Positions 1 to 64,000 of a DNA stretch of 64,000 nt are shown here, piece by piece. Location of the stretch: positions 24,718,688 through 24,782,687 of the forward strand of contig CM119263.1 in the NCBI GenBank assembly GCA_051294375.1. Reading direction: 5' to 3'. The notes below the pieces were generated by a model. The model was given only the letters and a program-made list of their open reading frames with translations, was not told the DNA's origin and searched no databases. Positions within the stretch are counted from its first letter, which is position 1. Every line of letters begins with the position of its first letter. A program made the position numbers and the translations under genes. This DNA comes from Paraspadella gotoi. Its lineage: Eukaryota; Animalia; Chaetognatha.

Positions 1-353
1 CTTCGCCTTCTGCCAATCATCCAAGCTTTGCCATTTGTTCCAAAGTGGTATTTCAGGCACATTGTTGCCCTCAATTCAGCGATCGCTGGAGTCGTTGACT
101 ACGCCAAACAAATTAAAGTCATATCTTTGGAACTCGTGAGCTACTATTAATTTACGAATCCTTCAGGGCCCATCACCCATCACTTTTTTTTAAAATGACG
201 CCGTGAGATATTATAAAAAACCGCACCGTTACACCCTTACACCCTTGTATTATTTCTTATTTAAACCACACATCCCGCGCACTTCCCCTTCCGCCCCTAC
301 TTCTACCTTCACGACAGGCCCATAAACCCAACACCCATCCGTCTTCCGCTCAC

Positions 354-469
354 CATGCCCGCTTTGTGAGCGACGTCGAGAGCGTTGATCCACCGCGCGT
401 GCGCCGTCACCTCGCAGCTGAGGCGCAGCGAGGGCAACTTGTAGATCCGGATGTGGCCTGTCCCGTGAG
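354..469 (-). CDS. WDR54: WDR54-like WD40 protein, internal exon
   Basis: cccag acceptor and gtgag donor. Translates (A)HGTGHIRIYKLPSLRLSCEVTAHARWINALDVAHKAGM, resembling WDR54 GYGNGQVHLYE...QINAHARAICALDLA. Phase matches the 3140-3319 exon. Confidence 0.85.
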
Positions 470-1699
470 CTGGGGAAAGGGTGGAAGATGGGGAGGTTAC
501 GGATAAGTGCGGGGTCGGAGATATAAGAGTGGTCGCGCGTGGAAAGAGCAACGGGGAGAGACCCTTGCGTTGTTCTAGACTAAAATATATTTTCTAGTGC
601 TTGTATCAAATTAAATTTTCTTATGCAAAAAAGTATTCGCGATTATAATGTCGTGAGTTTAATATCAACTCGCCCTCGTGGTCACATCAAAAAGCGATAA
701 AGACATCGGAAATAAAAAAGGGGCGAAAAAAATAAGAAAAAATGTCGTCGAGGGGCCAAACACCGAAACGCCATAAATCTTTGGCCTGAAAAGCGTTTGT
801 TGAAATAAATACGAAAAAAAATCCGACAACAAAACAAGGAATAAAAGCAAAAAAAAAAAAAAAAAAAAATAAAGTAGGACAAAAAATTCTTTCCCCTGAA
901 ACCCAAGCTTTGTTCCGTTTTAGTTGAAACCACTTTCGTCGTCATCCCTTCTTACGGTCCATGGCTCTGTGTCCCTTCTTTAGCCTTATTTGTCACCCTC
1001 TCCATGTCTCCCTGGCTCTCACTCGGCTAACTTTCCTTGGCCCTTTTTTTCCTTGGCTCCTTTTTCTTGGGCTCCCTTTCCCACTCCCTTTTTCGGCTCT
1101 CATTCCTTGGCCCTCAACCCCGTTCAAATCGAACCGATTTTCGTTCCGCCCTCTATCCTTTCCCCTACATCCGGCACGACCTCGATAACCCTTATAGAAA
1201 TTCGATTTCATCTTTTCTGTTGTCCCTAGCATATCGTTCCCGTGCCGCCAAGTCAATTTCGGGCCCTGTCACTTGTCCTCAGCACCTTTTTTTTTTACAT
1301 CTTATTTTTAAAAAAATAATTTTGATTCTTGTCCAAAGATATTGTTATTTTACAAACTATTTATGTAGGTAAATCCTTTTAGAAATCGTCCCTAAACAAA
1401 GAATACGATTTTTTTTTAAATTCAAAGTCTGCGTGTCCCAAGATCACCCTTAACACCTTTAGGTTTACCCATCATCGCTTTTCCTATCTTGACCCACTCA
1501 TCCATCCCGTATTTCTTTTCCCTCTTAACGCTAGGGGTAGCCGCACTCAATGGGGTGAGTCAAAAATTTAGAGTGAGTACATGCTCAAACGAATATTTAG
1601 ACATTTTTAAGAGTACTTTCAATGGACAAAAAATTTCTAATATGGCTCTATACCCTAGTAATTAATTTTTTAATATTTATTTATAGATAGGAAAGGCCA

Positions 1700-1985
1700 A
1701 AAATTTTTTTTGAATTTTTAAATTTTAAGACCAGATTCAGATAGCTCATAAAAAGTTGTCTACACAAAGTATGATTCTTTTTTAAATATTTTTATGATAA
1801 GTGTGTCAAAAATAAGAAAAACTATAAAAAATCATCATCATCATCATCTTTCGATGATTTTATCAGTTTTTTATATTTTCACTTAGAAAACGTAAGAATT
1901 TTTAAAAGCTGTAATTATATTTCTTGTTTAACTTTTTATGCTCTATCAGAATCCATCAAAAAATTTTAAGATTTTAAAAAAATAT
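1700..1985. repeat. AT-rich, internally inverted dispersed repeat (MITE-like)
   Basis: gattcagatagctcataaaaagtt (~1735-1758) is an imperfect inverse of aactttttatgctctatcagaatc (~1930-1953), around a (CAT)n core. Related sequence occurs at ~22600-22800 and ~30350-30520. Confidence 0.5.
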
Positions 1986-3139
1986 TTTTTGCTCTATATA
2001 GTAATATAATATTTTTAATTAGGCGAGTACCCTCAGAAGAAAGCATTTTTGACAAAAAATATTTTAATACCATAATCTATGGTCATGATAGATTATTTTA
2101 ACGCTGTATACATTAGCATTTAAATTTCATCGGCTATGGCTATTAACGCAACCTCTTTTCTACCCTCAGCTCTGCTCGCCTTTTCCACTCCCTCCACTCC
2201 CCGCCTCCCTTTTGTTTTCTTGCTGCCATCATCCGACCCCCTCTACTCCTTCCCCAACCCTGCCTCCCCCTCAACTCCCCCCAACTTCCCCGCATGGGCG
2301 CCGATGACGACGCTTCTCCCGCCGCCATTTTTGTTTCGCGACAAAAGAGGCAAAGAAGAAGAAAGAGGATGAGGAAGAAAGAAAGAAAAAAAGAAAGAAA
2401 GAAAGAGTAGGAAGATTCTGCGAAAAGTGGTAAAACAACATGAAAATCCAAATTGAATCAGCGTCGGGTGGGAACCATGCTTAGCGTCGTGTATCGTATC
2501 GTATCGCGGGACCGAGAACTGAGATTTTGCTTTAACATTAAGAGAGAGAAAAAAATAATCCTTTAGCTTCGTTGGCCGAAGGATGACCCCGGCCCCTGGG
2601 GCGCGATTATCTCAGGGGACCAATAAAACTCCACTCGACAAAAGGGTAAGTTTCGAAAAATGACCCCCAAAAAAGGTGAGGATCTCGTCTCGAGGGATTT
2701 GAGGCTTCGGTCGGTGCGAATGGCCGGCCGAGGAGCCGATGGCTTCACCCCGGTTGGCTGGTATTACCCGGACGACCGGAGGGACACGGTTTGCTGGGGC
2801 TGTTTTTCGTTTCGAGCAAAACCATTCGACGAATGAATGAGTACAAAAACAAAGTTTTTATGTTTTCTAAATATTTATTATTGCTAAATTTTAAACATTT
2901 AGTTTTTGCTGAATTTACGACGCTGTAACTGTAAGAGAAACAAAAAAGAGAAAGAGTGAGGGAGAGTGAGAGTGGTAGGAGAAGAAAGAGAGGGAGGAAT
3001 TTACCCCGGCAATAGAAATATTGAGACAGAGAAAGAGAGATAGAGATTCTTCCGCAGAGGGACAGAGACAGAGATCTTGACGCTTTCAAACTCTTCACCC
3101 ACAACTTCAAAATCCGCTGCCCTTCTCTACTCGTCTCAC

Positions 3140-3319
3140 CCGTAACGAGGAGGTCCTCGTAGATCCTGACGGCGGTTGGCGTCCCGATTTCCTTGAGACG
3201 TTTCTCGTGGACGACGGAGCGCTCTTTCGTCAGACGCCAGAGGACGACGTCGCCGTCGTCGTCGACGCTGACGAGGTTGGCGCCCGAGGACGTCAGGTCA
3301 GCGATCGGCGCCGCGTGAC
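3140..3319 (-). CDS. WDR54: WDR54-like protein, internal exon (180 bp, missed by ORF track)
   Basis: gaccag|...|gtgag boundaries. Translates GHAAPIADLTSSGANLVSVDDDGDVVLWRLTKERSVVHEKRLKEIGTPTAVRIYEDLLVT, a GH...W WD repeat resembling WDR54 GHQMPITDI...VTADDSGLLCVWR. Confidence 0.85.
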
Positions 3320-5807
3320 CTGGTCAGGATAAAAGGGGTGGGCTGGGTTGTTGGTTTCAAAGCGACGTGGCAGCCTTATTATGCGCGGCACCCTGAGGCG
3401 ACGAAACGGGTTCCGACGTTCCGTTCTCGTCGAATGATTTTCGAATTTAAAGAAAACATTAAGTTTCCAATGGGGAGGAAAAACCTGTTTGGAAAAACAA
3501 TTTAATCATTAATGGGAATTTGGATTCTTTGAACGACAAAGTACTATAAAAATAGCGATGGGTTGAGACCGACGGACGGATTGACATAAATGGAGACGTT
3601 ACTGACAAAAAAAAAAATCCACGATTTTCTGAGTCAATGCTGAAGCTAAACCGACACAGGCCCGAACTCATTTCGAGAATGAGGGGGGGCGTAGGGGAAG
3701 GGGAGAAGGGACGGCTGCCGGAATTCCTCGACCTTGGAATGGAGTCGACAACCGATTGACAAACGACGTCGTCCCCGAGTTTGACAACGAACGATGAAGA
3801 CGGGTCGTCGAGGTTGAGTCAGCGAAGACGTGAACTTTTTTTAATTGTCTTTACAGTTGTTGATCATCATTTGTGGTTGTCTTTCCAATGCTTGCAAAGA
3901 GACCGATGATTGTCCATGATTCACTATACATCGAGGTTTCAAAACCTCAAATATTATCGTCGTTATGATCGGAGCGATATAGAAGTAAAACTCAAAATAG
4001 CGAAGGGAAAGAATAGGATAAAAAAAACTTTTTAATTCCCAAACTTTACTTTTAATCTTCCACTCAATTTCGATAACCAAATCTCGTCTAAATTACTCTT
4101 TAGACTTTACTTTTATTATGTTTTCTTTATCAATTCCAGACTCCACAGTCCACACTCCGTCTTTTAACAATTTCACACCACAGGTTCAATAATTAAAATT
4201 GCAGAACATATTTTAATTTCTTGACCATTCATGAGGTAATTATTACTAATATTACTACAAATGTATTACTATTAAATGTAATGAATCAACAGAAACATCA
4301 CAATGATAACGACAACCAAAATCGAGGAAGAAAAATCCCGACAGAAATAAATGACGACGTCAACATCAAAAATGGCCGAAGGGGAGTTCGCTTAATAATA
4401 TTCGACGGAAAGAATGAATAGTGAATGCGGCGATGATTGATGAACGTGCGGACCTAAGAGTAGTCGACCCTCTATTAGAGGGCCTCTAATAGATCGAAAT
4501 TATTATGGGAGGGAAGCGCAAAAGCTCACTTAAGCTAAAAGTAAAAGTAAATTCGACAGTTTTGGATATATTGAGTCTCAATTTGAGATAAGAAATTTGT
4601 ACTAACGAGTGATTGAATGGAAACAAATGAATGTACGAAATGAATGAATTCCCTCCCAACCTCTTCTCGACCGTCGGAACTTCTTCACCCCTGCGGAGAA
4701 TTGGGGCGCGGTTCCAACGAATACGAAACGAAGAACTAGGATCCGTCGAAAATGATGGAAAAGGATGGAAATGATGAAGAGAGCCGAAGGAGAGAATCGC
4801 CGACTGATTATGCAATTATGATGAGGATCGAAGAAGACAGGACGACGGGAGAGGCTGAAGGGGAGGACGAGGGGGGGGGAGGGGGGAGAAGTGAGGAAAA
4901 CGGGAATGAGATGGAAAAATGGTCAAAACTGTTATGACAAGAAAAGCGACGTGAATTACTAGAGAGGTTACAAGAAGTTGTTGAGTGTTGAGGACCTCTG
5001 GACCATTGATTCAAGTTTAGTTGCGATCTCAAGGTCAACTAAAGGTAGAAGGATTAAAGTAGTTCAAACTCTTTGAGGCACTTTGCTTCTCAGTAAGGCG
5101 CCAAGTTTTTAAAATTAAAAGGAAAGGTAAAAGTTCAGTCGATTGTTCGAGGGATTAGACACGATTCTCTTCTCTTCTCTTCTCTCTCTCTCTCTCTCTC
5201 TCCATCTCATCCTCTTGTGCTCTCGTCTGGCTCTCGTCTCTCGTCTCACTCTAGTCATCTCGTTTGTCTCTCTCTCTCTCTCTCTCTCTCCTCTCTCTTC
5301 CCTCCTGAGAGTCGCTTAGCTTTTCTCTCTCGACCCCCATGCGGGTCAACGCATTCACCGGCGAGTAGACGGGGGGCGGGCGGCGACTGGGTGTATAATC
5401 GCGTTAGTGGTGGAAAAAGGCGCGAGAGGTTGGGCGCGTTGTAGTTGTGGGGAGTTTGGGGGTTGTGGGGTGCCTCGGAGTTGGAGGGAGAAAGGTCGGC
5501 CAAGTTCAAACACCCCGCGGGGTCACGGGGAGGTCAACGGGGACTTCGGGGGAAGAGTCGAAGGTAGAGGGGGTGGCCAGTAGGGGGCGGGGAAAGGACA
5601 TTAGGGGTAAGTGAATAAGGGTCAAAAAAATGAAAAGAAAAAAAAAAGAAGATGACGAGAGGATGGCGATATTGAGACGATAAGAAAGAGAACGAAAACA
5701 AGTCTTTCTCTCAGAAATATTATGCGGTTATTGCCTCGTCTCTCTGTCCGACTGAGAAAGACGATAAAAAGAAGAAGAGTTACATCATCGGCCAACGCTG
5801 GCTTTTT

Positions 5808-7459
<1,652 letters not shown>

Positions 7460-9294
7460 TAAAAGTGAGTTGTCTAAAAAAATAGATTGCTGTGTCTCAT
7501 AACGTTCGTTTACACGCTTTTATAACTTTGACCAATAGCCATAGCGGTAATTTGGCGCCTTTTATTTTTTTTTAAAAAACCCCGAATTCTACGCAGAACG
7601 AAGCCCAGTTTCCCATTAGCATGCATAGTCTTAGTGGCCATAATCGCTTAAAAGGGTCTTGGCTAAAAACTGCTTTAAAAGCCGCGTCGTCTGCTATAGA
7701 CAGATCGTTTGCTTTCGAACCGACGTCTCGCGAAACCGAGCGGGAACGAACGCGTTTAAATAAAACTACGAACGATTTGACTCCAAATAATAAATTACTT
7801 ATGCTCGAGAGAACAAAAGAAATTCCTAGAAAAATCCTTTTCGATGGGCGAACAAGATCGAGGATTAATTTTATCACCGGATATTTTAAAAAGATATTTT
7901 GGATTTTCGACTTTCTTTGAAAAAAAAAGTGTATTTATTTTACAATCAATCATAGCTACACGAAATAGTTAGCGGAAGGTTCGAAGAAAAAAAAAAGGGG
8001 AAATATTTGGGTACATATTTGGCGAAAAAATTTGGGTCGATGGGTTCCATCTCGCGAAATACCATCTGACGATTCCATCTAACGATTCCATCGCCGATTT
8101 CAACGACGATTCCATCTAATCTCCGAGACGTCGTTGGCTGAATGTAACCGGATTTAAAAGGGATTTTTTCCCCGCGAATCTTTGGAACATACGGAGAGAA
8201 CCATCAAGACGCCATTCAAGTTTCTCCCTTCGAACAATTAACTCAAATTGAAAACAGCTCCCTTGCGTCGGAAGATGGAGCGACGAAGCCGAGGTTCTTT
8301 CCATACCACTTTCCCCGGTTCACTCTTGTCAACCGAAATAAATCATCACCATACGCAATGCTATTTTACGTTTACGCTAATGAGTTTGTTCTGTTACATA
8401 TCACTGTAAATGTCCTCTTTGAACGACTTTGGGTTACATATGACATGCCGAACCTGGCAAGTGGCAACCACACAAAGATCTTCATCATAATTATCATCAT
8501 TCCGTCCCTTGTACGGCGATATACTTACGTGGTACATTCTTGGGACATTCTCCATCTCCGTGACACTAATTTTTCTTCCCTTAGCAACCGTAAATAACCT
8601 CGGTCGCTTAAAATAAAAAGCAATCCAAACCCTATGCATCGGAACGCGAATTTTCCTACCCCTGCTAAGGAGGGATCAAAATAACTTCCCTTGGCAGCGA
8701 GAGCTTAATGGCAAATCCCTTCTCTCGATGGCATCATCACTCTCGATTCCCGATGCCAAGGATGTAGTTGAACTTTTAAGAGAAACCCAGAACCAATGAC
8801 TCCGACGCCGTCACGCTCTTAGCTAATTATCGTCAGGCGCTTGAGTTCGCAACAATTTAAGAAAAAAAAACAAAAAAAATAAAAGCAAAGAAAGAAGAAG
8901 AAAGAAGCTTTGTTGCGTTTAGACAACTACTTACTTCATGAAATTAGTACAAACAATGTAAAAATATATATTCATTCAATAAATATCTCGCCTCTGACTT
9001 TGGACAGACTACTGATAACATACTACCTTGTATGGCGAGACTGCATTTCTGGATTATCATTTATAATTCTCATTTTGCGTCAAACAGGCATAAATCCAGA
9101 CCCTCAATATTTAAAAAAAAAAAGTAACCCCTCGCAAGGCCCCAGCGTCCGTGAACCAAAACGGGAAAATAAGACCCAAAACACATTGGAAATTCGTGGA
9201 AACGAGATTCATCGTTTCTGTGGAAATCTTTCTTGATTGATGCCCAGAAGATGAAGGCGGAAAATGGAAAAGTGTGAAAGAAGTGACGGGGAGG

Positions 9295-9488
9295 TGGGAC
9301 GGACGGACGGATGGACGGACGGACAGGCAGACAGACAGACGGACGGACGACATCATTTTTTTGCATATTTCATCATAATTCGATGTTCTGACATTGATAT
9401 AAGTTAGTGCCCGACAATATTGAGGGGGCTGGACCGACGGACCAACAAAGTGAGTCGAGATCTGCTGATAGGCAGATCCGTCTAAAAA
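9295..9488 (-). mobile_element. Short non-autonomous repeat: TTTTTAG + hairpin + (GTCC/GTCG)n, Helentron/HINE-like
   Basis: Minus strand reads tttttagacggatctgcctatcagcagatctc...ggtccgtcggtcc, with a (GGAC)n tract at ~9297-9348. The same architecture occurs at 15955-16027 and in its inverted copy at 18726-18820. Confidence 0.4.
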
Positions 9489-10624
9489 TCAACATGACCC
9501 AACTTCACACGGCAGAAACATTAGGCTTCTAATTTTATAAAACATAAATTACATTATTTACAATATCATGCAATGTCAAATGTGCATCAGCTAATGTGAC
9601 AGGTAGGCGATACCTCTGTATTTCACCACCAATCATAGTACAATCATAAAGTTTTTTTTAATTGTGATGAAAAATTAAGTTAGAATTTGGTTGGACAGGT
9701 TTTGACAAAATTTTATTCGTCGATTGAATAATTTTTTTTCTGTGCATCCAAGATTTGGGTAACCTGATGCATTTATTAAAAATATAAATGGTTAGAAATT
9801 TATGTATCTATCACTTTACAATTTAATTATTTTTCTTTATTACTTAGATGTCCAATCATTTTAATATCTTTTAATTATTATAGTTATACCTTAAACAATT
9901 AAAATAGTTAAGATTTCTTATCATTTCAAAAATTGCTTACTTTAGGCAGTACTGACAGACCCCCTCAATTCAGTTGGGATGTACCTCACCTTGAGTATCG
10001 CCCAGAAATACGGCTGTTACTGAAGAAATTCTTTTTTTGTTAATAAACTAAATAATTTAAAAATATTATTGATATTCTTAAACATTTCCACAGTACTTTA
10101 CCAAATAGAAAAATAATTCAACAACTTGAAACACTTTAAAAGAGCTTTTTTGCTGTAAAAATAAAATACTGCATTAAAATATCATCAGTGATAATAGGAT
10201 AAAACTTTTACTTAATAAAATTTAAAACCCGACATCTAATTACATTTTTAAGTGATCATGAAGATCTCTGCTTCCTTGATGAAGCGCAAAAATATTGACA
10301 GTCCCAACATTATAGTCTTCCAGTTTCAGATTCTGAGATTACAAAAAATTAATATTAATTTTGGAATTTGTGTTCATTAAACCTTTCCTTGGAAACTCCA
10401 TGTCAATTGATACTCTTTATAAATCAGCACTTATAATGACGCATTCCTCCCTGAGATTTTCTTCAGTCTTTCAATTCTTTTAAAAACTACCAGGGTCCTA
10501 ATAAGAAATAAATAACACTTTAAGTCGTTAAAAAATATATAAAAGAAGCGCATAAGAAAAATCTGGATTGACAAATTTTGAAACTAAAAAAAAAACAAAT
10601 TTGAGAAAATAAAATTGATTTATA

Positions 10625-11400
10625 AACAGAAAGAAAAAGAAGAAAAGAATAGAAAGGAAAGAAAGAATAGAAAGAAAGAAAGAATAGAAAGGAAAGAAAG
10701 AATAGAAAGGAAAAAAGAATCAAAAGGAAGAAAGAATCGAAAGGAAAGAAGAATAGAAAGGAAAGAGAGAATATAAAGGAAAGAAAGGAAAGAAAGAATA
10801 GAAAGAAAAGGAAGAATAGAAAGAAAAGAAAGAATAGAAGGAAAGAAAGAATAAAAAGAATAGAAAGGAAGAAGGAATAGAAAGGAAAGAAAGAATAGAA
10901 AGGAAAAAAGAATTGAAAGGAAAAGAAAGAATAGAAAGAAAAAAAGAATCGAAAGGAAAGAAAGAATAGAAAGGAAAGAGAATATAAAGAAAAGAAAGAA
11001 AAAGAATTGAAAGAAAAGAAAGAATAGAAAGAAAAGAAAGAATAGAAAGGAAAGAAAGAATAAAAAGAATAGAAAGGGAAAGAAAGAATAGAAAGGAAAG
11101 AAAGAATAAAAAGAATAGAAAGAAAGAAAGAATAGAAGGAAAGAAAGAATAGAAAGGAAAGAAAGAATAGAAGGAAAAAAAAGAATCAAAAGGAACGAAA
11201 GAATAGAAAGGAAAGAGAGAATATAAGGAAAGAAAGAATAGAAAGGAAGAAAAAGAATAAAAAGAAAAAGAAAGAAAGAATAGAAAGGAAAAAAGAATAA
11301 AAGGAAAGAAAGAATAGAAAGGAAAAAAAAGAATCGAAAGGAAAGAAAGAATAGAAAGGAAAGAGAGAATAGAAAGGAAAGAAAGAAAAATAAAGAGAGA
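10625..11400. repeat. Purine-rich minisatellite, ~18-bp unit GAAAGAATAGAAAGGAAA
   Basis: Many degenerate tandem copies of gaatagaaaggaaagaaa. Source of the FLSILSF/FYSFFP pseudo-ORFs. Confidence 0.9.
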
Positions 11401-11656
11401 GTGACGAGAAGAAAGACAAAATAAAAACCCCATGTTGCGAAAGCAAAATGATAACAATGTACGAATGCGATGCCTAATTTTACGAGTTCAATCCTAATTC
11501 AATTTTTTTTAATAAAAACGCAGAGAGAGAAAAGAGAGAGAGAGAGAGAGAAGCCAAATCGTTTTTGGACGAATCAGCAGAAGCAGCAGGAGAAAACCTT
11601 TTTCATTGGCAAATAAACTGATCAGCAGAAGCAGCCCCTGAGAAAAAAAAAGAGAG

Positions 11657-11696
<40 letters not shown>

Positions 11697-13329
11697 GAGA
11701 GATAGAGAGAGAAAGAGATAGAGAAAGTGGGAGAGAGAGAGAGAGGAGAGAAGCAAATCGTTTTTTCGGACGAATCAGCAGCGGCAGCAATCAGCAACTG
11801 GGGAAAAGAAAGAGAGAGAGCTTTCATATAAGTTGGAACGACGACGACGCTACGCCACTTATGCGCAAAAGCGTTACGAGATTGTCGCAACGCAAAGCGA
11901 TTGCGACGATAAAAATGCACGGTATAACAAGTATACTTCTTACCACTATTGCCAGTTTTTTCTTGCAATCAAATCCAACTCCAATTTGGTATTGCTAAAA
12001 AGCAAAAGCATTTTTTTAATAAATTGAAAATAAATAATTTCAAATTTGTCCTTAAAAAATAAAAGATAGGTAACAACATTTTCTATCACTTTTCTTTTCA
12101 TAAAGTTTACCTTTTACTCGCGCATTTTGCGTCATGCGCGATGAATTTATTTACACTTCTCGCTACTTTCCGTCGTAGAAAAAGTTGAAAAAAACGAAGG
12201 AAATCGACGAGTAAAAACAATTCGTATAAAGTTTTTTTACCTTTATCTAACAAACCGAAAAATTTCGTATTTTTTTGTAACGAAATAGTAAAACTCGATA
12301 ACTTTTCATGATAAAAATATACCGATGCATTGTTGATTGTATTTTCTGCTTTCTCTACAATCTCACGGACGGATTATTTGATCAGTTCATGTCTTATATT
12401 TTTATTTGCTTATCAAAAGTAAAGTATCCTTTTTTAGTACTTTAAAAAAATATACTATATCTAAATGTTGGAATTTTCAAAACGAATCCGTAGCTTTGAT
12501 GACGAGAAATAAAAGAACATACACGCAAAGTTTGGAACTTTTCAGGTCAACCCAGTGGAAGAAAGAACTTATTTTGCAAAAAAACCTTTCTCTCTATATC
12601 TCACTGAATGATGAGTTAAAAATTTTTTGAAAACGGTTTTTGTAGAGCGGACCGAGGTTCAGGCCGTGATGTGAGAGAAAATAATGTATCATTAGTACTA
12701 ATTACTAAATAGGCCAATTAAAAAAGACACAGTCCCCTTAAAGTCATTTTAAGATTAGTTCTTCTATTATTAATTTATTTTTATTTAGTTTTTTTAATAA
12801 TTTTTTCATTCATTTTGGTTTTATTTCATTTGCTTCTTTGTTTGTTTTAAAAGTGAAATAAAAAAAATTATATATTATTTTAAATAAGATTTAATTTGTA
12901 AGAAAATGTATGCAACTATTTGCATGTGCATATATATTATATTTCAATATATTCTTTGATGTAAATGCATAAAATTAATTGAAAGGAAAAACGAAAAAAA
13001 AATTGGGAGAAAATAAGTAAGATAAAAAAAACACTAGAAGGGAAGAAAAAAAATGAAAAAGGTAAAAAGAGAGAAAAAAAGGAGAGAAAGAAAGGGGGAA
13101 AAGAGGAGGGGAAAAGAAAGAAAGAAAAAGAAAGTATAAAAGGAGATTAGTATAGAAAAAAGATTAAAAGGGTTGAAATAACAAGGAAAAAATAGGAAAA
13201 AATGAAAAGAGAGAGAGAGAGGTGAAAAATATGGTGAGAAAAGGAGAGGAGAATAAGAGAGGACAAGAAAAAATTATTTTCTTATAAAAAATCAAAGATT
13301 TTATACCAAAAAATAAAAAAATCATATTT

Positions 13330-13431
13330 AAAATTAACCGAATTTAACCGTTAAAATAAATATATTAACGGTTAGGTTAAAATTATTTTTAACCGTTATA
13401 ACGTTAACTGTTAACGGTTATCGTAACCCTA
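13330..13431. mobile_element. Probable right end of a hAT-type DNA transposon/MITE
   Basis: Clustered TAACCG/CGGTTA subterminal motifs in both orientations, ending in ...cgtaacccta (TAGGG-type TIR). The matching left end was not identified. Confidence 0.45.
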
Positions 13432-14840
13432 TCACAGTCTTAATCGATTTCTCTGCCGTGTTTCCATCACTCACTACGAGACCTTTTTCTTGTCTGCTAC
13501 GCCAGTCTTTGACTTCCAAACGTCCAAATTGGGTTTTCAGACCAATGATAAAAATTTCAATTCATTAAAATAAATAAAGCTATCTGTGCCAATGACATTT
13601 TGGATAGGCAATAGTGGATTAAGGCCTCCTGTCCTCTCTAGCAAGACCAATGTAAGCTTTCAAGTCAAAATCTCTGTCTGATTTATTCACTATCAGAATG
13701 CCTGGCTTCCCTACAATTGACAATATTTGAAAAAAATGTTTTAATTGTATAAGAAGGACCAGATCCCTAATTTCCGTCATACGTTCCACCTGTTTCTCGC
13801 TCACCATTCGTTCGCGCTCGGCTAACGCCTATTCTCCCTTATGACTTATCAATCGTAAACCGCGTCAAGCTTTCCACGCTTTCCTCCAATTCCAATAATT
13901 TTCGAATGCTCATCGCCAAAAAGTCGTCATTTTTCTCGCCCCGCGTCTCTTCCATCATTTCGAAAGGCCCACGGCGATTTATCCAGTTTTCTCTTCTCTT
14001 AATCAATTATAAACCCTTTTTTTCTCCTAATCCACAGTGCGCCAATTAATTCCGCGCTCGCAATCTAATAATCGACCCAATCAGTTTTTACCCTCGCTTC
14101 CGCTTTCTCTCCTTCGCATTTATGATTTAAGACCGAACTGCAACAGATGCTTCATGCCTCTTAATTTCTAATGGAAACTCGTTTTAATCGTAGATTGTGA
14201 CGCTGCTTCATCCAACGTCACACCCAATATCCAACAAATTTCTCCCAACGCGTCCCTCCGACTATTTTCACTTCCGTTTCTCCGTAAAATAAATTTCATC
14301 TCCATTCAATCAACGCAGCTCCAATCCCACCCCCCCCCCTCCTCCGCTCCCTCTCTCCGCCAGCAATTCACTCGGTCGACTCCAAATCATAAACTTCAAT
14401 TTCCTTCACCCAGGAATTTATCCTTCAACCATTTTCTCCTTGGAATATATTTGGACGCCTTTTTTTTCTTCCTTTCTTTTTTTTCCTTTTCATAGTCATC
14501 CTTTATTTTCTTTCTTATTTTTTTTTTTAATTCACTTTCTTTTTTTTTTCCCATGATTCCCTCTGTCTTCGCCTTCTCTTTTTATTCTGTCCTGTCGCCT
14601 TTCAAGTTTTTTCTTTTTTTCTTTCTTTTTTTTCTTTCAAAATCGTGTTTCTTCTTTATCCTTTTTTTTTCCCAATTTTTCCCCTACCCCCCCCCTCAAC
14701 CCTCCCCCCATTCCCGTCATTCCCTCCAATTTCGCCTTGATTCGTTCTTCCATCTCGCCTTCATGAATGGTAATGGAGGCCCAAAGGTCATTGCGTGAAT
14801 CTCACGTACGCTCCACTACCGTTTATTCCTGTTTGCTTCA

Positions 14841-14918
<78 letters not shown>

Positions 14919-15281
14919 TTCTCTTCCTCTCCTGATTTCTGGGTTCAACGCCTTGCTTCTTCTATTTTCAAAGGGTGAGTTAAGTTGAGAGAAGCCATTA
15001 TTTTTCTTCTTTTTTTTTTTTGAAAGGTGGGGTGTGGCGCAGTCGCCTCGATCACGATCTTTGCGGTGAACTCGAATAAATTTTGTTTGGGATTTGCTCC
15101 AGGGGGGTTTTGTTTTGGTGATATTTGCGAAAACAATGAAACTTGCAACACCCTCTAGCTGTCTCAATACTAACTTTTTTTCCTGTTGTACTGATCAAAT
15201 TTCATGTAATTCCATCAAGTTTTCGCGCGAATTTTCTTCCTATCAACTTTTTGCCCTCTCTCTCTCTCTCTCTCTCTTGTC

Positions 15282-15326
<45 letters not shown>

Positions 15327-16969
15327 CGCCGGATCCTTCCTTTTTTTTCCCGCCTACTCGTAATCACGGTTTCCGCGGTGGGAGCTCAACGTCGGCTTAT
15401 TGCGTTTTAAATTTAGCTTCGTCGAGAAAGGAAATAAGACGGGCCCAGAATAAAGGGGAGAATAAAGGGGAAGAAAGAGGAGAAGACAAGAAAGGAGAAT
15501 GAAGAAAACAAGGAAAGGGAAGAAAGAGAAAAGAAAAATGGAGGTAAACAACTTAAATATTAAATCAAACGGAAGGAATTAAAATAAGGTAAAGAAGGAA
15601 AAGAGTAAAAAATCGAAAAAAATAAAGTAAAGAAAGCTTAATATGAAACAGGACAAAAAAGGCATATAAGAACAAGAACGGTAATTCAAATGTGTTGCGG
15701 GCGCAGTGACTGCCTTATTACGTGTATTTATCGGGACATGACATGACGTAACATGACATGATGCGAATGAATGATACATGACAACAATAACTTTCTTAAC
15801 CTAACACGCACTGCATCGGAATTGCGTTCTTTATTCTTTATAGTTTTAGGAATTCCTGAAGGCGGCGCAAGCAGTCACTTAGATTTGAGGTTTTTTCTGT
15901 CTTAACAAATGAGCAATCAACGATAGGCAAATTATATGCATTTTTAACGTAAGTGGGACAGACGACGGACAGACATAGCGACCGACCGACCGACCAAAAA
16001 GTAACTTTTAGAGTTGTTCCGCGAGTAACTCGCCGGGCAACTAAAAATGAATGGGAGAAGGAAAATAAAGAAATAAAAAAGTTAAAAAATGAGACGATTA
16101 AGCTAATGAAAAGATCGTTTTAAAATGAGACCGATATTGATTTTTTAAAAATAGGGAAGGAAAAAAAAATATTTTTTTTTACTTAAGACTGCTTGACACC
16201 TTAATGTTCGCGAGAAAAGTTTTATTTTGAATATTTTTTTATTATGGTGTTCTTTGCATCGTACAAGTAAAATAATAAATTATCAATTTAGAAGTTGGTG
16301 TAATTACTAATGATAACTTTACGAAAATTTACTCATCACAAATGACTTAATAAGAAAATAACAGCAGTTGCGCCGGAAAATGAGAAAGGCGCCCAACACC
16401 CGTTTATGAACGTCGCTGTCGTTTCCGGTTTAAAACTGGCGCGCGTCTTTGTCGCGGAGTTGGAGCGGCGACCTCATACAAGTGTCAAATCCCAGGCGAG
16501 GCGGCGATGGCGGAGACGGCTTTGGCGCCAATGGCAACGTTTTGGAATTGAAATTCGAGAGACAAAGAGTCCTGACTCTGACTATGATTGCGTTCGGGAC
16601 AAAATCGACCAAGTACTACGTCGAACTCGTAGCAGACCTAGTAACAATAAGTGGCCGATTACCTTAAAAAACTGTCTGGTCTAAAACACTCCAATTCGAA
16701 GTCCATCGTGGAAAATTGATCATTTTTAAATTTTTTACATTAAGTACGTTCTCGTTCTCATTAAATGTAGCATTTGATACACATCATTTCTGATTCAAAT
16801 GTCTTCGAAAAGACTCATGTTAAGCATTTGATTCTATAGGACTTCTATAATAAGATGATTCCCCGTTTGTTTTTATAGATGCCGCTTCAAGGGGTTTTTT
16901 TTTTTCGTTACCCCCTCCTCTTTTTTTTCTTATTCGATTAAATTGGATCTCGGACACAAAAGCGGAGAA

Positions 16970-17063
<94 letters not shown>

Positions 17064-17181
17064 AGGGACGAACCCGGACATTAAAAACGAGAAGTGAAAA
17101 GAGATGGGAATAAAAAAAAGAAGAAATCGAAAGTGGAAATGATTAAAACTGCTGGTATTAGGAGAGAATAGAAATGAGAAG

Positions 17182-17253
<72 letters not shown>

Positions 17254-17361
17254 TCTCTCTCTCCTCNNNNNNNNNNNNNNNNNNNNNNNNNTTTTTTTTT
17301 TTCGTTACCCCCTCCTCTTTTTTTTCTTATTCGATTAAATTGGATCTCGGACACAAAAGCG

Positions 17362-17456
<95 letters not shown>

Positions 17457-19452
17457 AGGGACGAACCCGGACATAAAAACGAGAAGTGAAAAGAGGATGG
17501 GAATAAAAAAACAAAGAAATCGAAAGTGGAAATGATTATTAAACTGCTGGTATTAGGAGAGAATAGAAATGAGAAGCTTCTCTCTCTCTCTCTCTCTCTC
17601 CTCTCTTCTCTCTCTCTCTCTCTCTCTCTCCTCTTCTCTCTCTCTTCTCTCTCTTCTCTCTTTCTCGCTTTTGTGTCCGAGATCCAATTTAATCGAATAA
17701 GAAAAACCCCTTGAAGCGGCATCTATAAAAACAAACGGGGAATCATCTTATTTGCATATCGAAGTCCGAGTGATCAAATGCTACATTCATGAGAATTTTT
17801 TTTTTTTTTTTTCTGAAATAAAAAAGACAATTTGACAATTAAGACAATAAGAAGATTAAACGATGAGTATTGAGCAAGAAAAACTGCACTAATGGCACTA
17901 AAAATAAAATTTAAACAATTAAGGATCATTGCGGACACCGCAAATTGGAAAAGTATTAAATATATCAATGAAAATCATGAGTGAATATTATCATTACATT
18001 ACATTACATTCATGAGAAAGAGAACGACTAATGTAAAAGATTTAAAAATGATCAATTTTCCACGATGGACTTCGAATTGGAGTGTTTTAGACCAGACAGT
18101 TTTTTAAGGTAATCGGCCAACTTATTGTTACTAGGTCTGCTACGAGTTCGACGTAGTACTTGGTCGATTTTGTCCCGAACGCAATCATGAGTCAGGACTC
18201 TTTGTCTCTCGAATTTCAATTCCAACAACGTTGCCATTGGCGCCAAAGCCGTCTCCGCCATCGTCGCCGCCTGGGATTTGACACTTGTATGAGGTCGCCG
18301 CTCCAACTTCCGCGACAAAGACGCGCGCCAGTTTTAAACCGGAAACGACAGCGACGTTCATAAACGGGTGTTGGGCGCCTTTCTCTATTTTCCGGCGCAA
18401 CTGCTGTTATTTTCTGTATTAAGTCATTTGTGATGAGTAAATTTTCGTAAAGTTATCATTAGTAATTACACCAACTTCTAAATTGATAATTTATTATTTT
18501 ACTTGTACGATGCAAAGAACACTATAATAAAAAATATTCAAAATAAAACTTTTCTCGCGAACATTAAGGTGTCAAGCAGTCTTAAGTAAAAAAAAAAATT
18601 TTTTTTTCCTTCCCTATTTTTAAAAAATCAATATCGGTCTCATTTTAAAACGATCTTTTCATTAGCTTAATCGTCTCATTTTTTAACTTTTTTTTTATTT
18701 CTTTATTTTTCCTTCTCCCATTCATTTTTAGTTGCCCGGCGAGTACTCGCGGAACAACTCTAAAAGTTACTTTTTGGTCGGTCGGTCGGTCGCTATGTCT
18801 GTCCGTCGGTCTGTCCCACTTACGTTAAAAATGCATATAATTTGCCTATCGTTGATTGCTCATTTGTTAAGACAGAAAAAACCTCAAATCTAAGTGACTG
18901 CTTGCGCCGCCTTCAGGAATTCCTAAAACTATAAAGAATAAAGAACGCAATTCCGATGCAGTGCGTGTTAAGGTTAAGAAAGTTATTGTTGTCATGTATC
19001 ATATATCGCATCATGTCATGTTACGTCATGTCATGTCCCGATAAATACACGTAATAAGGCAGTCACTGCGCCGCAACACATTTGAATTACCGTTCTTGTT
19101 CTTATATGCCTTTTTTGTCCTGTTTCATATTAAGCTTTCTTTACTTTATTTTTTTCGATTTTTTACTCTTTTCCTTCTTTACCTTATTTTAATTCCTTCC
19201 GTTTGATTTAATATTTAAGTTGTTTACCTCCATTTTTCTTTTCTCTTTCTTCCCTTTCCTTGTTTTCTTCATTCTCCTTTCTTGTCTTTCTCCTCTTTCT
19301 TCCCCTTTATTCTCCCCTTTATTCTGGGCCCGTCTTATTTCCTTTCTCGACGAAGCTAAATTTAAAACGCAATAAGCCGACGTTGAGCTCCCCACCGCGG
19401 AAACCGTGATTACGAGTAGGCGGGAAAAAAAAAGGAAGGATCCGGCGCCGAG

Positions 19453-19512
<60 letters not shown>

Positions 19513-22500
19513 AAAAGTTGATAGGAAGAAAATTCGCGCGAAAACTTGATGGAATTACATGAAATTCGATCAGTACAACAGGAAAAAAAGTTAGTATTGA
19601 GACAGCTAGAGGGTGTTTTGCAAGTTTCATTGTTTTCGCAAATATCACCAAAACAAAATCCCCCCTGGAGCAAATCCCAAACAAAATTTATTCGAGTTCA
19701 CCGCAAAGATCGTGATCGAGGCGACTGCGCCACACCCCACCTTTCAAAAAAAAAAAGCTTCCTCCTATCCACTTTAAAACACACATTCCACTGGCCTCTC
19801 TTTAAACTCTCTCATTCACTCCTTTTCCCGCGACCTTATTAACTCCCAATTTTATTTCCACCCACCTCCCTTTAAATCTTTCTCATTCAATATTCTTCAC
19901 CCCCCCCATCCCTTTCATTTTTCTCCCACCATCCCCCTTTTCTTCTTATTGTTATTCCCTTTCATTCTCTTTTCTTCTTTCGCTCCAGAGGGCACGAAAA
20001 TCATCTGTTTCCCAGGTTTTGGCTTCGCGCGCTTCATCTATCTCAATTGACAACGACTCTCCCTTGGTGCCGCACCACCTTCCACCACTCCCCGCCCCCC
20101 TCCTCTCCGTCCCTCCCGGCGTTATTTCGCGTTCTTTCCGCCTCGAATTGCGTTCTTCCTTTCTACGTCTATTTCTCGATTCGTCTTCTTTCCTTCGCTT
20201 CTTTGCTCGCCATTATCCTGAGGTTGCCATCGCGAAGGATACATATTTGGTGCATCTCGCTAAGATATATATAATTATATTATATTACCTCGTCTCATAT
20301 CCATTAACGAAAATTTGCGTACCTGGAATCTATTAATTGTGTTTTTTATTGCTTTGTCGCTCGCCGCCTGCTCGCCCGCCGGTCTGGATTCGTTCTTTTA
20401 ATTCCAACGCCTATATATACGAATTCTATTCTGCCTAATATCTTTCTATTCTTTCGCTTTCGTCCCCGTTTCCGTTATTAATTTTCTTTTCCTCATTTCC
20501 AAGATGGGTGAGGGCCATATGGTTTCCATTTTTGCGGAGGTAAACGCCCTCTGGATGCGGTTATGGAATTTGACAGATTTCTTTATAGCTATATTATTCC
20601 CACACAGATAAAAGGTCGAAAACGAAACGGAAAAGGGCACCAAAGAATCCATAAACGCGGTGGTGAGGTCGCCAAAGTGAGTTGACGGTCGTTTTGCAGC
20701 GATTCCGTCTCGGAGCCAAGAGATTGAGAGATAGATGTTCAGTTTTGATTCAATCGACGAAATGGTTACGCACCGTCAAATGCGTCCATTTAATACGGGG
20801 TTATCGCGCAGAAGTTTACTCTTTCACCCATAAGTCCTGCCAGAGCGTTCGCCTTGGTACGTTTACGAACGCCAACTCTCGTGGCGGACTTCTACTCGGC
20901 TTCGACGTCGTCGTCGTCATTCGCTCGTCGTATATATCCTCCGTCTCATTGTTACACGATTAGCGAAAAATCCTCGAGGATTGATCTCAAACGATTCCGA
21001 CGACCGGCAAAAACGCAGAGACCGACGCAAATGAGTTCTCTCGCTTCCAGCTCGCGCGTCGATGCTGGCCGACGCCCGACGCCGGGCGACCGCACGAACA
21101 CTTGCCAGAACAGACAGCCCGAGCGCTGCTTGACACCGCACCGACTGCTGACTTGACGCCGCCTCGACGCCGCCCGTCGCCGCCTCCGAAACAGTCTATA
21201 TACTGGGTGAAGCTTTCTAAAGAGGACTTTTTCCTTTGCGAGCGTCGAAACATCTTCTTTTCGTCAAAAAGGAAAATGGTTCTGCATTTTGCTCATTGCT
21301 CACAAACCTTCGAATTATTTTTTTTGTCTTGGGTAGGATGGGCGTGGCAGGTTTCCTATTTTTTCACCTTTCTAGGTCTATTGATTTCTTAATATTTATT
21401 TTTCCTGATTCCAAACATAGGTATTTTTTGTTTCTCGTTGGGAACTTTAAATTACTTTTTCGCAAAAAAAAAATTAAAAAAAACCGTTATTCCGTGACAA
21501 ACTAGAGAATTGGGATTCCGGTCGCCTTCTTTTTCCCTCACTTATCCAGCAGGCGCCCAACCCATCCTTACGATGCGACACTTCACTCGTCCCTCTCAGC
21601 CCACCCCACCCCAGACACACCACTCACCCACCCTCCTGCCCACGCCTCCGTCGCCCCCGCCCACGCCGTCTATCGCTTCTATTCTGTTGCCTTCTTGGTT
21701 CTTTCCTTGTGGTTCGTCAGTCCACAAAACAGAAAAAACAAAACGACGCCCCAGAGATGAATTATGGAAACCGGTAAGCGCCGGAGGACGAACGGCGCCG
21801 CGTTGCGAACGCCAGGGGGTTGTGACGGCCGCCGGGGGGACAGGAACCGAGGGATATGCGACCGTGGGCCGTGCAGGTGCAAGCACGAGGAGGGATTGAA
21901 GTATGGGCGCGATAAAGCCCTCGGGTAATGCACGATAAAGAGTATTTGCAGGCTAGTTGTTTACTCGCGCATTCGCCGTATTTCCTGTTGCGAACGGAAT
22001 GAGTGCCGTATATTCATCAAATTAAGATTGATTTAAATTTGTCGAAATGCTCCTTAAAGTGCTTGCGGCGTTATCAATCTAATGATTATACGTGATGAAA
22101 TCCTGCACAAAATCTTAGGAATTTGACAGCGAGCCCCAAGTTAAATACTGCGATCTTCATCTTTGGACACTTTTTTCTATTTTCCCTTACAATCGGCCTC
22201 GGGTTCATATTTCCTCGATCCCTGTTAAAATTAGCCTTCATTTTCCGAGCTTCTTCCCCTCTAACCCATTTCCTTACCCTTATTCAGTAAGGCGTCCCAC
22301 CCTACGCCCTACCACCCTACACCCCTACACCTAACGCCCCGGCCCCGAACCGACACCCTGGCGAAACCCTTTTTTTTCCGCGTTAACTGCGTCGGAGCCG
22401 CTTGGGTCGTCGTCGGCGGGCGAGGGCGAATGGTCACTGGTCAGTAGGCTCGGAAACAGGTTGAAAACCTAGAAGTTCTCTCAAATAAATAATATTGATA

Positions 22501-24134
22501 AAAGTTACTTTAGAGAATATAGAAAATAAAAATAATTTTTAAAAAATTATCTTTGATTAATAACGACGCACGGAAGCATTTAAAGATTATTTTATTAACT
22601 GATATAAAGTTAAAATTTTTTTTTGAATTTTTTTCCAATTTTTTAATGGATTTCTGATAAGCTTTAAAAGTTAGATATAAGGTTATTAATATCAAATTTT
22701 TAAATATTTTTTTGTTTTATTGATAACAAATTTTTTTAAAAAACTAGAAAATTCAGTCCAAATTGATGTGATGAATGAGATTGATTTTTTTTAACGTTTT
22801 TTCTGTTTTTAACCAATTTCTTGTCAAAATTTTAAAAAAATTGTCAGTACTAACTTTCATTTAACTTTCACAGCTTCTATAAGATATCCGTTCTTAAAAA
22901 CTAACTTTTTTAAAAAATTATTGTCATTTGTTATATTATAATAAAATATTTAAAAAGCTTCATGCAACAACCAATGAACTAATTCAACAAATAAGTTGCA
23001 TTTGAAAATCGATTTAGTAAAGAAGGAAAAAAGGAATTTTTTTGAGAAATTAAAAGTTATAAAAAAGTGTTCAATTTTTTGGCCCGCCATTACTGTCAGC
23101 CTGATCTAGTCAACTTTCCTTCTCGGGGATGAACGAGTGAGAGAAAAAATCATCGATCACGAATTAGGAACGTGTTTTCGTGACAGGGGGCGGATGGTGG
23201 GGATGGACGCGAAAAAAAGGTTCACGCGTTGGATGATGAAAAAAAGTAGAGAAGGAAAACAAGAAATGGGGCAAAAAAAACAAAAAAACATAGAACAACA
23301 CTGGCGTGTTGCAGTTGTCAAATGCGAAAAATTCAATTTAAAGAACTAAACAGAATTTGAAAATAAATAACTTAACAAAAACCACAGAGGTTTCGTTTGG
23401 AACTTTCTTTCTCGAATTTAAAAAAAAAAATTCCTTCGTTGATTCTTCTTTATTCTTCTTATTCTTCTTGTAATAAAATATGTGAATTAAAAAAAAAATT
23501 CTCTATTCTTCTTTTCTTTCTCCATTTTTTCTTTTTTTCCCTATTTTTTTTAAAAAGTTTTATTATTTTTTGTTTTTCTTTCCTTTTCTTTCCGCTCGTT
23601 CGCCATATCGACCTCGTCAACATAAAATCCAATGCCGCCCGCAATTGACTGAGAACAGAATGAAATTCCACGCGGTCCCTTTTTTTTTTCTTTTATTGGC
23701 TTCCGATGCCAATCTTCTCATGAAGCGAATTTTATGAGTCAAGGTTTCCTGTTTTCGCTTAGTGCAACTTTTTTTTGCCGGAAGCGGCGGAAGCGGCTTG
23801 ATGTTCAACGCGTTTTCTTTTGTGTGGTGTTATCGAGAGAGACTTCGGTGACGACTTGGCGACTGGCGAGGTGAATCAATACGTCCTCGATATTGTGTCC
23901 TTTTTTGTTTGTTCGCATGAGTGGTTTGTCTATTCTGATTTTTGGTTTCTTTTTTTTTTCGTTGTTTCGTTCGAGGAGCGTCAGTAATGACACTTTCCAA
24001 AACAAATGATCAAAAACGATTCGCATCACGTCCGCGGTGAGAAGCGACCGAAGTCGAGTTAAAACGCGATATGGTCGATTTGTGAGAGAGAGAGAAACGC
24101 CAGAGAGAGAAGAGAAGGAGATGAGAGAGAGAGA

Positions 24135-24170
<36 letters not shown>

Positions 24171-24506
24171 AGAGACGGAATTACCAGACTGTGGAAAATG
24201 ACGAGAATGGAAATAAGAAGCCAGAAAAACGGGAATTAGGTATGAGGAGGGAGGGAGGATGAAGGAGATGAGACGTAAAGAGACAAGAGATGAGTAGAGA
24301 GAGAAGGAGAAGAGAGAGAGAGAGAGAGAATCGAAATGTGTTATAAAAAAGAGAAAAGATACCTCAGAGAGGAAAATGAACGAAAACGAAAGGAAACAAT
24401 GGAAATGAAGAAGCTGAGATGGCAAATAGAGGAAAGAAAAAAAACCAAAGAGAAAAGAGTTGAAAGAGAAAAAATATAAAGAGAAAATCAGAAGGAAGAA
24501 AGAGAG

Positions 24507-24556
<50 letters not shown>

Positions 24557-24851
24557 GAGTAGAGAGAGAGAGAGAGAGAGAGAGAATTGAAGCAAAAGGA
24601 ATAAACGGTGGTGGAGGTACGTGAGATTCACGCAATGACCTTTGGGCCTCCATTCACCATTCATGAAGGCGAGATGGAAGGAACGAATCAAGGGAAAAAA
24701 TTGGAGGGAGTGACGGGAAGGGGGGGAGGGTTGAGGGGGAGTANNNNNNNNNNNNNNNNNNNNNNNNNGAAGAAAAATAATGGCTTCTCTCAACTTAACT
24801 CACCCTTTGAAAATAGAAGAAGGCAAGGCGTTGAACCCAGAAATCAGGAGA

Positions 24852-24917
<66 letters not shown>

Positions 24918-26141
24918 GAAAAATTGAAAAAAAAGGATAAAGAAGAAACACGATTTTGAAAGAAAAAAAAAAGAAAGAAAAAAAGAAAAACTTGAAAGGC
25001 GACAGGAGATGGAAGAATAAAAAGAGAAGGGCGAAGACAGAGGGAATCAAGGGAAAAAAAAAAGAAAGTGAATTAAAAAAAAAAATAAGAAAGAAAATAA
25101 AGGATGACTATGAAAAGGAAAAAAAAAGAAAGGAAGAAAAAAAAGGCGTCCAAATATATTCCAAGGAGAAAATGGTTGAAGGATAAATTCCTGGGTGAAG
25201 GAAATTGAAGTTTATGATTTGGAGTCGACCGAGTGAATTGCTGGCGGAGAGAGGGAGCGAGAGGAGGGGGGGGTGGGATTGGAGCTGCGTTGATTGAATG
25301 GAGATGAAATTTATTTTACGGAGAAAACGGAAGTGAAAATAGTCGGAGGGACGCGTTGGGAGAAATTTGTTGGATATTGGGTGTGACGTTGGATGCAGCA
25401 GCGTCAAATCTACGATTAAAACGGTTTCCATTAAGAAATTAAGAGGCATGAAGCTCTGTTGCAGTTCGGTCTTAAATCATAAAGCGAAGGAGAGAAAGCG
25501 GAAGCGAGGGTAAAAACTGATTGGGTCGATTATAGATTCGAGCGCGGAATTAATTGGCGCACTGTGGATTAGGAGAAAAAAAGGGTTTATAATTGATTAA
25601 GAGAGAGAAAACTGGATTAAATCGCTGTGGGCTTCGAAATGATGGAAGAGACGGCGGGGCGAGAAAAATGACGGACTTTGGCGATGAGATTCGAAAATAA
25701 TTGGAATTTGGAGGAAAGCGTGAAAGCTTGACGCGGTTTACGATTGATAAGTCATAAGGAGAATAGGGTTAGCGAGGCGAACGGAATGGTGGCGAGAAAC
25801 AGGTGGAACGTATGACGGAAATTAGGGATTGGTCCTTTTATACAATTAAAACATTTTTTTCAAATATTGTACAATTGTAGGGAAGCCAGGCATTCTGATA
25901 GTGAATAAATCAGACAGAGATTTGATTGAAAGCTTACATGGTCTTGTAAGAGGGAAGGAGGCCTTAATCCACTATTGCCTATCCAAAGTCATTGGCAAGA
26001 TAGCTTATTTATTTTAATGAATTGCAAATTTTTATATTGGTGAAAACAATTTGGACGTTGGAAGTCAAAGATGGGGTAGAGACAAGAAAAGAGTCTCGTA
26101 GTGGAGTGATGGAACACGGCAGAGGATTAAGACTGTGATAG
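13428..26141. repeat. Inverted duplication: ~13428-15010 versus ~24585-26141
   Basis: 24915-26141 is the reverse complement of 13428-14680. 24585-24742 matches 14690-14850 and 24770-24860 matches 14920-15010. The distal copy accumulates 1-bp deletions. Confidence 0.9.
15021..19746. repeat. Large palindrome: arms ~15021-16765 and ~18010-19746
   Basis: Near-identical reverse-complement arms. An inner inverted pair lies at 16848-16980/17645-17752, and a tandem duplicate at 16900-17266/17292-17600 spans a 25-N gap. Confidence 0.92.
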
Positions 26142-27268
26142 ACTCCGTCCGGCGAGGATATTTACGTCATGAGGTGGGAAAAATGGAAGACAAGTGGCCG
26201 CGGACAGAGAGCGTAAAAAGCTGTAGAATTCAGTGATAAAATAAAAGAAGTGATGGATTAAGCTCTCGAGCTGATTTGTGATAGATCAACGACGGAAAGG
26301 GAGAGAAAAAGTGGAGAGCGCTTGAGTTACCATCGCTCATTCAAGAAAAGAGAGACGAAAAGCGAATTTTTAATCGGGAGACAAAAGACCCTTGGCCCAA
26401 AGGCAAGAAGACCTCGCTTCCCCGTCGTTTTCGTCTTCGTCTTTGAAGACGACGGGCTTTTTTTTCGTTGTGCTCGTCGTCGCGTTCATCGTTATTTATA
26501 ATTCTTGATGGATTTTGCTCTTTTCACTATTCGTCGTCGTAAATATATTTTCATATAAATAAAGTAAATATTATCATGTACTATAATTTTACACTTATCT
26601 AAAAACGTCTTCATCGTAGTTCCCGCCGTATTTCACGCAGCCTCAGCGACAGCAAAACCGCAGCTGCGGCTTACCCCCAACTTCCGAAGCGATTGAGCGG
26701 TTTCCCTCTTCCGACGGAAGAGGGTAAAAGGTGAAGCGGAAAAAAAGGCCGACGATGAATCATTTGGGCCTCGAAGCTCGAAACGAGCGGAGGAAAACGA
26801 TGGAAGGAAATGAGGGAACAAAACAACGGAACAACGGGTTAACGACAGGTAGACAGGGTAAGGGAGGAAAGAAAAGGAAAAGGGAGGAAAGGAAAATGAG
26901 AGAAAAAAACTCGGGGAAAGACGAAGAAGAAATGAAGCGAGGCAACCACTTAAAATCGCAACGGGTCTATCCTAACCGGAAGGTCGCGGCTCACTTCTGG
27001 CAACCATCCCGCCGAGTTCTTCCGCTAGGATGACCCGGATGTTGGTCGGGGTCTCAAGAAGTAAAGACTTTGTTAGGAGGACGACGAATAGACCCAAAAC
27101 GATCGCTGGAAATGGGCAAAGGTTTCGAGCGAGCGGATGCCACGACGATTGCGTCTTTTCAAAGTGACGAGAGAAGCAAAAATTCGCCGGGCGATCACAT
27201 CCGATTTATTTCCCAAAAATTAAAGAGAGGGGGGAAAAGGAGGAGAGGAGAGAGAGAGAAGAGAGAGA

Positions 27269-27299
<31 letters not shown>

Positions 27300-28161
27300 T
27301 AAAGATGAAGAGAGAATGAAATAGAAGGCGAGAGAGAGCAAGCCGTCCAAAATTGTTGGCTTGCCGAATTGCTGACTGAAAACGTCGGCCGTTCCAATTA
27401 TCGCTGGGGAGATGGAAGGAAAATAATGGAATGAAAGGGGAGGATGAACTGACGGGGAGTGGCGGTTGTAGTGTCGGAGGGTGGGGGGGGGGTTGGGTCA
27501 ACGGATGCCTTTTCCTACTTGGGTTCAAATTACTCGAGCGTCCACAACTTCATTCGTTCGCGAATGAAGATTTTCTTTTTTTTTTTTCTTTTTTTGAAAA
27601 GAAGCAGACATTTTGTGCCTCAAATAGCGGAAAGAATTCAATGCGTTCAGCTTCAATTACGGGCGGTCGCGCTCAATTATGCAGCAGCAAAACATCCAAA
27701 GAAGCTCAGCAGAAGAGGCAGCCAGCGGCGGCCGGGAAAAAACCGGCTGACCGCGATTGACGAGTCAACAGTATATTTAACCGACTGATCCGTGAAACAC
27801 ACAAGTGCGCCCGGGGTTCAATCGGATTGCGCATTCTCTCTCTCTCTCTCTCGTCTCTCATCTTCTCTCTCTTCTGTCTCCTTAATTTCTCTCTCTCACC
27901 TCTATCATATCTTTCTCTCTCTTCTCTTTTCTCCTTTTTTCTTCTTATTATTTCTCTTCTCTCCACTTTGTTTCTCTTTTTTTTCTTTTCTCTGTTGCCT
28001 TCACGTCTTTTCTCATTTGCCAATTGTTTATTCCTTATAGCGGTCATACTTCCTCATATTTAATTGTCCGGAGCTTTCTAAGCGGCAGCTGTGGCGTCTT
28101 TTCCTCTTTTTTAAAACCATTTTCGATTCTCTCTGCTCATCTCGACGTCATGCTATCATCT

Positions 28162-28204
<43 letters not shown>

Positions 28205-31200
28205 ATCATCAGTCTCTCTCTCTCTCGTCGGTATCCCTCCTCCCTCTCATCCTAATTCGCCAGTTTTTTTCTGCTTGCCTTGGTAGAGTCCATTTCCCCA
28301 AGCTATTGAGTCGTCAATTTCATCTCAGGTTGAGTATGATTCCGTCTCTCTCATCTTTCTTTCTTCATATGTCGTCAGGGAGGCTGCACGGAGATCACTC
28401 TTCGGCTCTCCGTCTCTCTCGGTCATCGTCCTCTCTCTACTCTTCCGTACTCAACTCGAGGTAGTCCTAACGCTCTTTCTATCTCGTCCTCATATTTCTC
28501 TCAACCCGTCGCCTGCTGCTCTCGTCGTCTTCTCGTCCGGCCCGTCTCTACCTGTCGGCTCTGTCGTTTATCGTCTCAGCCCTCTCAATACCGGTCCCGT
28601 TCGTACTCAATACCGCTGCTCTCTCTTCCTTCTGGGAGGTGTACGGCGTCGGGATGCCTCATTTGTGGATACGCTAGTCCTGCATGTCTGGTCCGTGACA
28701 GTCTGGTTCTTCGTTATAATCTATGATCTTAATTTTGCGTCGTCGGGCTCGTGCGCTCTTATCTCTGTCCGCTCCTACGCTCGGCTCGGAGTATTGCTAT
28801 TGGGGCATTGCTCATCTCTCTTGTCCTTGGCCCACGGATATATGCCTGCGTCGGCGTCTCGCTCTCCCGTCTCATCCCCCGCTGCCCCCGTCTCTCCCTC
28901 GCTTCTCGATCATCTGTGTGCGCCCCTCCGTCTCTCTGTCGTCCCCTCTTCCCGCGCGTCCCCTTCTCTCCCGTCTCTCCACTCGTCCCGTGGCCCTTTT
29001 TTCTCCCCTTCACCTCCGTCCGTCTTCTCCCCACTCGCTCACCCCCGCACGTCTCCCTCCCCCTCACCTCTCCTCCGCTCTCTAGTCTCCCCCCTCGCGC
29101 CCACCGTTCTCTCTCCTCGATTCAAATCGACTCATATCGCGTTTTTAACTCGACTCGGTCGCTTCATCACCGCGGACGTGATGCGAATCGTTTTGATCGT
29201 TTGTTTTGGAAAGTGGCATTACTGACGCTCGAACGAAACACGAAAAAAAAAAGAACCAAAAATCAGAATAGACAAACCATCTCATCGAACAAACAAAAGG
29301 ACACAATATCGAGGACGTATTGATTCACTCGCCAGTCGCCAGGTCGTCCACCGAACGCGAAACAAACAAAAGAACGCGTTGAAAGCATCAAGCCGCTTCC
29401 GCCGCTTCCGGCAAAAAAAAAGTTGCAGCGAAAAACAGAAACCTTGACTCATAAATTTCCCTTCTGAAAGATTGGCTCGGAAGCCAATAAAAGAAAAAAA
29501 AAAAGGGACCCGATGGGAATTTCATTTCTTGTTCTCAGTCAATTTGCGGGCGGCATTGGATTTTATGTTGACGAGGTCGAATGGGCGAATCGAGCGGAAA
29601 GAAAAGGAAAGAAAAACAAAAATAATAAAACTTTTTAAAAAAAAGGGAAAAAAAGAAAAAAATGGAGAAAGAAAGAAGAATAAGAATTTTTTTTTTTATT
29701 ACAATTTATTACAAGAAGAATAAGAAGAATAAGAAGAATCAACGAAGGATTTTTTTTTTAAATCGAGAAAGAAGTCAACGAACTCTGTGTTTTGTTAGTT
29801 TATTTTTCAATTCTGTTTTCTTTAAATTGAATTTTCGTATTTGACAACCAACACCGGCGTTGTTCTTGTTTTTTTTTTTTCCCCCATTCTTGTTTCCTTC
29901 ACTTTTTTTTTCTCATCCAACGCGTGAACCTTTTTTTCGCGCCATTCCCCACCATCCCGCCTCCCCTCGAAACACGTCCTATTCGTGATCCTGATCTTTT
30001 TCTCTCACTCGTTCAATCCGAGAGGAAAGTGACTAATCAAGGCTGACCATGTAAGGCGGGGCCAACAACTTGACACTTTGTTTATAACTTTTAATTCTCT
30101 CAAAAAAATTCCTTTTTTCGCTTCTATTTACTAATCGATTTTCAATGCAACTTTTTGAATTAGTTCATTGGTTGTCCTGCACTGAAGCTTTTCAAATATT
30201 TATTCTGTATTAACAAACAAAAATATTTTTTAAAAAAAGTTAGCTTTTAAGAGACACTGGATTCTTATAAGAGCTTGAAAAGTTTAAATGAAGTTAGTAC
30301 TACAATTTTTAAATAATGTTGACATAGAATGGTTAAAAAAACAGAAAAACGTTAAAAAATCATCATCATCATCATCATTTGGCTGAATTTTATAGTTTTT
30401 TATATTTTTTATCATAAAAACAAAAAAATTTTAAAAATTGTGTTATTCATATAACCTTTATCTAACTTTTTTAAAGCTTATCAGAATCCATTAAAAATGA
30501 ATTCGAAACAATTCAAAAAAATTTTTAAACTTTATTATAGTAAATAAATATATTTTAAATGCTTCCGTGGCCTTATTAATATGATAATTTTTTAAAATTA
30601 TTTTTTATTATTCATATTCTCATAACAGTCACTTTATCATTATTTATTTGAGAGAAACTTCTAGTTTTCAACCATGTTTCCGGCCCTAACTGACCAGTGA
30701 CCATCGCCTCGCCCGCCGACGACGACCAAGCGGCCGACGCAGTTAACCGGAAAAAAAAAGGGGTTTGCCAGGGTGTCGGGTTCGGGGCGGGGCGTAGGGT
30801 GTAGGGTGTAGGGTGTAGGGCGTAGGGTGGGGACGCCTACTGAAAGGGTAAGGAAATGGGTAGAGGGAAAGAGCTCGGAAAAAATAAGGGCTAATTTTAA
30901 CAGGGATCGAGGAAATATGAAACCCGAGGCCGATTGTAGGGAAAATAGAAAAAAGTGCCAAAGATGAAGATCGCAGTATTTAACTTGGGGCGTCGCTTCA
31001 AATTCCTAAGATTTGTCGCCAGGATTTCATCACGTAAATCATTAGATTATAACGCCCCAAGCACTTAAGGACATTTACAAATTTATCATCTTATTTATGA
31101 ATATACGGCACCATCCCGTTCGCAACAGGAACTACGGCGATGCCGATAAACAACGCTGCAAAATACTCTTTATCCCATTACCCCGAGGCTTGCATCGCGC

Positions 31201-33168
31201 CCATACTTCAATCCCTCCTCGTAGCTTGCACCGCGGCCCGGTCGCATAGTCCCTCCGTTCCCCTGTCCCCCGCGGCGCCGTCACACCCCCCTGGCGTTCG
31301 CAACGCGGCGCCGGTCTCGGTCCTCGGCGCTTCCGGTTCCATAATTCATTCTCGGCGCCGTTTTTTTTTTCTGTTTGTGGACGACGAACAACAAGGAAAA
31401 GAACCAGAAGGCAACAGAACGAAGCGATAGACGGCGTGGGCGGGGGCGACGGAAGCGTGGGCAGGAGGGTGGGTGAGTGGTGTCTGGGTGGGGTGGCTGA
31501 GAGGGACGAGGTGAGTGTCGCTCGTAGGATGGGTTGGGCGCCGCTGGAAAGTGAGGGAAACAAGAAGCGACCGGAATCCAATTCTCTAGTTTGTCACGGA
31601 TAACGGTTTTTTTTTTTTTTTTTTGCGAAAAAGTAATTTAAGTTCCCAACGACGAACAAAAAATACCATTTTGGATCGAGGAAAATAAAATTAAGAATCA
31701 ATAGACTAGAAAGGTGAAAAATAGAAACCTGCCACGCCCATCCCTACCCCAGAAAAAAAATATCGAAGGTTTGTTGAGCAATGAGCAAAATGAGAACCAT
31801 TTGCCTTTTTGACGAAGAAGATGTTCGACGCTCGGCAAAGGAAAAAGTCTCTTTAGAAGCTTCACCCGTAAAGCTGTTTCGGGCGGCGACGGGCGGCGTC
31901 GAGCGGCGTCAAGCAGCGTCGGGCGGTGTCAAGCAGCGTCGGGCGGCGTCGGCAAGTGTCGTGCGGCGCCCGGCGTCGGGCGTCGGCCAGCATCGACGCG
32001 CGCCTGAAGCGAGAAACTCATTTGCGTCGGTCTGCGTTTCCGTCGTCGGATCGTTGAGATCATCCATCAAGGATTTTTCCATCGTGTAACAATGAGACGA
32101 GGAAGAGACGACGACGACGACGACGTCGAAGCCGATAGAAGTCGGCCAACGAGAGTTGCGTCGTAAACGTAACCATGGCGACCGTCTGGCAGACTTATGG
32201 GTGAGAGTAAACTCTGCGCGATAACCCGTTAATGGACGCATTTGACGCCGTAACCATCGTCGATTGAATCAACGAACCATCTATCAATCTCTTGGCTCCG
32301 AGACGGAATCGCTGCAACGACCTCAACTCACCTTTGGCGACCTCACCCCGCGTTAGGATTCTTTGTGCCCTTTTCCGTTTCGTTTCGCCTTTTTCTGTCT
32401 GGGAAAATAAGCTCATAAAGAAATCTGTCAAAATTCCATCGCATCCAGAGGGCGTTTACCTCCGCAAAAATGGAAACCATCATGGCCGTCCCCATCTCGG
32501 AAATGAGGAAAGAAAATTAAAACGGAAGCGGGGACGAAGCGAAAGAATAAAAGATATTAGGAGAAAGATTCGTATATATAGCGTTGGAATTAAAGACGAA
32601 TCCAGACGGCGGGCGGCAGGCGCGAGCGACAAGCAATAAAAAACACAATTAAAGATTCAGACGCAATTTCGTAGGGATATGAGACGGGTAATATATATAA
32701 TTATATATATCTAGCGAGATGCAGACAAAGACCACGATGCAACCTCAGGATATGCGAGCAAAGAAGCGAAGAGAAAGAAGACGAATCGAGAAAAACGTGA
32801 AGGAAGACGCATCGAGGCGGAGAAGCGAAATAACGCCGGGAGGGACGGAGGAAGGGGGGCGGGGAGTGGAGGAAGGGGGCGGCACCAAAGGGAAGTCGTT
32901 GTCATTGAGATAGATGAACGCGCGAAGCCAAAACCTGGGAAACAGATGATTTCGTCTCTTGGAGCGAAAGAAGAAAGAGAATGAAGGGAATAACAATAAG
33001 AAGAAAAGGGGGATGGGGAGAAAATGAAGGGATGGGGGGGGGAAGATATTGAAGGGAGAAGATGGAAAGGGAGGTGGGGGAAATAAATGGAGTAATAAGG
33101 TCGGGAAAAGGGTGAAGAGAGAGTTTAAAGAGAGGCCAGTGGAAGTGGTTTAAAGTGGATAGAGAAGG
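19757..33168. repeat. Inverted duplication of ~4.3 kb: ~19757-24085 versus ~29118-33168
   Basis: Colinear reverse-complement match throughout, e.g. ctatccactttaaa/tttaaagtggatag and cgcgatatggtcgatttg/caaatcgactcatatcgcg. The second copy is riddled with small indels. Confidence 0.92.
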
Positions 33169-33520
33169 CGGGAAATGATGAATGCTTTGGGCCAAAAACT
33201 GGAAATTGAGGAAATAAAAAATTTGGTCACACGAGTTGCTGCCAAGCGGAAAACTCTTTCTTCACGGACGCCCGTTGCATTGGTTGGTCGAAACCTCGTT
33301 CGTGTGGATTGGCTAACAATTTATAATTAGATATTACGCTCAGTTAAGAAATAACCATCGATAATGAGAAACATTCAATTTTTTATGAACCAAAAAAAAA
33401 AAAGAGAGACCGTGTCTCTAAAAAAAAAAAAAAAAAAAAAAAAGCTTGAAAACAAATGACGTAAAGACAAAGTCAACGCTTGAAGCGACAAACAAAACGC
33501 CACAACAGACGCTCGGACAT

Positions 33521-33607
33521 CAACAAACAAACCGTCACCTATCGTCGCTATGGAGATGTTTATCCTCATAAATCGAGATCCACGGAAATCAAAATCGAAG
33601 TCAAAGT
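33521..33607 (-). CDS. WDR54: Candidate upstream WDR54 exon
   Basis: cccctag acceptor. Translates DFDFDFDFRGSRFMRINISIATIGDGLFV, loosely like WDR54 VFARGIAASGHFICV. A phase-1 end is compatible with the 7178-7255 exon, either at the canonical gtgac donor (exon ending 33539) or at 33521 (AT instead of GT). Confidence 0.4.
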
Positions 33608-33770
33608 CTAGGGGGAGGACAGAATATAAAGGGATCGACGGGCAAAGCCTCAAATCTTTGCCTAAGCCAGATAAGGCTTCTCGTGTCAAAGCCAGGAAGA
33701 GGAGAGAGCCGTAGAGAGAGGAGAGAAGAGAGAGAAGAGTCACAGATGAGAGAGAGAGAGAGAATGAGAT

Positions 33771-33805
<35 letters not shown>

Positions 33806-36800
33806 AGGAGAGAGCCGTAATCGTTGTTTGAATTCTGAAAATTGAAGGAAAAAAAAGAAGAAAGTTCCTCTTACTCTTAACCATAAGTTTCCAACCCACT
33901 CTTCCTCCTCCTCGTCTCCTCCATACCATTCCTCCTCCTGCCATGTCCTCCTCATTACCTCTACCCCCCCATCATAATTTACATTCCAGTTCGGCGAAGT
34001 TTTGTTTTACCATATCAACCAAAAGAAAAAGACAGCGATACTCCAGGAACAGCACGTGCGGGCCACATACGAGAGAGAGGAGGGCTGAGGGAGAAAGGGG
34101 GGAGGCGCTTGTGGCTCTAACGCGAAATCTCTTCATGGAATCTTTGGACTTGAATCCTTCATAACGAGGACGCCGCGTGACGTAACGCCAACGTCACGCC
34201 AACGTCACGTGACCCCAGATTGTATCTCCTTCGGGGGAAGTTTTAAAACGGAGGAGGAAGGAAGATAAGCAAAATGGGGTTGGGGGGAAGNNNNNNNNNN
34301 NNNNNNNNNNNNNNNNNNNNNNNNNNNNNNNNNNNNNNNNNNNNNNNNNNNNNNNNNNNNNNNNNNNNNNNNNNNNNNNNNNNNNNNNNNNNNNNNNNNN
34401 NNNNNNNNNNNNNNNNNNNNNNNNNNNNNNNNNNNNNNNNNNNNNNNNNNNNNNNNNNNNNNNNNNNNNNNNNNNNNNNNNNNNNNNNNNNNNNNNNNNA
34501 GAAAAAAAAAGACAATAAAAGCATTTAAAATTAAAAATTAAAACTTAAAAATTAAAAAGAGTCTCCAATAGGAGGAAGAGGAGGAGAAGAGAGAAAACAA
34601 TTTATTCATATGAGAAGAGGGTGGGACAGCGAAGGGGACAGTGTATATAAATCTTTATCGGGCGGGAAAAAAAAGACAAGAGAAATGAAAAACGGGGCTG
34701 AGTGAAAAAAAGATAACTAGGCAAGGATAGCGGGACAATNNNNNNNNNNNNNNNNNNNNNNNNNNNNNNNNNNNNNNNNNNNNNNNNNNNNNNNNNNNNN
34801 NNNNNNNNNNNNNNNNNNNNNNNNNNNNNNNNNNNNNNNNNNNNNNNNNNNNNNNNNNNNNNNNNNNNNNNNNNNNNNNNNNNNNNNNNNNNNNNNNNNN
34901 NNNNNNNNNNNNNNNNNNNNNNNNNNNNNNNNNNNNNNNNNNNNNTAAACTGGATTTAGAGAGAAGAACGGAATCCATAATTCAGAAGAAATGTACAATA
35001 GTTTGAAACGACTTGACAATTCGTCGTTGTCATACAAGATTAAATTCGAAATCAGTGTTTCAGAAATGTGAAATACGTTCTTCCTTCTTTCTCGGAAACA
35101 AACAACTAAAACAAAGAGTCGAATTTAAAAAGAATAAAGATAAACTGTCAAAGCGGATTCCGATGCTCAGGAATCTGCAAACACACGTCTAAGGCGATGT
35201 CGCACCTGCTGAGACGCGTCTCCGGATCGCAGCGCTACCCACGGCTCAGACGTTACACCTGATACGGCGACTGAACCTTAATTAAGTCATGCGTAACGAA
35301 ACTCTGTATGTTATCTTTTTCCCGCTTTGATTTTTATATTTTCGTCGATAGACTAACATTCGTCGTCCGCTCGGAATGTTTTAACATAGGCTCCGAATAG
35401 AATAAAAAAGAGTTTCATATTTTCCAGAAACTTTATTATCAATAATTATTCACAGGAAACCTGTAAAAACAGGGTTTCCAAAGCGGGCGGACAAATATCT
35501 CTTACTTTGAGAATGGACTGATAAGGTCACCAAAAATTGGCCAAAGGCTGAAATAAGCAAATTATGGTCAAAGGTAGGACGAGGGACCGAAGATCGAGAG
35601 AGAAATAAATTTATACTATTCTCAACACCCCCGTCCAATATTTATAAAGTAAAATTATTGCTAAAATAAGAATAGTAATGTAAACAATGTTAACTAATTA
35701 TTTGGTAAAATAAAGATAAAATTAATCATTTTCAATGCAGGCCATCTCCCCCGTCGTAGCAACAGTTTAGGCGTCTTAGAAGAGCGCATAGGTGTCGCAA
35801 AAGAATCGTGTAACGTTGAATGATGAAGTTCATCACACACGAGGAGTTTTGGGGTTTCGGGGGCGGAGGAGGAGGGGNNNNNNNNNNNNNNNNNNNNNNN
35901 NNNNNNNNNNNNNNNNNNNNNNNNNNNNNNNNNNNNNNNNNNNNNNNNNNNNNNNNNNNNNNNNNNNNNNNNNNNNNNNNNNNNNNNNNNNNNNNNNNNN
36001 NNNNNNNNNNNNNNNNNNNNNNNNNNNNNNNNNNNNNNNNNNNNNNNNNNNNNNNNNNNNNNNNNAAAAAAAAAATTCCGGTAGAAAAACAAAACAAGAT
36101 TTTCTCGAGGTGAACTAAAAATAACTTTTCTTTTTCGTCCGGAGAGGGTTATCGACTTTTACATCTGCCACGCCCCCTTCGTCTCTTTCGGCGATGCTAT
36201 TCCGTCCTCTGCCTTCACTGCCGTCCGCTCTCTCTCGTTCTACGGTGCTATCTCGAGGCCATTCTCGCCGGAAACTGACAATTTTGCCATCTTAGCTATT
36301 TCATTCCTCGGCACTGACTTGGATGCTGAATGAATTTCTCATAAGCATCGAGCAAAGCGACGCCGCCGCTCGTCGCCGCAGAGCCGCGTCTGCCTTTGAC
36401 AAGGTCATCCCCACGACCGGTTTTACGAAACTCCCGCCTTCTCACGACTCTCACGCTCACCTTAGCTTTGTTTGTTCTTTTTTTTTGTGTGTGTGTGAAT
36501 TTGGTTTTCGTTTTGCCTTTTCTAATCCTCTGCTCGTTAAAAAACGTTTTGTAGCTTACGTCACATTTGTTTTGTTGTCCTTTTCAACTTGAACGATTTT
36601 TCTTGCTGCACCTTTATTCAAAGTTTTATTTATAATCCATTTGTAACCTTAATTTATAATAAGTAGGCCAACACCCCCACTCAAAACAGTTCGCTGCTTA
36701 CAAGCGCTTCATCTCCTTGCTTCAAATACCACCCTCTTAAAATTTCCCATCAACTTAACCACCCCAACTCCTTCTACTCTTTCCGGTCCCACCTCGTCAT

Positions 36801-37538
36801 TGCTTCACCCCCNNNNNNNNNNNNNNNNNNNNNNNNNNNNNNNNNNNNNNNNNNNNNNNNNNNNNNNNNNNNNNNNNNNNNNNNNNNNNNNNNNNNNNNN
36901 NNNNNNNNNNNNNNNNNNNNNNNNNNNNNNNNNNNNNNNNNNNNNNNNNNNNNNNNNNNNNNNNNNNNNNNNNNNNNNNNNNNNNNNNNNNNNNNNNNNN
37001 NNNNNNNNNNNNNNNNNNNNNNNNNNNNNNNNNNNNNNNNNNNNNNNNNNNNNNNNNNNNNNNNNNNNNNNNNNNNNNNNNNNNNNNNNNNNNNNNNNNN
37101 NNNNNNNNNNNNNNNNNNNNNNNNNNNNNNNNNNNNNNNNNNNNNNNNNNNNNNNNNNNNNNNNNNNNNNNNNNNNNNNNNNNNNNNNNNNNNNNNNNNN
37201 NNNNNNNNNNNNNNNNNNNNNNNNNNNNNNNNNNNNNNNNNNNNNNNNNNNNNNNNNNNNNNNNNNNNNNNNNNNNNNNNNNNNNNNNNNNNNNNNNNNN
37301 NNNNNNNNNNNNNNNNNNNNNNNNNNNNNNNNNNCCATAGTCCTTACCGCCCATACTTTTTCGACTCACACTCTCTTCCCTAACTCCGAACAAAAAATCC
37401 CGCTGCCATCTTTTTCCATATCGGAATGTTTGCGGAAACCAAGTCGGTAGAGAAACTAGGTTATTTGGTTGGGAGGTGAGAGCTGGCGATACTTGACTGA
37501 AAACCCTCTTTTTTATTTTCCCATTCACTTCTGCAGGC

Positions 37539-37575
<37 letters not shown>

Positions 37576-39027
37576 NNNNNNNNNNNNNNNNNNNNNNNNN
37601 NNNNNNNNNNNNNNNNNNNNNNNNNNNNNNNNNNNNNNNNNNNNNNNNNNNNNNNNNNNNNNNNNNNNNNNNNNNNNNNNNNNNNNNNNNNNNNNNNNNN
37701 NNNNNNNNNNNNNNNNNNNNNNNNNNNNNNNNNNNNCTCTCTCTCTCTCTTTCTTTCTTTATTTCTTTCTTTCTTTGTCCATAATAACAGTTTGAAAAAG
37801 AATCAGAGAAGAAAAACTAATCTCAAAGCAAATCGCACGTAGAATATTAGTCCTACGTAAGAAAAGGAGAAAGCAATAAGAAAAGTTCGAAGCCTCGGGA
37901 GCTATTAAACCTTCATCAATCAACTNNNNNNNNNNNNNNNNNNNNNNNNNNNNNNNNNNNNNNNNNNNNNNNNNNNNNNNNNNNNNNNNNNNNNNNNNNN
38001 NNNNNNNNNNNNNNNNNNNNNNNNNNNNNNNNNNNNNNNNNNNNNNNNNNNNNNNNNNNNNNNNNNNNNNNNNNNNNNNNNNNNNNNNNNNNNTTTTTTT
38101 TTTTAAGCGCTCGACGAAAGGTTTAGTTCTCCTTCAAAGGAAATAAATCATGAAACAAACTAGGAAAAGTACCGTGGTCAGAATTAAAGATGGAGATATA
38201 TGCAGAAAGAGGGAAAAAAATTGCCTTGAGAGACTTCGCGTTCTGTAACAGGAACTGTTTCTTTAATGGAACTTTCTCTCNNNNNNNNNNNNNNNNNNNN
38301 NNNNNNNNNNNNNNNNNNNNNNNNNNNNNNNNNNNNNNNNNNNNNNNNNNNNNNNNNNNNNNNNNNNNNNNNNNNNNNNNNNNNNNNNNNNNNNNNNNNN
38401 NNNNNNNNNNNNNNNNNNNNNNNNNNNNNNNNNNNNNNNNATTTTTCGAGCTTTCCTTCCCAGTCCCCGTTCCGATCCAATATAATGTTTGGATGCTCGA
38501 GGGTGAAGGCCCAATTTAAAAACACAGTCGGAATGAATGGAATCGACCTCCGTCATCGCCTGTCTTCGCGCATTCATAGTCTGTCTTCCCGCCTTAACCA
38601 GCCTGTCTTCCCACTATCATCGCCTGCCTTCCATACTAAGTTATCGCCTGCCTTCAAGCTCTCACTTTCCTTTTCCCCTCCCTTTTCCCCTCTACCCCTC
38701 ATCCCTTTTTCCCGACGTCAGATTTTCCCGCCATCGCGCTGTCGGTTTCGCCTTTTACCGACGTGACAAGCGTCGGCTTTCCGCCCCCCCCCNNNNNNNN
38801 NNNNNNNNNNNNNNNNNNNNNNNNNNNNNNNNNNNNNNNNNNNNNNNNNNNNNNNNNNNNNNNNNNNNNNNNNNNNNNNNNNNNNNNNNNNNNNNNNNNN
38901 NNNNNNNNNNNNNNNNNNNNNNNNNNNNNNNNNNNNNNNNNAAAAAAAAAATACCATCCGAGAGCGTTGGTGTCCTGGCAACAACAACAACGACATCTCC
39001 TCTCTCTATCTCAACCCGGGAATCGTG

Positions 39028-39568
39028 GAAGGAAAAGGATGAAACTGGGCGCGTAAGCAAACGCATAAAATAAACGGATGTCGGGACGAGATCCCCGGAT
39101 GTGATTTGAGACGATGGGTGCAAGGGTCGCGGGGACTTTGAGATCGAATGTCGGGATGTCATTATTGGGGGCCCGCGGGGTTTCGACGGGAATGTCAACC
39201 CCTAGGGTTGTGGAGGGGGGGCGAGGCGACGACGACGAAACGACGAACCTCGTGACAGGAGGCTGATGTGAGACGAAGGCGTTTACTAATCCCGATCCTT
39301 GTTTCAACTCTTTTTTTTTTTAAATGACAGCTCGACGACGTAAAACGACAATCTCATGACATTCTTTTGCCCCCCCTCCACAACCCTATAGGGTGACCAT
39401 TCCCCGTACGAAACACCCGCGGGCCCCAAATACATGAGCACCCGACATTCGATCTCAAAGTCCCCCGCGACCCTTGCAGCCCATCGTTCTCAAATCACAT
39501 ACCGGGTACTCGTCCCGACATCCGTTTATTTTATCGTTTGCTTACGCGCCCAGTTTCATCCTTTTCCT
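39028..39568. repeat. Fold-back inverted repeat with ~200-bp arms
   Basis: 39028-39222 is the reverse complement of 39369-39568, differing mostly by indels. Flanked by N gaps. Confidence 0.88.
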
Positions 39569-41781
39569 AATCCTCTCTGNNNNNNNNNNNNNNNNNNNNN
39601 NNNNACTTTTTTTTTTTCCCAACCCACTCCCATTTGCGACGCACTCGTTCCGGTAGATGGCGACGCTCTCAACTTAACTACGGGTCGGAGAAAAACTAGA
39701 GCGTCGATTCTCGTTCGTCGTTTGTTCTTTTCGTTCGCTATGTTCGTCTCCCCCACTCCCTTCTATTCTCAGGGCCGCTCAGTTTTGAAAGACGAAAGGT
39801 CGCGAGAAACTCCAAATTTTTCACCTCACAAGATTTCTCCCCCCCCCTAACCCTTTTGAGAGATTATGTTCGTTCTGTCTTCCGCGAGGCTATTTTTCCT
39901 CTGACGAGTTCCTTCTCTCTCTCTGAATCTATCACCCTCTGGATAAGACTTAATCACTCTCTCTTGATCACTTTTCTCACTCCTTATTGATCCAACTCTT
40001 TACTCTCTATCTCTCTCATCTCTTCTCTGCTGCCTCTCTGCTCTCAGCTCTCTCTGCTCTCTCGACCCTTCCATTCACGACCGGAGCGGCGGCGTCACGA
40101 AGATGGAAGAAGGTTTTTCACATCAACAACATCGACGTTGTCTACTTCTTTTCCCAGATTGATACATTATTTTCCGTCCATAATGAACGGCACATCATGA
40201 AAAAAAAAAAGCTTTATGGGACAATAAACATTCTTCATTCCTGATAAGATTATTCTATATTGATAAAACATATTGAATAACTATAATTTAATGACTCGCC
40301 TGATGACGCGTTACAACGATTAATCTACATACGGAATTGTCTTTAATGATGCGTTTGATGTGAAAAGTTTAACGATCTCCTTGTGTTAAAGCTAACGAAG
40401 TTTAACGATTCTAGATTGTAAAATAGAAACTGGGAAATAAGAAAAATCGTCTCAGTGCCTTCGTCCTTCACCAACGATTTAATTACAAACATTTACTCCG
40501 TAAATACGTACGAGTGAATTTAATTTTTTTTTTTATTAAAACATTTTTTTCTCTGATTAAAAACTTAGTATTTGAATTATGACAGACATTTCAAAGTTTG
40601 TTTATTAAAATTTAGGAGGTACGGATAGATACGAAATTAGAAAGAATTAATTGGCTAGTAAAAAGTATTTATTACAAAAACGTAATTTAACTAAATACAC
40701 TTAAATAATAGAGGCCACGCGTGCCGAAAACTGCTTTTATTATGAGTGGGAATTTAAAAAAAAAAGTTGGAGCGTAAATCTACTTGGTTCGACGAAGCGA
40801 GAAAAACTAAAATGAGAGGCTAAAAAAGCCTGATTGAAACGAGGACAGAATCGAGGTCAGTTTCAGGCGACGAGGGACTTTCTTTCTCCGTCCACCGCCT
40901 GATTGATCCTCCCTTTATTTCCTGACTCGACCAAGCGCCCTCCGTCCGACAGAGGGCCTCGGCGTGAAGGACTCCGCCCAAGGTCTTAAATTCTCTGACG
41001 ACGAGAAGATTGACCGGCGACAAGGCCCCTTTGTCTTCGCCTACGTCGTCATCCGTCTCTTCCATTTTAGTTTAGAATGTAGTATTTATTACAAATGACA
41101 GATAAGTTCCCAGTGTACACAAGATTACATCCATTAATAAGAATAAGACTAATTCCATTTTTTCTGTTGTTGCTTTTTCACACCTGAGAAATCCTTTCAT
41201 TCTCTGACAAGGTTTTCATCATCATCTCTATTTTAAAACTTGACCTTTTTTCGAGCACCTGCCCCCAAGGTCAAGGTTTACCATCTTTAACATACTAAAA
41301 AGACATCTAGATATTTTTAATTTTCAGTAAATGACTTCTTAACAAGAATTTAATATCTAGGGCAGAAAGTTACTTTAAACGTTGTGCTGTATAGATGCTT
41401 CCACTATTTCCAGAAGACAACAATAACATCCCTCTCCCCATTACATTATAAAAGAATATAAGGAACAAATATAAGAAATAATATACAGTGAAATATATTA
41501 AACTTTTACATTCATTTTAAAATTTAATCCAATTTAGTCTAATAAAGTAAAACAAGCAATCTTTCAATTTTTCATAGCAATGTAATTTGAAAAATTAAGG
41601 AGAAAGAAAGAAAAGCATCCAAATACATTTTGACCCCTTATTTTCCTCATTTCCGTCATTGCGAATCCAATTAGTTGAAGTCTTTGCAAAATTAAGCGTG
41701 AGAAGCATAACATTCTTAGCGAGTTTTCAATTATTAATGTGGAACGGAGGGAAAACAAAAGGGGCAACAAAACACTCGGTA

Positions 41782-41830
<49 letters not shown>

Positions 41831-42346
41831 GAAATGAAGACGGAAAGAGAATGAAGGAGAGGTGGAGAGAAACATGAAAGTTGAAATTATCTCTCGATTT
41901 TCACTCGTGTTTTCCCACCTCCTTTACACTTCTTCGCACGGATCAGTTGGAGAAAAGGATTTGTAGGAAAAAAATTGAAAAAGGGGGAAAAAAAAGATGC
42001 AGACGAGAAAAAAAAATGGCGAACCGATGCGAGCAACGGGAATCGATGCGAACAAATAAAGCAACGAAGGAACGACGGAACCAACAANNNNNNNNNNNNN
42101 NNNNNNNNNNNNNNNNNNNNNNNNNNNNNNNNNNNNNNNNNNNNNNNNNNNNNNNNNNNNNNNNNNNNNNNNNNNNNNNNNNNNNNNNNNNNNNNNNNNN
42201 NNNNNNNNNNNNNNNNNNNNNNNNNNNNNNNNNNNNNNNNNNNNNNNNNNNNNNNNNNNNNNNNNNNNNNNNNNNNNNNNNNNNNNNNNNNNNNNNNNNN
42301 NNNNNNNNNNNNNNNNNNNNNNNNNNNNNNNNNNNNNNNNNNNNNN

Positions 42347-42380
<34 letters not shown>

Positions 42381-45300
42381 CGGGGAATTTTCAAGTCCTT
42401 GACTTCCTTCTTTCCGCTTCGAGACTTATTAGGCTCTAACTCAGGACCTCGACTAAAGGATGCTGGCAGAGAGGACAGCGGCAGAAGACCTTAACTGAGG
42501 AATGAGAATGGCAGAAGAGAACTATGGCAGAAGGTCTTGTCACAGAATAGAAATACAAGATGAAAGAAAAACCACAGGCTGACGAGTAAAGGCAGAGAGG
42601 AGCTAGAAATGACAAATATGGGATAATGGTCGACTTTAGGACGAGTCGAATTTATTTTGAAAAAAAAATGACGGTTTAAAACCGTTTGTTATAATTTGTA
42701 AAATGTGAACTGGAAAGCGTTAATCGAAATCCGTCAACGTGACACCAGATGTAAATATTTAATCTTCACCGGAAATTCACAACTTTTTTTTTTAAATAAA
42801 GAAGAGTGAAGGCGTCTGGACGGAGTCATTTCTCACTTCCTTCTTCGCTTTCCCGTTTTTTTTTCACTTCAATTCACATTATTCACTTTACATCACAAAC
42901 GATCTCTCTTTCGGTGAAACTACTTCGCATGACTGAGTTTTTCACTTTACGACTCGAAGCGTCTCGAGTGAGTTCAGTGATTTACAGTGAGAACTTCGAG
43001 CGATGACGATTTTATCTAGGAAGGGTTTTTTTTCCTCGACTGCACATGAAATGTTTTCTTTTATGCGATTCACTGTGCGCTAATTGACAATGCCGAGGGC
43101 AGCTCGTACAATTTATAATTAAGCTTTTTCCATTATTTTTGTTTTAATTGCTAATTGCTAATTGGAGATTTTGAATACGGTGAATACAGTTTGGGTACGA
43201 AAAAAAATTTATGAAAATTAAAGAGAGTGAATGGGAATTTTTAAATGTTTTTACTAAAAATAGAATATAGAAATAAAATAAGAAATGTGAAAAATGTCAG
43301 TTATAAAAGCAAATTATTTTTATGGAACGTCTTGGACAATAATAATTAACTAAAGTGCGAAGTCATTGAACCAAATTTTACGACATAACTAAAACGACTA
43401 AAGGCGACAATTTTTTGTTTTTGTTTAAAAAAAAAGTTTCTGATCTGGCGACAAATTCCGCCTTTCAAAGTTCGAACCTTACTTTTTTTACTCAAGCTCA
43501 AGAAAGATGAACTTACCCACGCAGACTAATCTCTCGCCAAGCGTCGTGATTCCGCGCGCGAAGCTTGACTTCGCTGAAATACAAAATGGAAATGAAAATT
43601 AATAACTCGTAAGGAAAATGAAAAGAAGGATGGGAGGGATGGGAGGNNNNNNNNNNNNNNNNNNNNNNNNNNNNNNNNNNNNNNNNNNNNNNNNNNNNNN
43701 NNNNNNNNNNNNNNNNNNNNNNNNNNNNNNNNNNNNNNNNNNNNNNNNNNNNNNNNNNNNNNNNNNNNNNNNNNNNNNNNNNNNNNNNNNNNNNNNNNNN
43801 NNNNNNNNNNNNNNNNNNNNNNNNNNNNNNNNNNNNNNNNNNNNNNNNNNNNNNNNNNNNNNNNNNNNNNNNNNNNNNNNNNNNNNNNNNNNNNNNNNNN
43901 NNNNNNNNNNNNNNNNNNNNNNNNNNNNNNNNNNNNNNNNNNNNNNNNNNNNNNNNNNNNNNNNNNNNNNNNNNNNNNNNNNNNNNNNNNNCCGCCATAA
44001 CTGCCAACTCGGAGGAACGGGGTCGTTTTTTACGTTTCCTGCGTCAACGTCGTCGACGTCGAGATCTCTGGCGGCGGAGGCGGTTTTTGTGGCGCGTGNN
44101 NNNNNNNNNNNNNNNNNNNNNNNNNNNNNNNNNNNNNNNNNNNNNNNNNNNNNNNNNNNNNNNNNNNNNNNNNNNNNNNNNNNNNNNNNNNNNNNNNNNN
44201 NNNNNNNNNNNNNNNNNNNNNNNNNNNNNNNNNNNNNNNNNNNNNNNNNNNNNNNNNNNNNNNNNNNNNNNNNNNNNNNNNNNNNNNNNNNNNNNNNNNN
44301 NNNNNNNNNNNNNNNNNNNNNNNNNNNNNNNNNNNNNNNNNNNNNNNNNNNNNNNNNNNNNNNNNNNNNNNNNNNNNNNNNNNNNNNNNNNNNNNNNNNN
44401 NNNNNNNNNNNNNNNNNNNNNNNNNNNNNNNNNNNNNNNNNNNNNNNNNNNNNNNNNNNNNNNNNNNNNNNNNNNNNNNNNNNNNNNNNNNNNNNNNNNN
44501 NNNNNNNNNNNNNNNNNNNNNNNNNNNNNNNNNNNNNNNNNNNAAGACGAATAGACGCTTTTTTTTTTTATAATAAACGATTATTAACATGAAATCAGGA
44601 TAAAGTTGCTTAAATTGCGTTCTGCACAATTCATTTCTGAGCAAGAGAAACGATTTTTGGTTAGTTTTAAATATTAACACGAGTAATTAAATGCGGATAT
44701 CCAAGATGCCTTTTGTTTTGATTCAATATGGAAAAAAAAAATAGAAACAAAGAATAAAAAGATAAAAACAAAGTGAAACAAAAAAGGGAAATTAGATCCA
44801 TTTAAATTTTAATTGAAATTCTTTGCGACAACATTTTGCGCTCACTTTTATTTCCCTGAGAAAAAGTGTAGAAGATCTACAAGTGACAATGTTATTTTAC
44901 AAACGTGCATCCAAATGAATTTCAAGATATGTCTCCTCCAATTGGACGGCGCATTCAGCTCCGCGCCACAAAACAGACGAGACGATCGAAAGGAAGTCAC
45001 GCGACCCCATCGACTTCCGACTCTCCCACTCCTCGCGAATATCAACAAGGATGATAGAGAGCGACTATCAACAACGCTCGCGACGCCGACCATATTTCCA
45101 GATATTTACCACGACAAAATATGCGCACCAACGGAACGACTTTACATTGTGGGTGTGTTAAGTGTGTTAAGGGTGTGAGGATTTTTTTCCCATGGGAAGG
45201 GTTTGGTGACTGTTGCGCTTGTGCACACCGAAGGGGATTTTAACAACTGGACTATTTAGAACTTAATGTGCGTTAATTAACAGAAGCCGGTTTGTATTGA

Positions 45301-45796
45301 GACAGACGATGAGTAGGGCAGCGGAAAAAAAAAATTTGAATGTCATCTCGAGATTTAACCTCGAAAAAAAAAAAGAAAAAAAAATTCAGCGCGAGTTAAT
45401 AGTTGACGATTGCAGTGATTAGAATTTAGATTAGATTAAGAGATTGAGTCGGAGGCGGGAGTGAAGGCTGCATAAAGACAGAACCTCGCTACAGCGGGGG
45501 TGTTGACTAGTTCTCCGTGTGGGTGGGGACCGGATTAACAAAGAGCGCGGAAGAAAAAAAAATGTTGGAATCGCGAAAAAGCAGAATCGCACCATAGAGG
45601 AAATGGGGTTCGAAAAGGGAAAAAAAACAGGGTGGAAAGAAAGTGACAGACGTGAGAGAGATAGGAGAGGGATGAGAGCGTTGAGACAGAGAGAGAGAGG
45701 AGAGAGAGGAGAGATGAAGAAGTGAGAGAAGATGAAGGAGCGACGAGAGATGGAGAGAGAGAGAGAGATGAGAGAAAGAATATATAGGCGGCCCGC

Positions 45797-45832
<36 letters not shown>

Positions 45833-48767
45833 GAAGTGTGATGTGGAAATAAAGCGCTGGAGGACAGAGGTAGAAAAAAAAACATGTTTACTTGAAGAAA
45901 AATTCACAAAAAGAGGAGAGCTTGAGACGGAGGAGAGACGAGAGCAGAGGAGAGTGGTGAGAGAGAGAGAGGGAGAGAGAGAAGAAGTGAGAGAGAGAGA
46001 GAGACATAGAAAGGAAAAGAAGACGCGAAAAAAAGTAGAAGAAGAAATAAAGGAGAAAGAGCCAGAAATCGAGAAGAACCGGCAGTTAAAAGCCTTTTTG
46101 ATTGTCGAAACGCGAAGGCAATTCGCAGAAGGAAAGACGATGGAATGTAGCCAGGGGGGGCGCCGGTGACCAGGGGTGGCGATGTTGACGTGGAGGGTAA
46201 GGTTCAACGGCCCGTGACGCATGTGATTGATGGAAGCAAGAGCACGGCCGTCTGAGGTTAGAGGCGAAGAAGGAGTCGCCCGCTATCATGCATTTTCGTC
46301 TCGAGACGACCTCCATCTCTTTCTCTTTCTGTTTCTTTTGATATTTTATGACAGGGCCCGTCAACAAACCATTTGCCCGCCGTCGCGCGAGTTTAGTTCC
46401 ACACTGTCAACCCATGACCACAGAAGATTAGTCAGGGCATTTGAAATAATACTTTTAAATTCAGAAATCCGAAGAAATCTTGCGAATTTAATAATAATTT
46501 AATAATAATAAATAAATAATATTAATAATAATAATTAATAATATATATACGTCGACGGAATATAATAATAAGCAGCTGCGAAGCGTAATTACGTCAAAGT
46601 TCTATTCGACTCATAACTCCGTGAAATAAAGCAGTTAATGGGTAATGTAAATAAGGCTCGAGTATGCTTGCAGCTAATGTCACATTTTAATAAATAAATA
46701 CAAGTAATAAGAATTATATATTACATAATATCACTTAAATGTGCAAGTTAGCGTTACATTTAAATCTGAAGGTATTACTATAATACTTAATATTTGCTAC
46801 CGCTTGCGAAATTTTATTTTCTGAACAATTAATTTATATATTGAATATATATACACATCCTTATCCTAGATACTGCTCTACTCTTTCAGGCCAAACTTCC
46901 GCTGAAAGCGAGGGAGCTTCCACACGACGTCGTGTCTTCTCGTTCGCTAGGGTACTCGTATTTTTCTCTTCCAGTCATCATAAGGACGTTCTCGTTGTGC
47001 CGTAAGCCTCATTTTTTTTATATGAATTCGGGACACGAGATATCATTCCTCTATTTGTCTCTGATCACTCAGATAGAGTTCGACAGAACTATCCTCCTCC
47101 AATCCGCCGTGGGTTTTGTTCGCGCCGTACACATCTTATATATATCTTTTGATTCGCGAGTTAAAGTGTAAAAGTTAAGTTATATCTGATCGCTTTCGCC
47201 TTACATGCCGCAATTCCTCCCTAGTCGGCGAAGGACTGAGTCTGCAAGGACGGCGATTACGGCTTGGAGAGGAGAGAGTCGTTACCGTCACATCGTGACG
47301 ACAACGGATACCGCGATGATCGTCAACCGCTGGCAGCTTACGCGCTATCGGCCAGCGCCTGGGAGGACATCACAGGACAAGCTACGTGATAGCAATCCGT
47401 CGTCAGCGAGTCTAGACGAAAGCGCGTATGGAGACCCAAGGCCGGGATGGACTTCTGGATACGGACGTAGAGTACAGCAGTGCATTGACACGGCATGATT
47501 TCACCGCACGGTATCGCTTGGGTCAGAGGAGACCGAGGAGCAATGGGGACGCTCTGGCACGGAAAACGAGGAAAACCTTGTTCGCCTCCGTTAAAAGTTT
47601 TACTTTTATATTTGTTTACGGGAAGTATAAGTTATCGAGGAAAAAGCCGGAAGAACTTTCAAAAGTACGGCTGCGACTGCCAAGGGACATCGCGAAGTGA
47701 TGATTTCCATTGGCGACAGGACTGGAGATGTGACGAGACGTTCTGCCTGAGGCGAACTATGGACCGAGACTACCAAGGGAGTCGTCTAGAACGAGGGGTG
47801 AGAGAAACCTTGATCAGGTGGGAAGTCGATTTTGAACGACCTTGTAGATGTTCGGTGATGACTGGCGATCTTATACCTAAGTCGAAAGTATATTTATCAA
47901 TGATGAAATTTTACGTAATCTGATTAAGACTCCCGACGTCTCGATGGGAGCGGTTTGGAATGTCAGAACTTAGAGTTTCGCCTAAAAAGTGATATACCTT
48001 TATATTCCCTCTTGAAGCCGCTTCCTCACGACTCTGTAGTAACAGTGTTTCTTCCCTCCCCAAACCCACAGAGCTGCGCAATACCCCTCTTCTTCGCGGT
48101 TTTTTTTGGCACCAAAAACACCCACATGACGTCACGTCGTTTGGTATTCGAGCCGTGGGCGTTCCTTGGCCGAGGTATATTCACCCGTCAATTCCCATGG
48201 GGAGAGACTTTTCAACGAGGCTTCATGAAGAATTACAGAACGACGTGATGGTGACGGAGTGGGCTTACCTCTAGTTCATAAATCGTTCTTTTGCTATCGT
48301 CACCTANNNNNNNNNNNNNNNNNNNNNNNNNNNNNNNNNNNNNNNNNNNNNNNNNNNNNNNNNNNNNNNNNNNNNNNNNNNNNNNNNNNNNNNNNNNNNN
48401 NNNNNNAATTAAATTTAATCAAATTAGTAACAATTTTTAAAAAGATTTAGAGAACGCATTAAAAATATTCAAAATCACAAAGACGTTGACGAAAAAAAAT
48501 TTAAAAATTTCTGTTTTTTAAATTATTATTATTTTTTACGTTTCACGTCGTCAAGAAAAAAATCACTAAATGAGGAAGAAAGAGAAAAGGAGAAAATTTA
48601 AATCTGGATCGAACCTTAACGAGAGCACCGCTTTTCTTCATTGAGGAAAGTCGATTTTTCTGGCTTGAGTGTGTTAGTTTTTACACATAAAAGTTTATAT
48701 ATGTAAAAGAACATCCATTACTTACCCATATTATTTACACGAATCAAAAAACCCGAAAATTCTTCAC

Positions 48768-48813
48768 TAGTAAATAGTAAATAGTAAATAGTAAATAGTA
48801 AATAGTAAATAGT
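48768..48813. repeat. (TAGTAAA)6.5 tandem repeat
   Basis: Six perfect 7-mers plus TAGT. Confidence 0.95.
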
Positions 48814-49389
48814 TGTTTGATTCTCACTTCGCGCGAACTTCGGCAAAAAAAGTCTTTCGATATTTTCAGCTTAAACTTCATCGATCAAAAATGTTTTCAG
48901 TAGCGGAAGCCGACCAAATTTAAATTTTAATGGGAACAGTATTAAACGAATCCATTATTGGTATTAGTTATTGTGTTAAAATATTTTTTTGCAAAAATTT
49001 TCCGAACCATGAGTAATTCGTTAATTAAAATTATTATATTGCTATGAAATTGGTACAACCAATATAAAAATTATCCATTCATTTAATAAATAAGCTATCT
49101 TGTCCCTGACTTTGGACAGGCTTTGGTGGTTTAAGGCCTCCATCACTCTTACAAGATAATGACATAGCAGGTCCCTGCAAGCTTTCAATCAAGACTCTCT
49201 CACAGTCCCGTTTATTCACTCCCAGAGAGTAGTATATGAGACCAGGCTAATCAACATTACTTTTGTTAGAGCAGAATTGACCAGTGAAATATGTAGTAGT
49301 AAGTATTAGTGGCCGGAGCGTTGGCCATAGTAACCCATGTGGGTGTCCGGTGTGAAGGGTGTGTTAAGGGGGTTAAGTGGGGGTGGTCC

Positions 49390-49850
49390 GTGAGAGTTTC
49401 GAAATTCTCCTTGACCAGGTTGGAAATTTTCCGGCCAGAAGTTCGCGCCGGACTCCGGGTTCCAGAAAAAATTTGTGGAAGCAGTTAGTTATATGTTATT
49501 CCTTTAGTTCCTTTATGTGGTCTGACTGTGAGAATTTCGAAATTCTCCTTGACCGAGTTGCAAATTTTCCGGCTAAAACTTCGCTCTTCACTCCGGGTTC
49601 CAGAAAAAATTTGTAGAAAAAGAGATTCTCTCTCTATCTCTCTCTCTCTCTCTCTCTTTCTGGCCGAAGCCAATAACAAAGAAAATTGCAAATTTTCCCA
49701 GGAAAATTTGAAAACTTTGGACTGTATTTTTCTACTACGATCTCCTTTTTATTTATATATATATTTTTTTTTGCTCGTACTAAATTTGAAATTTTCCTGG
49801 GAAAATTTGTAATTTTTGGGCTATATTTCTCTACCATGATATCCTTTCTA
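49390..49850. repeat. Subterminal direct repeats containing palindromes
   Basis: A ~90-bp unit occurs at 49390 and 49528 (period 138) and contains GAGAATTTCGAAATTCTC. A ~60-bp unit occurs at 49689 and 49788 and contains AAATTTTCC-NN-GGAAAATTT. Confidence 0.85.
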
Positions 49851-50582
49851 TCTCTACAGGTTCATTGTCGAAATTAACCTTGCTCTTTTGTTTCATTCCA
49901 GAATTCAGCTTTTACGGGCGATCTCAGAAAAAATCTACCGGGGTCGTACCAACGATCGAACCTCAACGATGGACTGCTCTAAAATTGACCAATGAAAGCC
50001 AAGTTTGTCGGTTCACTCTAAACCAATCAGGGGCGGAGTTTGGACAAAACGGCCGTTTGACAATAAATACTAATAATTTTATATTATTTGAGTTTTCTAT
50101 TAAAAAATATTGTATATACCAGACAAATCTACTACATTAAGATATAGTATTAACATTAAAAGTCGTATTTTACAATGCAGTTTTGAATCGGCCAATCATA
50201 GTTCGACGTTGGAGCCTTCTCAGTTTCTCGCTTCTCATTGGTTCGTTTTTAAAGCACCCAACCGTTGAGGTTCGATCCTTGGTACGACCCCGGTAAATTT
50301 TTTTATGCCAATTCTTCATGGGGTGGAGATCCACGGTTTGGCTTCTGCGACGAACGAGAAGATGAGACGGCGGTACATAGTACTGCTTTTCGAGGACGAG
50401 GATATGACATTACACTTCTTAAATTTCTCAAAAGATTGTCAAATATATATTATGGTTTTTTTAGTCAGTAGTCGACATAGTCCTAGCTCTGTTTTTACTT
50501 TGACTGTCGTAGGCTTTTAAACAAAAACATTGTACGATTAAGCATAATTTTTATTCAGTTAAAACATTTTTTAAGATAATAT

Positions 50583-51534
50583 CTACATCCAATACAAATA
50601 ATTGCGATATCGCTGGCTCTTAAACCGACCCCTAGTTTTAATAATTTTGGCTGTTTGTTTTAACTGCCAGCAACGAAAAATTGCCTTTGCTTCTTCGAAT
50701 TGGACGCCGACCAAATTCAACGTCGACAAAGAAACGGTATTAGTTGACGTAGCGATGTCACCAGTTGTCCTTAGATGTAAATTGTCCTTAGCCAAAGCAC
50801 AGAAACGCCGCATGTTGAGGTAGAAAGTTGGCGGCCCCGACTTTCTGATGTCGCGGCCATGACAGTACTCTATTGGCTGAAATTCACAAGAGCAAAGGCG
50901 GTCGTGTATGGAGCAGTACCTAATAGGGGTTAATATTGGAAACTAAAGACAATATACAAATTTACCCACGGAAATAAACAATTTCAGAAGTTAATATATA
51001 CCTTAGCCTTACTCTTCCGTCGTACAAAGCCGTGTCGTCTAAAGCGCGCCTTTTTTCGCCGATGGGTTCTTGGTATACGAAAAGCGTCTCCATGCTCGAG
51101 TCGTGTCTGAGGTTTCCTACTGGGAGCTGCAAAATCTCGATCGGCCAGCGACTTAAGAACGATCTAAGGTCGTGTCTTTTCGGAAGACGAGCCCAATAAA
51201 GGTGGAAATTCTCAGGAAACATGTCCCATTTTAACCGCCGGTAAGAGTATCGATCCTCAAACCTCCGATAAAAATTAAACATCGATAAACATTTAAAAAA
51301 AATGTAAATATAAAAAGCGACTTAATATTTCAGAAAATAAACATACATTTGACGCTCGTCGTCATCTAAGAACGCCGACTTCTGCCCCACGTAAATGTCG
51401 AATCGCTGGAACTGTGGTACTATTCGTTGGCCACCATCTGTGAATATCCGCCCCTGTACTTGAACGTGTTGAGTCATTCGACGAATTTTATCATAACTGC
51501 CGTAAAGGAGTGCATTTTCTGAAAACCTACTCAT
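50583..51534 (-). CDS. Orphan 3-exon gene B (261 aa), paralogue of gene A
   Basis: Exons 51534-51347, 51262-51002 and 50919-50583, with both GT-AG introns in phase 2 (the first acceptor is a weak GAG). Gives a continuous ORF, MSRFSENALLYGSYDKIRR...RGRFKSQRYRNYLYWM. Confidence 0.75.
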
Positions 51535-51712
51535 TTTAATGTTTTAAACTTTTTTTAATTTTTTTTTTATTTTAACATTGAAACCTGGACCGAATAAAAA
51601 GTCGAAATAAATATAACGAAACACAAACATATTAATACAATAATACATCGAGTTAAAGTTAGAAATTTGCATTTGTGTAAATCTATATAGATATCCACCT
51701 GTGTATATGGAT

Positions 51713-52700
51713 CTATTTATAAACACCAAACGGAAATAGGTCAATATGAGGTTGTCTACATGGACAGGGCATCCCATTCTTACACGAAGCCGCAATGAAG
51801 GCACGATAGTCCTTTGGCGAAAAATCGCCATTCTCCTTAGCCACGTAATGCGCGTCAGCCCGAACGTCCCACCAGTAGAAAATTTCGACGGCTTCGTGAA
51901 ACTTGACGTCCGCTAGCATGAGGGTGCGCATACTGAGATTGGTTGTAATCAAATCGCCTGCCAGCTGACTGTGTAAGTTTTCTTTTGCGAAGGTTTGTAG
52001 GCGTGTCTCGTCTATGAAAAACCTCGTCTCTTCTTTGCTCTCTGGCATAATATTCACAGAAATAAACTCGATGAAAGCAATGCGCTTGGACGATTGTCTG
52101 GAAAAGTATTTGTAAACATACTTTTAAATCGATTAAAACTAACCATATAAAAAGTAATCGCCTCGCAGATATGCCTCACCGATGCTCAAGGCTGGGGTCT
52201 ACAATGGCACTGTCGTCCCATGTCCAATTTCTTTGATTTTCCAATCGCCTCTTGCGCAGACAAAGCGATCTCATCTGCCGATCGCCAAATTTTCGCCCGA
52301 CTTGGAGCCGAAGGATGTCGAGTGGGAATTTTCCCGCGAATATCCTGCGAAATTGTTCTTCTTCCGGGATGGCGATCTTATAGAATTGCCAATATTCGTT
52401 GTGTTTGCCCGCGAATCGTGCCCACCTTTTAGATCTTGCCTCAAAACTACAATATTTAAATATTAGAATATTAAAATATTGTTTTAACGTAAATAAAATT
52501 AAAAACGAGTCTAACCTTTCCCTGACCGACTCGTCGAGGAACAGCGACCGCTGCGCCCTGTGGATTTTGAACGGACAGCCCACGGTCCCAATCCTTTTTG
52601 CACAACCCTTCATTGATTGCGTTTCTACTCTTATGGACCCGCGGCACCGCTCGATCTTATCCCAACACGCGTAGTACAACCCCCTTTTCACTTTCTCCAT
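51713..52700 (-). CDS. Orphan 3-exon gene A (278 aa), paralogue of gene B
   Basis: Exons 52700-52516, 52446-52180 and 52097-51713, with GT-AG introns of 69 and 82 bp, both phase 2. Gives a continuous ORF, MEKVKRGLYYACWDKIER...CPCRQPHIDLFPFGVYK. Confidence 0.78.
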
Positions 52701-53074
52701 TTTCTTCTTTTCTCGTACAATTTTAAAGTTCGATGGCTTTAAAGTCTTAAAGTTTGTTAGTTTTTGATATTTCTTTATTCGATAAACAGTAAAAATATAG
52801 TCAATTTTTAACAATATTTAATATTAAAGTATTAACATTATACAAATTACAAATGTTAATTCGAATCCTAGCATTAACAACACATCTGTGTCTCCGATCA
52901 GAAAAAAAATTCGACAAAAAATGTCACAAAATGAAAATCGGATCTGGGTGGATCGCGGTCCTTCGGCAAATTCGACCATTCAGAGTTCGAGATCAAAATT
53001 AAGCATCTCCGATTTGCTAATGCGTTTTTAGTCACCAAAAAAATCGGATCGAGTGCTCGTTTGACAAAAAAAAT

Positions 53075-53128
53075 AGACCAATAAAAAAAGACAAAACATT
53101 TCATTGGTCGACGCCCCTATATAAGGGC
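53075..53128 (+). promoter_or_regulatory. TATA box with CCAAT boxes upstream of the membrane-protein gene
   Basis: gcccc-TATATAA-gggc at 53113-53128, ATTGG at 53103 and CCAAT at ~53079. ATG follows at 53184. Confidence 0.6.
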
Positions 53129-53183
53129 AGAGTTTTTTCTAGGAAATTTACTTTATTCACGGCTTCATTCTGCGTCGACATGC

Positions 53184-54257
53184 ATGCTATCAAAATTGCG
53201 GCTTTTTCTCTCTGCTTTGGTCTCTGTTCGTGGCCAGGTTTTGGATTTAAATTCAGTCCTCGTTGATTACGATCTACGAGAATTGGGTGTCCATGGTAGA
53301 CCCGCCTTCGGAAATTGCCAAAAAGGATGACAACCAGGACCAGAAAACCGACTACGAAACTGACCACGGAACTGAAGAACGACAACCTCGAGTCGATTTC
53401 GATGCTTCTCGAACAAGGGTGGCCGCAGCCGAAGGGTTGACGCCAAACCCGAAGTAAGAGAATTCAGAGGAAATTCGGCCCCAGCGGTTCCAGGTTTGTC
53501 CCCGGACAAACTGGTAGCTGATCCGGACGTTTTTCCCGCCGAAGTGGCTAAGCCGAAAGGTGCAGTCGCTCCGGAAGCGGAAGAATGGAAGGATTTGGCT
53601 GCGGAACCACCTGCAGGCTTGTCCCCGGACAAACCTGTAGCTGATCCGGACATTTTTCCCATCGAAGTGGCTGAGCCGAAGGGTGCAGTCGCTCCGGAGG
53701 CGGAAGAAGAGAAGGATTCGGCTGCGGAAGAACCTGCAGGCTTACCGACGTACGAAGAGGCAATTGGTCTGGCTGCTTCTCGATCCAGGATGGCTGAGCC
53801 GAAGGGTGAAGCTGACCTCGTGGTTGAGAAGCAAAAAGATTCGATTCCCATACCAACAAAAAGGACGACTACCACAACTACCACGTCTACCATTACGACA
53901 ACCACGACAACTACGACAACGACGAAACCTCAGCCAAAGGACAAAGAGGCAATTTCTGAAAGCGGTTCTAGCCTAAAAACGATCGGGACTAAAGTCGCGG
54001 AAATTGGTATGTCGACTCCACAGATTGTCGACCTTGTCTTCGCTGTTCTGGCACCATCCGGCGTGTTGGCGTTCCTGGTCGGTCTTGGTGTTAAGTGTGT
54101 GAAATTAAGACGGCAAGGTTTCTCATACAGGGAAATCGCTGCAGTCTTATTTTACATCTTATTAAGCCGATTCTGCCCAGATCGCTTGCGCGTCTTCGAG
54201 GATCCGAGGGACCAACCACGCCGCCCGCCGGACGTGATTGTACTTCCTGCTCCCTAA
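53184..54257 (+). CDS. Putative membrane glycoprotein: signal-like N-terminus, 2x41-aa acidic/Pro repeats, Thr-rich stalk, C-terminal TM segment(s)
   Basis: ORF 53496-54257 has a 123-bp repeat (53496 and 53619), poly-Thr, hydrophobic IVDLVFAVLAPSGVLAFLVGLGV followed by KCVKLRR, and a second hydrophobic stretch IAAVLFYILL. Upstream MLSKLRLFLSALVSVRG (ATG 53184) joins only through 1-2 frameshifts. Confidence 0.65.
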
Positions 54258-54914
54258 TGGCCTCGTCCACCCAAACTGCCTTTTTTAAGGCAACCAACTT
54301 ACCCAAACAGCCCTTTTTAGGGCTACCAAATTGTCTAAAAAGATCGTCATTCATAATAATTCTTATTCTTTTGGAAGGTCTCGATAGTGCATGCCTAAGA
54401 TTAGGAAGCGTGGTAGGAATAGCAATGCATATCGTCTGTTGAGAATTACTTTCAGCTTAATTTGCTACCTTAAAATTAAACTCTTTTTTTTCGTACAAAC
54501 AATATAACAGTAATCTTTATTATTACTACATGAAAGCGACAAAAAAAATACTAAACTAAAGTAGACAATCCGCGCATTTAAAACCTAGACAAGTTTGTCT
54601 AGTGTGGCACCTTCGCTCCAAGGTTTTGATTAGAAATGCATACTGACATTTCTTCTGAAAGATAATACAAAAAGGTTGAATAATAAGTCTATTTGAGCAA
54701 AAATATACAGTTTGCAAACAATTATCATAAGTAAATTGTTTCTATTTAAATTTTACTTTCACCGAACGCAATTTTGGCGACTTTTAAAAAAGTACTTAAA
54801 ATTTTTTTTAACAAAAAAAATTTAAAAAAAATATACTTAATTACCAACCCTAATTTGGTTAACCAGGGCCAAAGTAAAAGTAACCAATATTTCATCGTAT
54901 TCAACGAGACTCAC

Positions 54915-55343
54915 CACAATCAGATCGAAGCTGTATGTTGTATTCTCTCCCTTGTCTCGTCCATTCCCGGGCAATGATGTCGTTTTCTCTGCGCATTGAA
55001 AAATTGAAAATTTAAATTTAAAACCAAAATTACCTTAATCGATTAAAAAAAATCTAAATCTATAATTTTTTACCTCACTGGTTCTATATCCTTTTCAGTT
55101 GCTGTAAGTCTGGCAACTGATTCTCATCAGCGATCGCTCCTCGCGTCTGTAAAACGTCAATTAAGAAATAATTTAAAAATGACAAAATAAATAACTAACG
55201 TAAAGATTGACCTGTTATAGCACAACACATTTGATTTACATACTAGGTGATACTTACAGCGCTTTTAGTTTTCCTTTTCCTTGATTATCGCAGTGCGCCG
55301 ATTCCTCCCAAGACTTCTCGACGTTGTTCGCTTGGTTCTGCAT
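54915..55343 (-). CDS. Possible small multi-exon gene
   Basis: Exon-like blocks with GT/AG ends: 55343-55258 (MQNQANNVEKSWEESAHCDNQGKGKLKA), 55146-55074, and 54988-54915 (ENDIIAREWTRQGREYNIQLRSDC). One indel is needed to keep the frame. Confidence 0.3.
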
Positions 55344-55609
55344 TTCTATTGTTTAGAATCGGAGATTAACAGAACCTAGTAAGTAAATTTAGAAATTATA
55401 TATATAAAAAGAAAAAAATCGAAAAACGACGAAAAAAAAATACAAAGAGAAAAACGAGGAAAAAAAATCGCGACGATGAGAGAAGAGGGAGAGATTCGCA
55501 CGCAGAAGGAGATTAGAAAGTTGTGAATGTGAGAATGGTGACCCAAAAGACTCTCCCGAGCACGCCGTCGCCGTTGTTGTCATCGCCGCGTCATCGTCGC
55601 CGCCGTCTA

Positions 55610-56095
55610 TTGCCGACCAATAATAAAGGGGAGAATTCTTAGAACCAATCGCGTTACTAGACAGCAACACCCCCCATTGATCTTCGGTTTGCGCCAACGA
55701 ATCACAAACGGGGAGAATTTATCTAGCCAATCGGGTTGCGAGGCGCGAACCTCCCTGGACTCGATCGTCGACAACGTCCGCGCCAACCAATCGCGATAGA
55801 GAGAATTTCGACACCGATTGATGCGAGACGCCAATTTTGCGCCACTCGATCGTCATCTTCGTTTTGAAATTGAAATTGAAACAGGCAAGAATTTCGAGAA
55901 CCAATAAGCATTTACCTACCCCCCCCCTCGGCTGTGGTCGATGCCTTTGTCGACTGTGCCGGCGTATCACGAGAAGTGAAAATTTTGAAAACCAATTGGA
56001 AAGCAGGATGCATCGCCTTTTAAGGCAATCTGATTAGCCAATCGGTAAATCTAAGAATTTGGAAATTCTCAGAAAAGCTTAGCGTCAGTATAAAA
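55610..56095 (+). promoter_or_regulatory. CCAAT-array promoter with TATA box, between divergent genes
   Basis: Eight same-strand CCAAT at 55617, 55645, 55727, 55787, 55831, 55901, 55992 and 56038. TATAAAA at 56089. Confidence 0.65.
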
Positions 56096-56153
56096 GGTCG
56101 TTATAGACAAATTTTCATTTTTTTTGATGGGAGAGAGAGAGAGAAAGAGAGAA

Positions 56154-56191
<38 letters not shown>

Positions 56192-56466
56192 GAGTTTGGC
56201 ATTAAATTCGACATATTTGTGAATTCCTTTTGGCGGCTCACGGTCAATTTCAACAAACTTGTCACGTGACTCGCCCCGCGGTCAATTGAATCCGAGTCCT
56301 ACCAAAACTTTCTATAGTCGAATATAACCTCGTTAAAGGCATCACCGGAGAGAGGAGAGAGAGAGAGGAATGATGATGATTAACCCCCTATCCCTTTTCC
56401 TCGGCTATTCCCAGGCCCCCTCTCCCTCTCTCCTATCTCTCTCTCCCATTCTCTCTCTTTTTCTCA

Positions 56467-56500
<34 letters not shown>

Positions 56501-57000
56501 TTCTCTTTTTATACTTTCTCCCTCGCTCTAACTCACCCTCGCTCTTTTTTTTTCCTTGCACCGCTGTTTTATCCACCATTCCTTATCAATAGCATCACGA
56601 CTATATCTGTCAGACGGTCTGACCGTCTCGGTTCATCTGTCGCCCTCTGTCTTCCCATTTGACCACGTCTCACCCATCTCAGCTTTTCACCCATCCCAAC
56701 TTTTAACCCTAAACCCAATACCCCACTTCTGGTCAAATGTAAGGAATGTGAGGCAACGGGTTAAGTAGATATTCTCCGTCTTTCCAGTCAGTTATTCAAG
56801 AAAAAAAAATTCGAGTTATTTTTTTTATAACGAAATGCAATCAACAGAAAATATCTTGGTGACGTTTTGAATATTATTTTCTCAGAATAATTAGTTTTTC
56901 TCTGTTTCAATTTCTTTTAATTTGGTTTTTTTTTAATTTTTAAATATTTTTATATCGATAGTAACAACAATAACAATTTCTGTTTTGTTTGTCAGCGCAG

Positions 57001-58625
57001 ATGGCGGAAGAAAGTACTCAAATGGCCAACTTTTTCTACAACGCCGTCACAAAGCTTCAAAAAGAAAATTCGAGTCTCCACGAAACATTAACAAACAACG
57101 CCCACCATATCATAAAATGGAAATCCGATAACGACTTAGATTTTTTGAAAACTCAGCCAGATAAAATTCGACAGGCGGAAGTGGACTTGGCGTCTATGAA
57201 AACAAAACGCGATTCGTTAAAAAAGGAAACTTCTCCGGAAACGTTAGAAACATCTCGGTTGATTTTAGAATGCGATAAAAAACTGGCTGAAGTGGAGAAA
57301 GAGAAGGAGGAACTTTTAGAGAAAATTAGACAAATGGACAAACAACTCTCGACGAATTTGACATCGAAGTCGTCACACGAACGACGATTGAGACATTTAG
57401 AAAAACAAGACGAAGATAGGTTTTTACTTAAAAAGAGAAAGGCCGACGAAGCTTGCAACGAAAGAGAAACAAAGAAGGTTAGACTAGAAAATGATTACGT
57501 CGATTTTGCGAATTCTACAATAAAACTTAATTTCTCCGATGACGAGGACGTCTCTTACAAAATGCGAGAAATAAGGTTGGTCTCAGGATAGTTGAACATA
57601 ACCGATATTGCGACCATCACAATAGTTATGTACGAAATTGTGACTTTTTGTTTGGATTGAAGACTCTATTGAATGCAGACGACGAGAGTCCAAATATTTG
57701 CAACTTAAACGTTAAACCAATTAAATTGAACGAAGAGAAACTGTCAACCGTTCCAACCCAAGGCCGTTCCAAGGGATTCCACGACGAAGATTCGCCATCA
57801 ACGTCACTCGAAGCGACAAGAAAAAACAAGGAGATCCGAGCGAACGAAAACACTAACGAAAAAGAGAACGAGCAAGAAACGGTACCATCTACAAGCCTCG
57901 GTGAAACGGGATCTTTTTGTCAAATGCCCCACGACAACGAGTTGCTACCAGAAAACCCCATTGCATTTTCGTCGCCAGAACAAGTGGAAGAGAGTAACTA
58001 TTTTTTCGCGAAAACGCCAACTCCTCCAAATAAAATTTCAACCAAATCAACTGCCTTCGTGTCAACGCCTTCTCCAAAAAAAAAAACAGTTAAAAAATTG
58101 TTTACCCCCCCGTCCAACTCCCCCATCCCACATCCCACGATGCAAACGCAAGCGATCCTATGTGCCAAGAAAAAGAACCGAATGTGCGAATTTTAAACTT
58201 TAGCCCACCTCCCGAAATCGCCCCTTCATGGAATCTTAATAGAGTCACCATTTCCACTCCAGATAAACCAGGCCAATTTGGCCAACGCGATCCCATAATC
58301 AGCGTCACGGTGACGCCGACAAATAAAAAAAAGTCACTTTCACCCAAAGAACAAGATAGTGTCGAAGCATTGTCAGTGTTCATTAATGACTGCGATAGCC
58401 ATGGAAACGTCGAAGGTCTGACAACAAATGCATCCAGTTTCCAGCTTTTTACACCAGACGAGAGGCCAAGTACTAGTACGGGTTTTGATCAAACAAACAA
58501 TACCTTGGTCCCGATAAATCACCAGTTGATAGAAATCATGGGTAGTTGGGACGACGCGGGCACCGCTGAACCAGTAATAACAGATGACATCATGAAAGAA
58601 GCCCTACAAACGGCGAGTTTGTCAG
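57001..58625 (+). CDS. Coiled-coil plus Ser/Thr/Pro-rich disordered protein, 5' part (three overlapping frames)
   Basis: ORFs 56989-57591 (heptad K/E/L-rich, KKRK), ~57545-58196 and 58160-58654 overlap end to end and join by two small frameshifts. Acceptor at ~56995; phase-1 donor G|gtcagt at 58625. Confidence 0.6.
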
Positions 58626-59111
58626 GTCAGTGTCTATTTCATTTATCATTGTGATGTTTTTTTTTTGTTGTTTTCTTTGTTGTTTTTTTTTTGTAATGTA
58701 TATGAAATCGTTGTTATTCCGTTTTTCACAATACAAAAAAAAATTAATACATTTCGTTCACACTTCGAAACATATTTTGTGATAAAAATACTGTGTCTTG
58801 TTAAATGCCATCTTGTTTATTTTTGAGGAATGGTATAAACCAAAACTATATTGTATTTTTTTTAAATTGAAAAGAAAAAATGAAAATATATTCGGGAACT
58901 GAAAATAAATTACAACTAATTTTCAATATTCTGTCTAATTTCACAGACCAGGCCTTATATGCAAATGAGATCCAGAAAGAGTCACTTTAAACAAATGAGC
59001 AAGCTGGGGCAAGCCAGGCCACAAAAAGTTGATTCTAAACTTTATTTTTAAAATAAATATTTTTTTTTATTAAATGTTTGCATTAAATTTTGTTTATATT
59101 TCACTTAACAG

Positions 59112-60064
59112 ATTCGCAATTACAACGAGTCAATTCGTCGACGAATCAGACGGCGAACCCGGTTTTTGCGAAAGTATTCGACGGCGCACTTCCAGTCGAG
59201 GGCCACGTGGACGTCGTAATAGATTCGCAATTACAACAAGTTAATTTGTCGACTGATGACCAGGCTAACTCGGTTTTCGCGACAGCATTTGATGGGGTAC
59301 TTCCGGTAGAAGCCCTCGCGGGTGTTGTGGCAAGTTGGACTCCCACTACAGCGATAGAGGATCCGGCCAAACCTAGCTTAAAAGGGAAAAAAAAATACAA
59401 AACTGTAGCCAATTTGGTTTCGGCGTTTGATCTAGAGAATCCGACGTCGGCCATGCAACTGCTAAAAAGGATATGTTTATTGTGCCTCAGGATTACAACT
59501 AAGATGAAGGTCCATAACCTGGCAATTCACCTCGCAAACACTTGTCTCGTGGCAAAAAAACTCATCCCTGCATTAGGTTCACAGATAAATGGAAACGTTG
59601 ATGATACAAGATTCAGCGCTTTCATTTGCAACCACAACCACTGCAAAGACACCATTGTCGCTCTCGACTCCGACTTAGAAGATGGTGCCTTTATTAGACA
59701 CTTTAGAAAAATGCACGCAGGCACATATTTTCGAAAATGTTTTAAAATGAATATGAGGCGCATCTCCCTGAGGGAGACGGCGCTCAATTTTTATTACTGC
59801 CCCTTTTGCGAGTCCAATTCCCGCGTCATTGATAACTGCAGGGGGGTAATTATGTGTCACATTTTTGAAGATCACCCTGGGGCACAAATGCCATGCGTTA
59901 TTTGCTCCGTCTTAATTGTGGCACAAGACTTGAGGAGTCACATTGTTAAACATCTGAAGGAGGACGACCTCCTTCAGATGAGAGGAGAACGACTCTCTGT
60001 AGGGGCTGTAACTTTGAAATGTGTTCCATCAACCATGTCAGGACACATTCGCCAAATTGCGTAA
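59112..60064 (+). CDS. Terminal exon with a 2x37-aa repeat and about four divergent zinc fingers
   Basis: ttaacag acceptor, phase 1. Motifs CLLC...HLANTC, CNHNHC...HFRKMH, CPFC...HIFEDH and CVIC...HIVKH. DSQLQ...FDGxLPVE repeat with a 111-bp period. Confidence 0.72.
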
Positions 60065-60298
60065 AGGGAATTCCAAGGTACACAATGGAAAATTATGGAA
60101 AAGTTTTCCTATATGATTGCACCGACGTTGTCAAAACTCAGGTCTGCTGTCTATTTGCAGAGTTGCCATAATTAAATTCCGAGGCGAAGAGTTTATATCC
60201 GAAGAAGCCCAGTATCTCGTCAGTTTTGTCGTCTTTGACTTTATTACACGATTAGCCCATGTCTATGCCTTTTTATCAGGCGTTTTTATTTTTTTTTA

Positions 60299-60400
60299 TT
60301 ATCTAGTCCATGGTCGATATTTCCCTTATTTGTATGACTTATGTGGTTTTTATATTATCTAGTCCATTGTCGCTATTTTCCTTATTTGTACGACTTATGG
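60299..60400. repeat. ~57-bp tandem duplication
   Basis: ttatctagtccat(g/t)gtcg(a/c)tattt.ccttatttgta.gacttatg occurs twice. Confidence 0.8.
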
Positions 60401-60703
60401 GGTATATATACACAATGTTAATTTTTATTTCTAAAATTTTATATATTAAATATCGATAAACCTTGAATTTTTTTTTTCATAAACAAAAGGACAAGCTGAA
60501 TCAAAATGTTAGATCTTTATAGATGTCGAGTTGATTTTTCGAGTGTCTTTTTTTTTCTCCATTATCGATATAACCATTTTGCATATAGTTAGTTATATTT
60601 TTTACTCGTTCTCAATGAAAATTGTTATGCCTTTCCTGTCTCAGCAATATAAATCTGGTACATTTTCATAGGGCGTTTGTTTTTAAACATTGATAAATTT
60701 AAA

Positions 60704-62651
60704 ATGGAACAAGAAGACAGCGGTCAATACATGCTTAACATCAGACAGGACGATATCAGCTTTTTTAAAAAACCTTTCCAAGAATCTCTGTGCTTTAGAG
60801 AAATTTACCAAAAAATTAGCACGAATAAAACTTGTTTAATAATTTTGCATCACAAAAACAATAATCCGGACATGGTAACGTGTCTGCATGTTCTATTCAA
60901 AGCCCTTCATAAATCTAAAAAGAGGTCCATAATTTCGGAAATATTCACGAGGAGTGGACTGCTTTTCCCCAAGCACGGAGATAACAAAGAGTTTGAAAGA
61001 TATTTTCGGGACAATTGTGTAACATTTCTCAAGCAATTCCAGATCGTCATTTCAGAATCCCTACTAAACTCCGAGACACAGGAGTATATATGGAATCGTA
61101 CTCACGTCCAGTCTGACAATTATCTCCCAGTCTTAAATTCGCTCGACCTAATTCACGCTGGTCTTAGCTCACAGGAGTTCAGGCTCACTCGCCCACAATC
61201 GGCCTGGTCGACCTGCCTAGCACCTTTGGCATTTTACAAGACGAAGGGGCGCAAGAGCTCTTCGTGTGTGACAACCGAAATCGATAGTGATTCCGATGAA
61301 AGTGATAGTAAGAGAGTCAAAATAGTCGATCCGGAGATACAAAAACTACAGGACATCGTTAAGAATGACAAATCGGTTGTCCGGAAAATGAAATGCTACC
61401 AACTTTTAGAAACACNNNNNNNNNNNNNNNNNNTTAGAAATTATGACCAACTAAAGTCTTCGCTCACAGCAGATGAATTAGAGGTAGTCGTCTGTGGGAG
61501 TGAAAATGTAAAAAAGGTGAGCGAAGAGATAATTTTTAACAAAAACCTCAAGTTTTACGAAGAACGATTTAATCTCAGTTATTTTGAAAAGCTTGACTCA
61601 AAATTTGGACCGGCTTTAAAAACGGCACTTGACAACCACAGAGAAGTTATCTTGCAATCAACACAGTATTTGAGGAGATTTTTAATTGCTCAGGGAATTT
61701 TCGACGTTAAACTATTTTTGGCATTTTTGGTCAAATTTTTCAGTACGTCTCATCTTAATTTAATTGGAAAAGAAAACCCAGAAGATAAATGGCTAAAGAG
61801 CGACCCCACCGTGAACGCTTCGAATCGCAAACGAAACTGTATTTATATCTCAGGCGAGTTTTAAAATATTGCAGTAATGTTATAGTAATATTGTTGTGAG
61901 TTTCTAAGAAATGTTATCCATCCCAACGAATATAATAAAATAAACGAAATTAAAAATTTTAATGTGTAATTAATTAAATTCTATTTGATTTGTAGGTTTA
62001 TCAAACACTGGCAAGTCGCTACTAATTAATCTCATTGTTGACTGTCTTCAATGTGGCTCTCTCGTGACTGGTTCGTCATTCGCTTTTTCGGATTTAGCCG
62101 TGCAGGGGTGAGATCATGTGACTGTTCAGTTGGACGTCGCCATATTGGGCCCATCTTTCCTTTCTCCTCTGTTGTTTTTTTTTTTTGCCGCAGCGTCGAA
62201 TGTTTACGCCACGATGAACTTTCAACGGGATCCGGTTCAAAAATTAGCGTCAATGCCCTGAAACTACTCTTTGGTGGGGAGCGTCTTGGCGTCAATCGTA
62301 AATTCAAATCTTCCCGATTCATTTCTGGCATTCCAGTTATCGTCTCTTCTAATCAATCTATCGACGAATTATGCGACAACCCAGTTGATATGCCGCGTTG
62401 AGGTCACGTTCAGTCGAATTAAAATTTTCCGTTCCAATTTTAAACGAGAAGCACTCAAAGACATAGCCCGCGTGAGGCAAGCTTATGGACTGCCCGATCA
62501 CATTAAAACTATCCCCGAGAATGACAATTATTTACACTCGGAGGCATTATTAATGTTATTTAAGTATTATTATAAAGATTCTTTCGGGCAACCACCCCCC
62601 CTCGTCGACGATATATCAGTTACTGATTTTTTAAACCCCCGTTTTAAATAA
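60704..62651 (+). CDS. Spliced superfamily-3 helicase/Rep, parvovirus NS1-like
   Basis: Exons 60704-61853, 61996-62107 and 62194-62651. Splicing rebuilds Walker A RKRNCIYISG|LSNTGKS, FAFSDL, Walker B CLRHDE, B' LKLLFGGERLGVNRKFKSS and motif C PVIVSSN. An Arg-finger-like ALRSR appears in a shifted frame near 62390-62410. There is a short N gap in exon 1. Confidence 0.85.
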
Positions 62652-62814
62652 AAAAAATATATGCGATGGGCTAGAACCCCAGACCTTTTGGTTATGAGAC
62701 GAGACGAACTCTCCCTCTCTCTCTCTCCCTCTCTCTTCTGCATTTAATTTTTAAACTCGTTGTCCTCGATACCGAGGTGATTCGAATTGATTTGTTTACA
62801 GAAATTTCAACGAC

Positions 62815-63458
62815 ATGATGTCCCAAGACGAGAGCTTTTCGAATAAACTGGAAGATCTCCTTCGCGACGAATGGAAAAATGCGATGAATGCCACTCCCAG
62901 TCCGATAAAGGGCGATCTCATGCAATTGCCTACACCAAAACACGTCCCACGACATATAACACACAAAAGGAACGAGGATGACCTCGACAATACATTACCA
63001 GACAAGGACAAACGGCGCATGGCCCATAAAGGCGACAAAGACGACTTGGACAAAGATTCTTTCTCGGACGACGACAACATCTTCAAAGACGAAAAACTCA
63101 TTGCGGGCCTCGAGGATCGCACACCTAAATATGTATATGAAAAGAAAACCACCACCCCAAGAGGCCACAAAACTACAAAAAAAATTTTATCTCGGGGGAA
63201 CTTTAACTTCGATGCTGACAATTTTCCAAGCCAATCGAAGCAATCGTGCTTAGACTTTTTTTGGGGAAAAAAAAACCAAATCATGGCTATGAGACACGGA
63301 GGATAAAAATAAAAGTGTCCTTAGCAACGCGAGAAGCTCGTTCGTGTGGAAGAACGCCCAATCTCCAATTCGAACGCCCACGCCAACCCCTAAAAGATTT
63401 CACGACGCCTCGGTTCAAACCGAGGACGATATCCAAAAAAAAAAAAGCAAAACAGTGA
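62815..63458 (+). CDS. Charged low-complexity orphan protein (D/K-rich with basic C-terminus)
   Basis: 163-aa ORF after a tttacag acceptor. It probably continues into the 63246-63458 frame through a slip in the A-run at ~63266. Confidence 0.5.
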
Positions 63459-63752
63459 CTATCACTACTACAGAAGTCAGTTATTTCGAATACTAACTAC
63501 ATCGTGTCAACTCTCAGCCATTGTCTCATCTTGTAATAAACACAACGCCTCTCTCTCTGTTTCTGTTTTTCTCTTCTCTCTCCATCTTCTCTTTTCTTCA
63601 TTTCTTCCTTTTTTTTAAACCCAGTTCCATCTAATGTGTACATTTTTTACGTTTTTATTCAATGATACTGTTTTAACCCCGCAATATATTTTAATGTATA
63701 TGTTTAAGGTTTGTCGTGTACTAACTAATTCGAATTTTTATTCCCATTTCAG

Positions 63753-64000
63753 ATGAAAATTTTATCGTTTCCTTCGAGTTGACGCTTGTCCAGTCGTGTG
63801 AATCACCCGTTGCAACTTTAGTTTTCGACTAAACCAATTGGGAAAAGGTTAGTTTTTATTTTCTTTGTTTTTTTTTTCCGAGAAGTTTTATATAAGTTGT
63901 TATCCGCCCTTACCAGCTATCGCCGAAACAAACACGTCGGTGATGACATTTCCACGGTTGTCGTCGAGATGATCCAAGAGTCTTTCCCCGCCCGCCCATT
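63753..64000 (+). CDS. Exon-like fragments of a further spliced gene running off the window
   Basis: tttcag|63753...AAG|gttagt at ~63847, then ttaccag|63917 translating YRRNKHVGDDISTVVVEMIQESFPARP, open to the end. The first block has a stop in the best frame. Confidence 0.3.

Follow-up and report, generated by a model that had tools for sequence, protein, structure and literature searches.

The terminal block of a 64,000-nt stretch of the Paraspadella gotoi genome (CM119263.1; hereafter the window), read here from 49228 to 64000 (~14.8 kb visible), is real and mobile, and on balance we favor its interpretation as one arm of a Maverick-like element, oversized and with introns, into which an NS1 gene was captured. 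Directly seen are a host repeat cut off at an end motif, an abundance that varies among samples, the motifs of a helicase, and a pair of paralogues. A first-pass annotation had proposed an element fitting no standard class and built around a parvovirus-type Rep. The former holds to the extent that this is a large multicopy virus-like mobile element whose visible part fits no class yet described; the latter is unproven. The AGTAGT end suggests that NS1 may be cargo, and the Rep of the window reads C-x-H where its relatives have the HUH histidines.

Left End and Insertion Point

48307..48406: 100-N scaffold gap, ~0.8 kb left of the element and outside it
49043..49227, plus strand: high-copy host repeat, the target site, truncated 3' by the insertion
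49228..49234, plus strand: AGTAGTA, probable left terminus with the Maverick-type (AGT)2 end motif
49295..49301, plus strand: second AGTAGTA and alternative terminus, with a G-rich stretch after it
49390..50303: terminal noncoding region, candidate TIR or origin

The left end of the element, placed at 49295 by the first-pass annotation, is probably 49228, where the host repeat is truncated and AGTAGT starts. Alignment of the repeat to two further copies within the window runs to ~49227 and stops there; past this point 108 (X3), 73 (X5), and 80 (X6) contigs continue with a common other sequence, the same one that follows both other window copies. The six nucleotides immediately left of the junction are CCAGAG, and AGTAGTA begins exactly at the cut-off. 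This word occurs only twice on both strands of the window, 67 nt apart, against 2.8 occurrences expected by chance. Its frequency is at chance level, neither rarer nor commoner; it is informative by position alone, and there are two candidate termini. The end motif of Mavericks, 5'-(AGT)2 or (AG)3, is present at the insertion boundary, at the left end only, (AGT)2 being the commonest form in the vertebrate Mavericks described in PMC8097293.

The terminal region comprises a 91-nt direct repeat (49390-49480 / 49528-49618, 87%), iterated GAAATT(T/C)TC words, and two inverted pairs (49682-49709 / 49789-49816 and 49928-49984 / 50247-50303). Folding of the 126 nt that start at 49295 is weak (-11.5 kcal/mol), with no long hairpin. 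Neither a TIR partner nor a target-site duplication is visible within the window, and depth summed near the left end was not used for the TIR as it is inflated by internal inverted repeats and microsatellites. The element is at least 19 kb long, an overhanging X8 contig extending ~4.5 kb beyond the window at element-level depth.

Abundance and Copies

Element contigs are ~3-10 times deeper than host contigs in all four runs, the ratio to single-copy host contigs depending on the sample (9.7x in X3, 3.2x in X5, 3.1x in X6, and 6.6x in X8). The first-pass annotation had regarded single-copy genes as a sign against its proposal, and this depth speaks for multiple copies. Over nearly all of 49.5-64 kb the depth is above that of the host in each of the four runs and flat at about one level per run, except at 50.7-51.8 kb in X3, which is at host level, and at 54.2-54.7 kb in X6. 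The stretch 46600-48306 is barely covered in three runs, a coverage hole that, like 50.7-51.8 kb in X3, proves nothing.

The abundant form is nearly clonal, with contigs of 3.5-5 kb from three studies showing at most 12 differences from the window. The presence of this near-identical form in three studies, at differing levels, makes the element appear recently active. Up to about 57 kb the window apparently follows a copy that is 3-8% divergent, and from there on the abundant form, so the scaffold may join two copies of the element family. Genes E and F are joined on single contigs (X5 record 14 and X8 record 30), and no single contig spans the whole block. The chimeric join that the first-pass annotation had considered may thus exist between two copies of the family; a join of unrelated pieces is largely refuted by depth. 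The dinucleotide signature of the block is close to that of the host.

Gene Content and Layout

50583..51534, minus strand: gene A, orphan, three predicted exons, ~261 aa, open
51713..52700, minus strand: gene B, paralogue of A, three predicted exons, ~278 aa, open
53180..54257, plus strand: gene C, predicted mucin-like type I membrane protein, frame broken near the 5' end
54760..55343, minus strand: gene D, small multiexon orphan, uncertain model, broken in the window
55570..56100: CCAAT-rich region, putative divergent promoter, with a TATA-like word at 56089
57001..60171, plus strand: gene E, predicted regulator, frame breaks near 57.6, 58.1-58.2, and 60.0 kb
60704..62651, plus strand: gene F, SF3 helicase resembling parvovirus NS1/Rep, with an 18-N gap at 61416-61433 and a frame break at ~62400
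62815..64000, plus strand: gene G, multiexon orphan with acidic/basic low complexity, running off the window, frame break at ~63.3 kb

About seven genes could be modeled in 49228-64000, three on the minus strand (A, B, and D) and four on the plus strand (C, E, F, and G), giving a coding share of ~53% by gene models. With eight predicted introns of 69-321 nt (55-84% A+T), this bears out the seven to eight packed genes with short introns described earlier. The frames of genes C, D, E, F, and G are broken in the window. One X8 contig is unspliced across 58507-62701, which, X8 being only guessed to be RNA, is no test of splicing.

Genes A and B are 35% identical over 78 aa (E 2e-14) and have predicted introns at matching codons in the same phase, in agreement with the orphan paralogues of the first-pass annotation. 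They may resemble nematode F-box-associated domains, a likeness for which Pfam gave no support; the alignment of their exons had no match in the PDB, the A5 search returned one chance match, and the fold predicted for gene B exon 3 is uninformative (pLDDT 45, best structure-match Z 4.4). The membrane protein noted previously is gene C, with 41-aa repeats, a Thr run, and one predicted transmembrane helix. Gene E, the zinc-finger protein, has a coiled-coil-like start, a Ser/Thr/Pro-rich middle, and C2H2-type zinc fingers at its end, where 59627-59953 encodes three clear C2H2-like motifs plus one doubtful regex match. This region matches zf-Di19 in Pfam at E 0.0035, and the protein search with the zinc-finger exon gave no match.

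For the putative divergent TATA/CCAAT promoters noted earlier, CCAAT boxes are enriched at one of two sites. In 55570-56100, an interval chosen by eye, nine CCAAT boxes are found against 1.1 expected, a count reached in 0 of 2000 shuffles; in 52960-53180, likewise chosen by eye, two against 0.5 expected is not a significant enrichment (p 0.09). TATA-like words lie at 53120 and 56089. The host gene that had been called nearby is WDR54-like, on the evidence of one exon below the cut-off (E 0.004; one WDR54 match among 124 ORFs), but lies ~46 kb from the block across 15 N gaps.

The NS1-Like Helicase

Gene F has predicted exons at 60704-61853, 61996-62107, and 62194 onward, and a predicted GC-AG intron splits the Walker A motif, which is formed only after splicing. 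Its assignment to the NS1-like SF3 helicases is confirmed: exon 62195-62398 matches Pfam Parvo_NS1 above the curated cut-off (E 1.9e-5), AAV Rep or NS1 chains account for each of the 11 matches in the PDB at E<=10 (best E 0.011), and the SF3 motifs A, B, and C are present (GLSNTGKS, CLRHDE, and VIVSSN). At the HUH position the window has C-L-H where distant relatives have H-V-H or H-A-H, a reading taken from an N-terminal alignment that is not significant by itself (79 and 93 of 500 shuffles reached its score). The C-L-H stretch has no differences from an X3 contig. The fold predicted for Rep exon 1 is uninformative (pLDDT 32) and had no Foldseek match at E<=0.001, and neither the search of Rep exon 1 against long proteins nor that of the Rep N-terminus in Atlas gave a match.

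Two helicase relatives, P0001 and P0008, share 70% identity, retain H-x-H, and have ORF ends with residues compatible with reading into a splice donor. From their sequences, these distant relatives look like complete parvovirus Reps. P0001 had no match in the PDB; Atlas linked P0008 to eight unnamed clusters (top score 0.94, mostly eukaryote-labeled) and to Parvo_NS1 clusters. Locus scans of viral contigs and metagenome contigs found no relative, and hence no second genomic context.

Search for Core Genes

Core virus and transposon genes were sought with Pfam (18 + 7 sequences), PHROGs (12 sequences), and a motif scan. Following up the first-pass annotation, we found no pPolB, integrase, capsid, or packaging ATPase, and no protease, in 49228-64000, the part of the element visible in the window, beyond which it extends for 4.5 kb or more. 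PHROGs returned only weak matches of unknown function (E 0.013-0.049), and the best phage tblastn match was only E ~0.5. The sole HHCC (integrase) pattern falls across the C2H2 fingers of gene E, and the only Walker A motif in the visible arm is that of the helicase. In the same interval Pfam and the motif scan found no VP gene or PLA2 motif, and Pfam and PHROGs detected no gene of adenovirus-, herpesvirus-, or nudivirus-like viruses.

A Probable Maverick-Like Element with Putatively Captured NS1

The AGTAGT end at the insertion breakpoint points to a protein-primed element of the Maverick/Polinton type, with NS1 as possibly captured cargo. Precedents are the Rep genes captured by large DNA viruses of linear or herpes type (aviadenovirus ORF2, HHV-6 U94) and the parvovirus-in-Polinton intermediate postulated for bidnaviruses (PMC4061559). 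The block would then be the left arm of a linear element whose AGTAGT end lies within a host repeat; a protein-primed polymerase would copy the element and an integrase would insert it, both predicted to be encoded in the right arm beyond 64000. NS1 would be an accessory motor for unwinding whose nicking domain has putatively degenerated, comparable to the situation in bidnaviruses and aviadenovirus ORF2. Gene E would regulate transcription, and genes A, B, and C would be cargo for interaction with the host. The introns, promoters, and host-like base composition may stem from a long stay in the host nucleus.

With Mavericks/Polintons, among them adintoviruses and MELD viruses, the element has in common the AGTAGT start at the insertion point, the size class, a low and variable copy number, and a compact two-strand gene layout, as these elements are portrayed in PMC8097293 and 10.1101/2023.08.22.554363; copy numbers that are low and variable among strains are reported for Mavericks. 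The element differs in its predicted spliceosomal introns, its NS1-type helicase, and the lack of a core gene in the first 14.8 kb; should it possess the core, it probably exceeds 25 kb. A full core would need at least 25 kb, at or above the known range (13-25 kb for Polintons; 10.1101/2023.08.22.554363). The core genes of intact vertebrate Mavericks are reported to be intronless (PMC8097293), whereas here, where only accessory genes are visible, Walker A needs predicted splicing and genes A and B have intron positions in common. The lack of recognized core genes in the visible 14.8 kb, in a block with predicted introns, weighs against the Maverick reading, and the H-x-H and complete-Rep look of the relatives fits Rep-driven replication.

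Bidnaviruses, and the parvovirus-in-Polinton intermediate postulated for their origin (PMC4061559), resemble the element in the parvovirus-type SF3 helicase, Polinton-like nonhairpin ends, and nicking that, in the element, is putatively lost or degenerate. According to the same source they have 6-6.5 kb ssDNA segments, a stand-alone helicase, and a jelly-roll capsid, whereas the element is at least 19 kb, integrated, with predicted introns and a long N-terminal domain kept. Compared with Bidnaviridae, defined by pPolB, an NS1-type helicase, and a parvovirus-like capsid on 6-6.5 kb segments, it is far larger in both size and gene number, and neither pPolB nor a capsid was recognized in the visible arm.

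Alternative Explanations

A distinctly less probable reading is a new class of large, spliced virus or self-replicating transposon driven by NS1/Rep, without pPolB. Rep would act both as a nickase, at the repeated words close to the terminus, and as a helicase, opening the DNA for a host polymerase by a rolling-hairpin or rolling-circle mechanism, with free copies plus occasional Rep-mediated integration as the outcome. The element might in that case be the founding member of an undescribed invertebrate family that is at least 19 kb, spliced, and nuclear, has the Rep-helicase as its replicase, exists as clonal free copies at levels that vary by sample, with integration into chromosomes, and has distant relatives with introns in metagenome contigs; we hold this, too, to be distinctly less probable. 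No replication gene other than the helicase is seen in 14.8 kb, and the near-clonal abundant form with its sample-dependent depth is as expected of free replicating copies. The H-x-H and splice-donor-compatible ORF ends of P0001 and P0008, the links of P0008 to eukaryote-labeled and Parvo_NS1 clusters, and reports of large and circular NS1 viruses (10.1101/2024.03.25.586562) also favor it. Against it stand the Rep of the window, apparently without the first HUH histidine in a stretch identical to the X3 contig, the weak end folding, the Maverick-like end motif, and the lack of any recognized capsid.

Parvovirus genomes are ~4-6 kb. Endogenous densoviruses and other parvoviruses have NS1 helicase motifs A, B, and C in common with the element, and multicopy endogenous densovirus forms are reported, for example in tapeworms (PMC6880638). 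The element is far larger, with at least six extra genes and an apparent C-x-H in place of HUH, and its visible arm showed neither a VP gene nor a terminal hairpin. Its length of at least 19 kb and weak left-end folding set it apart from the 4-6 kb, hairpin-ended genomes of Parvoviridae. Helicase type, size, and gene number led us to reject a plain endogenous densovirus.

Helitron helicases are of the Pif1-type SF1. Helitrons resemble the element in being large, intron-bearing, and gene-capturing, with Rep and helicase (PMC6431247), but gene F is an SF3 protein of ~500-600 aa where Helitron RepHel exceeds 1500 aa, and the end motif differs. A Helitron was rejected on the same three grounds as the densovirus.

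It is unlikely that the block is an endogenous piece of some other large nuclear DNA virus, or a cargo-laden nonautonomous transposon, in which the Rep was captured and introns came later. We take the spliced genes, the immediate-early-like zinc-finger protein, the mucin-like protein, and the duplicated orphans near the end to be similar to the accessory ends of large viruses. Rep capture is documented in aviadenoviruses and roseoloviruses; aviadenovirus ORF2 and HHV-6 U94 carry the NS1 domain as an accessory gene, in aviadenoviruses near the left genome end (PMC7747739, PMC12017204, PMC4063692). The element differs in having no visible adenovirus or herpesvirus core gene and in being inserted in an invertebrate-like chromosome. 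The absence of detected genes of such viruses and the AGTAGT end at a clean insertion point speak against this origin.

That the block is a cluster of host genes, one of them domesticated from a parvovirus, or a chimera assembled from unrelated pieces, is very improbable: the host-like dinucleotide signature, the apparent copy switch near 57 kb, and the lack of a block-spanning contig would suit it, but depth is above host in four of four runs, E and F lie together on single contigs, and the host repeat is interrupted at the start.

Significance

Whether the right arm contains pPolB, integrase, and capsid genes separates a Maverick variant from a new class. A parvovirus-Maverick hybrid has been proposed, and no description of one was found in the literature searched. 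Should pPolB and integrase lie in the right arm, the element would be an extant example of the Polinton-parvovirus hybrid that is postulated as an intermediate on the way to bidnaviruses (PMC4061559); it would also be a Maverick-like element whose genes are spliced, in contrast to vertebrate Mavericks, which are intronless. Should both be lacking there, a parvovirus-type Rep would run a replicon at least three times the size of a parvovirus, and the element would constitute a new class.

Gene Content of the Element

The first-pass annotation described about seven or eight genes in the virus-like block, including orphan paralogues, a membrane protein, a zinc-finger protein and an NS1-like SF3 helicase. 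Seven genes were modelled within 49228-64000 (∼53% coding), and each of these types was recovered:

Gene A, minus strand: orphan, three exons, open
Gene B, minus strand: orphan, three exons, open; paralogue of A
Gene C, plus strand: predicted mucin-like membrane protein, one TM helix
Gene D, minus strand: small, uncertain model
Gene E, plus strand: C2H2-type fingers at its end
Gene F, plus strand: parvovirus NS1/Rep-like SF3 helicase
Gene G, plus strand: orphan, extends beyond the window edge

The last exons of A and B are identical at 27 of 78 residues (E 2e-14), and the spliced models align at scores of 223–239 (shuffle maximum 52, 500 shuffles). Predicted introns interrupt A at codons 63 and 150 and B at codons 62 and 151, all in phase 2. 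The match counts as support, not as independent proof, because donor strength and alignment score guided the choice of the models among 16 and 7 open splice combinations. Of the divergent TATA/CCAAT promoters in the earlier annotation, a CCAAT cluster is seen between D and E (9 versus 1.1 expected, 0 of 2000 shuffles, in a stretch chosen by eye). Five genes (C, D, E, F, and G) have interrupted reading frames; contigs of the public sequencing runs aligned to the window show a few small gaps in the right arm, so that assembly errors may account for some of the interruptions in that part.

A Parvovirus-Like Helicase and Its Relatives

Exon 3 of gene F matches Parvo_NS1 above cut-off (E 1.9e-5), and all 11 PDB matches are AAV Rep or NS1. 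Walker A (GLSNTGKS) is assembled only by removal of a predicted GC-AG intron (61854-61995), and is followed by Walker B (CLRHDE) 39 and motif C (VIVSSN) 45 residues further along. A search of exon 1 against 1.84 billion representatives returned a single match, P0001 (E 1.3e-4, 27%), and a profile search yielded four proteins among 7496 candidates, all ENA sequences. The distant relatives P0001 and P0008, on ENA contigs of 2–4 kb, align with the spliced gene F model over ∼400 columns at ∼24% identity, scoring 208 and 211 where 300 shuffles reached at most 76 and 69; this supports both introns. Their ORFs terminate right after FGGEEIE, in V-C or V-S, and judged from the protein sequence look like read-through into a GT donor. 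In the Atlas, P0008 neighbours clusters labelled mainly as eukaryote (0.94; a phylum is given for only three members) and Parvo_NS1 clusters (0.92). The window Rep has C-L-H where these relatives have H-V-H or H-A-H, and its N-terminal 190 residues alone align nonsignificantly (79 and 93 of 500 shuffles scored as high), leaving the nuclease state uncertain. P0001 and P0008 represent a separate lineage of divergent NS1-like Reps with H-x-H, probably with introns and undescribed as far as our searches show.

Left End

An insertion boundary probably lies just right of 49227. A very high-copy host repeat (∼49043-49227) aligns with two other window copies up to this point and then lacks their continuation, and contigs running past it with that shared continuation number 108, 73, and 80 in runs X3, X5, and X6. 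Directly afterwards the window reads AGTAGTA, found there twice (49228 and 49295) against 2.8 copies expected by chance, so the evidence is its position, not its number. Short terminal repeats such as (AGT)2 serve protein-primed initiation. About 1 kb of repeats follows the left end, with no parvovirus-type hairpin. In vertebrate Mavericks, (AGT)2 is the commonest end, target duplications are 6 bp, copy number is low and genes are intronless (PMC8097293).

Abundance, Copy Forms, and Size

The stretch is present in 9 of 11 listed runs (one organism, six samples, three studies), which were found by this DNA itself; the window may derive from one of these samples. Element and host depth were compared in four of the nine.

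Depth of single long contigs; contig depth is not copy number, and X8 host depth is close to the detection floor. Short host contigs, most of them shallower, were left out, as was an 8.3-kb X8 contig matching only 182 nt.
Run Element/host Ratio Ratio to deepest host contig used
X3 851/88 9.7 9.5
X5 57/18 3.2 2.6
X6 49/16 3.1 2.5
X8 13/2 6.6 4.7

X3 host contigs show 0 differences from the window in 2485 nt, placing the depth comparison within one organism. Right of ∼57 kb the abundant form is nearly clonal and <0.5% from the window (e.g., 4 differences in 3485 nt in X5, 12 in 4195 nt in X8); left of it the abundant form differs by 3–8%, and the window's own letters occur at about host depth in X3 (∼83–117). 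The pattern suggests to us a single older copy that is integrated, alongside an abundant form that either multiplied recently or exists free. The divergence switch near 57000 would reflect a recombinant copy or a collapsed assembly. The gene A region (50667-51828) has host-level depth in X3 and is not reduced in X5 and X6. This hints that forms of the element differ in their set of A/B paralogues. Contigs of element-level depth extend 3.6–4.5 kb beyond the window, making the element ∼19 kb or longer; no single run contig compared spans the whole block.

Host Side of the Window

The host sequence is that of an animal-like eukaryote. AG/CT microsatellite occupies 3.5% of 1-48306 versus 0.85% of 49228-64000. 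One exon near the left edge of the window points to a WDR54-like gene (E 0.004, 124 ORFs scanned). The high-copy repeat at 1532-2142 (∼610 nt) is missing from one X6 contig, which joins 1524 to 2143, and on this contig evidence is an insertion polymorphism within that gene. Large inverted duplications of 86–97% identity (19765-24096/29107-33162, 15011-16769/18005-19756, and 13429-14684/24915-26141) are probably haplotigs or scaffold repeats. Positions 46600-48306 have hardly any cover in X3, X5, and X6, yet X3 agrees nearly perfectly with host DNA at 1-4900; in X8, 47762-48342 has a depth of 12.9, element-like for that run. This may be another mobile piece set beside a scaffold gap. A G-rich word at 45151-45180, similar to the element's terminal 49348-49386, may be a further element end or a chance match of low complexity.

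Mode of Replication and Affiliation

Directly shown are the boundary of the insertion, its end motif, the abundance, the motifs of the helicase, and the paralogue pair. For the mechanism we lean towards a Maverick-like linear element whose replication would be protein-primed and whose integrase, predicted to be encoded in the unseen arm, would insert it; NS1 would be an accessory motor that it captured. Counting against this are the core genes (pPolB, integrase, capsid, packaging ATPase, and protease), looked for and not found in the visible 14.8 kb, the predicted introns, and the lack of a visible TIR or target duplication in a window showing the left end only. The main rival, Rep-driven copying without pPolB, would match the helicase being the sole replication gene visible, set against the Maverick-type end motif and hairpin-free left end; we consider it possible, at clearly lower probability. 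Another large virus or a cargo transposon is less likely still, and a host gene cluster or chimera is very improbable.

Polintons measure 13–25 kb, carry TIRs, and vary in copy number between strains (10.1101/2023.08.22.554363; PMC6431247); a bidnavirus intermediate has been postulated as a parvovirus integrated in a Polinton (PMC4061559); larger viruses are known to have captured Rep genes (PMC7747739, PMC12017204, PMC4063692); other reports describe bidnaparvoviruses and NS1 viruses that are large or circular (PMC8502044; 10.1101/2024.03.25.586562); and the endogenous densoviruses of tapeworms are small units of NS1 and VP (PMC6880638). An element of at least 19 kb with Maverick ends, NS1, and introns was found nowhere in the open full-text literature searched; the supplementary maps of 10.1101/2024.03.25.586562 (618 GenBank submissions) could hold one. 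The first-pass view that the block fits no standard class holds insofar as neither Maverick nor parvovirus is assignable yet; most probably it is a variant of a kind already known, and the chance of a new class is about one in four. The element itself is real and abundant, and has probably been active recently.
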